A stretch of DNA of 64,000 nt, taken from Bacteroidales bacterium (lineage in GTDB: Bacteria > Bacteroidota > Bacteroidia > Bacteroidales > UBA932). The position numbers and the translations under genes are program-made. The notes beneath the pieces are model-generated. The model saw only the letters and a program-made list of their open reading frames with translations, was not told where the DNA came from and did not search any database. The stretch covers positions 15,112-79,111 of the forward strand of contig JAFXNQ010000034.1 of assembly GCA_017529425.1 (NCBI GenBank), written 5' to 3'. Numbering within the stretch: position 1 is the first letter of the stretch; every line of letters starts with the position of its first letter. Positions 1-64,000 of the stretch are shown here, piece by piece.

Positions 1-40
1 TTGACTACGAGCTGATCCTCGACGATATCAAATAGACCCC

Positions 41-991
41 CTAACGGTACTTATTCTCCTCCTCAAGCATCCCGAGGTAGGAGTAGTAGCGATCCGGGCT
101 GATCTGGCCGGAATCCACTGCGGCCTTCACGGCGCAGCCGGGTTCGTGGGTGTGGGTGCAGGGCTTGAAGCGGCAGTTGTCCATAACCCTCAGCATCTCG
201 GGGAAATAGGTGCTGAGTTCCTCCTTCTTGAAATCGACCAGGCCGAAGCCGCGGATACCCGGTGAGTCAATCACGAAGCCGCCGCTGGCGATGGGGTACA
301 TCTCGTAAAAGGTGGTGGTGTGGCGCCCCTGCAGGTGGGCTGAAGAAATCTCCGCGGTGCGGATCATCTCAAGGGAGGGGTCGATTGCCTTTATCAGCGA
401 CGATTTGCCTACTCCGGAGGTACCGGAAAACAGGCTCACCTTGCCGGCAAGCCGTTCGCGCAGTGCATCCACGTTTTCCCCCGTAACAGCCGAAACCTCA
501 ATTATCCCGTAACCCGCGCCGGCATAAATATCACAGAACGACTCGGCAGTCTGTTTCAAGGCATCGTCGTGCAGATCGCACTTGTTCATTATGATGGACA
601 CGGGCACACCATAGGCCTCACAGGTGGTCAGAAAACGGTCCACAAAGGCCAGCTTGGTCTCCGGAAATGCCATTGTCACAATCAGGTACGCCTGATCGAC
701 ATTGGCTGCAATGATGTGCGCCTCGCGCGAAAGATTGGCGCTGCGCCGGATGATGTAGTTCTTGCGCGGATGGATGGCGGCAATGGCACTCATCCCCTCT
801 GCATACTCATAGTCCACTATGTCTCCCACCGCTACCGGATTGGTGGCTGTAGAACCCTTCAGGCGGACTTTTCCGCGCAGCACGGCGGGAAAAAGGTTCC
901 ACTCGGGAAGACGCGACAGCAGGTAATGGCTGCCGGTGTGCTTTACTACGACCGCCTGTCCCACAGCAGGTATGTTAGCCGTTTCTGTCAT
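41..991 (-). CDS. rsgA: Ribosome small-subunit-dependent GTPase A (circularly permuted GTPase)
   Basis: 316-aa ORF. The G4 motif NKCDL lies before the P-loop GTSGVGKSSLI (permuted order). C-terminal Zn-knuckle CRFKPCTHTHEPGCAV. ATGA overlap with the upstream CPBP gene. Confidence 0.9.
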   Translation of the reverse strand: MTETANIPAVGQAVVVKHTGSHYLLSRLPEWNLFPAVLRGKVRLKGSTATNPVAVGDIVDYEYAEGMSAIAAIHPRKNYIIRRSANLSREAHIIAANVDQAYLIVTMAFPETKLAFVDRFLTTCEAYGVPVSIIMNKCDLHDDALKQTAESFCDIYAGAGYGIIEVSAVTGENVDALRERLAGKVSLFSGTSGVGKSSLIKAIDPSLEMIRTAEISSAHLQGRHTTTFYEMYPIASGGFVIDSPGIRGFGLVDFKKEELSTYFPEMLRVMDNCRFKPCTHTHEPGCAVKAAVDSGQISPDRYYSYLGMLEEENKYR

Positions 992-1941
992 TTTGTCGTT
1001 TCTGATGGATTATGCCCCCCGCAGTCTCCATCCTGCAGGCTTCCTGCGTACTCCCTCTTTAGCCGCGACTGCAGAATCATTACGACTACAGCCGCTATGA
1101 AAAGAGCCGAGCAGCCTATCAGACCGGCTGCGGTCGGGCCCAGCAGCGCCTGGTTGTTATCGGTGACAAAGTACATGGGCGCTGCGGCAAAACCGTTCAC
1201 CGCGCCGTGGCCTATCACCGCCGGCCATACGCTGCCCGCGCGTTCGGTCCACCAGGTGAACAAAGTCCCTAAAACGATGCAGAAGAGACACATCATTGCT
1301 ATGCCCAACCAGGGCGCACCGGCGTATTCTGTGCCGTAATTGTGCCCCATGGCAATCAGCGGCGCATGCCAGAGACCCCAGATGAGGCCGCCTATGAACA
1401 CTGCTGGAATGAACTTGATTCTCTTACGCAGTTTGGGCATCATATAGCCCCGCCAGCCCCACTCCTCGCCGAAGCAGGTCACCACGTTAAGCAGCGGCGC
1501 CATTATTACGGCGACAATTATGTCAAGGATGACTTTCTGTTCCATCTGCTCCGGTGTGATGGTCACGCCCATCTCCGCGCTTTGCCGGATGATATATGAA
1601 TGGCTCGCGTCAAACTGCTCCGGATATATCAGGAAATAGGCCACCGCGCCCAGCGTGCAAAGCACCGGCGGCAGCAGCCAGGCCGCAACGCAGCTTTTCC
1701 AGCGGCCTCCGGAAAAATTCACGGAAAGTCGGGAATTCTTGAACCCCTCTCTGGTAATCAACCGCGTGGCAAGCACGCACAGCGCCGGTACAAACATCAT
1801 TGCCGCTACGATACCCTGTGCAACGATACTCTTGCCGTAACCTTGCTCCGCGACTATCGGCTTCACCACAAAAAACTCTAACGACCACGTTACCGCAAAT
1901 GTCAGCGCCAGATAAACAATCAGCCGTTTTATATCTTTCAT
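988..1941 (-). CDS. CPBP (CAAX/Abi) family intramembrane metalloprotease
   Basis: 317-aa polytopic membrane ORF with an ATG start. Motif 1 is EEWGWRGY (EExxxR). His-containing motifs WGLWHAPL and GHGAVNG lie in later TM segments. Confidence 0.75.
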   Translation of the reverse strand: MKDIKRLIVYLALTFAVTWSLEFFVVKPIVAEQGYGKSIVAQGIVAAMMFVPALCVLATRLITREGFKNSRLSVNFSGGRWKSCVAAWLLPPVLCTLGAVAYFLIYPEQFDASHSYIIRQSAEMGVTITPEQMEQKVILDIIVAVIMAPLLNVVTCFGEEWGWRGYMMPKLRKRIKFIPAVFIGGLIWGLWHAPLIAMGHNYGTEYAGAPWLGIAMMCLFCIVLGTLFTWWTERAGSVWPAVIGHGAVNGFAAAPMYFVTDNNQALLGPTAAGLIGCSALFIAAVVVMILQSRLKREYAGSLQDGDCGGHNPSETTK

Positions 1942-1992
1942 AAGGGCAAAGTTACCCTTTTTTGCTTATTTTTGGGAAAAATATCGCATACC

Positions 1993-3354
1993 ATGAAACA
2001 ACTCAGGATTTTAGTTCTTTTTGCGGCAGTCGTGCTTCTGGGCAGCTGCGGCGTTACGACTCATAAACAGTCTATAGCCCTGTTCGGCGGGTCCTTCACC
2101 GTGACCGGAGCCTCGGCCGTCGCTACCGATTATTGGGAAGAGCAACTGGATGCGACCGTCACCAAATACGGTGTCGGCGGAGCCGGCTTCTCCAACACCA
2201 CACAGGACGAGGGGAAACACATCCAATGGCAGATAGACCAGGCTTGCGCCCCCGATGCGCCGGTCTATGACACCTACGTGCTCTGGGCCTCCACAAACGA
2301 TTTCAGTAAGGCCAACACCCTCTCCGGCGACCCCTGGGACTACACTGAGTACGACGGGTTTGACCAAAACAAGCTCAACACCCAGTGCGGCGGCATCAAC
2401 TACGCCATCAAACGAATCCGTGAAAAGGCCCCCAAAGCCAGGATTCTATTTATGACATCCACCAAGTGCCTCAACACCCCCGGCAGCGGCACAGACATCA
2501 ACTATCGCGGTCCTGAGTGTGGTATGAATCTATTTGTGAACAAACAGATGCTATGTTGCCGTGCGGCCGACATCCCATACCTGGATCAGTTTACGGTACC
2601 GCCCTTTAACGAGAATAATGCCGGGCAGTATACAGAAAGCGACCATCTCCACCTGAACGAAGCGGGCTACGAGGCGCTGCGTGAGAATCAGGTAAGATTT
2701 CTGCGTGAGGGTAAGACCATTGTGGGACAGCACTTCGTCATCAACGGCCATTCCGATACCGACTTCCCCAATTATCGGCGTTATGCAGTGGCCAACACGG
2801 CTGTAACCAAGGCTCCTGTGGCGGTTCTTTTCGGTGACTCCATCACCGATGCCTGGCCGCGCGCCGATGCGGATTTCTTCACCGACAACAACTTTGTCGG
2901 GCGTGGCATCAGCGGTCAGACGACCGTGGACGCACTGGCCCGCTTCCGCGCCGACGTAGTTGCCCTCCATCCCAAATATGTCGCAATCCTGATTGGCACT
3001 AACGACCTTGCAGAGAATATTGGCGGCATCTCTATGGAGAACATCGTGGGCAACATCGCCGGTATGGTAGAGATTGCCCAGGCCAACGGCATTATTCCGC
3101 TGGTCTGCTCCCCGATTCCCGCCGCAGCATATCCCTGGCGTCGGGAGCTCGGCCCCCAGGCAAGCAATGTCAAGACGCTGGGCTCTATGGTTCAACGTAT
3201 GGCCGAGGAGAAAAATGTAACATACGTAGACTACTGGAACGCGATGAACGACGGCAATGGCGGCCTGTCTCCAGAGAACTCTGAAGACGGAGTGCACCCC
3301 ACCCTTGCCGGTTATAAAATCATGGAACGAGTACTTTTGGATTACATCAAATAA
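1993..3354 (+). CDS. Tandem SGNH/GDSL hydrolase lipoprotein (two esterase domains)
   Basis: The ORF track starts at TTG 1972. ATG at 1993 gives MKQLRILVLFAAVVLLGSCG (SPII lipobox). Domain 1: FGGSFT, STNDF, SDHLH. Domain 2: LFGDSITDAW, GISGQTT, IGTNDL, DGVHPTLAGY (blocks I, II, III, V). Confidence 0.7.
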   Translation: MKQLRILVLFAAVVLLGSCGVTTHKQSIALFGGSFTVTGASAVATDYWEEQLDATVTKYGVGGAGFSNTTQDEGKHIQWQIDQACAPDAPVYDTYVLWASTNDFSKANTLSGDPWDYTEYDGFDQNKLNTQCGGINYAIKRIREKAPKARILFMTSTKCLNTPGSGTDINYRGPECGMNLFVNKQMLCCRAADIPYLDQFTVPPFNENNAGQYTESDHLHLNEAGYEALRENQVRFLREGKTIVGQHFVINGHSDTDFPNYRRYAVANTAVTKAPVAVLFGDSITDAWPRADADFFTDNNFVGRGISGQTTVDALARFRADVVALHPKYVAILIGTNDLAENIGGISMENIVGNIAGMVEIAQANGIIPLVCSPIPAAAYPWRRELGPQASNVKTLGSMVQRMAEEKNVTYVDYWNAMNDGNGGLSPENSEDGVHPTLAGYKIMERVLLDYIK

Positions 3355-3362
3355 AACATATC

Positions 3363-4160
3363 ATGAAAAAACACTTTGCAATCCTTGCTGTTTTAATCTC
3401 ATCCGTCCTTTGCGGGTGTAATGTTGACGTAGTAGTAGACCCTGGAACACCTGTCGACAAAGAGTTTCTGATTGCCGGCGGGTATGACGCACTGGATGTT
3501 TCAAACTCCTTTGATGTTTTCGTTGATGAGAACGCCACCGCTGTCACCGTCACTGCCGGTGAAAACATTATGTCACGGGTCATTGTAGAGCAGGTCGGCG
3601 GGGAACTTAAAATTTATTGCAAACCACCAGTTGTGAGCGTAAACGGTGGCTATTTGAAGGCCATAATACCTCACAGTTCCGCCCTTAAAAACATAACTGT
3701 TTCTGGAGCAAGCGGCGTTGACACTTCCTACCCCGTTGTTGGCAATAATGTGAACATCAAGGTATCAGGAGCATCCCGCTTCGTCGGAGACATATCCGCC
3801 GATAAAGTTGATATGGATATCTCCGGCGCATCCCGTATTACGGGCAACGTTACTGCTGACGATATGAAACTGGAACTTAGCGGAGCGTCTGTAGCAGACA
3901 TTAAAGGTATAGTCGACAACCTTAAGATGAGCCTGAGCGGTGCCAGTCACAATAAAGAGAATGTTGTACTCCAGCACTACGGGCTGGAATGCACCAGCTG
4001 CAAAGGCTCCATCTCCGGTGCCAGCAAAGCATATATCCACTGCCTCGAAGACATTGACGTGAGCCTGTCCGGAGCCAGCTCACTCCACTATACCGGCGAT
4101 GCCACCGCTGACGACTGCTCCACATCCGGCGCATCCAGCGTTGTCCACGACCGGCTTTAA
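3363..4160 (+). CDS. DUF2807 / putative auto-transporter adhesin head (GIN) domain lipoprotein
   Basis: Signal plus lipobox LISSVLCGC. Eight roughly 20-aa repeats, each centred on SGAS (VSGASGVD, VSGASRFVGD, ISGASRITGN, LSGASVADIKG and others), typical of the DUF2807 beta-helix. Confidence 0.6.
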   Translation: MKKHFAILAVLISSVLCGCNVDVVVDPGTPVDKEFLIAGGYDALDVSNSFDVFVDENATAVTVTAGENIMSRVIVEQVGGELKIYCKPPVVSVNGGYLKAIIPHSSALKNITVSGASGVDTSYPVVGNNVNIKVSGASRFVGDISADKVDMDISGASRITGNVTADDMKLELSGASVADIKGIVDNLKMSLSGASHNKENVVLQHYGLECTSCKGSISGASKAYIHCLEDIDVSLSGASSLHYTGDATADDCSTSGASSVVHDRL

Positions 4161-4166
4161 CCAATA

Positions 4167-5066
4167 TTAAAAGATTACCATCGCCAGGGCATATGACAGA
4201 CCCACTAGCGACACAAGAGTCGTGGCGCCTGTCATTACCTTTTCGCGTGCTTCAGCACCGAGCTGAATTGTATATTGCCTGTTAATCAGGTGAAGGAAAG
4301 CCAGACTTGTCAGGGCATATATGAGCACCGAACCCCAGCGCATCTGAGCACCAAGCACTATCACCGGGCTCAAAACCCAAATAATAAGCAGGATACGATA
4401 CAGACGGTCTGTCTTTCGGCGGCCTATGATGCACGCCAGCGTCTTCCGTCCCGCCGGGATGTCCCGCTCTATGTCACATCCGTTATTGGAAAACATATTG
4501 ATGGACATTCCTATCATCGGGGGCAGTGCCTCAACCAGAACAAACCAGTTGAGTTCCCTGACTTGCATATAATAGGCCGCCAGAGGAATCAGTCCGCCCA
4601 TCACGAATCCACACAGAAGCTCCCCAAGCGGCAGATACGAGATGGGCATCCTGCCAAAGGCGTAGCAGAAAAGTACGACCGCCCCTATCAGTCCGATATA
4701 CAAAGGGACCAATCCGCAGGTATATACGACATAAACTGCCGGAATCAGCGCCAACAGCAGAAAAAGGAATCCCAGGTTGCGGGCCGTCTTGGGTTTCATA
4801 CCATATACGATTACTGCATCGTATGCATCCGGGGAATTATCAAGCGTGTCGGTACCCTTCACAAAATCTGCATAATCGTCAAAGGCATTCACGGCCGACT
4901 GCATCAGGATAACTATTACAAACAGGCAGAAAACCATCAGAGGATCCAGATGCCCAGTTTGATGATAAGCTATAGCCAATCCAATCACGGCCGGCGTTAC
5001 CGAACCCGTCCAGGTGTGCGGTGCGGCCAGGTTGACGATATCTTTAAATCGTAATTCTTTGCTCAT
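4167..5066 (-). CDS. menA: UbiA-family prenyltransferase, MenA-like (1,4-dihydroxy-2-naphthoate polyprenyltransferase)
   Basis: 299-aa polytopic ORF. First Asp-rich motif is NAFDDYADFVKGTD. Second motif is NNGCDIERDIPAGRKTLA, which closely resembles the MenA NNxRDxxxDxxxGRKTLA signature rather than the heme O synthase or UbiA pattern. Confidence 0.65.
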   Translation of the reverse strand: MSKELRFKDIVNLAAPHTWTGSVTPAVIGLAIAYHQTGHLDPLMVFCLFVIVILMQSAVNAFDDYADFVKGTDTLDNSPDAYDAVIVYGMKPKTARNLGFLFLLLALIPAVYVVYTCGLVPLYIGLIGAVVLFCYAFGRMPISYLPLGELLCGFVMGGLIPLAAYYMQVRELNWFVLVEALPPMIGMSINMFSNNGCDIERDIPAGRKTLACIIGRRKTDRLYRILLIIWVLSPVIVLGAQMRWGSVLIYALTSLAFLHLINRQYTIQLGAEAREKVMTGATTLVSLVGLSYALAMVIF

Positions 5067-5102
5067 ATTCAGCTAAGTTATTTATTTCTGTTCACTTTGC
5101 TT

Positions 5103-5888
5103 TTACCTCACGTTGTAGGTGTGGATGGAAAGACCTTGGGCTGATGGAAGGTAGTTGATGCCCCACCAGCATATCTGGAGGCATATGAAACTTACAATAA
5201 GTATGGCGCAGGCCGTCTCCCATTCAGCGGGTTTTGCCTTGCGCAGGTGCAGGTACACCAGATAACAGAGCCAGGTGGCGGCAGCCCAAGTTTCTTTAGG
5301 GTCCCAAGCCCAATAGGTGCCCCAGGCCTCCTTTGCCCACAGGGCGCCGAAGAGCATGCCGAAGGTGAGGAAGGCCAGGCCGACATATACCAGATTGTCT
5401 GTCAGGTTAATCTCCTTCTCCGTTGTCTTGTCATTCTTGATGAGCATATACACCGCCATGATTGTCGCGGCTCCCAACAGGGCATAGGAAAACATATACA
5501 CAATCACGTGGGGGGCAAACCAGGGGCTCTGTAGGGCCGGCATCAGGCTCTTGGAGTGGATTTCCGGCTTGAACAGGTTCACGCAGATGAATACCAGGGA
5601 GAGCATCGTGCTGAAACTCAGAATCCATTTATACTTCCAGCGGCTGTAAACGATAATGCCGGCAACGGGCAGGAAGAAAGAATACCACAAACGGGTTTCT
5701 CCCATTGTGCGAAGCGGCGGACGCTCCAGCGAGATCCACATCCCCAGAATGAAGGCAAAGAAGACGGTGATGCCGGCAAGCGTGCAGGCATACACCAGCG
5801 CCTTGCGCTCTTTCCAAGCGAAAAACGCGCCTGAAACCCACAGGAGCACGGCTGCCAATGCAAACCATATAAACAAATCCCAACTCAT
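5103..5888 (-). CDS. ccsA: Cytochrome c assembly protein CcsA (system II heme-handling subunit)
   Basis: 261-aa membrane ORF with the Trp-rich WWD-type motif WAKEAWGTYWAWDPKETWAAATW and a downstream His (LVYLHLR). ATGA overlap with the upstream ResB-like gene. Confidence 0.8.
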   Translation of the reverse strand: MSWDLFIWFALAAVLLWVSGAFFAWKERKALVYACTLAGITVFFAFILGMWISLERPPLRTMGETRLWYSFFLPVAGIIVYSRWKYKWILSFSTMLSLVFICVNLFKPEIHSKSLMPALQSPWFAPHVIVYMFSYALLGAATIMAVYMLIKNDKTTEKEINLTDNLVYVGLAFLTFGMLFGALWAKEAWGTYWAWDPKETWAAATWLCYLVYLHLRKAKPAEWETACAILIVSFICLQICWWGINYLPSAQGLSIHTYNVR

Positions 5889-6772
5889 TGCCGTACAGGT
5901 TTAGGGGCCATAAACAACATCAGACACAGGGCACCTGCAATCATCATAAAAATGCCGATATATACCCAGAATATCCAGGGATCGCGAACAAGTTGGAATG
6001 TGCTATAGGGACTCTCTGCGCCTTGTTTGACATCGTATCCGTATTGGTATATCTTCCATCCGTTCACCTTCAGAGGTTTGTTCACTTCCACCGTCCCCCG
6101 GACATTCTTCCCGTCTTCCGTATAAACGGTGATATCAGATGCAAAGCGCTTGGGCGTGCCGTCGTCATACTCTTCAAGTGTGAACTTGTGCAGTTCGATG
6201 GTCAGTCCCGGTTCGTGCAGGGCTCCGGCTTCATCCACCGCCCTCCATTCCGGCTCGCCTGTGAAGGAGGTCAGCCGCAGGTTTTGCATATCAGCGCTAC
6301 CCAGAGTGGCGGAGACAATGGCGACCACTACGCCAAGATGATTCAGGATGAACGGTATCTCCCTGGCCTTCCAGCGCAACAGATGATTCAACGCCGCCAG
6401 GGCCGAGATAATCATCATCCAGGCCCATATAAGCACGAATGGCCAGAAACGCAGCATCTGGCTCAGCCAGGGTATCCCGCCCATGCGCACCTGCGGTGTC
6501 AGGCCCATAATCATTGTAAGGGATGCGGCGTACACAAGGCAAGGTACTGCCGCTCCGGCGTGCATCATCCATTCAAAGGCATAAACCTTCCGCCGCATGA
6601 CAAACATCACACCGATGGCTGCCAGCAGCATAATAAGCACAATCAAGTTGACCGGCCAGGCAAAAATTTCCCACCGAATGGCACCCACTGCCACCTGCAG
6701 CAGCACTCCCGTAAAAAGTATGCCCCCTCCGACAAGGAATCCCTCCTTCATATTCCAGGGTTTAGCCCACAT
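5885..6772 (-). CDS. ResB/Ccs1-like cytochrome c biogenesis protein (short form)
   Basis: 295 aa with N-terminal TM helices. The soluble segment ends in VNKPLKVNGWKIYQYGYD, which resembles the ResB C-terminal NxPLxxxGxxIYQ motif. Translationally coupled to ccsA. Confidence 0.55.
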   Translation of the reverse strand: MWAKPWNMKEGFLVGGGILFTGVLLQVAVGAIRWEIFAWPVNLIVLIMLLAAIGVMFVMRRKVYAFEWMMHAGAAVPCLVYAASLTMIMGLTPQVRMGGIPWLSQMLRFWPFVLIWAWMMIISALAALNHLLRWKAREIPFILNHLGVVVAIVSATLGSADMQNLRLTSFTGEPEWRAVDEAGALHEPGLTIELHKFTLEEYDDGTPKRFASDITVYTEDGKNVRGTVEVNKPLKVNGWKIYQYGYDVKQGAESPYSTFQLVRDPWIFWVYIGIFMMIAGALCLMLFMAPKPVRQ

Positions 6773-6823
6773 ATTTCTTAATCTTTTTGAGTGTTTTCAT
6801 ATCCGCATCACTAAATAATTTCC

Positions 6824-6831
6824 CAAAGATA
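6824..6831 (-). promoter_or_regulatory. Candidate Bacteroidetes -7 box (TAtcTTTG) for resB-ccsA-menA
   Basis: The minus strand reads TATCTTTG about 51 nt upstream of the resB ATG (6772), in a divergent AT-rich intergenic region. Confidence 0.4.
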
Positions 6832-6859
6832 CTACAAATAAACATCCGGCATAAATACT

Positions 6860-6867
6860 TATATTTG
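6860..6867 (+). promoter_or_regulatory. Candidate -7 box (TAtaTTTG) for the DUF362 gene
   Basis: TATATTTG lies 39 nt upstream of ATG 6907. Confidence 0.4.
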
Positions 6868-6906
6868 GATTCGATAAACCGGATCCGGCAAGTTATACAA
6901 CGCATT

Positions 6907-7905
6907 ATGAAAAAGATAATTAACCTTTTATTCTTTGCAGCCATGATACTGAATTCCTGCGGACAACCATCAAATGAAGGTGCTACAGTCTATCTGACCA
7001 GAGAGATTTCACCCGAATCGCTGGTTAGAATTTACAAAGCCCTTGGCGTCCCGGCCAAAGGGCGCGTAGCCATCAAAATGAGCACCGGTGAGGGTAGCAA
7101 TCCCAATTACCTCAAGCCGGAACTTGTCAAAGAACTGTTTTTTGAAGTGAACGGCACTCTTGTCGAATGCAACACCGCCTACAGCAGCGGTCCGGACGAT
7201 TTGAAAGACGACCGCAACACATCGGCAAACCACTGGGATGTAATACGGCGCCACGGCTTTACCGAACTTTTCCCCGTGGACATTATGGACGAGTACGACG
7301 AGATCCGTATCCCTGTGAAAGACCGCTCCCACATCAAGTATGACATTGTGGGCGGCCATATGGCCAATTACGATTTCATGATTGCCCTCAACCACTTCAA
7401 GGGACACCCTATGGGTGGCTATGGCGGCGCGTTGAAAAATCTCTCAATAGGATGCGCCAGCCAGAACGGCAAGGCTTATATCCATTCAGCCGGCAAAATG
7501 GAGAAACTTGATATGGAGTTGCTCTGGACACCTGAATATATCGGCGACCAGGACGGATTCCTTGAGAGTATGGCCGCTTCTGCCCAGGCGGTAGTGGACT
7601 ATTTCCAGCGTCAGGAAGGTATAATCTATATCTCTGTGATGAACAATATGTCTATCGACTGCGACTGTGTGGACCATCCCGAGCCCGTGAAACTCGAGGA
7701 CTACGGCATCCTTGCCTCCACCGATCCGGTGGCCCTTGACCAGGCTTGCGTAGACATCATCAACAACCAGGAAGTGACCGCCACCAACGACCCTACCGAC
7801 CTGCTTGGCCGCATCGACCAGCAACACGGCACGCACACCATCGACCATGCAGAAAAGATTGGGCTTGGCACGAAGAAATATACCATTGTAAGCATCGACA
7901 AGTAA
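6907..7905 (+). CDS. DUF362 domain protein (uncharacterised Fe-S centre protein family) with lipoprotein signal
   Basis: The ORF track begins at 6787. In-frame ATG 6907 gives MKKIINLLFFAAMILNSCGQ (SPII). The body resembles COG2768/DUF362 (MSTGEGSNPNYL, NHFKGHPMGGYGGALKN, SIDCDCVDHPEP). Confidence 0.55.
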   Translation: MKKIINLLFFAAMILNSCGQPSNEGATVYLTREISPESLVRIYKALGVPAKGRVAIKMSTGEGSNPNYLKPELVKELFFEVNGTLVECNTAYSSGPDDLKDDRNTSANHWDVIRRHGFTELFPVDIMDEYDEIRIPVKDRSHIKYDIVGGHMANYDFMIALNHFKGHPMGGYGGALKNLSIGCASQNGKAYIHSAGKMEKLDMELLWTPEYIGDQDGFLESMAASAQAVVDYFQRQEGIIYISVMNNMSIDCDCVDHPEPVKLEDYGILASTDPVALDQACVDIINNQEVTATNDPTDLLGRIDQQHGTHTIDHAEKIGLGTKKYTIVSIDK

Positions 7906-7925
7906 TCAGATAACCAACCGGACGG

Positions 7926-8543
7926 ATGAAAGTATTACTCATAAACGGCAGTCCCCGTGCAAAGGGCAACACGTCCTTCGCATTGACAGAGGTCTCCAGG
8001 CAGCTGGAGAAGAATGGCATTGACAGTGAGATTGTCTGGATAGGCAACAAGCCTGTACGCGGTTGCATCGCCTGCAACCGGTGCAGGGAGAATCCCGGCA
8101 GATGCATATTCGACGATGACGTCTGCAACAGCATCAGCGCCAAGTTCACCGGGTGTGACGCATTGATTGTGGGCTCTCCCGTATATTGGGGACAGCCCAA
8201 TGGCGCTTTGCTTTCCATCATCCAGCGAGCCTTTTACTCAAACGGTGCCAACATCGCCGGCAAACCTGCCGCTGCAGTTGCCGTATGCAGAAGAGGCGGT
8301 GCCACCGCATCGTTTGAAACCCTGAATATGCCCTTCCAGATGATGAATATGCCCGTTGTCACCTCTCAGTATTGGAATATCGTCTATGGCCGTGAACCCG
8401 GTCAGGCGGCATTAGACAGCGAAGGTATGCAGACTATGCGTGCACTGGCCAACAATATGGCCTGGCTGCTGAAAGCCACCGGCGGCAAGCCGGCACCGGG
8501 TCGCGCCGGCGAAGACTGGGAACCGATGCACTTCATCAGGTAA
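7926..8543 (+). CDS. Iron-sulfur flavoprotein / NADPH-dependent FMN reductase (flavodoxin-like fold)
   Basis: MKVLLINGSPRAKGNTS N-terminus. Compact Cys motif CIACNRCRENPGRC (CX2CX2CX6C). 20-nt gap after the DUF362 gene. Confidence 0.65.
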   Translation: MKVLLINGSPRAKGNTSFALTEVSRQLEKNGIDSEIVWIGNKPVRGCIACNRCRENPGRCIFDDDVCNSISAKFTGCDALIVGSPVYWGQPNGALLSIIQRAFYSNGANIAGKPAAAVAVCRRGGATASFETLNMPFQMMNMPVVTSQYWNIVYGREPGQAALDSEGMQTMRALANNMAWLLKATGGKPAPGRAGEDWEPMHFIR

Positions 8544-8586
8544 ATCAGTATCTCTTACCGCCTGGCAGGCGCAAGAATAGCTCATA

Positions 8587-9138
8587 ATGAGCAGACTGTT
8601 TGTCATACTGCTGGCCTTCGTGCTTTCACAGCAAATAGTGAAGGCCCAGGTCTCGTTCGACCCCGTTGAAGGGTGCCTGAACGTAGTTGATTTCACCGCT
8701 GGGAAAGGTTTCGGAGAATCTGGGAGCAACATCATCTCTGCCCGTTATCTTCACGAACGGTTTATCAATGAGCGATTCTGTGTTGGACTTGGAGTGGGTT
8801 ACAGTTATCTCAACAGATGTCAATTCTCGGCTATTCCGCTCTTCTTCAGCACTCATTATTTTTTACTGGACAAGCGCTTCTCTCCATTCGTGAACATAAA
8901 GGCCGGCTTGTATTGGCCTGTCGGAATAAACAGCAATCAATCCGGAGTAAACCTATATTTAGCGCCAAGTGCCGGAGTCAAGCTACATATCACGCCCCGC
9001 ATCGGTATACTGGCATCTTTGGGTTATGATGCTTATTTGCAGAAAACGCTTATTTCTGTCAAAAATGGGTATCAAACCAGAGTGGTGTCAAACTTGGATA
9101 TCGGCTTAGGCGTTTGCTTCCAGATACCGGGATGGTAG
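8587..9138 (+). CDS. Small outer-membrane beta-barrel (porin-family) protein, hypothetical
   Basis: 183 aa with a signal peptide ending VKAQ. Alternating hydrophobic beta-strand pattern and a C-terminal aromatic residue (IPGW). Confidence 0.35.
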   Translation: MSRLFVILLAFVLSQQIVKAQVSFDPVEGCLNVVDFTAGKGFGESGSNIISARYLHERFINERFCVGLGVGYSYLNRCQFSAIPLFFSTHYFLLDKRFSPFVNIKAGLYWPVGINSNQSGVNLYLAPSAGVKLHITPRIGILASLGYDAYLQKTLISVKNGYQTRVVSNLDIGLGVCFQIPGW

Positions 9139-9195
9139 CCGAAAACAAGAGCCGCAATCCGTAAAAATGGTAGGTGGCAACTGGTGTAATTCTTA

Positions 9196-9203
9196 TACCT
9201 TTG
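9196..9203 (+). promoter_or_regulatory. Candidate -7 box (TAccTTTG) for the AraC-led operon
   Basis: TACCTTTG ends 7 nt before ATG 9211, which implies a near-leaderless transcript. Confidence 0.35.
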
Positions 9204-9210
9204 TATTACC

Positions 9211-10110
9211 ATGAAATCGGATGTCATACGTCTGGAAACCATTGAGGATTACTGCAATTGGTGCGGGTTTGATGCGCTGCATCCGCTCGTTACGGTTGTG
9301 GATATGAGGGATTTTTCCAAACAATACCCATCTGACAAGGTAAACCTTGACCTTTATGCGGTTTGGCTCACCAAGGGCAGCGGCTTCAGCGTTGGTTACG
9401 GGCTCAAACAGTATAAGTATTCCGATTGCAGCCTGATTTGCTTTGGCCCCGGGCAGGTGGTTCAAGTTAATACCCAAGACCGCAGGTCGGACGTTTCAGT
9501 GGGTTTGATATTCCATCACGACTTGTTATTGGGAACTCATCTGGGGAAGAAATTAGGCAGATATGCGTTCTTTTCATACAGCAGTTCCGAGGCTCTTCAC
9601 CCTTCGCCCGGTGAGATGGTTCAATGCGAAGCCCTGGTGGACAAGATACACGATGTGCTAAAGCAGAACGGATCCAAGACCGACAGGGGATGGCTTTGCG
9701 ACCTTATAGAATGTCTACTGGAAATCTGCCTTAAGTGTTACGACCGGCAGGTTGTGGTACACGAAGCCGGCAACAGCGATCTCCTGAGCGATTTCGAAAG
9801 GGCTCTCACACAATGGTACGAAAGTGGCTTTGTTGCGCGCAAGGGTTTCCCCAGCGTAGCCAGTATTGCCGACATTCTTAACCTGTCTCCCGGCTATCTT
9901 GGCGAGCAGATAAAGCATGAGACAGGCGTTAATATCCGGGATTATATCAAGTCCAGAATCATCCTGCTCTCAAAGCAGGCACTGCTGGCCACCGACCTTC
10001 CGATAGCCTCAATCGCCAATATGTTCGGCTTCACCTATCCGCAGCATTTCACCCGATTATTCAAGAATTTAACCGGAATGACGCCGGCAGAATACAGAAG
10101 ACACAAATGA
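9211..10110 (+). CDS. AraC/XylS family transcriptional regulator
   Basis: C-terminal double HTH (IASIANMFGFTYPQHFTRLFKNLTGMTPAEYRR). N-terminal cupin-like sensing domain. ATGA overlap with the next gene. Confidence 0.85.
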   Translation: MKSDVIRLETIEDYCNWCGFDALHPLVTVVDMRDFSKQYPSDKVNLDLYAVWLTKGSGFSVGYGLKQYKYSDCSLICFGPGQVVQVNTQDRRSDVSVGLIFHHDLLLGTHLGKKLGRYAFFSYSSSEALHPSPGEMVQCEALVDKIHDVLKQNGSKTDRGWLCDLIECLLEICLKCYDRQVVVHEAGNSDLLSDFERALTQWYESGFVARKGFPSVASIADILNLSPGYLGEQIKHETGVNIRDYIKSRIILLSKQALLATDLPIASIANMFGFTYPQHFTRLFKNLTGMTPAEYRRHK

Positions 10111-11156
10111 AACAGATAATCACCTTCCTGACCGCCGCAGCCCTGATGCTGACTGCCTGCAAATCAAACACAAACGAGAATATGAGCACCCTTACCCTTT
10201 CCCGTGAATGGGACAAGACCTTTCCCAAGTCCGAACTGGTGAACCACAGCAAGGTCACCTTCCACAACCGCTACGGAATAGAGTTGGCGGCCGATATGTA
10301 TTCGCCCAAGAATGCCGATGGCAAACTGCCCGCCATTGCAGTAAGCGGCCCTTTCGGCGCAGTCAAGGAGCAGGCCAGCGGACTCTATGCCCAACATATG
10401 GCCGAAAGAGGATTTCTTACCATCGCCTTCGACCCGTCGTTTACCGGAGAATCGGGCGGTGAGCCCCGCAGGATGGCATCGCCGGATATCAATACCGAGG
10501 ACTTCCTGGCTGCGGTGGACTTCCTTTCCACCTGCGACCTGGTGGACCCTGAACGCATCGGAATCATCGGCATTTGCGGTTTTGGAGGCATGGCCATCAA
10601 TGCTGCTGCGCTTGACCCACGCATCAAGGCCACGGTGACTTCCACGATGTACGATATGAGCAAGGTGAATGTGGAAGGTTATTTCGCCAGTGAGGATACA
10701 CCAGCCCAAAGGATGGAGAAACGCAAGGCCCTGGCTGCACAGCGCACGAAAGACTATGCAGCAGGCACTTATGAGCGTGCCGGCGGCGTCATCGACCCGC
10801 TTCCCGAAGATGCGCCGTGGTTCGTAAAGGACTATCACGCATACTATAAGACACCCCGGGGCTATCACGTGCGCAGCGGCAACTCCACCGATGGCTGGAA
10901 CATCATCGGCTGCCAGAGCTTCCTGAACCAGCCCCTGCTGGCCTGGGCGGGCGAAATCGAGACACCCATGCTCATCATCCACGGCGAGAAAGCCCACAGC
11001 CGCTACTTCAGCGAGTATGCTTTTGGCCTGCTGACCGGAGACAACAAGGAACTGATGATCATCCCCGGTGCCTCCCATGTGGACCTCTATGACGATGTGG
11101 CCGGGGTCATCCCTTACGACAAGATAGGGGCTTTCTTCAAGGAGAATCTGAAATAG
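10107..11156 (+). CDS. Alpha/beta hydrolase lipoprotein with Cys nucleophile elbow (dienelactone-hydrolase-like)
   Basis: Lipobox LMLTACKS. Nucleophile elbow GICGFGG (GxCxG). C-terminal IIHGEKAH and PGASHVDLYD (His). Confidence 0.7.
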   Translation: MKQIITFLTAAALMLTACKSNTNENMSTLTLSREWDKTFPKSELVNHSKVTFHNRYGIELAADMYSPKNADGKLPAIAVSGPFGAVKEQASGLYAQHMAERGFLTIAFDPSFTGESGGEPRRMASPDINTEDFLAAVDFLSTCDLVDPERIGIIGICGFGGMAINAAALDPRIKATVTSTMYDMSKVNVEGYFASEDTPAQRMEKRKALAAQRTKDYAAGTYERAGGVIDPLPEDAPWFVKDYHAYYKTPRGYHVRSGNSTDGWNIIGCQSFLNQPLLAWAGEIETPMLIIHGEKAHSRYFSEYAFGLLTGDNKELMIIPGASHVDLYDDVAGVIPYDKIGAFFKENLK

Positions 11157-11157
11157 T

Positions 11158-11685
11158 ATGATTCGCACATTAGCCATCGGAATCCTATCCACAGTCATTC
11201 TCCCGGTCATGCTCGCCTGCGAGAAACTTCCTGACCCGGTCGCACCCGATCCGCCCCAGGAAGAAAGGAAAGAAGGCCAGGAGAATAATGGCAACAATAA
11301 CTCCGAGGGAACCGATAATACCATGCCCGAGACCATCAAAATCTCCGTTTCCGGAAAGACGCTTTCGGTGAAGATTGAAGACAACGATGCCACCAAGGCC
11401 CTTGTGTCGGCCCTGCGGGAGGCATCCATCACATATGAGGCCCACGATTATGGCGGCTTCGAGAAAGTGGGAGGACTCGGAAGGAGGCTGCCTTCCAGCG
11501 ACTCGCAAATCACCACCCAGCCAGGCGATGTCATCCTCTACAGTGGCAACCAGCTTGTGCTGTTCTACGGCAGCAATTCCTGGAGCTACACGCGCATCGG
11601 CAGGATGCAATATGGAACGCTGGATCAATTGAAAGACTTCCTGCAGTCAGGCCGGGGAAATATTACAGTAACTCTGTCCCTGTGA
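11158..11685 (+). CDS. Cyclophilin-like fold protein (exported)
   Basis: Lipobox-like VMLACEK, then a low-complexity linker. The beta-barrel domain carries GDVILYSGNQLVLFYGSNSWSYTRIG, typical of the cyclophilin-like family found beside flavodoxins. Confidence 0.5.
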   Translation: MIRTLAIGILSTVILPVMLACEKLPDPVAPDPPQEERKEGQENNGNNNSEGTDNTMPETIKISVSGKTLSVKIEDNDATKALVSALREASITYEAHDYGGFEKVGGLGRRLPSSDSQITTQPGDVILYSGNQLVLFYGSNSWSYTRIGRMQYGTLDQLKDFLQSGRGNITVTLSL

Positions 11686-11704
11686 TATGAAATAGCAGAG
11701 GAAA

Positions 11705-13039
11705 ATGAAAAGGATATTAGTTTTTTTGATGGCTATGTCAATGACCGCAAACGGGCTTTGGGCACAAATCGATGTACACAGCCATGCCATTACAGACTTC
11801 TATATGGAGTTTATCCGGGCGCACGGAGCCGGAATGAGTGAAGGGTTTCCCATCCCGTCCTGGAATGCAGAGGAGCACCTCGCTTTTATGGACAAGGCAG
11901 GGATCAGGACCTCTGTCCTGACTATGCCGGCACCCCAGCCGTGGTTCGGGGACGGCGCGGAATCGGCCGCATTCTGCCGCAAGTACAACGAAGCTTGCGC
12001 CGCGCTCAAGGCGCAGCATCCCGGACGCTTCCTTTTTTGTGCATCCCTGCCGCTGCCGGACGTGGCGCGCGCCATCGAAGAAGCAGTCTACGCGTTAGAC
12101 ACACTGGGTGCCGACGGGGTCAAGCTGGCCACCAACAGCTACGGCCAGTATCTGGGGGATCCGGACCTGGAGCCGATGATGGAAGTGCTTAATGAGCGCA
12201 AGGCTGTCATCATCACCCATCCGCACAAGCCGTCGGCGGCGAATGACCGGCTCATCGCCGATGTCCCTCTGGCATCGTACGAGTACCTGGCCGAGACCAC
12301 GAGAGCCATCCTCAATATGGCAGCCCACGACGTCCTTGTCCGCTACCCAGACCTCAAGGTGGTCGTCCCGCACTGCGGCTCCTTCCTGCCTGCAGCGCTC
12401 CCGCGTTTCAAGGGCCTGCTGCCCGTTATGGTGAATAACGGCTATATGCAGCCGGTGGATGTGGATGCCAATGTTTCCCGGCTCTATTTCGACCTGGCCG
12501 GCGCCGCAACTGACGATGTTGTCCGGGCGCTGCTCTCCATCACCACTGCCGACCATCTGCTGTACGGTTCCGACTATCCTTATGTGTCCGCACAGGCACT
12601 GATGGGGGCTAAAGCCTCTCTGCAACAGCGGCTTCCGACTTTGGGCCTGGACCCGCAGGCTGTCCTGACTGACAACGCGCGGAGACTGTTCGGAGACTCC
12701 ATACCCGCACGGGAGTATGGAGAAAGAATGGTCCGCCTCGCCGAGATAGATATCGTCCCGGAAAAACTGGAAGCTTATATGGAATTTGCTGCGGAAGTGG
12801 GCCGTGTGTCAATGGCGACGGAGCCCGGCGTAATCGCCCTGTTCTCTATGCAGGACAAGGCGGATCCCTGCAAGATTTACATCCTGGAAGTATATGCCGA
12901 CCGGCAGGCCTATGAGGCACACATCCAGACATCGCATTTCCGGAAATACAAAGACGGCACCGCCGATATGGTCCGTTCCCTCAAACTCATTGACACCATC
13001 CCGCTGGTTATGGCGGATTTCTTAAAAAAAGCACTGTAA
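11705..13039 (+). CDS. Amidohydrolase_2 (ACMSD/LigW-type decarboxylase-like) fused to an ABM (antibiotic biosynthesis monooxygenase-like) domain, with signal peptide
   Basis: Signal [21 protein letters not shown] is followed directly by the metal motif IDVHSHAI (HxH). GSDYPY lies near the end of the TIM barrel. The C-terminal roughly 100 aa ([19 protein letters not shown]...[24 protein letters not shown]) form an ABM-type ferredoxin-like domain. Confidence 0.65.
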
Positions 13040-13041
13040 CA

Positions 13042-13593
13042 ATGAAAAGAATGATCCTGTCCGTGATGATGCTTTCAGCCCTGACGCTGACTGCCTGCGG
13101 ACAAACCAAAAAACACAATGAAATGAAAACCCTCGTAGCCTATTTTTCCGCCACTGGAACCACTGAGGCCATTGCTGAAGACCTTGCCTCAGTGACGGGC
13201 GCCACCCTTTATGAAATCAAACCGGAAGAAAAATACACCGCCGCAGACCTCGACTGGCACGACAAGCAGTCCCGCACCAGCCTGGAAATGGCGGATAAGA
13301 CTTCCCGCCCCGCAATCGTCAAAGACCTCAAGGATGCCGACAGTTTCGATGTCATCTATATCGGCTTCCCCGTATGGTGGTACACGGCCCCCACAATCAT
13401 CAACACCTTTATCGAGACCTACGGTTTCGAGGGCAAGACAGTGATTTTCTTCGCCACCTCCGGCGGCAGCAGCATAGACAAGGCCAACAAGGACTTCAAG
13501 GCGCAGTATCCGAAAATCAACTGGAAAGAGGGCAAAACCCTGAATGGCGCGAAAAAAGCCGAAATCAAGGCCTGGGCTGACGGGCTGAAATAG
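13042..13593 (+). CDS. Flavodoxin (Flavodoxin_4-type) with lipoprotein signal
   Basis: Lipobox LTLTACGQ, then [20 protein letters not shown] (FMN phosphate loop) and [10 protein letters not shown]. Confidence 0.7.
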
Positions 13594-13654
13594 GAGTCAA
13601 ATATGATTAAACCCTACTGCGCCCGGAGGGGCCTGTGGACAAAACAAGATCGAT

Positions 13655-14158
13655 ATGAACCAGAAAGCACTTGTCATCTTCTTCTCCCACGCCGGCGAGA
13701 ACTATTCCGTGGGTAACATAGAAGTGGGCAACACCAAGATTGTGGCCGACTATATCTCTGAGATTACCGGCGCCGGACAGTTTGAAATCGTAGCCGAAAA
13801 GGACTATGACATGCCCTATATGGACCTCATCAAAGTGGCCCAGGAAGAGACGAAAACCGGAGAACTGCCCGCATACAAAGGCGATGTAGATGTGACCCCC
13901 TACGATGTCATCTTCATCGGCGGGCCCGTCTGGTGGGGCACCTATCCGCAGGTGATGTTCACCTTCTTCAAGGATCACGACCTTTCAGGAAAGACTGTCA
14001 TCCCGTTTACCACACACGAAGGCAGCGGCCTCACTTCCACCGTTCAGGATGTAAAGAAAGCCTTCCCCAAGGCCGATGTCAAGCCGGGTTTCGCAATCTA
14101 CGGCCACGAAGTCCGTACCGGCAGGGCCAAAGTGGAGAAGTGGCTCAAGCATTTATAA
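13655..14158 (+). CDS. Flavodoxin (no signal peptide)
   Basis: ALVIFFSHAGENYSVGNIEVGNT and IGGPVWWGTYP motifs. 167 aa. Confidence 0.7.
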   Translation: MNQKALVIFFSHAGENYSVGNIEVGNTKIVADYISEITGAGQFEIVAEKDYDMPYMDLIKVAQEETKTGELPAYKGDVDVTPYDVIFIGGPVWWGTYPQVMFTFFKDHDLSGKTVIPFTTHEGSGLTSTVQDVKKAFPKADVKPGFAIYGHEVRTGRAKVEKWLKHL

Positions 14159-14221
14159 GAAGGCCGCCAGATTTCTTAAACCTCTGATGCCTATATTCTC
14201 GGCAGCTTACGGGAAGACCTT

Positions 14222-14632
14222 TTGTCAAGCGTGCATGCCGTGTTGCTTGCCCCCGTACTCGAAGAGTTGTGCTTCAGGCAGATGGCCATATCGCCTTTCC
14301 GCCGCCGAGGCGCACAGGCAGTTGCCTGCGTGGTGACGGCTGTTTTGTTCGGGCTGCTCCACGTGCGTAATTTCCCGGGAGCCTTCCTCAGCGCCATAAT
14401 CTATGGACTGGTCTTTATCTGGTCTGGAAGTATCTGGTGCAGCGTGGCACTCCTCGCAGGGAGGAATCTCACGGCAACACTCCTTGCCGTTTACAGCTGG
14501 CTGCAACTTGGCGATATTCAGATGGCGAGAATACCTGTAATCATACTGCCAGACATAAAGGTGGTCATCGCGAGTGTAATCCTGGCCGCTGCCGGCGCGT
14601 ACTGGTTGATAAGGAAAAGATATATACCCTAG
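14222..14632 (+). pseudogene. N-terminally truncated CPBP-family protease remnant
   Basis: The ORF opens with TTG. CPBP motif 1 (LEELCFRQ) is already at residues 13-18 and motif 2 is LFGLLHVRNF. The 3-4 TM helices that normally precede motif 1 are missing. Abuts the flavodoxin gene. Confidence 0.4.
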
Positions 14633-15510
14633 TACTTGATTTTGAAGTAATCCAGAAGCCCCTTATAGTTGTCCTGTGCGGTCAGGCAGGTATCAAGAAG
14701 ATACCCATTGATATGCCCCCATTCGCTTAATCCTCGGTAGTAGAACCACTTAAGTTCATCAGTGATAATCAGCGGAACGATTCCGGCGGCCAGGCATTCC
14801 TTGAACATAACAAGACGCCCCACACGGCCGTTACCGTCCTGGAAGGGATGGATTGATTCAAACCGCTGGTGAAGGTCAATGATGTCCTCCAGTTTCTTTT
14901 CTTTCTTTGAATTATATTCGGCGAGCAGGGCTTTCATCTGTATATGGACCTGTTCCGGCGGGCAAGTGTCGCGGCCCCCTACCTCGTTTGGCAGTTTTTT
15001 GTAATCGCCCACATTGAACCAGTCCTTCCGGCTGTCGGACGTCCCCGTTTTCAGAATTCGATGAAGCTCTTTGATAAGACTCTCTGACAGTTTCTCTTCC
15101 GCCCTGTCGATAATCAGGTCTATGCAGCGGAAGTGGTTGGCTGTTTCCACAATATCGTCAACGCTCACGGCCTCGTCGGCCACCCCAATCATATTTGTCT
15201 CAAATATGTATCGGGTCTGGTCGTGGGTCAGACGGCTCCCTTCAATGTGATTGGAGTTATAGGTCAGGTCAATCTGTGTTCTATGGTAGATGCCGCCGTT
15301 GATTCTTCCCTCTTTCTCTTCCCTGAGACGTTTCAGGAGCGGAGACATACGGAACTTGCCCTTTCTGGGCAGCGGGGCATCCGCAGGGATGTTCCACGTT
15401 TTCCCGGACAGGAATGCGCCCCGCATCTTTCCTGCGCTGCACCAGGAACGCACAGTCCTTTCCGAGAGACCGTGCATATCGGCATATTGACTGACTGTTA
15501 TGAAGTCCAT
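14629..15510 (-). CDS. Fic-family protein (class II, N-terminal HTH plus auto-inhibitory helix)
   Basis: Fic motif HPFQDGNGRVGR. Upstream inhibitory motif SNHIEG ((S/T)xxxE(G/N)). N-terminal MerR/excisionase-like HTH VSQYADMHGLSERTVRSW. Confidence 0.85.
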   Translation of the reverse strand: MDFITVSQYADMHGLSERTVRSWCSAGKMRGAFLSGKTWNIPADAPLPRKGKFRMSPLLKRLREEKEGRINGGIYHRTQIDLTYNSNHIEGSRLTHDQTRYIFETNMIGVADEAVSVDDIVETANHFRCIDLIIDRAEEKLSESLIKELHRILKTGTSDSRKDWFNVGDYKKLPNEVGGRDTCPPEQVHIQMKALLAEYNSKKEKKLEDIIDLHQRFESIHPFQDGNGRVGRLVMFKECLAAGIVPLIITDELKWFYYRGLSEWGHINGYLLDTCLTAQDNYKGLLDYFKIKY

Positions 15511-15602
15511 TTTATCGGCAAGAATAAGTATTTCTTCGATACAAATATGGCAATTCTTGCCGATATCGGCAAATAATTGCAGGTTATAATAATTGGGGAA
15601 CT

Positions 15603-16316
15603 ATGTATAACTTTGATAGCTCGATAAATCGGTTTTTACAGACTATGGATAAAGGATTGCTGACGCAAGCGTTGTCAAAATTCTTCCTGGGGGTCATCCT
15701 CCTCGGAATTCTCTTATTCCTTCCGGCCGGGTCTTTTCACTATTGGCAGGGATGGCTGCTGATGGGCATTCTGTTCGTGCCGATGTTTGTGGCCGGGCTG
15801 GTGATGATGACAAAAAACCCTGATTTGCTGCGAAAGCGCCTGAACGCAAAAGAACAGGAGAATGAGCAGAAAACCGTGGTAAGGCTGAGCGGCTTATTGT
15901 TTATCGCGGCCTTTGCCGTCGCAGGTTTGAACTGGCGCTTTGGCTGGTGGATCTTGCCAGATTGGGCCGTGTGTATGGCTGCAGGCTTGTTCCTGGCTTC
16001 TTATCTTCTGTATGCTGAGGTGCTGCGGGAGAATACTTACCTGTCCCGGACCATCGAAGTCCAGGAGAACCAGAAAGTCATTGATACCGGCCTCTATGGC
16101 ATTGTCCGGCATCCGATGTATATGGCCACCACCATTCTTTTCCTGGCAATGCCGCTGGTGCTGGCCTCTCCCCTCTCATTCATTATCATGCTGGGATACA
16201 TTCCAGTGATTGCCAAGCGCATCAAGAATGAAGAGAAAGTGCTGGAAGAAGGGCTGGAGGGTTACAGGGAGTACAAGCAGAAGGTGAGATACAAAGTGAT
16301 ACCGTTCGTATGGTAA
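15603..16316 (+). CDS. Isoprenylcysteine carboxyl methyltransferase (ICMT)/phospholipid methyltransferase family membrane protein
   Basis: Polytopic ORF. C-terminal LVxxGxYxxxRHPxY-type motif VIDTGLYGIVRHPMYMATTILF. The start could instead be Met15 (15645). Confidence 0.65.
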   Translation: MYNFDSSINRFLQTMDKGLLTQALSKFFLGVILLGILLFLPAGSFHYWQGWLLMGILFVPMFVAGLVMMTKNPDLLRKRLNAKEQENEQKTVVRLSGLLFIAAFAVAGLNWRFGWWILPDWAVCMAAGLFLASYLLYAEVLRENTYLSRTIEVQENQKVIDTGLYGIVRHPMYMATTILFLAMPLVLASPLSFIIMLGYIPVIAKRIKNEEKVLEEGLEGYREYKQKVRYKVIPFVW

Positions 16317-16454
16317 ATTATTCATTACTACTTTCCTTTCGCCTGACACTGACCATACCCCGAAAACGGAGACCGAAAGTGATCGGAATAATCCATATAT
16401 TCTGCTGCGCCCAAGGATAATAACTACCTTTGACAGTTAGATAAAACGATAATT

Positions 16455-16781
16455 ATGGCCTGCAATCCAGACTTCGTCCAATACATCATCGACCAGTGCT
16501 CCGGCGCCGGTGAGATTGCCGTGAAAAAGATGATGGGAGACTACTGCGCCTATTGTGACGGTATTCTCTTCGGGCTCATCTGTGACAACAACTTCTACGT
16601 GAAGGTGACCGAACCTGGCAGAGCTATCCTCAAGGAGGTCATCCTTCGGCCGCCGTATGAAGGCGCCAGGGACTATTTCTACATCAGCGATGTGGATGAC
16701 CGGGACTACTTGACGATGCTCATCACAGCCACGATCCCTGCGCTCCCAAAGCCAAAGGCGAAGAAAAAGCCGATAAAGTGA
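16455..16781 (+). CDS. TfoX/Sxy N-terminal domain protein
   Basis: 108 aa. DFVQYIIDQCSG...KKMMGDYCAYCDGILFGLICDNNFYVK matches the TfoX_N pattern. Confidence 0.55.
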   Translation: MACNPDFVQYIIDQCSGAGEIAVKKMMGDYCAYCDGILFGLICDNNFYVKVTEPGRAILKEVILRPPYEGARDYFYISDVDDRDYLTMLITATIPALPKPKAKKKPIK

Positions 16782-16857
16782 GCAGCGGAGAACCTTTGTA
16801 CTTGTTTGCCGGCTTTGACCGTTCTGGAGAGTGTAAAATCACTTGACCGAGTAAAGG

Positions 16858-17349
16858 GTGAAACACATTCCCAACATAATTACTATCCTCAGATTCCTTG
16901 GAGCCGCCCTTCTGTTGCTCTGTAGTCCGGCAGGTGCGGCTTTCTGGATAATTTATGGCCTGTGCGGTGTTGGTGATATGCTGGATGGTTACCTGGCGCG
17001 GAAACTGCACGCCGCAAGTAAGACCGGTGCCGTGCTGGACAGTGTGGCGGACATCTGCTTTGTCGCTTGCTGCGCAATACGGTTAATCACAGTTGTGAAG
17101 ATTCCGACGTGGTTATGGATCTGGGCAGGGGTGATTATCGCCATCAAAATCTGCAATCAAGTTTCTGCACTGGTTGTCTGCAAACGCTTCCGCTTCCCTC
17201 ACACAATAGCGAACAAACTGACTGGTCTTTTGCTCTTCCTCTCTGTCCCTACAATATTCTGGACCGTTGTCCCCCTCGCAGTTGCCGCCGGTGTCGCCTC
17301 ATTTGCCGCCGTTCAGGAAGGCCATTTAATCAGGACACTCAAGTGTTGA
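16858..17349 (+). CDS. CDP-alcohol phosphatidyltransferase family protein (short)
   Basis: GTG start. IPNIITILR N-terminus. Signature DGYLARKLHAASKTGAVLDSVAD (DGx2ARx8Gx3Dx3D). Confidence 0.7.
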   Translation: MKHIPNIITILRFLGAALLLLCSPAGAAFWIIYGLCGVGDMLDGYLARKLHAASKTGAVLDSVADICFVACCAIRLITVVKIPTWLWIWAGVIIAIKICNQVSALVVCKRFRFPHTIANKLTGLLLFLSVPTIFWTVVPLAVAAGVASFAAVQEGHLIRTLKC

Positions 17350-17410
17350 AAAAAGAATACGCTATATTTGGTTATATCGGGCTTCCGGCCTGGTTCTGTG
17401 ATGGCCGGCA

Positions 17411-17465
17411 GGCTCCGGGTACAAGAAAAAGCCGCAAGAAGCGGCTTTTTCTTGTACCCGGAGCC
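17411..17465. terminator. Perfect 25-bp inverted repeat (5-nt loop). Bidirectional terminator that overlaps the 3' end of tRNA-Leu
   Basis: 17411-17435 (ggctccgggtacaagaaaaagccgc) is the exact reverse complement of 17441-17465. The inner part is AAAAAGCCGC-loop-GCGGCTTTTT. The outer 11 nt of the right arm are the tRNA 3' acceptor/T-arm. Confidence 0.7.
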
Positions 17466-17538
17466 GGGGTCGAACCGGCACAGCCTCGCGGCCACTGGTG
17501 TTTGAGACCAGCGCGTCTACCGATTCCGCCATCCGGGC
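17455..17538 (-). tRNA. tRNA-Leu (anticodon CAA), class II with long variable arm
   Basis: The minus strand reads GCCCGGATGGCGGAATCGGTAGACGCGCTGGTCTCAAACACCAG...GGTTCGACCCCGGCTCCGGGTA. The 7-bp acceptor stem closes. Anticodon loop is CTCAAAC. No encoded CCA. Confidence 0.9.
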
Positions 17539-17594
17539 TTATGAAATGAGGAGCTTACAGCCCCCGGCAGACGTCCCATAACGGGAAGTGGGTG

Positions 17595-17602
17595 CAAAGG
17601 TA
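17595..17602 (-). promoter_or_regulatory. Candidate -7 box (TAccTTTG) for tRNA-Leu
   Basis: The minus strand reads TACCTTTG about 57 nt upstream of the tRNA 5' end. Confidence 0.35.
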
Positions 17603-17816
17603 TGGCATTTTTCCGAAATTCCAATACTATGTTTCGTACCTGAAGATGCAGAAGCGCGGGAGAACCCCGTGGCGGCAAATGTGCTGTCATTCAGCATTTT
17701 ACGCTAACTAACCCGCGCGTATTAATGCGGGTTGCTTTTAATAAGTTGTTGATAATCAGAGGGATTGCCGCCAGCGTTCTCTTGTTGGACAGCGGAGTGT
17801 GGTATAGAATCCTTGA

Positions 17817-19793
17817 CTATTTCAGTGGGAATCTAGGCCACAAGCGGTCAATGACATCTACATCATCTACCTTTACTGTTGTGTCGCTGATATAGTCGGC
17901 AGCCAGCAGCGTCATTGCCAGCCGGTGGTCACCGTGCGATGAGACATTCCCGCCTTTAAGCGTCTTGTTGAACCCGCCACTGACACTTACACAATCCCCG
18001 TCAAGTTTAATTTCTGCACCAAGGTTCTGAAACTCCTTGACATACTGTGACTCTTTACCCATAAGGGAGCGGACGCCGTGGATACGGCTCTCACCCTCAC
18101 AACGCAGCGAGAGCAGAATCAGTGGCCCCAGAAGGTCGGGGCACGAAGCGATATCGCATTCGAATGCCGCCATTACTGTACGCAGGGCAGAGTGATAACC
18201 TATGGTGTCGGTGAGATAATCCATCTCCGGGTCGGTGAAGCGTTCTATATCGGCTCCCGCGGTCTCCAGCACCTCCAGGATATAGTTTTCTGCCTGAAGC
18301 GATTTCACCAGCATATTGTCCACGCCTGCTTCGCCCGCAACCGCACCTAGCACCAGCCAGAGTGCTGCAGCCCCCCAGTCGTTCTCAATCTCCATCCGCC
18401 CGGGTCGGTATGCCTGCCCGCCGGAGAAACTGTAAGTTACGCATTTTCCGTCGGCACCGGAGACTTCATCATACTTTATCCCCATACGGGAAACGACGTC
18501 GGCAGATACCTGAATATGTGGCTGCACGGCGGTATCACGCACTTTTACTACAACATCCCCGTCTTCTACCAATGGCAGTGCCATCATAAGTCCGGAGGCA
18601 AACTGCGAGCTTGCAGGAGAAACGATATTGTATGTTCCGGCTTTGAGCGGCCCTTGGACAAACGCCGGCAAGCGCCCTTGAGAGAAATCGACGAATACCC
18701 CGTGGCGGGTGAGCTCCGGACACCCTTTGGAAAATTTCCGCTGCATAAGGGCCCCACGCCCCGTTATCATAACCATCTTGCGCGAAAGTGCCGCAAGAGG
18801 TATGCATATGCGGCACAACAAGCCGCAACTGCCGATATCCAGAATGTCCCGCCTGACCTTGAGCCCGTCTTTGCCGATATTCTGATTGCCGGTAATTGTG
18901 AGCGACCTGTTCTTGAAATCGATATCTATGGTGGCGAAAAGCTGCTTTGCCACATTGATGGCATCCAGGACATCATCGCAGAGGGTTACATTGTCCAGCA
19001 CCGTGACGCCGGAGGTGAGGGCCGCCGCAACAATTGCCCTGACGGCTATGCTCTTTGCAGAAGGGGGATAAACGTCACCAATAACAACATTATCCTCCTT
19101 TGGCAGGATGTCATAGAAGAGCGGCTGCCCCTCCGCGGTGGGGAGACGGCGGCGGGGGGCGCAATACATCAGCGGAGCCCCTTTGTGGAAGGAATCGTAA
19201 CGCGACTGCTCCCCTTCGCTGCCCATGGCAAATGCGATGAGACGGCCGGCCTCAAAATGGTCGTAAAGCGCCAGCACGCGGCTGCTTTCTGCCGAGTGGT
19301 GGGCGGTGGTTACAATCTTTGCTATATCGGCGCCCAAGGCAAAACAGCGGTTAACCGTAGCCGTCAGGCTTTCCGTAGAGTCGGTGCCGAAGGCGTTGTG
19401 ATAAGACAGTATCACCTTGCAGCCATAGTTCATGGCAAGATTCATCAGCCACTTGAGCTCCGGCCTGGGGAAATCCATGTCGATATCGATATAATCGGCG
19501 CCGGCAATGATGGCTGCGCTTAGTACCCTGACCGCCATATCCACCTCAGATGTTTCGGGAGCATCATCGCCACCCTCCAGATCAAGTGTATCAACCTCGC
19601 TCGGGTCCTTGATGCGATAGGTGGCCACCACGCGGCAGTCACCCCTGTTAGCCATAAAGTATCTGATGTCGGGCACGTCGAAGATCAAATCGTCCAGACG
19701 CAATTCAACCGCGTGCTCTCCGATGCCGGCATTTGCCCACGCGAGGCAATAATCGACATCCATCTGACACAGAGAGCAGCAAACCAGACCCAT
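17817..19793 (-). CDS. Fusion protein: type I 3-dehydroquinate dehydratase (AroD) domain plus divergent EPSP-synthase-family (AroA-like) domain
   Basis: N-terminal residues about 1-225 carry AroD-type motifs: ILSYHNAFGT (catalytic His), GADIAKIVTTA (Schiff-base Lys), AMGSEGEQSRY. Residues about 235-658 are EPSPS-like: PPSAKSIAVRAIVAAAL, GSCGLLCR, ASSQFASGLMMA, CPDLLGPL, GDHRLAM. 5-nt gap after the S41 peptidase gene. Confidence 0.7.
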   Translation of the reverse strand: MGLVCCSLCQMDVDYCLAWANAGIGEHAVELRLDDLIFDVPDIRYFMANRGDCRVVATYRIKDPSEVDTLDLEGGDDAPETSEVDMAVRVLSAAIIAGADYIDIDMDFPRPELKWLMNLAMNYGCKVILSYHNAFGTDSTESLTATVNRCFALGADIAKIVTTAHHSAESSRVLALYDHFEAGRLIAFAMGSEGEQSRYDSFHKGAPLMYCAPRRRLPTAEGQPLFYDILPKEDNVVIGDVYPPSAKSIAVRAIVAAALTSGVTVLDNVTLCDDVLDAINVAKQLFATIDIDFKNRSLTITGNQNIGKDGLKVRRDILDIGSCGLLCRICIPLAALSRKMVMITGRGALMQRKFSKGCPELTRHGVFVDFSQGRLPAFVQGPLKAGTYNIVSPASSQFASGLMMALPLVEDGDVVVKVRDTAVQPHIQVSADVVSRMGIKYDEVSGADGKCVTYSFSGGQAYRPGRMEIENDWGAAALWLVLGAVAGEAGVDNMLVKSLQAENYILEVLETAGADIERFTDPEMDYLTDTIGYHSALRTVMAAFECDIASCPDLLGPLILLSLRCEGESRIHGVRSLMGKESQYVKEFQNLGAEIKLDGDCVSVSGGFNKTLKGGNVSSHGDHRLAMTLLAADYISDTTVKVDDVDVIDRLWPRFPLK

Positions 19794-19798
19794 AAGGA

Positions 19799-21409
19799 CT
19801 ATTTATTCTCTATCCAGCGGTCAATCGACTGATAGAGCTGCTTGTCGTAACGCAGATTCACTATGGAAGATGCCTTCTGGAAATAGTATTTTACTGCGAT
19901 ATCCGACTCTATGAGCGGCTTGACCTCATCTTTGACCAGGCGCAGTGCATCCTCCTTGCTGATGTCCAGCTTGGCCTTGAGCGCCTCTATCTCGGCGCGG
20001 CAACTGTCGTAGGTCCCCTCGTATTTGGCAGCCTCCACCAGCTTCTCTATCTCTGCGTCACTGCCGCTCCGCCAGTCAAAGGTCTTGTTCTCGCAGAAGG
20101 CAATGAACTCCTCGTATTCCTCGTCAGAGAGAGAGAACTCGGAGGCCGGGGCGATGGTTTCGTGACGGTTATAGTAATCGATAGCGTATTCGCCTATGAT
20201 ATCGTTGTAAACCAGCGAATATGTCGGGCGGCTGTAACGGGTGTTCTCAACCACGATATCGGGGGTGATGCCGCCGCCATCTTTCACAATGCGACCGGAA
20301 GCAGTCTTGAACTCGTGGGTGAGTGAATCTGGAATCGAGCCGACGCTGCCGTCCTCGTTACGATGGCTGTAATCTATAGCCTGCACGCAACGGCCGCTGG
20401 GTGTATAATACTTGCCGGTGGTCACCTTGAGTGTACCGTTGAAAGCCGTAGGGCGCACCGACTGGATGAGCCCCTTGCCAAAAGAACGGGTGCCGGCTAT
20501 AGTGCCGCGGTCCAGATCCTGGAAGGCGCCCGCCACAATTTCGCTGGCGGAGGCGCTGCCGCTGTTAATCATCACCATCACGGGAATCTCTGTATCAATG
20601 GGATCTGTCTGGGTGCGATATGACACATTCATCCCCCTCATACGTCCTTTTGAAGAGACCACGAGGGTACCTTTGGGCACGAACATCGACACCAGTTTGA
20701 TAGCTTCGTCCATAAGTCCGCCACCGTTGCCGCGCAGGTCAATGATAAGGCGTTTGGCTCCTTGTTTCTTGAGTTCCTGGAAGGCATGTTTGAATTCCGA
20801 ATGCATCCCGGATGTGAAACCGGTGATGGAGATATAACCAATATCGTCACGGAGAATACAGTAATTCTCTATGTTGGAGATATGTATCCGCTCACGCTTT
20901 ACAGTGATATCCGTAACCTCTTTAGTGCGACCCTTGATTACCTTGAATTCCACTTTGCTGCCAGGCTGCCCTTTCATCCGGTTGGAGGACTCCTGTGAGG
21001 TCTCTCCATAAACGCTCTTTCCGTCTATGGCTATTATGCTGTCACCGGGCTGCAGCCCAGCCTTCACCGCCGGACTGTCGGGATAGGGTTCCGTGATGAG
21101 CACCGCCTCGCCCGGACGTTTTTTGATGAGTGAGCCCACACCGCCATATATGCCAGTTGTCATCATCTGCACGTCATCTTCATCCTCTTCAGGGTAATAG
21201 ACCGTATAAGGATCCAGAGATGATAGCATAGCGTTGATGCCGGTAGTCACAAGTTTGCCAAACTGAAGGGTATCTACATAGTTTGCAGAGAGTTGCTTCA
21301 GGATTGAATTCTGTATGTCAAGCGACTTGGCCAGGTCAAAATTGGCACTCTGGGCCGATGCGGTCAGGGAAAAGACCGCCAAAGCGAATATCGCCAATAT
21401 CTTTCTCAT
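19799..21409 (-). CDS. S41 family C-terminal processing peptidase (tail-specific protease)
   Basis: Signal peptide, PDZ region (GLQPGDSIIAIDG), catalytic region GSASASEIVAGAFQD...GTRSFGKGLIQ. Confidence 0.85.
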   Translation of the reverse strand: MRKILAIFALAVFSLTASAQSANFDLAKSLDIQNSILKQLSANYVDTLQFGKLVTTGINAMLSSLDPYTVYYPEEDEDDVQMMTTGIYGGVGSLIKKRPGEAVLITEPYPDSPAVKAGLQPGDSIIAIDGKSVYGETSQESSNRMKGQPGSKVEFKVIKGRTKEVTDITVKRERIHISNIENYCILRDDIGYISITGFTSGMHSEFKHAFQELKKQGAKRLIIDLRGNGGGLMDEAIKLVSMFVPKGTLVVSSKGRMRGMNVSYRTQTDPIDTEIPVMVMINSGSASASEIVAGAFQDLDRGTIAGTRSFGKGLIQSVRPTAFNGTLKVTTGKYYTPSGRCVQAIDYSHRNEDGSVGSIPDSLTHEFKTASGRIVKDGGGITPDIVVENTRYSRPTYSLVYNDIIGEYAIDYYNRHETIAPASEFSLSDEEYEEFIAFCENKTFDWRSGSDAEIEKLVEAAKYEGTYDSCRAEIEALKAKLDISKEDALRLVKDEVKPLIESDIAVKYYFQKASSIVNLRYDKQLYQSIDRWIENK

Positions 21410-21461
21410 ATTTCTTATGACTTATTGTTCACCGGCCCTGATTTGGCAAAAATGATACCAA

Positions 21462-22523
21462 TCAGGCCTCTTTGATGTAGTTTACAATCCATGCGCCGAC
21501 CTCTTTGGTACCATACTTGGCACCGCCGGAAACCTGTATCTCCGGGGTGCGAACATTGGCATCTAGCGATGCAGCCACCGCACGGCGGATCAGCGCGCCC
21601 TCTTCTTTGAGGTCGAAATACTCGAACAGCATGGCTGCGGAGAGTATCTGCGCAAGCGGATTGGCAATATTCAACCCCTTGGCTGCGGGCCAGCTGCCGT
21701 GAACCGGCTCAAAGACGGGAGTATGTTCCCCTGTAGAGGCGCTGGGAAGAAGCCCCATGCTACCTGTGATGCAGCTACCCTCGTCGGTGAGGATATCTCC
21801 GAAAGTGTTCTCAGTAACCATCACATCAAAAAACTTGGGCTCCTGAATCATGCGCATAGAGGCGTTGTCCACATACATGAAATCGGTGGTCACATCGGGA
21901 TACTGAGGAGCCATCTCCTGCGCCACTTTGCGCCACAGACGGCTGGATGCCAGCACATTGGCTTTGTCCACAACGGTGAGGTGGCGGTTGCGGCGGCGGG
22001 CATACTCATAACCAACCTTGAGGATGCGCTCCACCTCGCCACGGGTATAATAGTTTGTGTCGTAGGCCTTCTCGTCGTCCTGATACTTCTCCCCGAAATA
22101 CATGCCGCCGGTGAGTTCGCGGATACAGATGAAATCGGCGCCGCGCACCAGTTCGTCCTTCAGCGGAGAGTTGTGAACAAGGCAGTCGAAGGTCTCGATG
22201 GGGCGGATGTTGGCAAACAGGCCCAGCTTCTTGCGCATGGCCAGCAGACCCTGCTCCGGACGCACCTTGGCTGTTGGATTGTTATCGAAACGGGGGTCGC
22301 CGACTGCGGAGAACAGTACGGCGTCGGCCTCCATACATGTCTGGAAAGTCTCCTCCGGGAACGGGTCACCTACCTTGTCAATGGCATCTGCTCCGCATAC
22401 AGCCTCTTTGAAAGATACTTCGTGCCCGAACTTGTCGCACACCGCCTGCATTACGTCAACACCAACTTTGGATATTTCGGGACCGATACCGTCACCGGGA
22501 AGAACTGCTATCTTAAGTTTCAT
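21462..22523 (-). CDS. leuB: 3-isopropylmalate dehydrogenase
   Basis: [18 protein letters not shown]-terminus. [23 protein letters not shown]...[10 protein letters not shown]. Confidence 0.9.
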
Positions 22524-22529
22524 TGTATA

Positions 22530-24077
22530 TTAGTTTTCGCTTGTTATGATATTCAGCATTTTCATTGTCGCCTTGATGGCCGCCTCGACCTGATCTGCAT
22601 CCAGGCCGCGGGTGTGAATGGTGCGGCCGTTGTAATCCCAGTCGATGCGGGTCTGCACCAGCGCGTCGGTACGTCCTCCGGGAGGGATCGACACGGCGTA
22701 ATCGCTCAGCCAGGGGAACGCGAGCCCCAGATGGTCGCGGAAGATGTGGCGCACGGCACGCACAAAGGCATCGTACTGGCCATCGCCGGAGGCCTGCTCC
22801 TGATAGACCTTACCCTTGACCTCAAGCTTGACGATTGCCGTTGGTTTGAGGCCGTGGGCGGTACTTACCATATAGCTGAGCAACTTGACATTCTCCTGAG
22901 TTATGTCGTGCCCCAGCACGTCGCTTACAATGAACGGGAGGTCGTCCGGGGTCACTGTCTCTTTCTTGTCACCGAGCTCGATTATACGGTCGGTGACGCG
23001 GCGGGTCTGCTCCGGAGTCAGGTCCAGATTCATGTTCTCCAGGTTCTTGAGGACATTTGCCTTACCGCTGTTCTTACCAAGGGCATACTCCCGTTTGCGG
23101 CCGAAGCGCTCCGGCAGAAGGTCGTTGCAATAGAGGTTGTTCTTCTTGTCACCGTCGGCATGGACACCTGCCACCTGAGTGAACACATTGTCGCCCACTA
23201 TGGGACGGTTGGCGGGTATCGGGGTGCTGGAATAGCTCGACACCATTCGGCTTAGCTCGTGAAGGCGGCTTTCGTCTACACCGGTAGCCACTTCAGCCAT
23301 GTCTGCCAGGACTGCCTCCACGCTGGCAAGCGGGGCATTGCCGGCACGCTCGCCGAGGCCGTTCACGCAAGTGTGAACCCCCTGGCAACCCGCCTTGACT
23401 GCGGCCAGGGTATTGGCCACCGCCAAATCATAGTCGTTATGGGCGTGGAAATCGAACCTCAACTCCGGGAACCGGGCCACCATCTGCCCCACAAAATCTG
23501 TCACCTGAGAGGGCGAGAGCACCCCCAGGGTATCTGGCAGCATAAAGCGGCACACTCCGCAACCTTTCATGGATTCGACCATGTTGAAGACATACCCGGG
23601 AGAATTCTTCATCCCGTTGCTCCAGTCTTCGAGATAGAGGTTCACCTCCAGACCCTTGCTATGGGCATAGACGATGGCTTCCCGGATTTGGGCGATGTGC
23701 TCTTCAGGGGTCTTGCCCAGCTGCTCGCGGCAGTGGCGCTCGCTACCCTTGGTGAGCAGGTTCATAACGCGGGCACCGCAACCGGAGATCCAGTCTGCAG
23801 AGAGTGTCCCGTCCACAAATCCGAGCACCTCTACGCGCTCCAGCAAGCCGTTGCGCTCAGCCCACCCGCAAATTTCGCTCACCGAATCCCGCTCCCCTTC
23901 AGAAACGCGGGCCGATGCGACCTCGATGCGGTCGACCTTGGCACTCTGCAGCAGGAAACGGGCGATGAGCAGCTTCTCGTGCGGCACAAAATTGACGCCG
24001 CTGGTCTGCTCCCCGTCCCTCAGGGTCGTGTCCATAATCTCGATCTCCCGCTTCTCCATGATATCTCTTTTATGCAT
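22530..24077 (-). CDS. 2-isopropylmalate synthase / (R)-citramalate synthase family enzyme
   Basis: IMDTTLRDGEQTSGV, IEVASARVSEGE, FHAHNDYDLAVANTLAA, plus a C-terminal LeuA-dimer-type regulatory domain. It sits between leuD and leuB. LeuA and CimA cannot be distinguished by eye. The start could instead be Met7 (24059). Confidence 0.8.
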   Translation of the reverse strand: MHKRDIMEKREIEIMDTTLRDGEQTSGVNFVPHEKLLIARFLLQSAKVDRIEVASARVSEGERDSVSEICGWAERNGLLERVEVLGFVDGTLSADWISGCGARVMNLLTKGSERHCREQLGKTPEEHIAQIREAIVYAHSKGLEVNLYLEDWSNGMKNSPGYVFNMVESMKGCGVCRFMLPDTLGVLSPSQVTDFVGQMVARFPELRFDFHAHNDYDLAVANTLAAVKAGCQGVHTCVNGLGERAGNAPLASVEAVLADMAEVATGVDESRLHELSRMVSSYSSTPIPANRPIVGDNVFTQVAGVHADGDKKNNLYCNDLLPERFGRKREYALGKNSGKANVLKNLENMNLDLTPEQTRRVTDRIIELGDKKETVTPDDLPFIVSDVLGHDITQENVKLLSYMVSTAHGLKPTAIVKLEVKGKVYQEQASGDGQYDAFVRAVRHIFRDHLGLAFPWLSDYAVSIPPGGRTDALVQTRIDWDYNGRTIHTRGLDADQVEAAIKATMKMLNIITSEN

Positions 24078-24666
24078 TGGCCTTTTCCCACGCCTCGATC
24101 TTTGATTTGCTCTCCAGAAGAAAATCGATGTCGTCGAGGCCGTTCATAAGGCAGTATTTCTTGTAACCGTTCAGGTCAAAATGTTCGCTGCGGCCGGTGG
24201 CCAGGTTGGTGACTGTCTGAGCGGGCACATTAACCTCAACCTCGGTGGCCGGGTTGGCCTTGATGCTTGCAAACAGCTCTGCGAGAAAATCTTCGCTCAC
24301 AGTGACGGGCAGCACAAAGTTGTTCAGCTCGTTGTTGCGGTGGATATCGGCAAAGAAGCTCGAAATCACCACGCGGAAGCCGTATCCCGCGATGGCCCAT
24401 GCGGCGTGTTCGCGGCTGCTGCCGTTACCGAAGTTTTTGCCTGCTACCAGAATGCACCCGCTGTATGTAGGGTCGTTCAGTACGAAATTCTGGTTGGGCG
24501 TGCCATCGGCGTTGTAGCGCCAGTCGCAGAACAGGTTGTCACCAAAGAATTTCTCGTCGCGGGTGGTAGCCTTCAGAAAGCGGGCGGGGATTATCTGGTC
24601 GGTATCCACATTCTCCAGAGGGAGGGGGACACATGTACTCTTGATTATGTTAAACTTCTGTTTCAT
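24070..24666 (-). CDS. leuD: 3-isopropylmalate dehydratase small subunit
   Basis: 198 aa. VPLPLENVDTDQIIPARFLK, GKNFGNGSSREHAAWA. Confidence 0.9.
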   Translation of the reverse strand: MKQKFNIIKSTCVPLPLENVDTDQIIPARFLKATTRDEKFFGDNLFCDWRYNADGTPNQNFVLNDPTYSGCILVAGKNFGNGSSREHAAWAIAGYGFRVVISSFFADIHRNNELNNFVLPVTVSEDFLAELFASIKANPATEVEVNVPAQTVTNLATGRSEHFDLNGYKKYCLMNGLDDIDFLLESKSKIEAWEKANA

Positions 24667-24672
24667 GGCGGC

Positions 24673-26067
24673 TTACATTAAGGTTCTGGGATCTGTGACA
24701 ACACCGGTAACGGCTGCGGCTGCGGCAGTCAAAGGACTGGCCAGCACGGTGCGTGCACCAGGACCCTGACGTCCCTCGAAGTTGCGGTTGGAGGTAGAAA
24801 CCGAGAGCTTCCCTGCAGGAATCTTGTCGTCGTTCATGGCCAGGCAGGCGCTGCAGCCGGGTTGGCGGATTTCGAAACCGGCCTCCTCGAGTATTTTGTC
24901 CAGGCCCTCGCTCTCTATCTGCTCCTTAACCATCCAGCTGCCTGGTACCAGCCAGCAAACCACTCCGGGAGCCTTTTTGCGCCCTGCGGCGATGGAGGCG
25001 AATGCCCGGAAATCTTCTATACGGCCGTTGGTGCAACTCCCGCAGAACACGTAGTCGACCTTCTTGCCCAGCAACTGCTCTCCGGGAGCGAAGCTCATGT
25101 AATTGAGCGAGCGCAGGAATGAAGCCTGACCGCTCTCGGGCACACTGGCGAGCGCCGGGATTGAACTTTCGATACCCATGCCCATACCCGGATTGGTACC
25201 ATAGGTCACCATCGGGGTGATGTCCTCTGCCTTGTATACGATTTCCCGGTCAAACACTGCGTCGTCGCCACTGCGGAGGGTCTTCCAATATTCAACCGCC
25301 TTGTCCCACTCGGCCCCCTTGGGAGCATGCTCGCGCCCCTTGATGTATTCGAACGTCTTCTCGTCGGGAGCGACAAAGCCGCCGCGGGCACCCATTTCTA
25401 TGGAGAGGTTGCAAAGTGTAAGGCGTCCCTCCATACTGAGGTCGCGAACCACGCTGCCGGCATACTCGACAAAATAACCCGTAGCACCGCTTGTGGACAT
25501 CTTGCTCATGATGTACAGAGCCACATCTTTTGCTGTAACTCCCTTTGCCAGTTTACCTTCTACACTGATACGCATGGATTTGGGCTTCTGCTGCAGGATG
25601 CACTGAGAAGCCATCACCATCTCCACCTCGGAAGTTCCGATTCCGAAGGCAACCGCACCCATGGCACCGTGGGTCGAGGTGTGGGAGTCGCCGCACACGA
25701 TTGTCATGCCGGGCAGCGAAAGGCCTCTCTCGGGCCCTACGACGTGGATAATGCCGTTGCGCTTGTCCAGCATCCCGTAGTGGGTCAGGCCAAATTCGGC
25801 GGCATTTGCGGCCAGGGTGTCGACCTGTTTCTTGGAGACGGGGTCCTCGATGGGTTTGTCTTGGTCGTGGGTGGGTGTATTATGGTCCGGCATGCATACG
25901 ATCTGCTGCGGGCGGAGAGGCTTGATGCCTCGCTCCCGCATACCGTCAAATGCCTGTGGTGTAGTCACTTCATGGCAGTACAGCCGGTCTATGTAGAGCT
26001 GTGTGGGGCCGTCCTCAACTATCTGGACGACGTGCTTGTCCCAAATCTTATCGAAAAGTGTGTTCAT
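24673..26067 (-). CDS. leuC: 3-isopropylmalate dehydratase large subunit
   Basis: [12 protein letters not shown] start (the ORF track extends to 26091). Aconitase-family motifs [36 protein letters not shown]. Confidence 0.9.
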
Positions 26068-26174
26068 CGCATTTGGTCTAATGGAGTGCAAAGGTTTGAA
26101 TTTTTAACCATTTAACCAATTTTTCCGATTACAAGTTATCCGGTTGACTTGCCCCAGAAAACCTATTTTTATTA

Positions 26175-26182
26175 TATCTTTG
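26175..26182 (+). promoter_or_regulatory. Candidate -7 box (TAtcTTTG) dedicated to the NRPS gene
   Basis: TATCTTTG lies 21 nt upstream of ATG 26204, in the 136-nt divergent gap shared with leuC. Confidence 0.45.
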
Positions 26183-26203
26183 TAAGAATACTACCCATTC
26201 TAT

Positions 26204-27668
26204 ATGAAAACAACACCCTATAGCACTGTTCTTGAGAAATTCCGCCGGAATGTGGAGATGTTCCCGGACAATACCGCAATCGTATTTGAAAACATAAGTC
26301 TGACATATCGTGAGGTTGACCGGCTTTCGGACAATCTGGCGGCATATATCGAATCGCAAGTCCCGCCCAAAAGCGTGGTGGGCATTATGCTGGGGCGCAA
26401 CGAATATATGATGCTGGCGCCGCTGGGCGCACTCAAGGCGGGATGCGCATATCTCCCTCTGGATCCCTCATACCCGCCCGAGCGACTGGCATTCATGATG
26501 AAGGACGCCGGCGCACGGATGCTGCTGGCCGACGAGGATCTTCTCCCCATATTGAAAGAGTATGACGGCCCGGTGCTCAAGACGGAGGATATCCGGAAAC
26601 TGCACCCCGGAAAACCCTCGGCACAACCGGCACCGGAAGATCTTTTCCTTTTGCTGTACACCAGCGGCACTACCGGCACCCCCAAGGGCTGTATGCTCTC
26701 CCATCAGAACGTATTCATCTTCTGTGACCACCATCGGGAGAACGTAGGATTCGACAATAACACACGCATGACCGGGTATGCCAGTTTCGGATTCGACGCC
26801 TTCGCCTCAGACATGTATACCTCCATCATCTCCGGCTCGACACTGTACATAATCCCGGAGCGCATCCGGCTCAACCTTGCCGCCCTGCATTCTTATTTTG
26901 AGGAGAACGGCATCACCCACTGTTTCATGACCACTCAGGTCGCCACCCAGTTCGCCATCAATTATCCCGAATGCAAAGGGCTCAAAGTGATGTATACTGG
27001 CGGCGAAAAGATGTCTTCCTTCCCGCTTCCAAAATATAGGCTCTTCAACTGCTACGGCCCCACGGAGTGTATGTGTTACGTTGTCTGCGAAGAGGTGAAG
27101 GTGCAGGAGGAGAACATCCCCATCGGGCTTCCCTTGCCCGGCATCCATACCTACATCGTGGATAAGGACGGCCATCAGGTGCCGCAAGGAGAGAACGGTG
27201 AGCTCTGGATTGCCGGCCTGCAGGTCGGCATGGGCTACCTCAACAGACCCGACAAGACGGCCGAGGCATTCCTCGAGAATCCATTCGAGAAAGACCCCGA
27301 TTACGCCCGTGTATACCGCACCGGCGACATCGTGCGTTACCGCCCCGATGGCAAGATAGAATATGTCGGCCGCAAGGACGGTCAGGTAAAAATCCGCGGA
27401 TTCCGTATCGAACTCAAGGAGGTAGAAGCCGTTATCCGCGAGTTCCCCGGGATCAAGGATGTCACTGTGCAGGCCTTTGACGAGCCCGGCGCAGGCGCAG
27501 GCAAGTTCCTGGCCGCCTACATAGTGGGCTCCGGAGAGATCAATATCCAGGAGCTCAACGATTTCATCGCCTCCAGGAAACCTCCATACATGGTCCCTGC
27601 CGTCACCATGCAGATAGACGCCATCCCCCTGAATATTAACCAGAAGGTGGATGTGAAGGCCCTTCCCA
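26204..27668 (+). other. NRPS adenylation domain A1 (approximate bounds)
   Basis: Runs from the N-terminal FPDNTAIVF to the A10 motif NQKVDVKALP. No domain precedes it. Confidence 0.8.
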
Positions 27669-30600
27669 GGCCCGAGCCCCGCAACCATAAGCAAGAGACC
27701 CATGTGGCACCTTTGAACGTTCTGGAAGAAGAGATCAGCGCCCTCATCAGGGAGAGCGTGGGCATCAGCGGCTTCGGCCTGACGGACCCCCTGTATTACA
27801 GCGGCCTGTCGTCCCTGAGCGCCCTTCGCCTGGCCACCGAACTGTACAACCGCTACGGGCTGGATCCCGACATGAACACATTTGTGAAGACGGCCAGCCT
27901 CCAGAGCATAGAAAACGACATTCTCAAGATATTGATGGCCAAGGACGCGGCTCAGGAAACGGAGACGGAAAGTGCTGCCGACGAGCCGCAGGAACTTACT
28001 TTCCAGCAGACCGGTCTCTACCTGGACTGCGTCAGAAACCCCTCTTCTACCGCCTATAACCTGCCTTTCATCCTCACTTTCCCCGAAGGGACCGGAGGCG
28101 ATGACCTGAAGAGAGCCCTGCGCGCAGTGCTGGAGGCACACCCCGCCGTGCTGGGCCATTTTGAGCAGAAAGACGGCAAGGTGTTCCTGATGCCCGGCAG
28201 GATGGGAGAGGATATTCCATACACCACCCTCAAGAGCGAGGAGGAGTTCCTCAAGCTGAAGGAGACCTTCATGCAGCCGTATAACCTCGGCACAGGGCCG
28301 CTCTACTGCTTCAATATTGTGAAAACGCCCTTCAAGCTGCGGCTGATGGGCGATATTCACCATCTGGTGTTCGACGGCCGCTCTTACGACGTATTCCTCG
28401 AGCAGCTCACCGCCGCCATGGAGGGGAAAGCTCCCGAGATGGAGAGTTATACCTACTTCCAGTACGCCAAGGACCAGCAGGCATATCAAGACAGTCCCGA
28501 ATTCAAGGAGGCGGAGGATTTCTTCACCTCCCAGCTGGCCGCCAAAGAAGACGAGACCGGCGTGCTGCCCGACAAGAAGCCCCAGGAAGACACCGTGGGC
28601 CACGAATTGTGGCTGAGGAAAAAAATCGGATGCGACGTGACGGCACGCTGCCACGCACTGGGAATCTCCCCGGCCAGCTATTTCCTCGGAGCCGCCTTCG
28701 TGACGGTGAGCGCATTCTCAGGCCAGCAGAAGGTATTCATGTGCACCGTGGCCAACGGCCGCAATGATATGCGCAGTTCCAATACCTTCGGTATGTTCGT
28801 GAACACCATCGCACTGGCTGGCGAGGTTGCCGGCCAGCAGGCCGACGAATTCCTCAAGGAGACCGACCGCAACTTCTCCAAGGCGCTCTCTTACCAGAAT
28901 TATCCCTTCGCCCGCGTCTCTTCTGCATTCGATTTCCATCCCGCGGTGATGCTGGCATACCAGGTGGGTCTGGTAGAGAAATACAGCATCGGCGGCAAAG
29001 TATTGGAGGACGAACTGCTCACCCAGGACACCCCCAAGTTCCCCCTGAGCATCTTCATAGAAGGGACCGAGGATGCTCCAGAAATCGCCCTGGCCTATGA
29101 TGACAGCCTTTATAACGAGCCGCTTATACAGAGCTTTGCCGATACGCTGGAGACCGTGTGCCGCGGCCTTCTCAAAGACGGCCCTCTTACAGGCATCCAG
29201 TTCGTTGACGGGCCTATTCTGCAGCAGCTGGACAGTTTCAACAATTACTCCCAGGAGGTGGATCTGAGCCGTACGGTGGTGGATTTGTTCCGGGAACAGG
29301 CTCGGGCTACTCCAGATGCCGCCGCCGTGCTCTTTGACGGTAAAACCATAAGCTACGGCGAGCTGGACCGCTATACGGATGCCCTGGCCGCCAAGATTCA
29401 AAGCCTCGGCCTCGGCGAAGAAGATGTTGTGTCCGTGCTCATCAACCGCAACGCATGGATGACCAAAGCCTCCCTTGCGGCAATGAAGGCTGGCTGCGCA
29501 TACCAGCCGCTCGATCCTTCTTATCCCGCCGAGCGCCTCAACTTCATGATAAAGGATGCCGGGGCCAGGCTCCTCATTGCCGAACCCGGGCTGGTGCCCC
29601 TGGTGTGCGACTACAAGGGCCCCGTCCTCACCACAGACAATCTGGAAGACCTTCCCGAGGCAACCGTACTGCATGGTGGCCCCAAGCCGGAGAATATGTA
29701 TATCCTGCTCTATACCTCCGGATCCACCGGCAAGCCCAAAGGGTGCATGCTGGAACACCATAACCTCGTGAACTTCTGCGCATGGTACCGCGAGTATTTC
29801 GATCTCCACCCGGGAGACCGCGTGGCGGCATTCGCAAGCTACGGTTTCGACGCCAACATGATGGACCAATACCCGGCCCTGACCAGCGGCGCCTGCGTAT
29901 GCATCATCCCGGAAGAGGTGCGCCACGATCTGAAAGCGCTGGATGCCTTCATCACCGACAACGGCGTCACCCACAGTTTCATGACTACCCAGGTGGGTGT
30001 GTTGTACGCCCGCAACTTCCCCGACAACCCGTCGCTGAAGCACCTGTCCACCGGCGGCGAGAAACTCGTCTCGATGGCTCCCCCTTCTTATGCATTCTAC
30101 AATGGCTACGGCCCCACCGAATGCACCATCTTCACCACGATATTCCGCGTGCTGGAGCGCGAAGACAATATCCCTATCGGACATCCCCTGTCCAACGTCC
30201 TGCTGTACGTGGTCGATCGCCAGATGAGGCGCCTGCCCGTGGGCGCGGCCGGAGAACTGCTCATCAGCGGTGCCGGAGTGAGCCGCGGCTACCTCAACAA
30301 CCCTGAGAAGACCGCAGAGAGCTATATCGAGAATCCCTTCGTGAAAGGGATGCGCGCTTACCATTCGGGAGACATCGTCCGCTATCGCAGTGACGGCAAC
30401 ATTGAATTCGTGGGGCGCAAAGACCGTCAGGTCAAGATCCGCGGCTTCCGCATAGAACTCAAGGAGGTCGAAGAGGTGATCAGGGAGATACCGGACGTAC
30501 AGGATGTCACTGTGCAGGCCTTCGACTCCCCTTCTGGCGGCAAGTTCCTGGCTGCATACGTGGTACTCAAGGAGGGGACCCTCGACGCCAAGGCCGCTGC

Positions 30601-32176
30601 CGACTTCATCCGCGAGCGCAAGCCGCCTTATATGGCTCCCGCCGCATGGGTACAGTTGGATGCCATCCCGCTCAACGTCAACCAGAAGGTGGACGTGAAG
30701 GCGCTGCCACCGGCAACACCCACCGCCACAGAAGATTACGTTGCCCCTGTTGGCGAGACCGAGACGGCACTCTGCAACATCTTTGCATCGCTGCTGGGAG
30801 TCGATCGCGTGGGTGCCATCGAGTCGTTCTTTGACCTGGGCGGAACCTCGCTGATGGTGACCAACGTCATGGTCGAGGCGGAGAAGCAGGGGCTGCATTT
30901 CGCATATTCCGACGTGTTCTCCCATCCTTCTGCCAGGGCGCTGGCCGCATTCCTCAACGGAGGACAGACTCAGCAGCAGGAGGACAGCAACATCACAGGC
31001 TACGACTATACCGACATCGACCTTCTCCTCGAAGAGAATAATCTGGATTCGTTCCGTAACGGAGAGGGCCTCAGCCTCGGACGCAATATCCTGCTGGCCG
31101 GCGCCACCGGTTTCCTGGGCATCCACGTGCTCAAGGAGTTGCTCGATAGCACCGGTCCCGATACCACCATCTGGTGCCTGCTGCGCGGCAAGGGCAGCCT
31201 TACCCCTGAACGGCGCCTGACGGAGATGCTGGTATATTATTTTGAAAAAGACTACCGCAACCTCCTCGGAAAGCGCATCCGCGTTGTCGAAGGCGACATC
31301 ACCCGCCCAGAAAGCTTCGCTTCGCTCGAAGGGATAGACATGGTGTTCAACTGCGCCGCCAATGTCAAGCATTTCTCAAAGGGTACCGACATCGAAGACA
31401 TCAACTACGGAGGTGTAAAGAACCTCGTGGAGTTCTGTGAGAAGAGGGATGCATACCTCGTGCAGGTATCTACCGAGAGCGTTGGCGGCCTCACCCCCGG
31501 CTCCGTACCCGACACACTCACCGAGCAGATGCTCTTCTTTGGACAGCTCACCGACAACCAGTACGTCCATTCCAAGTTCCTGGCAGAAAGGATTATCCTG
31601 GAGCACATGGCCCAGGGGCGGCTCAAAGCCAAGATCATGCGCGCCGGTAACCTGTCGCCCCGCGCCGAGGACGGTGAATTCCAGGTGAACATGAACTCCA
31701 ATGCCTCCATGGGCCGCCTCAAAGCCTTCAAGATGCTGGGAGCATGTCCCTACCACATGCTGGAGGGAGAGATAGAATTTACCCCTATCGACCAGGCCGC
31801 ACACGCCATGGTGCTGCTGGCCCGGACTCCCCTGAAGAACTGTGTATTCAACGTCTCCAACAACCACATCGTCCCGATGGACGACGTGCTTACCCGTCTG
31901 GAAAAAATTGACGGGAAACCATTGGAGTACGTTGAGATGCCTGAATTCCTACAGAGGATGGAGGCCGCCCAGACAGATCCTGCAAAGGCCCGCATACTCG
32001 CACCGCTGATAGCTTATCAACAGTCTGTCGCCGAACAGGAGGGTGTGGAAACCCTCGCATCGACCGCATTCACCATGCAGGTCCTCCATCGCCTGGGCTT
32101 CCGTTGGAACCACACCTCCAGCGAGTATGTAGATCTGATTTTCGAGATGCTCCGGACGCTGCAGTATTTTGATTAA
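26204..32176 (+). CDS. Bimodular nonribosomal peptide synthetase, domain order A-T-C-A-T-R (terminal thioester reductase), AusA-like
   Basis: 1990-aa ORF. A1: LLYTSGTTGTPKG (26651-26689), NCYGPTE, YRTGD, GRKDGQVKIRGFRIELKEVE. T1: YYSGLSSLSAL. C: HHLVFDG (28358-28378). A2: LLYTSGSTGKPKG (29705-29743), NGYGPTE, YHSGD, GRKDRQVKIRGFRIELKEVE. T2: FFDLGGTSLM. R: LLAGATGFLG (Rossmann) and YVHSK. Confidence 0.95.
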   Translation: MKTTPYSTVLEKFRRNVEMFPDNTAIVFENISLTYREVDRLSDNLAAYIESQVPPKSVVGIMLGRNEYMMLAPLGALKAGCAYLPLDPSYPPERLAFMMKDAGARMLLADEDLLPILKEYDGPVLKTEDIRKLHPGKPSAQPAPEDLFLLLYTSGTTGTPKGCMLSHQNVFIFCDHHRENVGFDNNTRMTGYASFGFDAFASDMYTSIISGSTLYIIPERIRLNLAALHSYFEENGITHCFMTTQVATQFAINYPECKGLKVMYTGGEKMSSFPLPKYRLFNCYGPTECMCYVVCEEVKVQEENIPIGLPLPGIHTYIVDKDGHQVPQGENGELWIAGLQVGMGYLNRPDKTAEAFLENPFEKDPDYARVYRTGDIVRYRPDGKIEYVGRKDGQVKIRGFRIELKEVEAVIREFPGIKDVTVQAFDEPGAGAGKFLAAYIVGSGEINIQELNDFIASRKPPYMVPAVTMQIDAIPLNINQKVDVKALPRPEPRNHKQETHVAPLNVLEEEISALIRESVGISGFGLTDPLYYSGLSSLSALRLATELYNRYGLDPDMNTFVKTASLQSIENDILKILMAKDAAQETETESAADEPQELTFQQTGLYLDCVRNPSSTAYNLPFILTFPEGTGGDDLKRALRAVLEAHPAVLGHFEQKDGKVFLMPGRMGEDIPYTTLKSEEEFLKLKETFMQPYNLGTGPLYCFNIVKTPFKLRLMGDIHHLVFDGRSYDVFLEQLTAAMEGKAPEMESYTYFQYAKDQQAYQDSPEFKEAEDFFTSQLAAKEDETGVLPDKKPQEDTVGHELWLRKKIGCDVTARCHALGISPASYFLGAAFVTVSAFSGQQKVFMCTVANGRNDMRSSNTFGMFVNTIALAGEVAGQQADEFLKETDRNFSKALSYQNYPFARVSSAFDFHPAVMLAYQVGLVEKYSIGGKVLEDELLTQDTPKFPLSIFIEGTEDAPEIALAYDDSLYNEPLIQSFADTLETVCRGLLKDGPLTGIQFVDGPILQQLDSFNNYSQEVDLSRTVVDLFREQARATPDAAAVLFDGKTISYGELDRYTDALAAKIQSLGLGEEDVVSVLINRNAWMTKASLAAMKAGCAYQPLDPSYPAERLNFMIKDAGARLLIAEPGLVPLVCDYKGPVLTTDNLEDLPEATVLHGGPKPENMYILLYTSGSTGKPKGCMLEHHNLVNFCAWYREYFDLHPGDRVAAFASYGFDANMMDQYPALTSGACVCIIPEEVRHDLKALDAFITDNGVTHSFMTTQVGVLYARNFPDNPSLKHLSTGGEKLVSMAPPSYAFYNGYGPTECTIFTTIFRVLEREDNIPIGHPLSNVLLYVVDRQMRRLPVGAAGELLISGAGVSRGYLNNPEKTAESYIENPFVKGMRAYHSGDIVRYRSDGNIEFVGRKDRQVKIRGFRIELKEVEEVIREIPDVQDVTVQAFDSPSGGKFLAAYVVLKEGTLDAKAAADFIRERKPPYMAPAAWVQLDAIPLNVNQKVDVKALPPATPTATEDYVAPVGETETALCNIFASLLGVDRVGAIESFFDLGGTSLMVTNVMVEAEKQGLHFAYSDVFSHPSARALAAFLNGGQTQQQEDSNITGYDYTDIDLLLEENNLDSFRNGEGLSLGRNILLAGATGFLGIHVLKELLDSTGPDTTIWCLLRGKGSLTPERRLTEMLVYYFEKDYRNLLGKRIRVVEGDITRPESFASLEGIDMVFNCAANVKHFSKGTDIEDINYGGVKNLVEFCEKRDAYLVQVSTESVGGLTPGSVPDTLTEQMLFFGQLTDNQYVHSKFLAERIILEHMAQGRLKAKIMRAGNLSPRAEDGEFQVNMNSNASMGRLKAFKMLGACPYHMLEGEIEFTPIDQAAHAMVLLARTPLKNCVFNVSNNHIVPMDDVLTRLEKIDGKPLEYVEMPEFLQRMEAAQTDPAKARILAPLIAYQQSVAEQEGVETLASTAFTMQVLHRLGFRWNHTSSEYVDLIFEMLRTLQYFD
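27700..27940 (+). other. NRPS carrier (T/PCP) domain T1 (approximate bounds)
   Basis: The core is SGLSSL in place of GG(H/D)SL. The predicted phosphopantetheinyl Ser537 codon is 27812-27814. Confidence 0.65.
27985..29250 (+). other. NRPS condensation domain (approximate bounds)
   Basis: LTFQQTGLYLDC (C1-like) and HHLVFDGRS (C3 HHxxxDG, 28358-28378). Confidence 0.8.
29265..30708 (+). other. NRPS adenylation domain A2 (approximate bounds)
   Basis: Runs from VVDLFREQARATPDAAAV to NQKVDVKALP. Strongly paralogous to A1. Confidence 0.8.
30735..30960 (+). other. NRPS carrier domain T2 (approximate bounds)
   Basis: Canonical FFDLGGTSLM. Ser1549 codon is 30848-30850. Confidence 0.8.
31085..32173 (+). 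other. NRPS terminal reductase (SDR/TD) domain
   Basis: GATGFLG at 31100-31120, NCAANV, YVHSK (YxxxK). Confidence 0.8.
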
Positions 32177-32240
32177 AGAGGCTCTTGCCGCCTAAGCGAC
32201 CACTTTGGTGTCGGGGTCAAGGAAGATACGGGAGATATCT

Positions 32241-32543
32241 CTATTCGAATTCAAAAAGTGAAATAAAACCGGTAAGTTCCAGAACGTCGCGGATCACTTC
32301 GTTGACGTTTTTGAGCACTACCCGCGAACCGACCGACTTGGCCTGTTTCAAAATGGCAAGCAAAACCCTCAGGCCGCTGGACGATATGTATTCCAACTCT
32401 GTGCAGTCTATCATTATATCCTTGCCTTTGCTATCGAGCAGTGGCGCAAGCGCCTTCTCAGTCTCTTTCGCAGCGGCTGTATCCAGTTCTCCCGACAGCG
32501 TAGCTATCAATCTCTCGTCTGTTTCTTGAATAGTGGTTGTCAT
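32241..32543 (-). CDS. STAS-domain anti-sigma-factor antagonist (SpoIIAA-like)
   Basis: ATG at 32543 (the ORF track starts at TTG 32597). LSGELDTAAA...IDCTELEYISSSGLRVLL carries the conserved phospho-Ser context. Confidence 0.7.
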   Translation of the reverse strand: MTTTIQETDERLIATLSGELDTAAAKETEKALAPLLDSKGKDIMIDCTELEYISSSGLRVLLAILKQAKSVGSRVVLKNVNEVIRDVLELTGFISLFEFE

Positions 32544-32613
32544 AATATCGATTTCGTTAAAGTTATTCAAAGATATTGTTTGTTTTTGATAACACAAAAC
32601 AATAAAATAATGT

Positions 32614-32621
32614 TAAATTTG
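32614..32621 (+). promoter_or_regulatory. Candidate -7 box (TAaaTTTG) for malQ and the starch PUL
   Basis: TAAATTTG lies 25 nt upstream of ATG 32647, in an AT-rich divergent region. Confidence 0.45.
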
Positions 32622-32646
32622 TACAAATAGGCAGCTAATTAACAAT

Positions 32647-35076
32647 ATGATACATCTTTCGATAGAATTCAACACCGTGTGGGGAGAGCGCCTCGCCGTA
32701 AGGGCGGGCTCCAGGCTCCACGAAATGCGTTATACACATAACGGCTGCTGGGAGGCCGATTTAAAGAATACAGATATCCGCAACGGGCAGGAGTATTCCT
32801 ACGAACTGCTCTGCGACGGCAAGACCGTGCGCCGCGAGTGGCGCCGGCACAAACTGCGCTATCCCCGGGGAACCAGGACCATCTCCGTGCGCGACCGCTG
32901 GATAGACCGCCCCGCCAACTCGGCATTCTGGGCATCGGCATTCAAGGATGTCATTTTCGGCCGTAAGGTATCTGCCGCCAAGGCGCTCTCTGGCAACATC
33001 GTGCTGCGCACGGCGGCTCCCGAAATCAGACCTGGGCAGGTACTGGCAATTGCCGGCAGCGGCAGTGCGCTGGGCAACTGGGCCACAGCCACTCCGCTGG
33101 GCGACAACTTCTTCCCCTGGTGGGAAACCGGCCTCACTGCAGAAGGCCCCTTCGAATATAAATATGTTATTGCCGACAGCGACTCAGGCAAAATCCTCCT
33201 CTGGGAAGAGGGGCCCAACCGCGTGTGCGATGCCTTGCCCGAAGATAATGCCGTATTGGTTATCGAAGACAGCCTTCCCCGGCTCAAACCGATGCCCTGG
33301 CGCGGCGCCGGCGTGGCGATTCCCGTTTTCTCCATCCGCACCCGGGAGAGTTTTGGCGTGGGTGAGTTCCACGACATCAAGAAGCTGGTAGACTGGGCGG
33401 TAGCCACCGGACAGAACTTTATCCAGCTGTTGCCGGTAAACGACACCAGTATGACCGGCACCTGGCAGGATTCCTACCCGTACAATGCCGTCAGCTCGTT
33501 TGCCCTCCATCCGCAGTTTATCCATCTGCCCGACGCCGGAGTCAAGGCCGACAAGGCCTACAACACTCTGCAGCAAAAGCTCAACGCCCTGGACAAGATA
33601 GACTACGAAATGGTCAACGGCGAGAAGATGCGCCTGCTGCACAAACTCTTTGACAAACAGCGCGGGAAGATAGTCGCCACCTCCGCATACCAGGCTTTTG
33701 TGGCGGCCAACAATTTCTGGCTCCTCCCTTACGCCGTGTTCTGCTGCCTGCGCGACGAGCGCGGCACCGTGGACTGGCGCAAATGGGGCGACGAAGCCGG
33801 GTATAGCCGCGAAAAGGCAGAACAGTATGCCGCAGCACACCCCGCCGGGGTGGATTTCTGGTGCTGGCTCCAATATCTGCTGGACAAGCAGCTTAAAGAT
33901 GCCGTCGCATACGCCCACACCCATAGGGTAGCCATCAAGGGCGACCTGCCCATCGGCGTGAGCCCCGTGAGCGCCGATGCCTGGACCAACCCCGACCTGT
34001 TCAACCTGGACATGCAGGCGGGTGCACCTCCCGATGCCTTCAGTGCCGACGGCCAGAACTGGGGCTTCCCTACCTATAACTGGGACCGCATGGCTGGGGA
34101 TGACTTCGCATGGTGGCGGGCGCGCCTGGGCAAGATGAGCGAATATTTTGATGCATACCGCATTGACCATATACTGGGCTTCTTCCGCATCTGGGAGATT
34201 CCCGCACGTTACAAGAGCGGCCTGATGGGCCACTTCGCCCCCGCCCTGCCATACAGCGAAGATGAGTTGCGCAAGATAGGATTCGACCTCTCCGGCGGAA
34301 GGTTCGTAACTCCGCCCGCAGACGATGAGACAGATGTGCTTTTTGTGGAAGATCCCAGAAAGAAGGGATATTGGCACCCACGCATCTCGGCCCAGTTCAC
34401 CAAGACCTATGCTCAACTGGACGGCTCACTGAAGGAGCGCTTCAACGCCCTCTACAACGACTTCTTCTACCATCGCCACGACGATTTCTGGCGGGAGAGC
34501 GCCATGCGCAAGCTCCCTTCGCTGCTGCGCAGCAGCGCTATGCTCAGCTGCGGCGAGGACCTGGGAATGATTCCGGGTTGCGTGGCCTCCGTAATGGATG
34601 AGCTGAATATCCTCAGCCTTGAAATACAGAGGATGCCCAAGGATACCAGCGTGGATTTTGCCGACCCGGCACGCTACCCTTACTACTGTGTATGCGCCAC
34701 CGGCACCCATGACACCAGTCCGCTAAGGGCATGGTGGGAAGAGGACCGCAACCTCACCCAGCGCTTCTACAACGAGATGATGCATGCCAATGGGGGCGCC
34801 CCCTGGTTCTGCGAACCATGGGTTGCCGAGTCTATCATCCGTGCACACCTCTACTCCCCGGCTATACTGGCTATACTGCCTCTGCAGGACTATCTGGCAG
34901 TGGACGGCAGGGTACGATACAGCGGTGATCCAGCCGACGAGCGTATCAACATCCCCGCCAATCCCCGCCACTATTGGCGCTACAGGATGCATCTCACGCT
35001 GGAAGATATGATTGCCGACAGCGACCTCTGCAACCGCATACGAGATATGATATCCGATGCCGCAAGGGGCAAATAG
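32647..35076 (+). CDS. malQ: 4-alpha-glucanotransferase (amylomaltase, GH77) with N-terminal starch-binding (CBM20-like) modules
   Basis: 809 aa. GH77 motifs YRIDHILGFFRIWEIP, CGEDLGMIP, GTHDTSPLRAWW. The N-terminal roughly 200 aa have a beta-sandwich repeat pattern (WGERLAV...GSALGNW). Confidence 0.85.
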   Translation: MIHLSIEFNTVWGERLAVRAGSRLHEMRYTHNGCWEADLKNTDIRNGQEYSYELLCDGKTVRREWRRHKLRYPRGTRTISVRDRWIDRPANSAFWASAFKDVIFGRKVSAAKALSGNIVLRTAAPEIRPGQVLAIAGSGSALGNWATATPLGDNFFPWWETGLTAEGPFEYKYVIADSDSGKILLWEEGPNRVCDALPEDNAVLVIEDSLPRLKPMPWRGAGVAIPVFSIRTRESFGVGEFHDIKKLVDWAVATGQNFIQLLPVNDTSMTGTWQDSYPYNAVSSFALHPQFIHLPDAGVKADKAYNTLQQKLNALDKIDYEMVNGEKMRLLHKLFDKQRGKIVATSAYQAFVAANNFWLLPYAVFCCLRDERGTVDWRKWGDEAGYSREKAEQYAAAHPAGVDFWCWLQYLLDKQLKDAVAYAHTHRVAIKGDLPIGVSPVSADAWTNPDLFNLDMQAGAPPDAFSADGQNWGFPTYNWDRMAGDDFAWWRARLGKMSEYFDAYRIDHILGFFRIWEIPARYKSGLMGHFAPALPYSEDELRKIGFDLSGGRFVTPPADDETDVLFVEDPRKKGYWHPRISAQFTKTYAQLDGSLKERFNALYNDFFYHRHDDFWRESAMRKLPSLLRSSAMLSCGEDLGMIPGCVASVMDELNILSLEIQRMPKDTSVDFADPARYPYYCVCATGTHDTSPLRAWWEEDRNLTQRFYNEMMHANGGAPWFCEPWVAESIIRAHLYSPAILAILPLQDYLAVDGRVRYSGDPADERINIPANPRHYWRYRMHLTLEDMIADSDLCNRIRDMISDAARGK

Positions 35077-35137
35077 AGAAGTTTTTTTGGATTATTAACT
35101 CAGATTCTTTACTTTCGTTACCTTTCAATACGAAAAA

Positions 35138-36475
35138 ATGCAAAATCGTAACCTCTCAAATAAGCAATTGATCAATCTGAACTTCGGGTATCTTGGAGTC
35201 CAGATTGCATATGCCCTGCAAAGCGCCAATATTTCACGAATCTTCGCGACTCTTGGAGCAGACCCGCACCAGCTGAGCTTCTTCTGGATTCTCCCGCCGC
35301 TGATGGGCATGATTGTCCAGCCACTTATAGGCAAGTGGTCAGACCGTACCTGGTGCCGCATGGGTCGGCGCAAACCTTACTTGCTGGTGGGCGCAATAAT
35401 CGCCGTGCTGGTAATGGCCTTCCTTCCCAACGCCGGCAGCCTGCATTTCTCCACCAGAGTCTTCCTGGGTCTGAACATGGTCATGTGGTTCGGTCTTTTC
35501 TCGCTCATATTCCTGGATACCAGCATTAACGTGGCAATGCAGCCCTTCAAGATGATGGTGGGCGATCTGGTCAATGAGCAGCAGAAAGCCAAGGCCTATT
35601 CCATACAGAGTTTCCTGTGCAACGCCGGCAGCCTGATCGGCTACCTGCTGCCGATATTCTTCACCTGGATAGGCATCGCCAACTCTGCACCGGAGGGAAT
35701 TGTTCCCGCATCGGTGATCACATCGTTCTATGTGGGAGCCGTGATCCTCATCGTTTGCGTGCTTTACACCTTCCTGAATGTCAAAGAGATGCCGCCGGCA
35801 GAGTATGCCGAGTTCCACGGGATTGACACGGAGAAGACAGAAGGGAAGGGAGAAGGTCTCTTCGCCCTGCTCTTCAAGGCTCCCAAGATTTTCTGGACAG
35901 TGGGTCTGGTGCAGTTTTTCTGCTGGGCCGCGTTCCTCTATATGTGGACCTATACCAACGGCACCCTCGCGTTCAACTGCTGGAACGGCGCCACCGACAC
36001 CGCATCTGCCGCATACCAGGCGGCCGGCAATTGGGTGGGTGTCGTATTTGCCGTACAGGCGGTGGGTTCGATACTGTGGGCGCTGGTACTGCCCCGCTTC
36101 AAAAACCTCAAGACCGCCTACATCGTCAGTCTGCTGATTGGTGCTGTGGGCTTCATTGCCGTGGCGTTTATCCACGATAAGTATCTTGCCTGCGCAGCAT
36201 ACTTCCTTATCGGCGCTGCATGGGCGGCGATGCTGGCACTCCCCTTCACGCTGCTTACCAACGCGCTTGAGGGCAATCCTTATATGGGCTCTTACCTGGG
36301 GCTGTTCAACGGCACCATCTGCCTGCCGCAGATTGTGGCGGCCGCGACGGGAGGCCTTGTGCTCAAGGCTGTCGGCGGCACGCAGAGCTCTATGCTGGTT
36401 ATGGCGGGCATCTACCTGATAATAGGTGCCGCGGCAGTGTTGCTCGTGAAAGTGAAACCAACAACCAACCAATAA
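35138..36475 (+). CDS. MFS/GPH-family sugar:cation symporter (maltose/maltodextrin transporter candidate)
   Basis: 12-TM-type ORF. GKWSDRTWCRMGRRKPYLL (RxGRR loop of sucrose/maltose symporter-like proteins). Lies between malQ and susC. Confidence 0.75.
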   Translation: MQNRNLSNKQLINLNFGYLGVQIAYALQSANISRIFATLGADPHQLSFFWILPPLMGMIVQPLIGKWSDRTWCRMGRRKPYLLVGAIIAVLVMAFLPNAGSLHFSTRVFLGLNMVMWFGLFSLIFLDTSINVAMQPFKMMVGDLVNEQQKAKAYSIQSFLCNAGSLIGYLLPIFFTWIGIANSAPEGIVPASVITSFYVGAVILIVCVLYTFLNVKEMPPAEYAEFHGIDTEKTEGKGEGLFALLFKAPKIFWTVGLVQFFCWAAFLYMWTYTNGTLAFNCWNGATDTASAAYQAAGNWVGVVFAVQAVGSILWALVLPRFKNLKTAYIVSLLIGAVGFIAVAFIHDKYLACAAYFLIGAAWAAMLALPFTLLTNALEGNPYMGSYLGLFNGTICLPQIVAAATGGLVLKAVGGTQSSMLVMAGIYLIIGAAAVLLVKVKPTTNQ

Positions 36476-36498
36476 TAAGTTTAACTAATCAACATCTG

Positions 36499-39400
36499 AT
36501 GAAAAGATTTCTAACCGCTGTTGCTGCTATCCTTCTTCTGGGAGGATTGTTCAGCTCATCTGCATCCGCACAAGGCGGATACCAGGTTAAAGGAGTCGTG
36601 ATTGATGCCCTTGGCCCGGTTTACGGTGCCACAGTAATTGAGAAAGGCACCACCAACGGTGTTTCAACCGGCATGGACGGCGACTTTGTCCTGAATGTAA
36701 GCGGCGAAAATGCTGTAGTAGAGATAAGCTGCATAGGCTATTCCACCCAGACATTCCCCGCAAATGCGGTTCCCGCTACTATCACTCTGGCAGAAGACAA
36801 CGAATTCCTTGACGAGGTTGTCGTCATCGGATACGGTTCCCAGAGCAAGAAGGAGGTCACCGGCAGTGTGGCTTCCCTAAAACCCGATGACTTTAACCAG
36901 GGCTCAGTGGCCAACCCCATGGGTTTGCTGCAGGGCAAGGTATCCGGCTTGAATGTTATCAAGAACGGTGGTGACGACCCCGCCCAGAACAGCTACAACG
37001 TACAGTTGCGCGGTGTGGGCTCGCTGAACGGTTCTACCGAACCTTTGTATGTAATCGACGGTGTGCCGGGCGGTAACCTCTCTTCTGTACAGCCCGCCGA
37101 CATCGAGTCCATCGACATCCTCAAGGACGGTTCTGCAGCCGCCATCTACGGTACCCGTGCCAACGCCGGTGTCATCCTGATCACCACCCGCCGCGGCAAC
37201 AAGGACGGCGCTTTCTCTGCGGAGTATAACGGCAACGCCAGCGTGGGCTTCATCACCAACGTGCCGCGCGTGCTCAACTCGCAGGAGTATCGCGACCTTA
37301 TGGTGGCCAAGGGGCTCGGAACCGATTTTGGCGCCGACACCGACTGGGTCAAGGCCATCTCCCGCAACCCGATATCGCACACCCACAACGTGTCGATTAC
37401 GGGAGGCACCGAGAAGTTCAACTACCGCGCCTCTGTCGGCTACCGCAACCTCCAGGGTATCGCCCTCAAGTCCGATTTTGATGAGCTTCAGGGCCGTTTT
37501 GCCGCCGATCAGAAGGCATTTAACGACCGCCTGCAGATCTCCTACGACTTCTCTTATACCCGCGGCGTCAAGGACTGGGCAAACTACGACAACTTTAACC
37601 AGGCCATCCGCTCCAACCCCACGATGCCCATCTATTCCGACGATGAGAAATTCGTGAAATACGGCGGATATTATGAGTCCGACAACTTCTACACCCGTAA
37701 TCCCGTGTCTGACATTGACCAGACCACAAACCAGCAGAAAGACCAGAATATGATTGGCAGCGTACGCGCCACCCTGGACATCTGCCGTGGACTCAAGTTC
37801 ACCACCGCATACTCGCTGCAGGAGACAACTACCTGGAACGGTAAGTACCAGAAGAGCACCCTGCGCGAAGTTTCCGGCCGCGACGGCGTCGCAAGCCAGA
37901 GCTATGCTGCAGTAACTCAGCAGGTTGTGGAGAATACACTCAACTATATGGGCAACTCGGGCCGCCACAACTACCAGTTCCTGCTTGGCCAGAGTTATCA
38001 GACCAACCTGAGCCAGGGTTTCTCTGCAAACAACTCTATTTTCCCTCTGGACAAGGTTCTGTTCAACAATCTCGGCCTTGGAGAGGGTAAACTCTCCGGC
38101 AAGAGCGACGAGGCCAATATGTCCAGCAACAAATACAAAGACAAACTTGCATCGTTCTTCGTTCGCGGTATGTACAACTTTGCCGGCAAATACTTCTTCT
38201 CTGCCAGCGCCCGTCTGGAGGGCAGCTCCAAGTTTGGCAGCAAGGCCAATCCGGTGCTCGGTCCCTGGGGTCTCTTCCCCTCCGTTTCTGCCAGCTGGAT
38301 TATCACAGAAGAGGATTTCATGAAGAATGTCACCTGGCTGGACGAGCTCAAGTTGCGTGCCGGTTATGGTGTCACCGGTAACATGCCCGGCAGCTCATAC
38401 CTGTATATGATGCTGGTGGGTCCCGGCAGCGACTACATCTTCTCCAACGGCAAGTTCATCCTCCCCTGGGGTCCCCAGACAAACGTGAACGAGTATATCC
38501 GCTGGGAAGAGAAGCGCGAGACAAACGTCGGCCTTGACTTTGCAATGCTGGACGGCCGCCTGTGGGGTACCATTGACGGATACTTCCGCAATACCACCAA
38601 CTTGCTCTATGAATATGACGTGCCCCTGACCGGCGGCAACGTATCTGCCAAGAAATGGGATAACTACGGCCAGATTCACAACTACGGCGTGGAGCTCAGC
38701 CTCAACGGCATAATCGTGAAGACCCGTGACTTCAACTGGACTGCAGGGCTCAACGCCGCCTGGAACCGCAACCGGGTGGTCCGCATCACGGGCGAACAGT
38801 ACGGCGAGACAGATGCCCAGGGTAACCACATCGCTGCATATCAGAACGTCGGTTATATATCTTCCGGCGACGGCGAGACCGGCAATTACGTGATGCGTCT
38901 GGTAGAAGGCGAGGCTGTGGGCAACTACTATGGCCTCAAGTATGCCACCATCAAGGACGACGGTACCTGGATGTTCTTTACCCCTGCCGGCGGCTACACC
39001 AGCGAACCGACCGATGCCGACAAGCAGGTGCTTGGCAACGCCTTCCCTCTGGTAACCCTCGGTTTCTACACATCTCTCAGCTACAAGAACTTTGATCTGG
39101 GCCTCAACTTCCGCGGCCAGATCGGAGGCCTCTATTTCAATGAGACCCGTTACTTCTACGAGAACACCCGCGGTACTGAGAACGTGCTTCTGAGTGCCTT
39201 CAGCGGTGAGGCAGAGAAACTTACCCACTGGATAGACAACCCCGGGAGCACCAAGGCCTCCCTGCGCCGTTTCTCTGACTTCTATCTGGAAGATGCCACT
39301 TACGTGAAGCTGAACGATGTCACTTTTGGATGGACACCTGTAATCAAGGGTGCCTTCTCTGACTACGTCAAGTCCCTGCGTCTGTACATCAATGCGCAGA

Positions 39401-39537
39401 ACCTGTTCACTATCACCAAATACCAGGGTCACGACCCCTCTACCGTGAACTTGTCCGGACTCGCTCCCGGCTTTGACGGCCGCTCGTATTATCCGACTCA
39501 GAGGACCGTCTCCCTGGGTGTCAACATTAACTTCTAG
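36499..39537 (+). CDS. susC: SusC/RagA-family TonB-dependent outer-membrane transporter (starch PUL)
   Basis: Signal peptide, carboxypeptidase-regulatory-like domain (YQVKGVVIDALGPVYGATV), plug with the TonB box region DEVVVIGYGSQSKK, and the C-terminal beta-barrel ending LGVNINF. Confidence 0.9.
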   Translation: MKRFLTAVAAILLLGGLFSSSASAQGGYQVKGVVIDALGPVYGATVIEKGTTNGVSTGMDGDFVLNVSGENAVVEISCIGYSTQTFPANAVPATITLAEDNEFLDEVVVIGYGSQSKKEVTGSVASLKPDDFNQGSVANPMGLLQGKVSGLNVIKNGGDDPAQNSYNVQLRGVGSLNGSTEPLYVIDGVPGGNLSSVQPADIESIDILKDGSAAAIYGTRANAGVILITTRRGNKDGAFSAEYNGNASVGFITNVPRVLNSQEYRDLMVAKGLGTDFGADTDWVKAISRNPISHTHNVSITGGTEKFNYRASVGYRNLQGIALKSDFDELQGRFAADQKAFNDRLQISYDFSYTRGVKDWANYDNFNQAIRSNPTMPIYSDDEKFVKYGGYYESDNFYTRNPVSDIDQTTNQQKDQNMIGSVRATLDICRGLKFTTAYSLQETTTWNGKYQKSTLREVSGRDGVASQSYAAVTQQVVENTLNYMGNSGRHNYQFLLGQSYQTNLSQGFSANNSIFPLDKVLFNNLGLGEGKLSGKSDEANMSSNKYKDKLASFFVRGMYNFAGKYFFSASARLEGSSKFGSKANPVLGPWGLFPSVSASWIITEEDFMKNVTWLDELKLRAGYGVTGNMPGSSYLYMMLVGPGSDYIFSNGKFILPWGPQTNVNEYIRWEEKRETNVGLDFAMLDGRLWGTIDGYFRNTTNLLYEYDVPLTGGNVSAKKWDNYGQIHNYGVELSLNGIIVKTRDFNWTAGLNAAWNRNRVVRITGEQYGETDAQGNHIAAYQNVGYISSGDGETGNYVMRLVEGEAVGNYYGLKYATIKDDGTWMFFTPAGGYTSEPTDADKQVLGNAFPLVTLGFYTSLSYKNFDLGLNFRGQIGGLYFNETRYFYENTRGTENVLLSAFSGEAEKLTHWIDNPGSTKASLRRFSDFYLEDATYVKLNDVTFGWTPVIKGAFSDYVKSLRLYINAQNLFTITKYQGHDPSTVNLSGLAPGFDGRSYYPTQRTVSLGVNINF

Positions 39538-39548
39538 TGAAAGAGCGT

Positions 39549-41117
39549 ATGAAAAAGTTTTATAATATACTCATAGCAGTCATCGGCCTGTGTGCCGTCT
39601 CCTGCACCGACCTTACTCCGGAAGTTTATACGGATGTACTCAAAGATGATTACTTCCAGACTCCCGAACAGTTCTCTACCCTGATTGCCAACGCATATTC
39701 ACAGCTGGCCGGCGAATACGGCTACGTATATCGCGAGGGCTTCTGGAGCCTTCAGGAATATACTTCTGACGAGGTGGTTATCCCCACCCGTGGCACCGAC
39801 TGGTTTGACGGCGGTGTGCCCATCGCAATGCATACCCACACCTGGGAGAGCGACACCCGCGACATCAACAATGGCTGGAGTTTTGCATTCGGTGGTGTTA
39901 CAAAGTGCAACATCGTGATTGACAACATCCACACTATAGCAGGAGAGGACGAATCCTCCTGGAGCGACGCCGCCAAGGCCGGTCTTGCCGAGGCCAAGAT
40001 TCTCCGTGCATTCTACCACCTTCTGGCGATGGATGTGTATGGCAACGTCCACATTGACGACGGTGAGCGCGAAATCAAACAGTACACCCGCAAAGAGGTG
40101 TTCGAGTGGATTGAAAAAGAGCTCAAGGAGAATGCGGAACTGGTAGACGATACCGTCCGTTACGGCTCTATGACCCGTCCCGTGGCCTATATGATTCTTG
40201 CCAAACTCTACCTCAACGCTGAGGTTTACACCGGCACCCCCCGCTGGGCAGAGGCCGAGGAGTATTGTGACAAGATCATAAACGGTGGTTACGGCTACGA
40301 CTTGAACGACGATTACTTTGCTGCATTCACCACAAACAATACCGGTAACAAGGAGATCATTTTCCCCATCGTGTTTGACTCGGTATATGCCAACGGCAAC
40401 ATGTTCCACCTGATCACAAACCACTACGCAATGCGTGACGTTTTCAGTTTCTCCACCGATTGCTGGAACGGTCCCTGCACACTGGAGTCGTTCTACAACC
40501 TCTACGCTGAGAGCGATGTCCGCAGGAACCAGTGGTTCGTAGGTCCGGTTTATGATACCCCGGCAGATTGGAAGACTCTGATATACAACCGTTCTTCCTG
40601 GACAGGCAACGTGGTGGAATGGAAACATGGTCAAAGTGAATTCAAGGTTATAATTACCCCCGAGGTGACAACTATTCAGGAGCCTTCTGCTTCCAACTCC
40701 TGCGAAGGCGCCCGCTTTATCAAATTCCAGTTTGAGAACGGCATTGCACACCATGCCGACAGCGACTTCCCTATCTACCGCTATGCTGATGTGCTGCTTA
40801 TGAAAGCCGAGGCCCGCATGCGCCAGCAGAAAGGCATTCCGGATGATACCGCACTCGAGTGCGTGAACAAGGTGCACCGTCGCGCCGGCTTGCCCGATTA
40901 CACTGCCGCCCAACTCACTTATGACGAATTGCTGAAAGAGCGCGGCCGCGAACTTGCATGGGAAGGACACCGCCGCGACGACCTGATCCGCTTTGGCAAG
41001 TATGGAGAAAAATGGGAATTCAAGGAGACCAGCGACAAAAATCACCAGCTGTTCCCCATCCCCGACTGGGTAAGGGACGGCGCCCCCGGCGTTTACGAAC
41101 AGAATCCCGGATACTAA
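39549..41117 (+). CDS. susD: SusD/RagB-family nutrient-binding outer-membrane lipoprotein
   Basis: ATG 39549 gives MKKFYNILIAVIGLCAVSC (lipobox). TPR-like SusD body. C-terminal RxRELAWEGHRRDDLIRF motif. Follows susC directly. Confidence 0.85.
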   Translation: MKKFYNILIAVIGLCAVSCTDLTPEVYTDVLKDDYFQTPEQFSTLIANAYSQLAGEYGYVYREGFWSLQEYTSDEVVIPTRGTDWFDGGVPIAMHTHTWESDTRDINNGWSFAFGGVTKCNIVIDNIHTIAGEDESSWSDAAKAGLAEAKILRAFYHLLAMDVYGNVHIDDGEREIKQYTRKEVFEWIEKELKENAELVDDTVRYGSMTRPVAYMILAKLYLNAEVYTGTPRWAEAEEYCDKIINGGYGYDLNDDYFAAFTTNNTGNKEIIFPIVFDSVYANGNMFHLITNHYAMRDVFSFSTDCWNGPCTLESFYNLYAESDVRRNQWFVGPVYDTPADWKTLIYNRSSWTGNVVEWKHGQSEFKVIITPEVTTIQEPSASNSCEGARFIKFQFENGIAHHADSDFPIYRYADVLLMKAEARMRQQKGIPDDTALECVNKVHRRAGLPDYTAAQLTYDELLKERGRELAWEGHRRDDLIRFGKYGEKWEFKETSDKNHQLFPIPDWVRDGAPGVYEQNPGY

Positions 41118-41166
41118 TAACTAATATCGATAATATAACAATCAACTAATCTTTAACACTTTTACA

Positions 41167-42633
41167 ATGAAGAAAGTATTATTTGCATTTTGTGCACTGG
41201 CTATCGCATTCTGCGTGACAGCCTGCAAGGATCCCAACAATGATCCCATCAACCCCGATGACATTGTTGAGGACGGCGTTTATGTAACCGGCGACGCTAC
41301 CGGCTTTGACAAAGTTTCCGACGTTCTGCGTATGGCCGGCGGTATCAACGAGGCAAAGGACCAGAGCGCTCGCGACGGTATGTTTGAAAAATATATCGTG
41401 CTGCAGGGCGGAAAGGAATTCTCCCTGATCTGGGTCAATGGCGGCCAGAAGAATTTCTACGGCGCTTCCCTGGAAGAGTTCACTCCCACCGATTTCTCCG
41501 GCATCTATCAGGACAACCCCGCCACACCCATCCAGAAGGGTGCGCTCGTAGTGGGTGAATCCGCTCCCAAGATGAAAGTTGCAAAGACCGGCTTGTATCA
41601 CATCGTTCTCGATTTGAACAAGGCCAACGACCTGGACAATGCACAGATTCTCGTCGCTCCCGCTAACTGGGGTGTACGCGGCGGCATGAACGGATGGAGT
41701 TTCACTGAGATGACCGCAACCGCTGCATCCAACGACGGTATGACTTTCACCATTGAAAATGCAGAGCTCGTGAACGGTCTCGAGTTCAAATTCGCCTATG
41801 GCGGTGCATGGAAAATCACCCTTGACAATGCTGGTGAGGTTAAGGCAAACACCAACCTTGGCCAGAACAGCAAGCCCGGCGGAGACAACTTCGTGGTTGA
41901 GACTCCCGGTCTGTACAACATCTCCCTCACTTTCAAACTCGCTGCAGGTGAAATTGCCAACAGCTTCTCTTACAAGATTGAACTTGGCGAGGAGATTGAA
42001 ATCACCGCTCCCGAGCATATGTACATGATTGGCGCTCAGTGGGGTAGCTGGGCTTGGGATTCCGACGGAATAGTTGAACTCTCCGGCATCCCCTCTGCTC
42101 CCGGTTACTTCTGGTGCACCCGTTATTTCGAGGCTGCTAACGGCTTCAAGTTCTGCGCACTCAAAGAGTGGAGCGGCGACTTTACCGGTGACGGCACTGT
42201 AGGTTACACCGTAAATGAAGGCAACTGCTGGGTTCCTGAGGACGGCTTCTACACTGTATTCGTAAACGGCAACGACAAGGTTGTCGAGATTTATCCTGCA
42301 GAGGTTTATGGTATCGGTTCCGCATGGGGTGCAGATGCTTGGGACTTCAATGCTCCCGACATCGTTAAATTCCAGCCCGACGGCCGCACTCTGGTTGCTA
42401 CAGTTACCAACACCGACGCTGCAGTACGTCTCTCTTCCAAGATCGTTCCTTCCGCTCCTATCGACGGTATCACCACTCCTAACGGCTGGATTGACTGGTG
42501 GAAGACTGAGTTCGTATACTTTGACGGCAAGATCGCATACCGCGGTGCAGGTGGAGACCAGGAGCGCGTAGCTGTTGAGGCTGGCCAGCAGATTACCATC
42601 GACTTCAACGCCGGTACTGTAACCGTAGAGTAA
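41167..42633 (+). CDS. SusE/SusF-like surface starch-binding lipoprotein
   Basis: Lipobox FCVTAC. Repeated beta-sandwich modules with W-rich GWS/NGW motifs. Sits at the susE/F position between susD and the amylase. Confidence 0.55.
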   Translation: MKKVLFAFCALAIAFCVTACKDPNNDPINPDDIVEDGVYVTGDATGFDKVSDVLRMAGGINEAKDQSARDGMFEKYIVLQGGKEFSLIWVNGGQKNFYGASLEEFTPTDFSGIYQDNPATPIQKGALVVGESAPKMKVAKTGLYHIVLDLNKANDLDNAQILVAPANWGVRGGMNGWSFTEMTATAASNDGMTFTIENAELVNGLEFKFAYGGAWKITLDNAGEVKANTNLGQNSKPGGDNFVVETPGLYNISLTFKLAAGEIANSFSYKIELGEEIEITAPEHMYMIGAQWGSWAWDSDGIVELSGIPSAPGYFWCTRYFEAANGFKFCALKEWSGDFTGDGTVGYTVNEGNCWVPEDGFYTVFVNGNDKVVEIYPAEVYGIGSAWGADAWDFNAPDIVKFQPDGRTLVATVTNTDAAVRLSSKIVPSAPIDGITTPNGWIDWWKTEFVYFDGKIAYRGAGGDQERVAVEAGQQITIDFNAGTVTVE

Positions 42634-42696
42634 TCACACTCTCAATACTTTTGGCCTGCAAGCCCCTGATACGGACTTGCAGGTCCCATTTAAAGG

Positions 42697-44637
42697 ATGC
42701 CTATGAAAAAGATGCTCACAGCGTTCACGCTGGTGGCAGTGCTGACCGCCGCCAGCTGCGACCCAACGAATAAGATAACTCCAACTCCGGAAGACACGTT
42801 CGTAAAACTGGCTGACATCACCTACCAGCTCAATGTATATAGTTTTGCCGACAGCGACGGTGACGGCTGGGGTGACATCAAGGGTATCACGCAGCATCTG
42901 GATTACCTTGACCAGCTGGGAGTATCTGCCATCTGGCTCTCCCCCATCCAGACCTCTGGATCTTATCATGGCTATGACGTTCTGGATTATTATTCCATCA
43001 ATCCAAAACTTGGCACCGAGGCCGATCTAAAAGAACTTATCGACAAGGCTGCGGAGAAGAATATTGACATCTATATGGACTATGTGCTGAACCATTCCGG
43101 CCGAGGTGATTGGTTCAACAGCGCCATTTCATCTGAGAGCAGCCCCTACCGAAGCTATTATGTCCTATCTGACAACTGGTCGGCAGATGTTTACGCCGGA
43201 AGGGTCGATAACTTCGTCGGTTCTTCCAACCCTTATATGGGAGAATGGCATTCTGTCTCGGGCGGCGACATTGGATACAAGGGGCGTTTGCACTTTCTGC
43301 TGGACTGGAATGCCAAAACTGTGACGGTGACAGAGACTTCAGCCTCTGCCCAGGTATCCAACGCTTCTGCCAGCAAATGGCTCTGGATAGGCAGCGGAAG
43401 CCTTGTCGGGCTCTATGAAACATCCTCAGGCATCCATGAAATCACCATTGATGTCAACACCGACTGGGGCTTTTTGGTGCGCAGCTCTTCCACCAGTTGG
43501 GATGGAGGCACCAAGTGGGGCGGCGACGGCAGCAGTATCACCTTTGGCAAACCGTTTGCCATAAACAACACCTCCCCCGCCGACATCACCTTTGGCGGGC
43601 AGCAGATATGGTATTTCGCGGCATTTGACAGCTCGATGCCAGATCTCAACTACGGACCTTATGCGGAGGCCTCACAGTCCGCTGCCTTCAATGACCTTGC
43701 AAAGAGCGCCGACAAATGGATCAATATGGGCGTCAACGGTCTGCGGCTGGATGCCGTAATGTGGATTTACCAGCGTAGGGCATCGGCAAACGCCTCTTTT
43801 CTCAAGCAATGGTACGACCGCTGCAACGCCACCTACAAAGCACGCGGAGGTAAAGGCGAAATGTATATGGTAGGCGAAGCCTGGGAGGAGACCGGCAAGA
43901 TAAAGGAGTATTACAAAGGGCTCCCGTCTCTGTTCAATTTCAGTTACTGGTGGACCCTTAAAGACCGTATCGGGAGGGGCAAGGGCAACGATTTTGCCGC
44001 CACTGTGCTCTGGTTCCGCGATCAGTACAAGCCTTTCCGCAGTGACTTTATCGACGCCATCAAACTCTCAAACCACGATGAAGACCGTGCCGGCAGCGAC
44101 CTTAACCGCGACAAGAACAAGATGAAACTTGCCGGCGCCGTGCTGCTCACATCCCCGGGCAAGCCATTCATATATCAGGGTGAGGAGCTGGGCTACTGGG
44201 GCACCAAGTCTGGCGGCGACGAATATATCCGCACCCCAGTCAAATGGACAGTGGATGGCACCGTTCCCTCTGCCGGCCTCAACGGCAAGGTCGATTTCAA
44301 TATGCTGACCGGCAGCATTTCCGTTGAATATCAGACTTCACACGAAGAGTCCGTGCTGAACACTTATAAAAAATTCGCGCGCGCACGTAACACCCACCCC
44401 GCCCTTGCCTCCGGCACTATGGCAGAGATTGCCTGCAGCGTCAATCCGATTGCTCTGTGGACCATGACCGGCGGCAGCGAAACATTGCTGGTAGCGCACA
44501 ATTTCAGCGGCAGCGCCGCTACCGTCTCCCTGTCGGGTTACAAATTAAACTCCCCGGTCGTTGCAAATGGCGATATAAGCGTCAGCGGCGAAAACCTGAC
44601 CCTGGGCGCATATTCTTCTGTCGTTTTCAAACAATAA
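42697..44637 (+). CDS. susG: GH13 alpha-amylase lipoprotein, SusG-like (large insertion in the catalytic domain)
   Basis: Lipobox LTAASC. GH13 regions DYVLNHSG, NGLRLDAV, MVGEAWEE, LSNHDEDR. About 220 aa are inserted between regions I and II, which is the position where SusG carries CBM58. Confidence 0.8.
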   Translation: MPMKKMLTAFTLVAVLTAASCDPTNKITPTPEDTFVKLADITYQLNVYSFADSDGDGWGDIKGITQHLDYLDQLGVSAIWLSPIQTSGSYHGYDVLDYYSINPKLGTEADLKELIDKAAEKNIDIYMDYVLNHSGRGDWFNSAISSESSPYRSYYVLSDNWSADVYAGRVDNFVGSSNPYMGEWHSVSGGDIGYKGRLHFLLDWNAKTVTVTETSASAQVSNASASKWLWIGSGSLVGLYETSSGIHEITIDVNTDWGFLVRSSSTSWDGGTKWGGDGSSITFGKPFAINNTSPADITFGGQQIWYFAAFDSSMPDLNYGPYAEASQSAAFNDLAKSADKWINMGVNGLRLDAVMWIYQRRASANASFLKQWYDRCNATYKARGGKGEMYMVGEAWEETGKIKEYYKGLPSLFNFSYWWTLKDRIGRGKGNDFAATVLWFRDQYKPFRSDFIDAIKLSNHDEDRAGSDLNRDKNKMKLAGAVLLTSPGKPFIYQGEELGYWGTKSGGDEYIRTPVKWTVDGTVPSAGLNGKVDFNMLTGSISVEYQTSHEESVLNTYKKFARARNTHPALASGTMAEIACSVNPIALWTMTGGSETLLVAHNFSGSAATVSLSGYKLNSPVVANGDISVSGENLTLGAYSSVVFKQ

Positions 44638-44656
44638 TCTTGATAACCAACCGATT

Positions 44657-45985
44657 ATGAAAAAGATACTTTTTGCTTGGGCGGCCGTTACCGCACTGTT
44701 TGCCTGCAGCCCAAAAGAGCAGGTGGCTCACCATCCGGAGTGGACCTACAACTCCGTATTGTATGAAGTAAACATCCGCCAGTATTCGCCTGAAGGCACC
44801 TTTGCCGGCGTTGAAGCTCAGCTTCCGCGCCTCAAGGAATTGGGCGTAGATATCCTCTGGCTTATGCCGATGTATGAAATCGGAGTCGAGGGACGCAAGG
44901 GCACCCTGGGCTCTTACTATGCCATCAGCGACTATTGCAAGGTCAATCCCGAGTTTGGCACCATGAAAGACTTTGACAGCCTGCTGGCCGCTGCCCATCA
45001 GCTTGGATTCAAGGTAATTCTGGACTGGGTGGCCAACCAGACCGCACCCGACCATATCTGGATGACCACAAAGCCTGCGGAGTTCTATGAACGGGACTCG
45101 CTGGGCAACGCTACCTGGGAGTACGACTGGACAGATACCCGCAGCCTTAACTACGACTGCAAAGAGGTTTGGGCGGCACAGGAGGAGTGCATGCGCTTCT
45201 GGCTGGACAAAGGGGTGGACGGTTTCCGCTGCGACGCCGCCGGCGAGATGCCTGCGGAGTTCTGGCAGAGCGTTATGCCAGGCCTTAATGCCGACTACCC
45301 CGAAGCCTACTTCCTGGCAGAAGCCGAACGCACCAACCTTGCCGACCCCGACAGCTGTTTCGATGCCACCTACGCCTGGGAGCTGCACCACCTGCTGGGC
45401 GACATCGCCGCAGGGCAGAAAACCTTTGACGAACTGCGCGCCTATCTGGACCGCGATGCGGCAAATTACCCCGAGAGTGCATATCGCATGACCTTCACCT
45501 CCAACCACGACGAGAACAGCTGGCAGGGGACCGAATTCGAGCGGATGGGCGACTGCGCCAATGCATGTGAGGTACTCTGCTTTACCCTTCCAAAGAGCCA
45601 ACCACTGGTTTACACCGGGCAGGAGATCGGCCTGAGCCGCCGACTGCAGTTCTTTGAAAAAGATCCCATAGAGGATTGGAGCTCCAACGATTTCACCGAT
45701 TTCTTCAAGAAGCTCGTATGGCTCAAACATAACAATCCGGCCCTGGATGCGGGCGAGCGCGGAGGTGTCTATGCAGAGATTCCCCAGAATACAGACGGGG
45801 TATTCGCCTTCAGCCGCACAAAAGAAGGCAACCAGGTGATTGTCGCTGTCAACTTTGGCACCGACCCCGCTGTGGCAGACCTCGCCCTTGACGGTGATTA
45901 CACAGACGCCTTTAACGGCGACCGCCTCTCAGGCGCCTGCACCACTACCCTCCCCGCCGGCGGCTATCTTGTGCTGGTGAAATAA
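44657..45985 (+). CDS. GH13-family alpha-amylase/alpha-glucosidase, periplasmic lipoprotein
   Basis: Lipobox LFACSP. YEVNIRQYSPEGTF...LGVDILWLMP, GFRCDAAGEMP, FLAEAE, FTSNHDENS. Confidence 0.8.
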   Translation: MKKILFAWAAVTALFACSPKEQVAHHPEWTYNSVLYEVNIRQYSPEGTFAGVEAQLPRLKELGVDILWLMPMYEIGVEGRKGTLGSYYAISDYCKVNPEFGTMKDFDSLLAAAHQLGFKVILDWVANQTAPDHIWMTTKPAEFYERDSLGNATWEYDWTDTRSLNYDCKEVWAAQEECMRFWLDKGVDGFRCDAAGEMPAEFWQSVMPGLNADYPEAYFLAEAERTNLADPDSCFDATYAWELHHLLGDIAAGQKTFDELRAYLDRDAANYPESAYRMTFTSNHDENSWQGTEFERMGDCANACEVLCFTLPKSQPLVYTGQEIGLSRRLQFFEKDPIEDWSSNDFTDFFKKLVWLKHNNPALDAGERGGVYAEIPQNTDGVFAFSRTKEGNQVIVAVNFGTDPAVADLALDGDYTDAFNGDRLSGACTTTLPAGGYLVLVK

Positions 45986-46032
45986 CAACGTTAAACGAAT
46001 CAACAATGCTTTTGCGAGACAAGAATTATTCT

Positions 46033-46040
46033 TACCTTTG
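46033..46040 (+). promoter_or_regulatory. Candidate -7 box (TAccTTTG) for tRNA-Ala
   Basis: TACCTTTG ends 12 nt before the tRNA 5' end. Confidence 0.45.
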
Positions 46041-46051
46041 CAAAAGCTTAT

Positions 46052-46124
46052 GGGGCACTAGCTCAGTTGGCAGAGCGTTTGAATGGCATTCAAAAGGTCA
46101 GGAGTTCGATTCTCCTGTGCTCCA
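46052..46124 (+). tRNA. tRNA-Ala (anticodon GGC)
   Basis: GGGGCACTAGCTCAGTTGGCAGAGCGTTTGAATGGCATTCAAAAGGTCAGGAGTTCGATTCTCCTGTGCTCCA. G3:U70 identity pair. Anticodon loop is ATGGCAT. No encoded CCA. Confidence 0.9.
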
Positions 46125-46173
46125 CAAAAGCGAGTTTTGTTCAAAAACTTGTTGATAATTTGGAAAATAGTTG

Positions 46174-46181
46174 TATCTTTG
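46174..46181 (+). promoter_or_regulatory. Candidate -7 box (TAtcTTTG) directly upstream of rplC
   Basis: TATCTTTG lies about 60 nt upstream of the rplC ATG. Confidence 0.45.
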
Positions 46182-46241
46182 CAGCCCGCTAAAAAATGCG
46201 GAAATTTTTACAACTAATTTATTTACACCAAATTATCTACA

Positions 46242-46862
46242 ATGCCTGGATTAATTGGAAAGAAAGTCGGAATGACTTCCATGTTCGATGCAAACGGTAT
46301 GAATGTACCTTGCACCGTAATTGAGGCTGGTCCGTGTGTTGTTACGCAAATTCGTACGGTAGAAAAAGATGGTTATGCCGCCGTACAGCTTGCCTATGAC
46401 GAAATTTCAGAGAAACACGCCAGCAAGGCTCTTAAGGGCCACTTTGATAAGGCAGGAACCACTCCCAAGCGCAAATTGGTGGAATTCAAGTCGTTTGACA
46501 TTGATTCCCTCAAATTGGGAGACACCATCACCGTCGCAGATCTCGAATCTGTAGAATGGGTCGACATTACCGGTACCTCTAAGGGTAGAGGTTTCCAGGG
46601 CGTAGTTAAGCGCCACGGATTCGCCGGTGTTGGCGGACAGACTCACGGTCAGCACAACAGACTTCGCAAACCCGGTTCCCTGGGTGCATCGTCCTGGCCT
46701 AGCCGTGTCTTCCCCGGTATGAGAATGGGTGGTCACATGGGATGCGACCGCGTCAAGGTTCTCAACCTTCAGGTTGTCAAAGTTATACCTGAAAACAATC
46801 TCATCGTAGTTAAAGGCTCTGTTCCCGGGGCCAAGGGTTCTTATGTAACATTGGAGGCTTAA
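46242..46862 (+). CDS. rplC: 50S ribosomal protein L3
   Basis: [16 protein letters not shown]... is a canonical L3 N-terminus. 206 aa. Confidence 0.95.
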
Positions 46863-46866
46863 CGTT

Positions 46867-47493
46867 ATGAAACTGGCAGTTTACAAAATCGACGGCACCG
46901 CTTCCGGTAAGGAAGCCGTTCTCGATGACGCTATCTTCGCCATCGAGCCCAACGACCATGCTATTTATCTTGACGTGAAGCAATACCTTGCAAACCAGCG
47001 TCAGGGAACTCACAAGAGCAAAGATCGCAGCGAAATCGCTCACAGTACCAAAAAGATGGGTCGCCAGAAAGGCGGCGGCGGTGCACGCCACGGTTCCATC
47101 AAAGCTGGTATCTATGTAGGTGGCGGCCGTATTTTCGGTCCCCAGCCCCGCGACTACCGCTTCAAACTCAACAAGAAGCTCAAACAGCTTGCCCGCAACT
47201 CAGCCTTCACTTACAAGGCACAGGAAGAGGCTATCACTATGGTTGAGCCCTTTGCAATGGACGCCCCCAAGACCAAGGATTTCATCAAGATCCTCGACGC
47301 GCTCAAAGCTAACGGCCGCAAGACTCTGGTTGTCCTCCCCGAAAATTCCAACAATGTTTACTTATCGTCTCGCAACCTTCCTGAGGTGAAAGTCATCACC
47401 GTTGACGAAATCAACACCTACGCCATAATGAATGCAAATCATCTGGTAATGGTGGACGGCGTCCAGGATATCCTTGCCGAAAGACAAAAATAA
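46867..47493 (+). CDS. rplD: 50S ribosomal protein L4
   Basis: 208 aa. KQYLANQRQGTHKSKDRSEI...GGGARHG pattern. Correct operon position. Confidence 0.95.
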   Translation: MKLAVYKIDGTASGKEAVLDDAIFAIEPNDHAIYLDVKQYLANQRQGTHKSKDRSEIAHSTKKMGRQKGGGGARHGSIKAGIYVGGGRIFGPQPRDYRFKLNKKLKQLARNSAFTYKAQEEAITMVEPFAMDAPKTKDFIKILDALKANGRKTLVVLPENSNNVYLSSRNLPEVKVITVDEINTYAIMNANHLVMVDGVQDILAERQK

Positions 47494-47502
47494 TCTAAAG
47501 CA

Positions 47503-47793
47503 ATGGGAATACTGATTAAGCCAATCGTAACCGAAAAAATGACGGCTCAAGGCGATAAGTTGAACCGTTACGGTTTTATTGTTGACCGCAATGCCAATAA
47601 GATTGAAATCAAGCAGGCGGTCGAGCAGACTTACAATGTTTCGGTCGTTAAAGTTAACACCGCAAACTACCACGGCAAGAAGAAAAGCCGCTACACCAAA
47701 GCTGGTATGCTGAACGGTCGCACCAATCACTTTAAGAAAGCTTATGTGACCCTGGCTGCTGACGACAAGATTGATTTCTACAGTAACATCTAA
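47503..47793 (+). CDS. rplW: 50S ribosomal protein L23
   Basis: 96 aa. [10 protein letters not shown]...[17 protein letters not shown]. Confidence 0.95.
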
Positions 47794-47807
47794 AGATCCG
47801 GAAGATT

Positions 47808-48632
47808 ATGGCAGTACGTAAATTCAAACCGGCAACCCCGGGTCAAAGAAACAAGGTGATCAGCACCTACGAAGAAATCACCTGCACAACTCCCGAAAAG
47901 TCCCTGCTGAAACCCCTGCGCAAGTCTGGCGGCCGTAACAACCAGGGTAAGATGACCATGCGCTATATCGGCGGCGGCCACAAACAGATGTACCGCGTCA
48001 TCGACTTTTTGCGTGATAAAGACAAATACACAGCTACCGTTAAAACCATCGAGTACGACCCCAACCGCACTGCCCGCATTGCGCTGGTAGTTTACGAAGA
48101 TGGTGAAAAACGTTATATCATCGCTCCTAACGGCATCAAAGTCGGACAGAAGATCGCTTCCGGCAGCGGTGTCGCCCCTGAAATTGGTAACACTCTTCCT
48201 TTGGCAGAAATTCCTCTCGGAACTTTGGTACACTGCATTGAGCTCCGTCCCGGCCAGGGCGCCACTATGGCTCGTTCCGCCGGCACCTACGCTCAGCTTA
48301 CCGCACGCGAAGGCAACCACGCTATCCTCCGTCTCCCTTCAGGTGAGACCCGTATGGTATTGGTAACCTGCCGCGCAACCGTAGGCACCGTGTCCAACAC
48401 CGATCACAACCTGGAGTCTCACGGAAAGGCAGGCCGCGTTCGCTGGCTGGGTCGCAGACCTCGCAACCGCGGTGTCGTTATGAACCCTGTAGATCACCCG
48501 ATGGGTGGTGGTGAAGGCCGTGCATCCGGCGGTCACCCTCGTTCTCGCAAGGGTCTCATCGCCAAGGGTTACAAGACCCGTAATCCTAAGAAGAACTCCA
48601 ACAAGTTCATCATCGAAAGAAAGAAGAAATAA
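47808..48632 (+). CDS. rplB: 50S ribosomal protein L2
   Basis: 274 aa. [14 protein letters not shown]..., [23 protein letters not shown]. Confidence 0.95.
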
Positions 48633-48656
48633 TAACGGAATAAATCTTAGGAAATT

Positions 48657-48923
48657 ATGAGTCGTTCACTTAGAAAAGGTCCGTACATTCAGGAAGCTCT
48701 TGAGAAGAGAGTCATCGCCATGAATGAAGGGACAATGAAAAAAGAAGTAATCAAGACCTGGTCACGCTCCAGCATGATTTCTCCCGACTTCGTGGGCCAC
48801 ACTATCGCAGTGCACAACGGTAACAAGTTTATTCCGGTGTACGTCACTGAGAACATGGTTGGTCACAAACTCGGTGAGTTTGCTCCGACGCGTACATTCA
48901 GGGGTCACAGTGGTAATCGTTAA
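48657..48923 (+). CDS. rpsS: 30S ribosomal protein S19
   Basis: [10 protein letters not shown]..., [27 protein letters not shown]. Confidence 0.95.
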
Positions 48924-48935
48924 TAAATAATTACT

Positions 48936-49358
48936 ATGGGAGCTCGAAAAAGAGAAATGGCCGAAAGGCTTAAAGAAATAAAGAGTCGTACAGCTATCGC
49001 AAAGCTGAACGATGTTCCCACCTCGCCCCGCAAGATGCGTCTCGTTGCAGACATCATTCGCGGTCAGGAGGTCAATCACGCTTTGGATATCCTCAGATAT
49101 TCAAAGAAGGAGCCCGCAACAAGGCTCAGCAAGCTCGTACGCAGCGCTATCGCCAACTGGGAAGCCAAGAACGAAGAGAGCCGCAAAGAGCTTGAGAATG
49201 GCAATGTTTACATCCAGACTATCATGGTTGATGAAGGTCGCACTTTGAAGCGCATCCGTCCCTGCCCTCAGGGCCGTGCCGGTCGCATCCGCGAGCGCAG
49301 CAACCACGTCACCATCGTTCTTTCAGTCAAGAATCAAACCGTAAAGGAGGAGGCATAA
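48936..49358 (+). CDS. rplV: 50S ribosomal protein L22
   Basis: 140 aa. [24 protein letters not shown]. Confidence 0.95.
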
Positions 49359-49359
49359 T

Positions 49360-50115
49360 ATGGGACAGAAAACTAATCCTATCAGCAACCGTATAGGTAT
49401 CACCCGTGGTTGGGACTCCAACTGGTGCGGTAACTACCCCGAGCGTCTCAAAGACGATGCTCAGATCCGTGAATACCTCAACGCCCGTCTGCAGAAGGCT
49501 TCTGTAAGCCGCATCGTTATCGAGCGTACAATGAAGGTGATCACCATCTCCATCCACACTGCCCGTCCCGGCATCATCGTCGGCAAGAACGGTGCGGAGC
49601 TCGAGAACCTCAAGGGTGAGGTTAAGAAGATTTGCGGAAAGGACGTACAGATCAACATCTACGAGGTTAAGCGTCCCGAGGCTGACGCCAACATCGTTGC
49701 CAACAACATCGCACGCCAGATCGAGGGCCGCGTATCCTATCGCCGCGCCATCAAGATGGCAGTCGCTTCTACCATGCGTTCCGGCGCTGAGGGTATCAAG
49801 ATCCTCATCAGCGGCCGCGTAGGTGGTGCCGAGATGGCCCGCAACGAACTCTACAAGGAGGGTCGTACCCCTCTGCACACTTTCCGTGCAGACATCGACT
49901 ACGCACTTGCAGAGGCTCACACCAAGGTTGGTGTCCTCGGTATCAAGGTTTGGATTTGCAACGGTGAGGTCTATGGCAAACGTGACCTCAACCCCAACGC
50001 AGGCGTAGCAGCTGCTACCAACGCAGGTGAGCGCCGTGAACGTCGCGGTGGCCGTGACGACCGTCGTGGCGAGCGCCGCGGTGGCGAACGTCGCCCCCGT
50101 CGTGATGCCCAGTAA
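49360..50115 (+). CDS. rpsC: 30S ribosomal protein S3 (with Arg/Gly/Glu-rich C-terminal tail)
   Basis: [14 protein letters not shown]..., KH domain. Tail is [28 protein letters not shown]. Confidence 0.95.
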
Positions 50116-50138
50116 TTATCCAAGCGTTAAATAGCAAT

Positions 50139-50170
50139 AAAGCCGGCCCGCAAGGTCGGCTTTATTGTTT
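50139..50170 (+). terminator. Rho-independent terminator immediately after rpsC
   Basis: AAAGCCGGCC-cgcaa-GGTCGGCTTT hairpin (one G:U pair) followed by a T-rich tract. Confidence 0.6.
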
Positions 50171-50196
50171 ATTATCGTTTATTAACATTCGGACAC

Positions 50197-50229
50197 AAAA
50201 AAACCGGCCTAAAAATGGTCGGATTTTTT
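50197..50229 (-). terminator. Rho-independent (bidirectional) terminator after secG
   Basis: AAAAAAACCGGCC-taaaaat-GGTCGGATTTTTT. On the minus strand the stem is followed by a T7 run. Confidence 0.6.
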
Positions 50230-50247
50230 GCGGTAATAAAGATTCGC

Positions 50248-50625
50248 TTATTCTGCGGGGGTTTCTGCGGGAGCCTCAGCTGCGCCCTCTTCTGCAGGAA
50301 CAGCCATGGTGTTGGCGGGGAACTCGGGCTCACCCTCTGCAGGAGCTGCCTGCTGAATCTGATTCTCGATGCTGCTTGCCGAGCCACTGGAGGGCTTGGG
50401 GGTGAAGAAAGTTGCCACAACGCAGAGAACCAGCACGACAGCGGCCAGAACCCATGTGGTCTTCTCCAGGAAATCCGCGGTCTGACGAACACCGAAGGTG
50501 GTGTTGCCGGCAGCAAAGTTGGCTGCCAGTCCGCCGCCCTTGGAATTCTGTACAAGCACGATAAGTGTCAGAAGCACGCTGGCTACCACGATAATTACCG
50601 AAAGTGTGATATAAATAGCTTGCAT
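50248..50625 (-). CDS. secG: Preprotein translocase subunit SecG (with Pro/Ala/Glu-rich C-terminal extension)
   Basis: Two TM segments with LVQNSKGGGLAANFAAGNTTFGVRQTADFLEKTTW between them, the SecG signature loop. Confidence 0.8.
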   Translation of the reverse strand: MQAIYITLSVIIVVASVLLTLIVLVQNSKGGGLAANFAAGNTTFGVRQTADFLEKTTWVLAAVVLVLCVVATFFTPKPSSGSASSIENQIQQAAPAEGEPEFPANTMAVPAEEGAAEAPAETPAE

Positions 50626-50708
50626 ATTATTGAATATTATTTGTTTCTGCTCTATTTAGGGGGTGCAAAGTAAGTACTTTTTTTGCGATATAACAAATTT
50701 ATAATACT

Positions 50709-51218
50709 CTACCATTGTGCCACCGAGGCATTGAAGATATCCTCCACAAGGGTTTCTATAATCTCGTCGCACAGTGAGGCCTCCACCTCATCCAGCGACA
50801 GGTCTGCGTCATAATCCTGATATGCGGCAAACGACTTCTTCTCAAAACTCTCTTCCGGGTGCTTGAAGTTCTCAAAGGTCGCCTTGCATGTCACCGTGAG
50901 GCGGTTCTGGGCCGCTGTCTCATCTTTAGATATGCCCTGTGCCTTTACATCATAAGACTCTACCGTTACAACAAGCAGCAGATCGCCGTCCATCTCCACC
51001 TGCTCCAGGCTGGTGAGCTTTTTGAACTTGTCTTTCATGGCCTCGGTGAGATCGTTGGCCAGCGCGGGATTCACCTTCATCGCTTTGTTCTCCACCGGCT
51101 CTATGGTGATGGTATGCACGTCGGGACGGATGGATGTACCCGAGAACGAGTAAATGCCGCACCCGCCGGCACAATAGGCCACAGCCAGCAACATAAAGGC
51201 TTTCAAATATCTTGTCAT
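50709..51218 (-). CDS. LptE-like LPS-assembly lipoprotein
   Basis: Lipobox AGGCGIYSFSG. 169 aa. Lies between the sigma-54 activator and secG, as recalled for Bacteroidetes LptE-family genes. 4-nt overlap with the upstream gene. Confidence 0.45.
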   Translation of the reverse strand: MTRYLKAFMLLAVAYCAGGCGIYSFSGTSIRPDVHTITIEPVENKAMKVNPALANDLTEAMKDKFKKLTSLEQVEMDGDLLLVVTVESYDVKAQGISKDETAAQNRLTVTCKATFENFKHPEESFEKKSFAAYQDYDADLSLDEVEASLCDEIIETLVEDIFNASVAQW

Positions 51219-52435
51219 AACCCTAATTCTTTGATTTTACGGTATAGCGTACGCTCTGATATACCCAGTTCGGCCGCAGCCTCCTTGCGGTTGCCACGAT
51301 GCTTCTCCAGGGCCTTCACAATCAGTTCCGACTTCTTGTCGTTTATAGAAAGGTTCTGATCTGCATCTTGCTCCACCGGAGCTTCGGGCTCGTGATAAAC
51401 CTCCTGCACCGGATGCTCCTCCACCCCGACCTGCTCGTATGGATGCACCTCTGACGCTTCGCTGCTCTCCACGATTATGTTAGAGTGCTGCGGTATGAAT
51501 TTCCCGCCGGAGGGAGCCTGCCCCTGGGAGTCAAGGCGGGCCTTGAGATTCTCGATATCCTGCTTGAGCTGCATTATCATCTTGAAGATGATGTCGCGGT
51601 CGCTCATATAATCGGCAGCGGCACTACCAGCCAGGGCGGGGAGGGAAATGTTGAGGTCGTTCTGCAGGTATTTCTCCAGGGTCCGGCTGTCAATTATGCG
51701 CTCAGTCTCCATTACGGATATGCGCTCCGCCACGCTCTTCAGCTCCCTCACATTGCCGGGCCAGCCGTAATGCTCCAGCTTTTCCACGGCATCCGGGGTA
51801 AGCCGGATGGCGGGCATCATATATTTGTTTGCAAAATCCAGGGCAAACTTGCGGAACAATTTGTGGATATCCTCCTTGCGGTCACGCAGGGCAGGCATAC
51901 GGATAGGGACTGTGTTCAGGCGGAAGTAGAGGTCCTCGCGGAACCGGCCCGATTCGATGGCGCGTCGCAGGTCAATATTTGTGGCGGCCACCACCCTGAC
52001 ATTGGTCTTTTGTATCTTGGATGACCCGACCTTCATGAACTCGCCCGTCTGGAGCACGCGAAGAAGGCGCACCTGGGTGGAAAGGGGTAACTCAGCCACC
52101 TCATCCAGAAAGAGGGTGCCACCGTCAGCCTCCTCAAAATAACCCTTACGCGTCTCTGAGGCTCCGGTGAAAGAACCCTTTTCGTGCCCGAACAGTTCGG
52201 AATCTATAGTCCCCTCCGGGATTGCACCGCAGTTTATAGAGAGATATACGTTATGCTTGCGGGGGCTGTTATAATGGATTATCTGGGGGATGAACTCCTT
52301 GCCTACGCCGCTCTCTCCGGTGACCAGCACAGAAAGGTCTGTCTTGGCCACTTGCAGGGCAACGCCGATGGCGCTGTCCAATGCGGCAGAATCCCCGATG
52401 ATGCCAAACCGCTGCTTTATGGATTCAAAATTCAT
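51215..52435 (-). CDS. Sigma-54-dependent transcriptional activator (AAA+ plus Fis-type HTH, no receiver/sensor domain)
   Basis: ATG 52435 gives MNFESIKQRFGIIGDS. Walker A is GESGVGKE. GAFTGA-loop variant is GSFTGA. Also ELFGHEKG. C-terminal HTH is NRKEAAAELGISERTLYRKIKELG. Confidence 0.85.
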   Translation of the reverse strand: MNFESIKQRFGIIGDSAALDSAIGVALQVAKTDLSVLVTGESGVGKEFIPQIIHYNSPRKHNVYLSINCGAIPEGTIDSELFGHEKGSFTGASETRKGYFEEADGGTLFLDEVAELPLSTQVRLLRVLQTGEFMKVGSSKIQKTNVRVVAATNIDLRRAIESGRFREDLYFRLNTVPIRMPALRDRKEDIHKLFRKFALDFANKYMMPAIRLTPDAVEKLEHYGWPGNVRELKSVAERISVMETERIIDSRTLEKYLQNDLNISLPALAGSAAADYMSDRDIIFKMIMQLKQDIENLKARLDSQGQAPSGGKFIPQHSNIIVESSEASEVHPYEQVGVEEHPVQEVYHEPEAPVEQDADQNLSINDKKSELIVKALEKHRGNRKEAAAELGISERTLYRKIKELGL

Positions 52436-52533
52436 AACTGCGAATTTACAATTTTTTCGCCACATGTTTTTGATAATTGTTATATTTGCCTCAAATCAGA
52501 AATAAAAACAAAAACTATATCAATTATCTATTT

Positions 52534-54171
52534 ATGAAGAAACTTTTACTTATCGCTTTTGCCTGCCTTGCAGTGATTTCCTGCAACAAGGTTTCTAAGA
52601 TGGCCGACCTCGCCAACCTCGTCAAAGTCGAGTGCAATCCCGAGGTTCTTGAGGTAGTAGCAGATAATATCGACGCTGACGTCACTGTTACCTTCCCTGA
52701 AAAATACTTCCACAAAAATGCCATCCTCGAGGTGGTTCCCGTTATGAAGTTCGACGGACAGGAAGTTGCTGGCGAGCCCTTCGTTTACCAGGGTGAGAAG
52801 GTTATGGACAACTACAAAACCGTGGGTAAAGACGGTGCAAGCATCACCGAGCATGTTAAATTCAAATATGTTCCCGGCATGGAGAAATCCGAGCTCGTAG
52901 GCCGCGCCACTGTAAAGTATAAAAAGAAATCATGGGCTTTCCCCGAGGATATCAAGATTGCAGACGGTGCAAACACCACATACATGCTGGCAAACAAGAA
53001 CGGTTCCTATGCCGCAGCTGCTGATAACTATCAGGATGTTATTCCCGAGGAGGTTGAGGCTCAGATCCTCTATCTCATCAACAGCGCAAACGTACGCTCC
53101 AACCAACTCACTTCCGAGTCCATCAAAGAGTACAAGACCGGCGTCAAGGATGTGATGAAAGACGACCGCCGCACTATCACCGGCACCGACATCATCGCTT
53201 ACGCATCTCCCGATGGTCCCGAGAAGCGTAACAACGTCCTCTCCGACCAGCGTGCCGCTTCTGCACAGAGCGCCTTCAAGCAGGTTTCCAAGAAACTCGA
53301 GACCGGTGGCGTAACTACCCGCAGTATTGGTGAGGACTGGGAAGGTTTCCAGGAGCTGGTCAACAACTCAAACATAGAAGACAAGGACCTCATTCTCCGC
53401 GTCCTCTCCATGTACAGCGATCCCGATGTCCGCGAGCGTGAAATCAAGAATATGTCCAGCGTATACGGCACTCTTGCAAAGGACGTTCTCCCGGAACTCC
53501 GCCGTGCCCGCTTCGTGACCAACGTTGAATTCCAGAACTACACTGCAGAAGAGCTCAAGGCCCTGGTTGAGGACAACATCGACATCCTTGACGAAGAGGC
53601 CCTGCTCCGCAGTGCAACCCTCACCGACGATCAGTCAGCCAAAATGGATATCTACAGCCAGGCTATCAAGAAATACGACAGCGACCGCGCTAAGCTCAAC
53701 TCCGCTTGCATCCTGCTCGATCAGGGCAAAGAGTCACAGGCTGAGGCTATGCTCAAGAAGGTCAGCGACCGCAACATCGAGGGGCTGAACAACCTCCGCG
53801 GCGTGCTTGCACTCCGTAACGGCGACCTCTCTAAGGCTCTCGATTTCTTTGAGAAAGAGACTGGTGATGCCAGCAAGGTCAATCTCGGTACCATGGACAT
53901 CCTCAGCGGTAACTACGCTGCTGCTGCCAAGAAACTCGCAGGTACCGGTGATGTTAACGAGGCTCTTGCATATATCCTCAACGGCGACCTTTCAAAAGCT
54001 TCCAGCCTGCTGAAAGACAAAGATTGCGAACTGGCCGCATACGAGCGCGCTATCATCGCAGCCCGCCAGGGCAAAGCTTCCGTTGCCATGTCAGAACTTG
54101 CTAAAATCAAAAATAACAAAGAACTGAAGCAGCGCGCAGAGAATGATATCGAATTCGCCAAGATCAAATAA
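52534..54171 (+). CDS. Lipoprotein with an OmpA-like segment and C-terminal TPR-like repeats (hypothetical)
   Basis: ATG 52534 gives MKKLLLIAFACLAVISCNK. Central YASPDGPEKRNNVLSDQRAASA resembles the OmpA-C peptidoglycan-binding core. The C-terminal helical repeats are Ala/Leu-rich. Confidence 0.35.
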   Translation: MKKLLLIAFACLAVISCNKVSKMADLANLVKVECNPEVLEVVADNIDADVTVTFPEKYFHKNAILEVVPVMKFDGQEVAGEPFVYQGEKVMDNYKTVGKDGASITEHVKFKYVPGMEKSELVGRATVKYKKKSWAFPEDIKIADGANTTYMLANKNGSYAAAADNYQDVIPEEVEAQILYLINSANVRSNQLTSESIKEYKTGVKDVMKDDRRTITGTDIIAYASPDGPEKRNNVLSDQRAASAQSAFKQVSKKLETGGVTTRSIGEDWEGFQELVNNSNIEDKDLILRVLSMYSDPDVREREIKNMSSVYGTLAKDVLPELRRARFVTNVEFQNYTAEELKALVEDNIDILDEEALLRSATLTDDQSAKMDIYSQAIKKYDSDRAKLNSACILLDQGKESQAEAMLKKVSDRNIEGLNNLRGVLALRNGDLSKALDFFEKETGDASKVNLGTMDILSGNYAAAAKKLAGTGDVNEALAYILNGDLSKASSLLKDKDCELAAYERAIIAARQGKASVAMSELAKIKNNKELKQRAENDIEFAKIK

Positions 54172-54191
54172 AGTTTAGAATTATAAGCAAC

Positions 54192-54224
54192 AAAAAAGGT
54201 CAACTTCGTAAGTTGGCCTTTTTT
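54192..54224 (+). terminator. Rho-independent terminator
   Basis: AAAAAAGGTCAACTT-cgt-AAGTTGGCCTTTTTT, 21 nt after the stop at 54171. Confidence 0.65.
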
Positions 54225-54240
54225 GTTGTCCAGACGTATT

Positions 54241-54265
54241 TGTAACATATTATTTCTTTGTTACA
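54241..54265. promoter_or_regulatory. Candidate operator: perfect inverted repeat TGTAACA-N11-TGTTACA
   Basis: Half-sites are at 54241-54247 and 54259-54265. The right half overlaps a TTTG at the expected -33 position of the metX promoter. Confidence 0.35.
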
Positions 54266-54275
54266 AAAAATACGG

Positions 54276-54283
54276 TACATTTG
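54276..54283 (+). promoter_or_regulatory. Candidate -7 box (TAcaTTTG) for metX-thrA-asd
   Basis: TACATTTG lies 17 nt upstream of ATG 54301. Confidence 0.45.
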
Positions 54284-54300
54284 CGGTTCAATTTGACAGG

Positions 54301-55314
54301 ATGCTGCGTCACACATATACATACGACAAAGTTTTTCAGCTGGAAGCGGGCGGATCGCTGGACTCCCTGACGATTTGTTACCATACCAGCTGCGAAACAC
54401 GTGGTGACCGCCCGGTAATCTGGATATGCCACGCCCTCACCGCCAACTCCAATCCGGAGGAGTGGTGGGACACCCTGGTGGGCAAGGGGCTCCTGTTTGA
54501 TACCGACAAATACTATATCGTATGTGCCAACATAATTGGCAGTTGTTACGGCACCACCGGCCCCACGACGTATGCAAAAGCCCCCTTACGTAACTTCCCG
54601 CTGATAACCATCCGCGACCTGGTGCGGGCACACGACCTGCTTCGCGAGCACCTGGGAATAGACAAGATAGACCTTTTGATTGGCGGCAGCAACGGAGGTT
54701 TCCAATCAGTTGAGTGGGCAGCAAGTTTCCCGGACCGGATAAAGAATTTGTGCCTGATTGCTACCGGCGCAATTGTAAGCCCCTGGTGCACTGCTACTCT
54801 GGAGGCCCAGCGCATGGCCATCAAAGCCGATCCTACATTTGACGCATCCAAAGATGCCAGCGGCGGGGCGGCCGGCCTGGCAGCAGCACGGAGCATGGCC
54901 ATGGTGACATATCGTAACTACGAGGGGTACGGACGCACCCAGGCTGAGACGAATCCCGACTTTCTGATTGCCAACCGCGCCGTTACATATCAGCAGTATC
55001 AGGGGCAAAAGCTCTGCCGCCGTTTTGACGCTTACTCCTATTACTGCCTCACAATGGGGGTAGATACCCACAACGTGGGGCGCAAACGCGGCGGAGTGGA
55101 AAAGGCGCTTGCGCTTATAACCGCAAAGACACTCTGCATCGCAATAGACAGCGATATCTTGTTCCCGATAACCGAGAGCAAGCGCCTGGCAGACGCCATC
55201 CCCAACGCAAGCCTTGAGATAATTTCATCTGATTTCGGGCACGACGGTTTCCTGCTCGAATACGAACAGATTTCTAATTGTATTAATAAACACTTCGATC
55301 TATGCAAGTTTTAA
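54301..55314 (+). CDS. metX: Homoserine O-acetyltransferase
   Basis: ATG 54301 (the ORF track starts at 54223). ICHALTANSNPEEWWDTLVGKG, IVCANIIGSCYGTTGP, nucleophile elbow GGSNGGFQ, C-terminal GHDGFL. Confidence 0.85.
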   Translation: MLRHTYTYDKVFQLEAGGSLDSLTICYHTSCETRGDRPVIWICHALTANSNPEEWWDTLVGKGLLFDTDKYYIVCANIIGSCYGTTGPTTYAKAPLRNFPLITIRDLVRAHDLLREHLGIDKIDLLIGGSNGGFQSVEWAASFPDRIKNLCLIATGAIVSPWCTATLEAQRMAIKADPTFDASKDASGGAAGLAAARSMAMVTYRNYEGYGRTQAETNPDFLIANRAVTYQQYQGQKLCRRFDAYSYYCLTMGVDTHNVGRKRGGVEKALALITAKTLCIAIDSDILFPITESKRLADAIPNASLEIISSDFGHDGFLLEYEQISNCINKHFDLCKF

Positions 55315-57734
55315 AGTTTGGAGGTTCATCCGTGGCCAATGCCGCCAATATGAGCAAGGTGGTAGAGATTGTGACTAAGGCCGTAAGCAACGACAAGACT
55401 ATTCTGGTAGCATCTGCAATCAGCAAAGCTACCGATACACTTATCAAGGTTGGCCGAATGTCCCAGATGGGTGACATGGGATACAAGGATATCCTTGCCG
55501 AACTTGAACAGAGGCATCATCAGATCATATCAGAACTTATCCCGCAGTACTTCCAGAACGACATCAACCACGAGATTTCCGAGCGTTTTGTACAACTGGG
55601 AGGGATCTGCGACGGCATCTGCCGCATCCGCGAACTTACCGGGCACTCCCTGGACCTCATTATGAGTTTTGGCGAACTGCTTTCAACCCGCATCCTGGCG
55701 GCAAAGTTCACCTCGATGGGTGTCGGCTGCAAATGGGTCGATTCCCGCGACATAATCAAGACCCGCCACGAGCAGGGTCAGAACGTGGTGGACACTGAGG
55801 CCACCAACCGCAACGCACAGGACTACTTTGGCGGCAGCAACGCCAAGCTGTATGTGATGCCGGGCTTCATCGCCTCCGACGCAGAGGGCCGCACCACTAC
55901 CCTGGGCCGCGGCGGCAGCGACTATTCCGCATCTATTCTGGCTGCAGCCATCGGCGCCCGCCGTCTGGAGATTTGGACCGACGTCTGCGGTATGATGACA
56001 GCCGACCCGCACATCGTGCCCGAGGCCAAGACCATAGAACACATCTCCTACCGCGAGGCGCTGGAACTCTCCCACTTTGGGGCAAAGGTTGTCTATCCTC
56101 CTACAATCCAGCCTGTTGTAGGTAACAATATCCCCATTCTGGTAAAGAATACTTTTGACCCGGAAGGCAAAGGAACCCTCATTGAGAGCAATCCGCCTGA
56201 GACTGCCGGCAACATAAAGGGTATATCCAACAGCGACAAGCTGGCCATCCTCTCCATGGAGGGAAGCGGTATGGTTGGCGTCCCCGGCTACTCCAGCCGC
56301 CTGTTCGACGCCCTGGCAAAGAACGACATCAACATTATATTGATTACCCAGGCCTCTTCCGTCCACACCATGCTGGTGGTAATTGACGAGAAGGATGCCG
56401 CCCTGGCAAAGAAGGCCGTAGACGAGACTTTCGCATACGAAATCAGCCTCAAGAAGCTTGAACCGCTCAAGATTGAGCGCGGTTTCTCCATCATCTCGCT
56501 TGTGGGCGACGACATGAAGAACCAGTCTGGCGTAACCGGCCGCATGTTTGACGCGCTTGGCGGTGAGGGCATCACCATCCGCGCCATAGCACAAGGCTCT
56601 TCTGAGCGTAATATATCTGCAGTTATACGCACAGAAGACATTAACGAGGCGGTCCGCGCCATCCACGATGAATTCTTCAGTGAGTATCAGCATACCCTGA
56701 ACCTCTTCATCGCCGGCTATGGCAATGTGGGCGGTCAGTTGATCAACGTTATCAAGGAGAACGGCGTGGCCATCAACATTGTGGGTATCTGCAACATAAA
56801 CGGCAAGTTCTTCTGCAAGAACGGCCTCAATCTGGACGAGATTGCACCCGCGTTTGCAGCTCTGGACCGCAGCGTGCGCGTCAACACCGGCGACTTTATT
56901 GACGAGGCCATTAAGATGGCCCTCCCCAACTCGGTATTTGTGGACTGCACCTCAGATATCGGCATCGCTACCCACTATCCCTCCATCCTTGCTGCCGGCA
57001 TCAGCGTGGTAACCTGCAACAAGATTGCCAACTCGCTGGATATGAACCTCTACCGCCAGATCCGCCGCTGCGCGGAAGAGGGCAAGGCATCGTTCTATTA
57101 CGACACCAACGTAGGTGCAGCGCTGCCGGTTATCCACACTCTCAAGCAGATGGTAAGCAGCGGCGACACCGTGGAGCATATTGACGCCATCGTTTCTGGT
57201 ACACTGAACTACATCTTCAGCGAATACGGCCAGGCCACTTGCAAAGACTCTTTCTCCACCATCGTGCGCCGCGCGAAGGAGCTGGGCTTTGCAGAGCCCG
57301 ATCCCCGCACCGACCTGCAGGGCATCGACGTGATGCGCAAGGCCATAATCCTTGCCCGCGAGACGGGGGCAGAGGTCGAGGCAGAAGATATCGACATCAA
57401 GGGCTTCCTCCCCGAGGAGTGCCTCAAAGGGAGCGTGGACGACTTCTTCGCCACGATGGAAAAGAACGAAGCGTACTTCGCCGGGCTGCGTAACGACGCT
57501 CTCGCAAAGGGTGGCAAGCTGCGTTATATGGCCGAGATTGAGGGTGACAAGGTTGCAATAGGTCTCCGTTGCATAACTCCGGAGCACCCCTTCTTCAGCT
57601 ATGAGGGGACCGACTCCGCAGTATCCATCGCCACCAAGTTCTACCCTTATCCCGTCGTTATAAAGGGTGCCGGTGCCGGTGCACGCATCACCGCCGGCGG
57701 TGTTTATGGTAATATTTGTCTGTGTAGAAAATAA
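55302..57734 (+). CDS. thrA: Bifunctional aspartokinase / homoserine dehydrogenase
   Basis: MQVLKFGGSSVANA (AK N-terminus), ACT region, C-terminal homoserine dehydrogenase domain (LFIAGYGNVGG...). 810 aa. 13-nt overlap with metX. Confidence 0.9.
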   Translation: MQVLKFGGSSVANAANMSKVVEIVTKAVSNDKTILVASAISKATDTLIKVGRMSQMGDMGYKDILAELEQRHHQIISELIPQYFQNDINHEISERFVQLGGICDGICRIRELTGHSLDLIMSFGELLSTRILAAKFTSMGVGCKWVDSRDIIKTRHEQGQNVVDTEATNRNAQDYFGGSNAKLYVMPGFIASDAEGRTTTLGRGGSDYSASILAAAIGARRLEIWTDVCGMMTADPHIVPEAKTIEHISYREALELSHFGAKVVYPPTIQPVVGNNIPILVKNTFDPEGKGTLIESNPPETAGNIKGISNSDKLAILSMEGSGMVGVPGYSSRLFDALAKNDINIILITQASSVHTMLVVIDEKDAALAKKAVDETFAYEISLKKLEPLKIERGFSIISLVGDDMKNQSGVTGRMFDALGGEGITIRAIAQGSSERNISAVIRTEDINEAVRAIHDEFFSEYQHTLNLFIAGYGNVGGQLINVIKENGVAINIVGICNINGKFFCKNGLNLDEIAPAFAALDRSVRVNTGDFIDEAIKMALPNSVFVDCTSDIGIATHYPSILAAGISVVTCNKIANSLDMNLYRQIRRCAEEGKASFYYDTNVGAALPVIHTLKQMVSSGDTVEHIDAIVSGTLNYIFSEYGQATCKDSFSTIVRRAKELGFAEPDPRTDLQGIDVMRKAIILARETGAEVEAEDIDIKGFLPEECLKGSVDDFFATMEKNEAYFAGLRNDALAKGGKLRYMAEIEGDKVAIGLRCITPEHPFFSYEGTDSAVSIATKFYPYPVVIKGAGAGARITAGGVYGNICLCRK

Positions 57735-57748
57735 AAAGGTATATCGTC

Positions 57749-58762
57749 ATGAAACAATATAAAATCGCTGTTGTAGGGGCTACCGGTCTTGTGGGTAGCA
57801 AAATGATAGAAGTATTGGGTGAAGTAAATTTCCCCGTAGGTGAACTCATTCCGTGCGCATCTGAGCGTTCGGTGGGCAAGAAGGTGACCTTTGGCGGTCG
57901 CGAGTGGACTGTTGTCTCTCTGGCAGATGGTGTCGCAGCCAAGCCCGACATCGCCATCTTCTCTGCCGGGGCAGGCGTCAGCAAAGAGTGGGCGCCCAAG
58001 TTTGCAGAAGTGGGCTGCCGCGTGGTGGACAACTCCTCACAGTGGCGCATGGATCCCACCAAAAAGCTGGTGGTTCCGGAGATCAACGGGGACGTGCTCA
58101 CCGCCGACGACATGATTATCGCCAACCCCAACTGCTCCACCATACAGATGGTGCTGGCGCTGGCTCCGCTTCACGAGCGTTATAAAATCAAACGTGTTGT
58201 GGTTTCCACCTACCAGAGCGTGACTGGAAGCGGCATGAAGGGTATCCATCAGATGCTGCGTGAGCGTGGCGATAAATCTGCCCAGGATCTGCCCAATGCC
58301 TATCCCCACCAGATTGACCGCAACGTGCTGCCCCACATCGATGTCTTCCTGGACAACGGTTACACCAAGGAAGAGATGAAGATGACTAATGAGACAATGA
58401 AGATATTTGGCGACGAGAGCATAAAGGTCACAGCTACGACCGTACGCGTACCGGTAACCGGCGGCCACAGCGAAGCGGTGAACGTTGAGTTTGAAAACGA
58501 CTATGACCTGGCCGATGTGAAGGCAATCTTTGCCGACGGAAAGGCTCCGGGGTGCATTCTCTGTGACGATCCCGCCAACAATGTCTATCCTATGCCGCTG
58601 GATGCATTTGGCCGCAACGAGGTGTTTGTAGGTCGCCTGCGCCGCGATTTTTCTGCTCCGAAGTGTTTGAATATGTGGGTGGTTGCCGACAATCTCCGCA
58701 TCGGCGCAGCCACAAATGCGGTCCACATTGCGCAATACCTTATCCGAAACATCCTGAAATAG
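57749..58762 (+). CDS. asd: Aspartate-semialdehyde dehydrogenase
   Basis: KIAVVGATGLVGSKM (Rossmann), active-site NPNCSTIQM, VPVTGGHSEAV. Confidence 0.9.
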   Translation: MKQYKIAVVGATGLVGSKMIEVLGEVNFPVGELIPCASERSVGKKVTFGGREWTVVSLADGVAAKPDIAIFSAGAGVSKEWAPKFAEVGCRVVDNSSQWRMDPTKKLVVPEINGDVLTADDMIIANPNCSTIQMVLALAPLHERYKIKRVVVSTYQSVTGSGMKGIHQMLRERGDKSAQDLPNAYPHQIDRNVLPHIDVFLDNGYTKEEMKMTNETMKIFGDESIKVTATTVRVPVTGGHSEAVNVEFENDYDLADVKAIFADGKAPGCILCDDPANNVYPMPLDAFGRNEVFVGRLRRDFSAPKCLNMWVVADNLRIGAATNAVHIAQYLIRNILK

Positions 58763-58796
58763 TCGGGTTTTTTCTTTATTTATTGTAAATTAATCT

Positions 58797-58804
58797 TAAC
58801 TTTG
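58797..58804 (+). promoter_or_regulatory. Candidate -7 box (TAacTTTG) for the second SusC/D pair
   Basis: TAACTTTG lies 57 nt upstream of ATG 58862. Confidence 0.4.
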
Positions 58805-58861
58805 TCCGATGTTCGCACGCTTGCGCGTTGCGTGAATTGGACAATCTTAAGATTTTACAAT

Positions 58862-61800
58862 ATGAAATTATCATCTCTTTGTGCGAGCCTGCTGCTATTC
58901 GTACTATTGATGACGACGGGCGGCGTTAACCCCGCCCACGCCAACAACAATCTGCAGGGCCGTACAATCACCGTTACAGTCACCGACAACCAGGGTCCCG
59001 TACCGGGCGCGAATGTCGTTGTGATTGGTCAGCAAATTGGCGGTTCTACCGATGCCGACGGTGTAATTACCCTTGCAAGAGTACCAGCTAACGCCACTCT
59101 TGAGGTATCTTTCGTGGGTTACATCACCAAGAAAGTTTCTGTCGGCAACAAGTCCAAAATTCAGGTTTACCTTGAAGAAGACAAGGAGAAAATCGATGAG
59201 GCTGTGGTTGTCGCTTACGGTCATCAGAAAAAGATTACCGTAACGGGCGCCATCGAGCAGGTGGGACACGAAGAACTTATCGAGACTCAGGTCCCCAACT
59301 TTGCAAACGCCCTCGCAGGTCGTGTTGCAGGTCTTACAACCATTCAGGAGAGTGGTCAGCCCGGACGTGACGACGTGACGGTTTACCTCCGCGGTCAGGG
59401 TACCTCTTCCGACAATACCCCGCTGCTGCTTATCGACGGCGTGCCGAGTGACGGCCAGGCCGACAAGCTGGGTATGCTCAACGTGAACGAGGTGGCCAGC
59501 GTAACCATCCTGAAGGATGCAGCATCAACCGCAATCTTCGGTACCCGCGGCGCAAACGGTGTCATCCTGATCACCACCCGTCGTGGTGAAGCGGGCAAGA
59601 CCATCCTCAGTGCACAGGTTACCTCCAGCGTGGCTTCGCTCCACTTCCCGTGGACCAGGGTTAACTCATGGGAACACGCAGCATTGCGCAACCAGGCCCG
59701 CGCAAACGACGGTTTCGGCCCCGACTTTACCGACTATCAGATTGCCAAATTCCGCGAGCAGAGTGGCGACCCCTTCTTCCCCAACCGCGATATGTACAAA
59801 GAGTCGATTGCCAAATTCGCTCCCACCGAGCGCGTCGAACTCAATATCTCCGGTGGTTCCAAGAAGACCCGCTACTTTACCAGCGCCGGTATCATATATC
59901 AGGAAGGTAACACCAAGATCCTCCCCCGCAAGGTGCTTGGATACAACGCACAGTTCGACATGCTGCGTTACACCATCCGTAACAACTTTGACTTCAACCT
60001 CAACGAGGATCTGAAAATATCCCTTACCCTCTCCATCTACTACCAGCGCACCAACGAGCCGGCCGGTGGTACAGGCGTGTTTGACACAGCCCTGGGTACT
60101 CCGCCCACCAACCCCGGTCCCCTCACCGTTGCCGGTTACTATGACTCCGAGGGCAATGAGGTGCCTGCAGGCGTAGTGGTCGCAAGGCAGAATTCCACCA
60201 ATACCTCTGCCTGGGCTATCGTAAACCGTTCCGGTTACTACTACAGAACCACCTTCAGCTTGCTCTCACAAGCAACTGTAGAATATGACCTGAGCAAATT
60301 AATCAAAGGTTTATCGGTATCGGCCAATGTAGCATACAACGACTTTGCCGGCGGTAACCTCTCAGGCGCACTTCAGGGCTACGACGCCTATTCATATTAT
60401 CAGGCCAAGACCCCCGGAGAGAAATCTTACTACATCGCCACCGTCCGCAACTCAAACGAGACCTTTGCTATTGGCGAACGCGCTACCTACGGTAACCAGA
60501 TGCTTCAGATACACCTGCGCGCCAACTACTATCAGCAGTTCGGCGACCACACCGTGAGCGCAATGATTTTTGCACAGGCTGAGAACAAGATGAGTAACGT
60601 GATGCACAAGCTGAATCCTGTGCGTACGTCTCTCCCTTACAAATATGCAGGTATCTCCGGCCGTGTTACCTGGGACTACAAAACCAGATATCTGGCAGAA
60701 TTCGATGCCGGATACAACGGCAGTGAGCAGTTCTCCCCTGAGAACCGCTTCGGTTTCTTCCCCGCATTCTCTGCAGGATGGGTTATAAGCAACGAGGATT
60801 TCTTCAAGAACAATGTCCGCTTCTTTGACGAACTCAAGTTCCGTGCTTCCATCGGTAAAGTAGGTAACGACCACCTGCCGGGTGAACGCTTCCTCTACTA
60901 CTCCACCGTGAGCCGGTACGATTCCGGTATCTCCGGTACCCTTTATTCCGGCAAAGGCGTGAGCATCTCCTACCTCGGCAATCCCGATATCAGCTGGGAG
61001 ACCGTCCTCAAGCAGAACTACGCACTTGACTTCCGCTTCCTGAAGAACTTCAGCGGTAAGGTCGACGTATTCTTTGAAAGCTGCGACAACCGTGTATTCA
61101 TGCCCGCTTCAATGCCTACTGCCAGCGGTCTTGCTGCAAGCAGTATCCCTTACCAGAACATCGGTGTCACCAGGAACAAAGGTATAGAGCTCGAACTCAA
61201 CTGGTCCAAGGAATTCAGCAAGAAGTTCCGTATGAACGCCGGCGGCCAGATCTCCCACTCCCGTTCCAAGATTGTATATTGCGACGAGGTCCTGCTGGAT
61301 GAGAGCTACGCATACCGCAAGCGCACAGAAGGGTTCATGCCTGGCCAGCAGTGGGGTCTTGCCATCGACTACGAAGACGAATACGGATACAACAACGGTT
61401 ACATCAACACTCCTGAACAGCTTGAAAAGGCCAAGGAGATGTACGATATCGGTACCCCCCGTCTGGGTGACTTCCTCTACAAGGATGCCAACGGAGACAA
61501 CCACATTGACGACCGCGACCTGGTGCCCATCAAGCACAGCTCCGTGCCTGAGATCAGCTTTGGTTTCAACGTCGGCTTCCAGTACAAGCGCTGGGGCGTA
61601 TCGGCACAGTTCAACGGTATGGCTCTCGTTTCCGCTTACCGTATGGGTCTCGGTGTTTCCGAGCTCAACAATGCCGGTACCTATACCGACTACCACCTGA
61701 ATGCATGGACAAAAGAGCGCTGGGCTAACGGAGAGAAAATCGAATACCCCGCCCTCTCTACCTACACTAACGTCTCGCTCCGCGCGAACGACTTCTTCAT

Positions 61801-62032
61801 CAACAACCGTTCTTACTGCCGTCTGAAAAACCTCCAGGTTTCATATCAGATCCCGCCGAACAAATTGTTCCGCACCCTGGGCGTAGCCAGCGGCAACATC
61901 ATCGCCTATGGTAACAACATCTTTATCATAGACAACCAGAGAGTGAAGGCTGTGGATGCCGAAACCAGCGGTACCTCCGTATCCTACCCTCTGAACCGTA
62001 CATATCAGTTGGCTCTCAATATCAAATTCTAA
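58862..62032 (+). CDS. SusC/RagA-family TonB-dependent transporter (PUL of unknown substrate)
   Basis: ATG 58862 gives MKLSSLCASLLLFVLL. Carboxypeptidase-regulatory-like domain, plug (DEAVVVAYGHQKK; GANGVILITTRRG), C-terminal LALNIKF. Confidence 0.9.
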   Translation: MKLSSLCASLLLFVLLMTTGGVNPAHANNNLQGRTITVTVTDNQGPVPGANVVVIGQQIGGSTDADGVITLARVPANATLEVSFVGYITKKVSVGNKSKIQVYLEEDKEKIDEAVVVAYGHQKKITVTGAIEQVGHEELIETQVPNFANALAGRVAGLTTIQESGQPGRDDVTVYLRGQGTSSDNTPLLLIDGVPSDGQADKLGMLNVNEVASVTILKDAASTAIFGTRGANGVILITTRRGEAGKTILSAQVTSSVASLHFPWTRVNSWEHAALRNQARANDGFGPDFTDYQIAKFREQSGDPFFPNRDMYKESIAKFAPTERVELNISGGSKKTRYFTSAGIIYQEGNTKILPRKVLGYNAQFDMLRYTIRNNFDFNLNEDLKISLTLSIYYQRTNEPAGGTGVFDTALGTPPTNPGPLTVAGYYDSEGNEVPAGVVVARQNSTNTSAWAIVNRSGYYYRTTFSLLSQATVEYDLSKLIKGLSVSANVAYNDFAGGNLSGALQGYDAYSYYQAKTPGEKSYYIATVRNSNETFAIGERATYGNQMLQIHLRANYYQQFGDHTVSAMIFAQAENKMSNVMHKLNPVRTSLPYKYAGISGRVTWDYKTRYLAEFDAGYNGSEQFSPENRFGFFPAFSAGWVISNEDFFKNNVRFFDELKFRASIGKVGNDHLPGERFLYYSTVSRYDSGISGTLYSGKGVSISYLGNPDISWETVLKQNYALDFRFLKNFSGKVDVFFESCDNRVFMPASMPTASGLAASSIPYQNIGVTRNKGIELELNWSKEFSKKFRMNAGGQISHSRSKIVYCDEVLLDESYAYRKRTEGFMPGQQWGLAIDYEDEYGYNNGYINTPEQLEKAKEMYDIGTPRLGDFLYKDANGDNHIDDRDLVPIKHSSVPEISFGFNVGFQYKRWGVSAQFNGMALVSAYRMGLGVSELNNAGTYTDYHLNAWTKERWANGEKIEYPALSTYTNVSLRANDFFINNRSYCRLKNLQVSYQIPPNKLFRTLGVASGNIIAYGNNIFIIDNQRVKAVDAETSGTSVSYPLNRTYQLALNIKF

Positions 62033-62038
62033 TCGGAC

Positions 62039-63895
62039 ATGACTATGAAAAACAGATATATACTTGCATTTGTGACATTGGCTATGTCGCTGTGCGCCTG
62101 CAATAAAGTATCCGATTGGCTTGAGAAGCAGGATACCGGCGACCTCCAGTACGATGACATCTGGGCCGACTACAACTATGTAGAGGGGTGGCTTAACAAC
62201 TGCTTCATGGGCATTCCCGGCGTAGGCTGGTGGTGCGCCGGCGGCGAACCGCTCTGGGCTCTTACCGACGAGGGCTGGTCTTCGCTTGATGCCACCAGCA
62301 GTGCCTCCCACAGTGTTTACGACGGCAATTTCAGCACGACTAACGGATGGCCCGGCGGACACAACCTCTATTCAGGGGCGCTCTACCGCATCCGCAATAT
62401 CAACCAGTTCCTGCACTACATAGTACTTCCGGAAACTCCCGTTTTAACAGAGGAGGGACGTCGCCGTATGATGGCCGATGCCTACGTGCTCAGGGCATAC
62501 TATATGTTTGAGTTATTCAAGGAATACGGTCCGCTCTATCTATATAATGGTGACGGACAGTCCCAGGAAGAGGGACATCCCGAGTATCTTCCCTTTATCA
62601 CCAGTCTCAATGACTCCTATACAAATCTTCGCAGAGTCCCTATTGAAGACTATGTACGCTGGATAATAGCCGACTGCGACCGGGGTCTGGCAGTTGACGA
62701 CCTTCCCTGGCGTCCTACCCTTGCCAGCGAGGCCGGCCGTATGACCAAGTCGCTCGCATGGAGCATCAAGGCTGCAGTCCTGTTCTGGTATGCAAGTCCC
62801 CTGTTCAACGAGGGCAAAGACCATTGGGAAGAGGCTTATCAGATGAATAAGAAGACTCTGGAACTGCTCCGTGAACACGGCTATGCACTGCATACCAAGT
62901 GTACCAACCCCTCTATCTACGGTGATGGCCCGGCAAATGCGTTCCGCCAGTACTATACCGACAATTCCCTCACCTGGGCCGGATCGTCTCCTTCCGACAC
63001 GGAGACAATCTTTGCTCTCGGAGGGTCTTCCGGCAGTTATGCCAGCAACTGGATCGGCTCCCGCCACACAAGCATAGGATATTGTGGCACATGCCCCACA
63101 CAGGAGATTGTGGACTGCTATGAAACTATCGACGGCGTGCCTGTCCTTGACCTGGCAAATCCTTATGCCGACGAGTATCACCTGCATCCCAACTTCAATC
63201 CTGAGAATAAGACATACGACGAACAGCACCCTTACGACAACCGTGACCCCCGCTTCGAGGCGTGCATTATGCACCACGGCACCCCCTACACTTGGGATAA
63301 GGCTTATACGGTGGATATCAGTCCGGAAGGCCGCAACTATCGCAGTACCCTCCCGACCGACCTTACGCAGACCCGCACAGGGTATTATTACTGCAAGACT
63401 GTTCCGCCGAACATTAACTACAACGCTCCCAGAACCGGTCCCGGAATGCGTCAGTACAAAATGTCAGAGTTGATTCTCAACTTTGCAGAGTGTGCCCTTG
63501 AAGCCGGTCATCTTAAAGAGGCCCGCGATGCGATCAACGAAATCCGCGACCGCGTGAATATGCCCCACCTGCCGGAAAACCTCTCTAAAGAGCAGCTGCG
63601 GCTGCGCCTGTACAACGAGCGCCGCGTAGAACTCGCATTTGAAGAGACCCGCTACTATGATCTACGCCGCCGTTGCCGCCCGGAAGATGAGATTCCCGGT
63701 ATCAAGTACCTCACCGGCGTTGATGTATCCTATGCCGGCGACTGGTCTGCCGCTACCTACACCCGTGTACTTATCCGCGAAGAAGAACGTCACGGCTATG
63801 AGGCCAGGTGCAAACTGACCCCCCTGCCCAAGGGAGAGGTTTCCAACCTCAAGGTTATCACTGGAGTTGATTTCCAGAACTATGGATGGGACTAA
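62039..63895 (+). CDS. SusD/RagB-family lipoprotein
   Basis: Lipobox LAMSLCAC. C-terminal LRLYNERRVELAFEETRYYDLRR SusD signature. Confidence 0.85.
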   Translation: MTMKNRYILAFVTLAMSLCACNKVSDWLEKQDTGDLQYDDIWADYNYVEGWLNNCFMGIPGVGWWCAGGEPLWALTDEGWSSLDATSSASHSVYDGNFSTTNGWPGGHNLYSGALYRIRNINQFLHYIVLPETPVLTEEGRRRMMADAYVLRAYYMFELFKEYGPLYLYNGDGQSQEEGHPEYLPFITSLNDSYTNLRRVPIEDYVRWIIADCDRGLAVDDLPWRPTLASEAGRMTKSLAWSIKAAVLFWYASPLFNEGKDHWEEAYQMNKKTLELLREHGYALHTKCTNPSIYGDGPANAFRQYYTDNSLTWAGSSPSDTETIFALGGSSGSYASNWIGSRHTSIGYCGTCPTQEIVDCYETIDGVPVLDLANPYADEYHLHPNFNPENKTYDEQHPYDNRDPRFEACIMHHGTPYTWDKAYTVDISPEGRNYRSTLPTDLTQTRTGYYYCKTVPPNINYNAPRTGPGMRQYKMSELILNFAECALEAGHLKEARDAINEIRDRVNMPHLPENLSKEQLRLRLYNERRVELAFEETRYYDLRRRCRPEDEIPGIKYLTGVDVSYAGDWSAATYTRVLIREEERHGYEARCKLTPLPKGEVSNLKVITGVDFQNYGWD

Positions 63896-63922
63896 GTCTT
63901 ATACACAGAAAACTATCAAGTT

Positions 63923-64000
63923 ATGCGAACAAGATATAGATTAACACTGATTCTGATGCTTCTTGTTGCGGGGTTCGCCAGCCTGTCCGCACAGGAATCG
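63923..64000 (+). CDS. 5' end of a secreted protein gene (runs off the window)
   Basis: MRTRYRLTLILMLLVAGFASLSAQES is a signal peptide. 27 nt after susD. Only 26 codons are visible. Confidence 0.3.
   Translation, partial: MRTRYRLTLILMLLVAGFASLSAQES

Follow-up and report, generated by a model that had tools for sequence, protein, structure and literature searches.

An AroD-EPSPS-like fusion with an eroded EPSPS active site, kept under purifying selection in a Bacteroidales family

Introduction

One reading frame in the 64-kb stretch of Bacteroidales DNA analysed here (the window) encodes a protein, P0001, that joins a type I dehydroquinase (AroD) to a domain of the EPSP synthase (EPSPS, AroA) family. 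The initial annotation of this locus offered two readings, an unusual and possibly glyphosate-insensitive EPSPS or an enolpyruvyl-transferase fold recruited to another role, and it knew of no bacterial fusion of the two domains. Does the EPSPS half of P0001 still make EPSP, and if not, what kind of protein has been kept? The reading that we prefer, and to which we give an even chance, is that P0001 would be a retained dehydroquinase joined to a non-EPSPS, probably non-catalytic module of EPSPS fold. It draws on the observed architecture, residue changes, phylogeny, redundancy pattern and selection.

Results and Discussion

A two-domain protein with a predicted EPSPS fold

The single 658-aa frame was confirmed on the minus strand (Table 1), and Pfam HMMs recovered both domains: DHquinase_I at residues 5-224 (91.8 bits, passing the cut-off of 22.2) and EPSP_synthase (PF00275) at residues 237-656 (187.3 bits). 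All the motifs named initially are present, i.e., SYHNAF (His132), ADIAKIV (Lys159), PSAKSIAVR, GSCGLLCR, ASSQF, CPD, GDHRLAM, and DRLWPRF. In the AF2 model (pLDDT 92, pTM 0.90), the enolpyruvyl-transferase fold, a two-lobed inside-out alpha/beta barrel, is intact and predicted in the closed EPSPS form; by Foldseek, the EPSPS-like domain matches liganded E. coli EPSPS with a TM score of 0.85 at 23% identity. An acidic insert of about 20 residues after Arg60 in the AroD domain has low model confidence.

Table 1. Positions of P0001, its domains and key codons, and neighbouring features in the window
Feature	Position	Strand	Remark
AroD-EPSPS-like fusion ORF P0001, class III copy, S41-peptidase locus	17817..19793	-	658 aa
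Type I dehydroquinase domain, residues 1-230	19104..19793	-	Pfam PF01487, 91.8 bits, and site conservation
His132 codon, type I DHQase catalytic His, SYHNAF	19398..19400	-	
Lys159 codon, Schiff-base Lys, ADIAKIV	19317..19319	-	Invariant across all aligned fusions
EPSP-synthase-fold domain, residues 237-656, eroded PEP/S3P site	17826..19085	-	Pfam PF00275 and Foldseek
K-E-S-Q-Y, residues 580-584, replacing K-E-S-D/N-R-x-x-x	18042..18056	-	4-residue deletion, Arg344 equivalent gone
Val423-Gln-Pro-His426 replacing Ser197-x-Pro-Tyr200, S3P pocket	18516..18527	-	
Arg650 codon, Lys411 position	17844..17846	-	Alignment and near-clade/canonical comparison
S41 (C-terminal processing) peptidase with PDZ domain	19799..21409	-	5 nt upstream of fusion
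leuC-leuD-leuA-leuB	21462..26091	-	Upstream of fusion, same strand
tRNA-Leu(CAA)	17454..17538	-	Downstream of fusion; end of gene string
GC-rich hairpin, possible terminator	17709..17734	not assigned	About 80 nt past stop codon; consensus scan only

E. coli EPSPS (AroA; PDB 1g6s, 2qfq) has the fold in common with P0001, which is additionally fused to AroD. The eukaryotic AROM/Aro1 protein (PDB 6hqv, 7u5s) likewise carries EPSPS and type I dehydroquinase domains in one chain, but its five domains run AroB-AroA-AroK-AroD-AroE, whereas P0001 has two in the order AroD-AroA, and nothing points to a direct evolutionary link between them.

A fusion family with canonical and eroded members

Contrary to the view that bacteria lack AroD-AroA fusions, only 3 of the 83 homologues from a protein search do not carry both domains, and such fusions are common within one Bacteroidales family. 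Of the 151 genomes of this GTDB family, 145 encode a type I dehydroquinase, many of them as a fusion frame of ~650-750 aa. A Pfam-based survey lists DHquinase_I among the EPSPS-associated domains of a few bacteria (bioRxiv 10.1101/2020.05.27.118265); in full-text literature searches this survey was the sole mention, and none described a characterised AroD-AroA fusion from Bacteroidetes. The present data document a family-wide bacterial AroD-AroA bifunctional enzyme, uncharacterised so far and without a dedicated NCBIfam model.

We call fusions in aroB-fusion-aroC operons class I and those at the S41-peptidase locus classes II and III. The aroB-fusion-aroC operon is the usual setting of canonical fusions, which keep 13/13 core EPSPS residues. 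In the tree, P0001 groups with the AroD-AroA fusion family, with DHquinase_I N-terminal and EPSP_synthase C-terminal; the S41-locus fusions of classes II and III fall into a single clade (SH-aLRT 100), in which canonical-site copies from two genomes, G106 and G151, nest between two eroded lineages. P0001 thus belongs to a second fusion lineage, its gene following that of an S41 peptidase. The NCBI pipeline labels class III proteins only as 'type I 3-dehydroquinate dehydratase'.

The class I fusions (e.g., MBR6423780.1, annotated as 3-phosphoshikimate 1-carboxyvinyltransferase) resemble P0001 in domain order, length, tree family and a GESGLLxR-type loop, at 30-42% identity. They keep KES[DN]R, KSFP, Ser197, and Tyr200 and lie in shikimate operons, whereas P0001 has the deletion, K411R, S197V, and Y200H and sits after an S41 peptidase gene; no aro gene lies beside it within the window. 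Its nearest canonical-site relative is the class II fusion of G106/G151 (leuB-S41-aroB-fusion), which has 52% identity, an orthologous locus, and the same N-terminus and acidic insert after Arg60. That fusion differs from P0001 in keeping 13/13 core EPSPS sites, in having aroB next to it, and in being the sole aroA/aroD of its genome.

Loss of EPSPS active-site residues

Residue equivalences were taken from a HMMER alignment of P0001 to E. coli EPSPS (2qfq). Retained are K247 (K22 in E. coli), S248 (S23), R252 (R27), G324 (G96), R328 (R100), R352 (R124), S395/S396/Q397 (S169/S170/Q171), D553 (D313), K580 (K340), E581 (E341), and H623/R624 (H385/R386). The core residues kept number 11 of 13, including K22, R124, D313, K340, E341, and R386. 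The KESQY motif reported initially was located, but the Arg344 position is not a Tyr, as had been proposed: E. coli R344-A347 fall in a 4-residue gap, D343 becomes Gln, and the loss of the Arg itself stands, since it is restored by no alignment. The proposed replacement of Lys411 was also borne out (R650). Two changes beyond those listed at the outset, S197V (Val423) and Y200H (His426), lie in the S3P pocket. The GSCGLLCR loop is present as described; it differs little from the functional enzymes of the lineage, being close to the family norm GESGLLxR.

Among Lys22, Arg124, Arg344, Arg386, and Lys411 (E. coli numbering, 1g6s), which we take to be the invariant PEP-binding residues of EPSPS, P0001 has Lys22, Arg124, and Arg386, and it lacks Arg344 and carries Arg650 for Lys411. 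The S3P-binding set (Ser23, Arg27, Ser169, Ser170, Gln171, Ser197, Tyr200, and Lys340) is kept in all but Ser197 and Tyr200. Arg344, Lys411, Ser197, and Tyr200 are each invariant in the 34 canonical fusions; at the Lys411 position, 34/34 canonical fusions have Lys and 21/22 near-clade proteins have Arg. The loss of these key catalytic residues suggests that the EPSPS half of P0001 probably no longer makes EPSP.

We consider it highly improbable that P0001 is still an EPSP synthase, perhaps a slow or glyphosate-insensitive one, serving as a second isoenzyme next to the AroA of the operon. The 11/13 core residues and the predicted closed form speak for it, and with so many core residues kept, a residual or altered transferase activity is possible. 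Its TIGR01356 score (216.2 bits; NCBIfam cut-off 287.25) is likewise compatible, as the canonical operon aroA of the same genome reaches only 248 bits and also falls below the cut-off. Against it stand the deletion and the three replacements at positions invariant in canonical fusions, the loss of K22, K340, E341, and R386 in orthologues of P0001, and the canonical aroA that is always present alongside. The glyphosate-insensitive EPSPS of the initial annotation is thus unlikely, given the canonical aroA in the genome and orthologues that lose up to 10/13 core residues under purifying selection.

HMM cut-offs were rejected as a decisive membership test because the canonical aroA of this genome and the canonical-site G106/G151 fusions also fall below TIGR01356/TIGR01093; the G106-type fusion scores 273 bits with TIGR01356, below the cut-off, and class I fusions score 297-302, above it.

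Erosion accompanies a second aroA

A search of the genome for separate canonical aroA and aroD/aroQ genes found a canonical aroA with 13/13 core sites beside aroQ, in the operon DAHPS-tyrA-aroA-aroQ-aroC-CM/aroB at C63; a type II dehydroquinase (aroQ) is thus also encoded. Standalone aroA and aroQ occur in 13/13 class III genomes, and those class II genomes whose copy is eroded also have a class I fusion. Within the genus, an S41-locus copy with a canonical site was found only in G106 and G151, neither of which has another aroA, aroD, or aroQ. The rule in this genus is that where the genome holds a second aroA, the EPSPS site of the S41-locus copy is eroded.

These observations fit the following course. 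The ancestor at the locus (S41 peptidase-aroB-fusion) would have been a working dehydroquinase/EPSP synthase. The lineage would then have gained another aroA, in the genome of the window that of the DAHPS-tyrA-aroA-aroQ-aroC-CM/aroB operon, after which the old copy may have ceased to maintain its EPSPS active site, with the Arg344 equivalent deleted, Lys411 changed to Arg, and Ser197/Tyr200 replaced. P0001, a second copy of the bifunctional AroD-AroA enzyme of the family, is still held by purifying selection.

Purifying selection on the eroded copies

Erosion of the EPSPS site has occurred at least 5 times in the family, and it ranges from 2/13 core sites lost in P0001 to 10/13 in same-locus orthologues. 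In the near clade, EPSPS active-site conservation is 0.68 vs a domain average of 0.73; in canonical fusions it is 0.95 vs 0.61. The orthologue series, from a canonical site through 2 to 10 lost residues, lies under purifying selection throughout and could reveal how an enzyme, once functionally displaced, turns into a pseudoenzyme or takes on a new purpose.

That P0001 is a decaying, functionless relic, a pseudogene in the making, is very hard to believe. The stepwise loss of active-site residues across orthologues and the redundancy of both activities in the genome of the window would fit a relic, but every gene examined, 13 from class III and 5 eroded ones from class II, is intact (646-665 aa) at amino-acid divergence down to 50%. 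Moreover, comparisons of eroded copies gave dN/dS values of 0.04-0.28 (functional fusions, 0.046-0.17), and P0001 is therefore not a pseudogene.

Between P0001 and two orthologues (L029 and L032), dN/dS is 0.055-0.058 in the AroD domain and 0.067-0.072 in the EPSPS-like domain. A value of ~0.07 is unusually tight for a purely structural module of 420 residues and hints that the domain has a function of its own. One explanation, which we regard as unlikely, is new catalysis: the domain might carry out another enolpyruvyl or related transfer, or use a non-phosphorylated shikimate-like acceptor, and might act with AroD on a dehydroquinate- or dehydroshikimate-derived compound. Besides the strong selection on this domain, Asp313 and Arg100 are invariant, K411R is fixed in 21/22 near-clade proteins, R436, R466, and R564 are invariant only in the near clade, and the S3P phosphate pocket is altered (S197V, Y200H), as a different acceptor would predict. 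However, K22, S23, R27, R124, Q171, K340, E341, and R386 vary among class III subclades with no new fixed state, there are no conserved pathway-type neighbours besides the S41 and leu genes, which are inherited synteny, and erosion that recurred in parallel, in at least 5 lineages, resembles loss rather than repeated gain. The recruitment proposed in the initial annotation survives in this form, with neither the gene context nor a new conserved state in the cleft in its favour. Under our preferred reading, the EPSPS-fold module would make no EPSP and may instead have a structural or ligand-binding role.

The dehydroquinase half

The AroD site of P0001 is complete: Glu30, Arg32, Arg60, His132, Lys159, Arg198, and Gln223. 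Of these, Glu30, Arg32, Arg60, Arg198, and Gln223 are the equivalents of Glu46, Arg48, Arg82, Arg213, and Gln236 (Salmonella numbering), presumably the substrate-binding residues of type I dehydroquinases. P0001 shares with type I AroD (PF01487; plant DHQ-SDH, PDB 2gpt) the TIM barrel, the catalytic His, the Schiff-base Lys, and the Glu/Arg/Arg/Gln set, and it diverges from it in the acidic insert and in a TIGR01093 score of 70.8 bits (cut-off 139.3); all the fusions of the family lie below that cut-off, the canonical-site ones at 64-90 bits. We infer that the AroD half converts 3-dehydroquinate to 3-dehydroshikimate via a Schiff base on Lys159. As aroQ is already in the genome, the need for this activity is not obvious.

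Could the whole of P0001 then be a non-catalytic pseudoenzyme, a regulator, sensor, or scaffold that would bind, e.g., a shikimate-pathway intermediate or another aro enzyme, with the AroD site a leftover not yet eroded? We think this decidedly unlikely. For each of the two activities this genome has another gene, and a class III subclade (L016, L038-L040) has lost the AroD His (SYFNP), and in the L016 subclade 9-10 EPSPS sites as well, in intact genes with dN/dS of 0.12-0.28; that His is therefore dispensable for any feature conserved across the whole class. Second fusions with erosion of both sites also occur in other genera of the family (L043, L045, L047, L051, L054). On the other side, the near clade conserves six AroD binding and catalytic residues (Glu30, Arg32, Arg60, Lys159, Arg198, and Gln223) at 100% and His132 at 86%, and AroD is the more conserved half, with a mean top-residue frequency of 0.83 vs 0.73 for the EPSPS-like half (near clade) and a lower dN/dS in most pairs.

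A broader possibility, which we hold tentatively, is that this family of rumen and gut Bacteroidales has converted spare AroD-AroA copies, at least 5 times, into long-lived, maintained eroded-site proteins that would share a new non-EPSPS function. P0001 would then stand early in that series, and the function might be, e.g., new transferase chemistry or a part in aromatic amino-acid synthesis as a metabolite-sensing or regulatory partner. In practice, P0001 would receive an aroA or aroD label from domain searches, yet it is probably no EPSP synthase. For rumen Bacteroidales, metabolic reconstructions and surveys of glyphosate sensitivity are better based on the operon aroA or the class I fusion than on P0001.

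Neighbouring genes and second aroB copies

The S41 peptidase neighbour is common to classes II and III, and the leu-gene synteny is shared by all class III loci. A functional link of the fusion to the S41 peptidase or leu genes was considered and judged to be inherited synteny instead, because these genes also adjoin the canonical-site orthologue.

The eroded class II copies adjoin a second, intact aroB, which keeps 46-48 of the 50 invariant aroB columns. The genome of the window also has a second aroB, at C43. It could be a class I operon locus from which the fusion and aroC were lost, but a comparison of flanking genes showed none in common. That it is the relocated aroB2 of the S41 locus was rejected, as it groups with the aroB genes of class I operons; it keeps 50/50 invariant aroB columns.

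Spread and domain architecture of the fusion

P0001, the AroD-EPSPS-like fusion protein of the window, is a second copy of the AroD-AroA enzyme typical of its family, eroded but still maintained by selection. The initial annotation knew of no bacterial two-domain AroD-AroA fusion. The premise that P0001 stands alone among bacteria was wrong, as a protein search returned 83 homologues and all but three carry both domains. Type I dehydroquinase was present in 145 of 151 genomes of the host's GTDB family, in many cases within open frames of ~650-750 aa. Among 251 genomes spread over Bacteroidales, two-domain matches were confined to this family, and a standalone aroA of ~420 aa was the form in the other families of the order. 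Relatives come from rumen Bacteroidales MAGs of yak, buffalo, and goat. A survey of Pfam architectures has counted DHquinase_I as one of the EPSPS-associated domains in a few bacteria (bioRxiv 10.1101/2020.05.27.118265). Our literature search found no experimental characterisation of the AroD-AroA fusion, and NCBIfam contains no model for it.

Both Pfam domains were matched in P0001, and all the motifs described by the initial annotation were found in their places. The AlphaFold2 model, built with 56 homologues as input, had a mean pLDDT of 92 and a pTM of 0.90; its C-terminal part matched liganded E. coli EPSPS structures with a TM of 0.85, as against 0.53 for the open-form EPSPS 1eps. Two segments, with pLDDT of 56-59, are inserts restricted to the S41-locus clade; the acidic one also occurs in the canonical-site copies of genomes G106 and G151.

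Coordinates of the fusion gene, its domains and associated features
Feature	Contig	Coordinates (nt)	Strand	P0001 residues	Remark
Fusion ORF, 658 aa	window	17817-19793	minus		
DHquinase_I domain	window			5-224	Pfam, 91.8 bits
EPSP_synthase domain	window			237-656	Pfam, 187.3 bits
Acidic insert	window	19550-19610		61-83	past Arg60 (KDPSEVDTLDLEGGDDAPETSEVD); low model confidence
Second insert	window	18203-18232		521-530	around PEMDYLTD; low model confidence
Hairpin	window	17709-17734			past fusion gene
tRNA-Leu(CAA)	window	17454-17538			past fusion gene
Aromatic supraoperon	C63 (outside window)	68327-74191			
radA and second aroB with inserts	C43 (outside window)	12271-16225			

Erosion of the EPSPS active site

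A HMMER alignment with E. coli EPSPS supplied the residue equivalences; the functional roles given for residues of that enzyme and of Salmonella AroD follow the structural literature. P0001 keeps K22, S23, R27, G96, R100, R124, S169, S170, Q171, D313, K340, E341, H385, and R386 (E. coli numbering), while S197, Y200, D343, and K411 are replaced by Val423, His426, Gln583, and Arg650, respectively. The altered PEP-binding site claimed at the outset therefore holds, as does the Arg at the Lys411 position: no alignment restores an Arg at R344, and a 4-residue gap spans R344-A347. The GSCGLLCR loop is real, but it is not a notable departure, since the canonical enzymes of the lineage read GESGLLxR.

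Fusion loci fall into three classes. Class I (aroB-fusion-aroC) has a canonical EPSPS site (SKS..R, GESGLLxR, KES[DN]R, DHR, KSFP). Class II (S41 peptidase-aroB-fusion) is canonical in G106 and G151 and eroded in five others, and class III, that of the window (leuC-leuD-leuA-leuB-S41 peptidase-fusion, without aroB), is eroded. In a quick-search maximum-likelihood tree, with SH-aLRT as the only branch support, classes II and III form a single clade (100), whose closest neighbours are an L014-type class I fusion and the long-branched L054. The five eroded class II genes make up a long-stemmed lineage (K22 and SSQ lost, HR changed to PL), apart from class III, whereas the G106 and G151 genes, retaining 13/13 core residues, are sister to the 13 class III genes (97). 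Thus, the EPSPS site eroded at least twice independently at the S41 locus; across the family, other genera included, parsimony requires at least five changes of state.

Arg344 is missing and K411 is Arg in all 13 class III genes, 12 of which have the 4-residue deletion. P0001 and its two nearest orthologues have lost two of the 13 core sites (R344, K411), and additionally S197 and Y200; the remaining class III proteins have lost 3-7 and the L016 subclade 9-10. The orthologues thus form a natural gradient of active-site loss. In other genera of the family, second fusion copies (L043, L045, L047, L051, L054) also have eroded EPSPS sites, and most are eroded at AroD sites as well (the His is gone, and L043 and L054 have Arg at Lys170). 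Their loci differ from the S41 locus; L047 adjoins aroC, and L051 and L054 adjoin aroB.

The window's fusion starts 5 nt past the stop of the S41/PDZ peptidase gene, preceded by leuC-leuD-leuA-leuB on the same strand. As the canonical-site G106-type orthologue shares the S41 and leu neighbourhood, it reflects inherited synteny and is not a functional clue. In the class I fusions L022 (G167:C16) and L019 (G144:C9), the AroD-EPSPS linker carries a ~17-residue peptide (…RTPQEASHGREISPFSG…), which L022 has several times in tandem and L019 once, so the interdomain linker is expandable.

Redundancy of aro genes

Among 31 genomes of the genus, only G106 and G151 had a canonical site in the S41-locus fusion; in these two, no PF00275 match beyond that fusion except murA, and no aroQ, was found. 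Eroded class II copies are accompanied by a class I fusion in the same genome, and aroQ is absent from those genomes. All 13 class III genomes possess a standalone aroA (~400 aa) adjoining a type II aroQ. In the window's genome, the search for separate canonical genes located aroA and aroQ on contig C63, in one string with DAHP synthase, tyrA (prephenate dehydrogenase), aroC, and a 415-aa chorismate mutase-DHQ synthase fusion; this aroA (406 aa) has 13/13 core residues. Shikimate kinase is also encoded in the genome. Retention of EPSPS activity in P0001, possibly glyphosate-insensitive, is very improbable in view of the deleted Arg344 equivalent, three more replaced invariant residues, the pattern in orthologues, and the canonical aroA that accompanies it throughout.

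The C63 genes all lie on the same strand and form a compact aromatic supraoperon. Compared with other aroB genes of the family, the aroB part of its fusion has a very long branch, which suggests acquisition of the operon from outside the family. A second intact aroB on contig C43 (50/50 invariant aroB columns) clusters with class I operon aroB genes. This aroB and radA each carry a short in-frame insert with a similar peptide (…RNGLRS.AE…), the radA insert containing an inverted repeat (GAGAGTCCGTTTC…GAAACGGACTCTC). BLAST found no further long copy in the genome; a small palindromic element that entered coding sequence could account for the insert. In G155, another genome of the genus (85% complete), aroQ and standalone aroA were present and the fusion was not detected. 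Some lineages may do without class III; alternatively, part of this MAG may be missing.

Selection on the retained protein

Every class III or eroded class II gene that we inspected was intact (646-665 aa). Between the window and its closest orthologues (L029, L032), dN/dS was 0.055-0.058 for AroD and 0.067-0.072 for the EPSPS-like domain; in the same pairs, the S41 peptidase gave ~0.04 and leuB ~0.02. Corresponding values were 0.12-0.16 and 0.21-0.28 in the L016 subclade, and 0.046-0.17 for canonical-site fusions. Intact frames and low dN/dS indicate that the gene is not a pseudogene, and these selection data make a functionless relic hardly credible.

In the near clade (22 proteins), conservation is not concentrated at the EPSPS active site: mean top-residue frequency was 0.68 at active-site positions and 0.73 over the whole EPSPS domain, as against 0.95 and 0.61 in 34 canonical fusions. 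The same clade shows 100% conservation of AroD Glu30, Arg32, Arg60, Lys159, Arg198, and Gln223; His132 is missing only in the L016 subclade (SYFNP). Clade-specific invariant residues include R436, R466, and R564. Judged from the sequences, EPSP synthesis is probably not what selection keeps in P0001.

The most economical explanation, to which we give about an even chance, is displacement. The ancestral S41-locus aroB-aroDA pair would have been the working enzyme set, as it would still be in G106 and G151. A second aroA may then have come in, with a class I fusion or an aroQ/aroA operon, and the EPSPS site of the S41-locus copy would have drifted. P0001 was probably kept for its dehydroquinase half, its EPSPS-fold module serving as a structural or ligand-binding part; the genomes concerned also preserve a second intact aroB. 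However, AroQ is already present in the window's genome, the AroD His is also gone in one subclade, and a dN/dS of ~0.07 is tight for a purely structural appendage. These weak points keep two alternatives alive: a new catalytic role of the EPSPS fold, which is unlikely, and a fully non-catalytic pseudoenzyme, which is less likely still.

Consequences for annotation

These findings serve to correct annotation. Against the TIGR01356 (aroA) cut-off of 287.25, class I fusions scored 297-302, the G106-type fusion 273, the window genome's operon aroA 248, P0001 216, the eroded class II L025 210, and L016 137. In the NCBI pipeline, class III proteins bear the name 'type I 3-dehydroquinate dehydratase', whereas canonical fusions are called '3-phosphoshikimate 1-carboxyvinyltransferase'. 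Functional and eroded copies are separated by residues and genomic pattern, not by the cut-off alone.

Follow-up and report, generated by a model that had tools for sequence, protein, structure and literature searches.

The nonribosomal peptide synthetase (NRPS) gene described here lies in a 64-kb stretch of Bacteroidales DNA (64,000 nucleotides; hereafter the window) and raises the questions of what its product releases, how the gene was regulated, and whether it is still in use. We consider it fairly probable that the gene encodes a functional two-module NRPS that releases a dipeptide aldehyde/dihydropyrazinone, and that its partner-switching control was lost by deletion.

An intact two-module NRPS gene

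The gene (26204..32176, + strand) is a single frame of 5,973 nt, open throughout, that specifies 1,990 aa before its stop codon, and the possible interruption that the initial annotation had flagged is not found. The protein is 100% identical to MBR3744347.1 from a Bacteroidales MAG, deposited as an "amino acid adenylation domain-containing protein." Pfam models return the order A1-T1-C-A2-T2-R, as had been read from motifs, with two stretches each matching AMP-binding (2.1e-150), AMP-binding_C, and PP-binding, and one match each to Condensation and to the thioester-reductase model NAD_binding_4 (aa 1631-1869). The same models reveal no epimerization, methyltransferase, thioesterase, or second or starter condensation domain in the 1,990-aa protein, in agreement with the initial annotation, and the N terminus begins ~10 aa ahead of A1.

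All domains are encoded on the + strand. A1 (~aa 11-481; 26234..27646) corresponds to the second AMP-binding and AMP-binding_C stretches, its boundaries being set by offset from A2, and a motif search places its A3 motif LLYTSGTTGTPKG at 26651-26689. The carrier domain T1 (~aa 510-572; 27731..27919; PP-binding) harbors SGLSSL at 27800-27817, with the phosphopantetheine Ser537 at codon 27812-27814. The condensation domain (aa 597-992; 27992..29179; PF00668, 2.5e-42) carries the catalytic motif HHLVFDG at 28358-28378, and its nearest solved relatives are the C domains of TycC6, TomB, LgrA module 2, and Txo1/2. A2 (aa 1029-1495; 29288..30688), defined by its Pfam domains and by HMMER against the first LgrA A domain (361 bits), has the A3 motif LLYTSGSTGKPKG at 29705-29743 by motif search, and is followed by T2 (aa 1522-1584; 30767..30955; best PP-binding stretch) with LGGTSL at 30836-30853 and the phosphopantetheine Ser1549 at codon 30848-30850. 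The terminal reductase R (aa 1629-1990; 31088..32173; NAD_binding_4, 1e-32, and Epimerase) contains GATGFLG at 31100-31120 and YVHSK (Tyr1787, Ser1790, and Lys1791) at 31562-31576. The C and R domains are thus both confirmed, and every motif coordinate quoted earlier proved exact; this is an intact two-module NRPS gene of a rumen Bacteroidales bacterium.

The GC content of the gene is unremarkable relative to its flanks. The flanking genes are of a housekeeping kind, namely a leu operon and a starch-utilization locus. No phosphopantetheinyl transferase (PPTase) gene, AusB-like or otherwise, no transporter, no MbtH-like gene, and no second NRPS were found within the 64-kb window.

Predicted building blocks and reductive release

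The specificity code of A1 reads DASFYGCCYK in a HMMER alignment to LgrA-A1, with position 278 being alignment-dependent (T in a MAFFT run). That of A2, from a HMMER alignment to the first LgrA A domain, reads DAMFSGGIFK, as compared with DGLYIGGIMK for LgrA-A1 in the same alignment, and is shared without change by 58 of 60 proteins of ~1,990 aa and by 44 of 52 proteins of ~2,400 aa. The two pockets are hydrophobic and carry no charge, A2 resembles the first LgrA A domain, and aliphatic amino acids are the probable building blocks. Neither code matches one that can be confidently assigned, and the earlier view that the product cannot be named from the sequence stands.

The reductase is of the SDR type, as proposed, with the motifs for NAD(P)H binding and the Tyr/Lys pair intact and in register with solved PCP-R structures. 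The closest solved relative of T2-R is the PCP-R didomain of Methanobrevibacter ruminantium Mru_0351 (6vtj, 3.7e-87), with whose Y3988/S3991/K3992 (site from PMC8024701) the catalytic YxxSK of R aligns, followed by the PCP-R of AusA (4f6l, 3e-33). AusA-R is described as the sole aldehyde-producing NRPS reductase of solved structure (PMC8024701), and the amino aldehyde that AusA releases passes through a cyclic imine to a pyrazinone (PMC12153313; PMC8210680). By this kinship, a free-amine dipeptide aldehyde that cyclizes to a (dihydro)pyrazinone would be the best inference for the product here.

Reduction could also proceed twice, by four electrons in total, to give a dipeptidyl amino alcohol and neither aldehyde nor pyrazinone. 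The alcohol-forming reductases MxaA-R and Mtb-R share the fold and motifs of R, which itself matches MxaA (4u7w, 3.2e-12) and Mtb Nrp (4dqv, 3.4e-06); the NCBIfam MxcG model reaches 607 bits across A2-T2-R, and two- versus four-electron reduction by an NRPS reductase is not readable from structure or sequence (PMC8024701). We nevertheless regard double reduction as unlikely, because the nearest characterized reductase is the aldehyde-forming AusA-R, whose match is ~20 orders better than that of MxaA-R, and because a free α-amine would, by analogy with the established chemistry of AusA, trap the nascent aldehyde by fast cyclization. The proposal of a free-N-terminus dipeptide aldehyde is supported in part, by the reductase motifs and the kinship to AusA-R, and is weakened by a score of 960 bits against the 2,500-bit cut-off of the AusA model.

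In the pathway that we propose, both carrier domains would be primed by a PPTase encoded elsewhere in the genome, after which A1 would charge T1 (on Ser537) with one amino acid and A2 would charge T2 (on Ser1549) with a second. The condensation domain would couple the two on T2, giving an L,L-dipeptidyl thioester, the N terminus of which would be free because no starter condensation domain precedes A1. The NAD(P)H-using reductase would then cleave the thioester reductively to release the dipeptide aldehyde, and attack of the amine on the aldehyde would yield the cyclic imine, a dihydropyrazinone. Oxidation to the pyrazinone would require oxygen; under the anoxic conditions of the rumen, the likely species would be the aldehyde together with the dihydropyrazinone.

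A common rumen family under purifying selection

Orthologues with 74-89% identity are found in dozens of rumen Bacteroidales MAGs, and a scan of GTDB species representatives reveals 54 loci, nearly all in Bacteroidales MAGs from the rumen or herbivore gut. Two of the orthologue-bearing MAGs in that scan are labeled Candidatus Cryptobacteroides, the nearest labeled relatives of the source bacterium. More distant relatives, 34-35% identical, occur in rumen Firmicutes (L044, L047, L048, L049, L050, and L054). In a published survey of the rumen, 934 of 5,346 NRPS clusters fell in Bacteroidaceae (PMC8241843). These numbers contradict the earlier statement that Bacteroidales seldom carry NRPS genes. 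The concern that a near-identical, characterized synthetase might already exist was also checked, and none was found among the protein-cluster and NCBIfam matches; the gene belongs to a common rumen family that has no characterized member.

Of the 120 top-ranked protein clusters, 60 are ~1,990 aa long, and sister proteins of ~2,410 aa have an additional starter C domain, with FHHIIADG, at the N terminus. It is conceivable that the synthetase works together with a paralogue of the C-A-T-C-A-T-R type, located elsewhere in the genome, to make an N-acylated or longer reduced peptide. An A-T-C-A-T-R gene is directly followed by a C-A-T-C-A-T-R gene in three loci (L002, L007, and L028), some MAGs harbor both types on separate contigs (e.g., L025 and L027 of RGIG1112), and the A2 code is common to both protein types. 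We hold such cooperation to be highly improbable, given that both protein types terminate in a reductase and thus have a release step of their own, that the 1,990-aa gene stands without a tandem partner in most loci, and that the window holds a single NRPS.

The synthetase remains under purifying selection, with dN/dS against three close orthologues (L056, L055, and L014) at 0.10 overall and 0.05-0.14 for the individual domains.

A candidate promoter box and the deletion remnant of a putative regulatory cassette

A pattern search places a Bacteroidetes-type TAnnTTTG (−7) box, TATCTTTG, at 26175..26182 (+ strand), 21 nt before the ATG, and a box of this type is kept at the same position in seven orthologous loci (L055, L056, L016, L001, L003, L031, and L025). 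Window-wide, the enrichment of this pattern is no more than mild (36 observed versus 23 ± 5 expected), so this candidate element is consistent with a promoter and falls short of proof. The box noted earlier is thus present and conserved, as a candidate promoter.

The initial annotation had described the synthetase as stand-alone, which the neighborhood argues against. The synthetase adjoins a Cache-SpoIIE-HATPase_c_2 sensor gene and a STAS gene in 23 of the 26 orthologous loci with enough flank to judge, and two loci (L009 and L014) have the synthetase without any cassette. The sensor combines a Cache domain with a PP2C (SpoIIE) phosphatase and an RsbW-like kinase (HATPase_c_2). The cassette is upstream and divergent in L016-type loci, and L055 and L056 have it downstream and convergent, such that the linkage outlasts a change of position and orientation. 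STAS genes also lie near distant NRPS relatives in Lachnospiraceae (L044, ordered NRPS-STAS-SpoIIE), in a divergent Bacteroidales locus (L036), in Bacteroidaceae (L046), and in Kiritimatiellia (L052). Judged solely from gene neighborhood, the membrane Cache sensor/phosphatase/kinase and the STAS protein may form a dedicated partner-switching pair for the synthetase in most related genomes.

The window holds what is left of this cassette. STASb (32241..32543, − strand; MBR3744348.1) encodes a 100-aa single-domain STAS protein of the anti-sigma-factor antagonist type (Pfam STAS, 2.2e-19; TIGR00377, 78.4 bits versus a cut-off of 53.45), convergent with the NRPS gene and 64 nt downstream of it, with a putative phosphorylatable serine in an ISSSGL motif and 93-97% identity to STASb of L055 and L056 (83% for L016). 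An overlapping + strand ORF (32185-32529) was rejected as an antisense artifact. BLASTN and alignment to L055 identify ~44 nt (32192..32235, − strand) as 3′-terminal sequence left over from another STAS gene, STASa, that has been deleted, with L055 positions 16047-16321 absent from the window. Window positions 32235-32565 correspond to L055 16322-16652, and 32567-32759 to L055 18750-18947; this break in the match means that 2,097 bp with the Cache-SpoIIE-HATPase_c_2 gene are absent. The scar (32544..32575, − strand) combines the final ~22 nt of the missing sensor gene with a TAnnTTTG box (32568-32575), the junction at ~32565-32567 joining the end of the sensor gene to its own former promoter region. 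At least 10 independent assemblies share these junctions. Two clean deletions took the sensor and the second STAS gene and left one STAS gene behind. With the sensor gone and STASb fused to the old sensor promoter, control of the synthetase by an external signal has probably been lost here.

A decayed cassette might also mean that the synthetase itself is a silent or nonfunctional leftover, a reading to which the deletion of the sensor and one STAS gene, the lack of a dedicated PPTase or exporter gene within 64 kb, and the housekeeping flanks all lend themselves. We think this very unlikely. The 5,973-nt frame is intact with every catalytic motif kept, the promoter box is conserved, the same allele comes from many independent samples, and dN/dS is ~0.10 across all six domains, including against the cassette-less L014, although such pairwise values average both lineages and a very recent inactivation would escape them. 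We therefore favor a functional synthetase that outlived most of its cassette. The domain order, motifs, homology, conservation, purifying selection, cassette linkage, and deletions are observed directly; the release chemistry, the substrates, the part played by the cassette, and the ecological function are inferred.

Comparison with known systems

AusA (PznA), the aureusimine/phevalin synthetase of Staphylococcus aureus, has the same domain order (A1-T1-C-A2-T2-R; PMC12153313) and the same SDR reductase end, and both enzymes would leave the free N-terminal amine that permits pyrazinone ring closure. They differ in phylum, in habitat (here the anoxic rumen), in A-domain codes, and in the adjoining AusB-type PPTase gene, which the window lacks. 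AusA is the best named NCBIfam model for the synthetase at 960 bits, far below its 2,500-bit equivalog cut-off, and ~410 N-terminal positions of the model have no counterpart here and are only partly matched by the starter-C sister proteins; "exactly" the AusA architecture, as first described, is thus correct for the domain order and overstated for the rest.

The gut-commensal family of Guo et al. 2017 (Cell 168:517) and the ruminopeptin (rup) system of Ruminococcus bromii are likewise two-module, reductase-terminated, and from gut anaerobes, and make dipeptide aldehydes, isolated as pyrazinones, that inhibit proteases (summarized in PMC8210680 and PMC12327764). The clade studied here differs from the commensal family in belonging to Bacteroidales, in lacking a starter C domain, and in coming from the ruminant and not the human gut. 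The commensal family is reportedly mostly clostridial, with many members carrying a starter C domain that leads to N-acyl products.

M. ruminantium M1 shares the rumen habitat and has, in Mru_0351, the PCP-R closest to T2-R. Its two-module NRPS mru0068 is flanked by genes for an anti-sigma-factor antagonist (STAS) and two serine phosphatases (PMC2812497), a neighborhood of the same kind as that of the orthologous Bacteroidales loci. These NRPSs are archaeal, Mru_0351 has four modules, and the M1 loci include a MatE exporter that is absent here.

The sensor of the orthologous loci finds its best NCBIfam match in SiaA (57 bits versus a cut-off of 700), which belongs to the SiaABCD module of Pseudomonas aeruginosa, and in these loci its PP2C phosphatase and RsbW-like kinase are paired with a single-domain STAS protein that keeps the conserved serine. 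Kinase and phosphatase residing in one protein that acts on one STAS protein is also the logic of the SypE-SypA system of Vibrio fischeri. The orthologous sensor is set apart from such enzyme-controlling partner-switching modules by its periplasmic Cache/PDC input, and all scores lie far under the family cut-offs. In the window itself, the kinase and phosphatase of the cassette are missing. The HenR module of Anabaena (PMC13555669) is a further example of partner switching that controls targets other than sigma factors, and STAS-only proteins that regulate non-sigma targets have been reviewed (PMC8256260).

Domain organization and conservation of the synthetase

The synthetase gene occupies a single, unbroken open frame of 1,990 codons plus stop at 26204–32176 (+), and its product is identical to MBR3744347.1, an "amino acid adenylation domain-containing protein" from a Bacteroidales MAG. 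Pfam identifies two AMP-binding domains, both capped by AMP-binding_C, a pair of PP-binding domains, a single Condensation domain (residues 597–992) between T1 and A2, and a reductase of the NAD_binding_4/Epimerase type (residues 1629–1884; NAD_binding_4, 1e-32), in the order A-T-C-A-T-R; E, MT and TE domains and a further C domain are all absent from the protein. This is the order proposed in the initial annotation, likewise without a starter C, E, MT or TE domain; the domain models confirm both C and R, and the motifs quoted there, including the carrier serines Ser537 and Ser1549, HHLVFDG, GATGFLG and YVHSK, were all recovered at their exact coordinates. Motifs A5, A7, A8 and A10 of the adenylation domains are present in both modules. 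The N terminus begins ≈10 residues ahead of A1 and, since the only C domain is sited between T1 and A2 and no N-acylating starter C precedes it, the α-amine would be left free for ring closure.

A pairwise Nei–Gojobori comparison with the three closest orthologues, L056, L055 and L014 (89%, 88% and 85% protein identity, respectively), yields a dN/dS of 0.10 overall and of 0.05–0.14 for each of the six domains. These low ratios, together with the intact motifs, argue for a working enzyme. Relative to L014, the proteins of the leu operon and the S41 peptidase (window 19799–26091) are 94–100% identical, whereas the synthetase is only 85% identical; it thus evolves much faster than its neighbors, with a dN/dS still near 0.1.

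A TAnnTTTG box (TATCTTTG; 26175–26182) lies 21 nt 5' of the NRPS ATG, and orthologues keep a box of this type at the same position. Since TAnnTTTG is only slightly enriched across the window, the box is consistent with a candidate promoter of the NRPS and no more. A sigma-70-type scan, which is unsuited to Bacteroidetes, returned promoter-like and terminator-like hits at chance level or below (4 versus 4.0 expected and 1 versus 6.5 expected, respectively).

Chromosomal surroundings

The NRPS gene is embedded in ordinary chromosome. A divergent leuC-leuD-leuA-leuB operon and a gene for an S41 peptidase lie upstream, and a complete starch-utilization locus (32647–45985, +) directly follows the NRPS/STAS pair; this locus encodes a GH77 enzyme with CBM20, an MFS transporter, SusC, SusD, SusE/F, a SusG-like GH13 enzyme with CBM58 and a second GH13 enzyme. 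Its GH77 protein and the L014 copy share only 81% identity, against 98% for the product of the adjoining MFS gene. The window also holds ribosomal protein genes, thrA/asd and tRNAs; Rfam detects two tRNAs only. The GC content of the NRPS gene (0.54–0.58) is that of its flanks, and composition gives no signal of horizontal transfer in the window. A Pfam search of 46 ORFs found no PPTase, MbtH-like, exporter or tailoring genes in the 64 kb.

Several other features of the window merit brief description. The ribosomal cluster (46052–50115) is limited to rplC-rplD-rplW-rplB-rpsS-rplV-rpsC, with tRNA-Ala(ggc) in the place of rpsJ ahead of it and no rplP behind; convergent secG-like (50248–50625), lptE and sigma-54 activator genes come next (50248–52465, −). 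This layout reflects a split S10 operon or, alternatively, mis-joining in the MAG. The plus-strand ORF at 50215–50673 looks like an antisense artifact. A 658-residue fusion of type I 3-dehydroquinase and EPSP synthase, covering two steps of the shikimate pathway, is encoded at 17817–19793 (−) and is also found in L055. At 9211–14158 (+), a gene for an AraC-family regulator is followed by genes for an alpha/beta hydrolase, a cyclophilin-like protein, an Amidohydro_2-ABM monooxygenase fusion and two Flavodoxin_4 proteins, which may form a small catabolic or detoxification operon. A 293-residue Fic/DOC-family protein (14629–15510, −) stands alone among housekeeping genes, and a 564-residue ORF with a TTG start (52477–54171, +) has no Pfam match at E ≤ 1e-4.

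A sensor/STAS cassette accompanies orthologous synthetases

Directly downstream of the NRPS gene, on the opposite strand, lies a gene for a single-domain STAS protein of 100 residues (STASb, 32241–32543, −; MBR3744348.1; Pfam, 2.2e-19), which scores 78.4 bits on the anti-sigma-factor antagonist model TIGR00377 (cut-off 53.45) and holds an ISSSGL motif with the conserved serine. An overlapping plus-strand ORF (32185–32529, 114 residues) was at first taken as a conserved gene, with tblastn matches beside the NRPS in >20 loci; it was ruled out because the minus frame gives 63–81% identity versus 53–72%, with E values down to 4e-55, and corresponds to the STAS domain.

Typical orthologous loci, such as L016, harbor, ≈80 nt upstream of the NRPS, a divergent two-gene operon, the first gene of which encodes a sensor of 698 residues and the second a STAS protein. 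As read from the sequence, the sensor comprises an N-terminal transmembrane segment, a Cache/PDC domain, a second hydrophobic segment, a SpoIIE (PP2C) phosphatase and an RsbW-like HATPase_c_2 kinase. Of the 26 loci in which a short NRPS has 3 kb or more of flank on its upstream side, 23 carry both sensor and STAS, the sensor being a fused protein of 690–698 residues; L009 and L014 have neither gene, and the window has STAS only. The synthetase is therefore not the stand-alone gene described in the initial annotation. In L055 and L056, the NRPS occupies the same chromosomal site as in the window, between the leu operon and GH77, and the cassette is found downstream in convergent orientation, with the NRPS followed by STASa (106 residues), STASb (100 residues) and the sensor (690 residues) on the opposite strand, and then GH77. 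The pairing of NRPS and cassette outlasts rearrangement.

Shorter sensors lacking the Cache/PDC segment are encoded in L006, L012, L015, L017, L030 and L032 (gene at ≈6143–7950); these match the L016 protein at ≈1–41 and 276–697 only, and that of L012 at ≈321–697 only, so the input domain of the cassette varies among species. STAS genes also lie near distant NRPS relatives in Lachnospiraceae (L044, in the order NRPS-STAS-SpoIIE), divergent Bacteroidales (L036), Bacteroidaceae (L046) and Kiritimatiellia (L052). In the rumen methanogen Methanobrevibacter ruminantium, an anti-sigma-factor antagonist and two serine phosphatases are encoded around the two-module NRPS mru0068, and another such set adjoins a PPTase gene (PMC2812497). 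This genome paper of 2010 is the only description of a link between a partner switch and an NRPS that our literature search returned, with none later.

Partial loss of the cassette in the window

Alignment to L055 reveals two clean deletions in the cassette of the window. The first removes 275 bp of STASa, of which ≈44 nt of the 3' end remain at ≈32192–32235. The second removes 2,097 bp, essentially the entire sensor gene; ≈22 nt from the end of that gene remain immediately 5' of the STASb ATG and now abut the former sensor promoter region, the TAnnTTTG box of which is found at 32568–32575. STASb itself is 93–97% identical to its counterparts, and a tblastn search of the whole window found no sensor homologue (PP2C phosphatase plus HATPase_c_2 kinase) elsewhere in it. 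Ten or more independent assemblies, built from separate sequencing runs, show the same arrangement with the same spacers, which identifies it as a real allele rather than an assembly artifact. In L014, which shares the synteny and 85% NRPS identity, the entire cassette has been lost.

A plausible partner switch

The best NCBIfam match of the sensor is SiaA, with a score far below cut-off. Partner-switching systems in which a PP2C phosphatase and an RsbW-like kinase reside in one protein and act on a small STAS protein follow the same logic as the cassette, and SiaABCD and SypE-SypA are partner switches that control enzymes directly. Some partner-switching systems govern enzymes directly rather than sigma factors; STAS-only regulators have been reviewed (PMC8256260), and an Anabaena glycosyltransferase provides an example (PMC13555669). 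From its conserved neighborhood, the cassette is plausibly a regulator of the NRPS that operates in three steps: a periplasmic ligand would set the phosphatase/kinase balance of the sensor, this balance would set the phosphorylation state of STAS, and STAS would in turn govern NRPS expression or activity. The conserved cassette encodes no candidate output partner other than the synthetase. On the same evidence of neighborhood, STASb of the window would be left without its partner kinase and phosphatase and held in a single state.

A broader proposal, which we consider rather unlikely, is that sensor and STAS form a dedicated signal switch of reductase-terminated two-module NRPSs in gut anaerobes of several phyla (Bacteroidota, Bacillota, methanogenic archaea and possibly Kiritimatiellia), acting by direct contact between STAS and synthetase and not through a sigma factor; the series from L055 (full cassette) through the window (STASb only) to L014 (none) would then depict a pathway escaping signal control and becoming constitutive. 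The conserved cassette pairing, with its natural deletion variants, offers a way to approach the trigger of production by gut NRPSs. The synthetase alone is one more uncharacterized member of a family already counted in genome-mining surveys; the sensor/STAS pairing and the natural deletion series are the most interesting content here.

Family and distribution

A scan of GTDB species representatives retrieved 54 related loci, nearly all of them in MAGs from the rumen or the gut of herbivores (cattle, sheep, goat, yak, buffalo, deer and reindeer); two carry the label Candidatus Cryptobacteroides, which is a genus of Bacteroidales. By length, the 120 best protein clusters separate into three classes: 60 clusters of ≈1,990 residues with 74–100% identity to the window NRPS, ≈50 of ≈2,410–2,430 residues at 59–68% identity, and eight of ≈3,040 residues at 42–50% identity. 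The middle class carries an extra N-terminal C domain with an intact FHHIIADG motif and thus has the architecture C-A-T-C-A-T-R, the longest class has three modules, and the window NRPS sits in a whole clade without starter C. We know of no product for any enzyme of this rumen Bacteroidales family.

Some MAGs have the A-T-C-A-T-R and C-A-T-C-A-T-R types on separate contigs. In L002 (8001–21209), L007 (8001–21275) and L028 (match 8001–16867), an A-T-C-A-T-R gene is followed in tandem by a paralogous C-A-T-C-A-T-R gene, with a single sensor/STAS cassette on the upstream side of the pair. The cassette of L020, L021 and L035 directly adjoins an NRPS of the starter-C type. In a survey of the rumen, 5,346 NRPS clusters were counted, and Bacteroidaceae contributed 934 of these (PMC8241843). 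Given these counts, the 54 related loci and the 60 clusters of ≈1,990 residues, the supposed rarity of NRPS genes in Bacteroidales does not hold for this branch.

Amino acid substrates

Alignment by HMMER to the first LgrA A domain gives the ten-position codes DASFYGCCYK for A1 and DAMFSGGIFK for A2; the valine-activating LgrA-A1 reads DGLYIGGIMK in the same alignment, and A2 has the same residue or a conservative substitution at nine of the ten. The residue at position 278 depends on gap placement (Thr by MAFFT, Phe by HMMER to LgrA), and the HMMER reading is reported. Codes from MAFFT with a GrsA reference segment were set aside, as an arbitrary gap put Thr at position 278. The A2 code hardly changes across the family, being the same in 58 of the 60 short and 44 of the 52 middle-length proteins, and that of A1 varies at positions 239 and 299. 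Neither pocket contains charged side chains, and the substrates are likely aliphatic or otherwise hydrophobic amino acids; they cannot be named, in keeping with the earlier view that sequence cannot name the product. The solved C domains closest to that of the window NRPS are those of TycC6, TomB, LgrA module 2 and Txo1/2, which we take to be L-to-L elongation domains, a type that fits the missing E domain.

Release chemistry and relationship to known synthetases

The two solved structures most similar to the T2-R region are the PCP-R didomains of M. ruminantium Mru_0351 (6vtj, 3.7e-87) and AusA (4f6l, 3e-33), and the catalytic YxxSK of the R domain aligns with Y3988/S3991/K3992 of 6vtj. AusA-R is described as the sole aldehyde-forming NRPS reductase with a solved structure, and the extent of reduction by these enzymes (two- versus four-electron) is not yet predictable from sequence (PMC8024701). 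AusA is reported to have the organization A1-T1-C-A2-T2-R and releases an amino aldehyde that gives a cyclic imine and, on oxidation, a pyrazinone (PMC12153313, PMC8210680); related dipeptide aldehydes from gut commensals have been isolated as pyrazinones (PMC8210680, PMC12327764). Because its N terminus is free, the best inference for the window NRPS is the same scheme, in which a free-amine dipeptide aldehyde would be released and converted to a (dihydro)pyrazinone. A literature search found no characterized rumen pyrazinones or dipeptide aldehydes. Should this chemistry hold, free-amine dipeptide aldehydes would be made by a lineage that ranks among the most abundant uncultured Bacteroidales of the rumen, and the range of an established class of reactive microbiome metabolites would widen to include the ruminant forestomach and Bacteroidota. 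Such compounds have been linked, in S. aureus and the human gut, to the inhibition of proteases and to host or microbe signaling, and the genes described here would be concrete candidates for effects on rumen proteolysis, protozoa and host epithelium.

The initial annotation is sound at its core, and the designation AusA-type stands in part. Like AusA, the window NRPS carries a two-module A-T-C-A-T assembly with its core motifs on one polypeptide, a free N terminus and a C-terminal SDR-type thioester reductase with the Gly-rich nucleotide motif and catalytic Tyr/Lys. However, it scores 959.8 bits against the 2,500 cut-off of the AusA equivalog model NF047350, matching profile positions 411–2367 of 2373 and leaving ≈410 N-terminal positions without a match, whereas P0063, a sister protein with starter C, matches from position 251 on; and AusA is adjoined by a dedicated PPTase, AusB, whereas the window NRPS has none nearby. 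In all that sequence can reveal, the synthetase works like AusA and like the dipeptide-aldehyde synthetases of the gut, yet it is not an AusA equivalog. It fits the (C)-A-T-C-A-T-R architecture and the habitat of the family from gut-associated anaerobes described by Guo et al. (2017), although the closest Firmicutes relatives retrieved are only 34–35% identical, and is best filed as an uncharacterized member of an already known enzyme kind.
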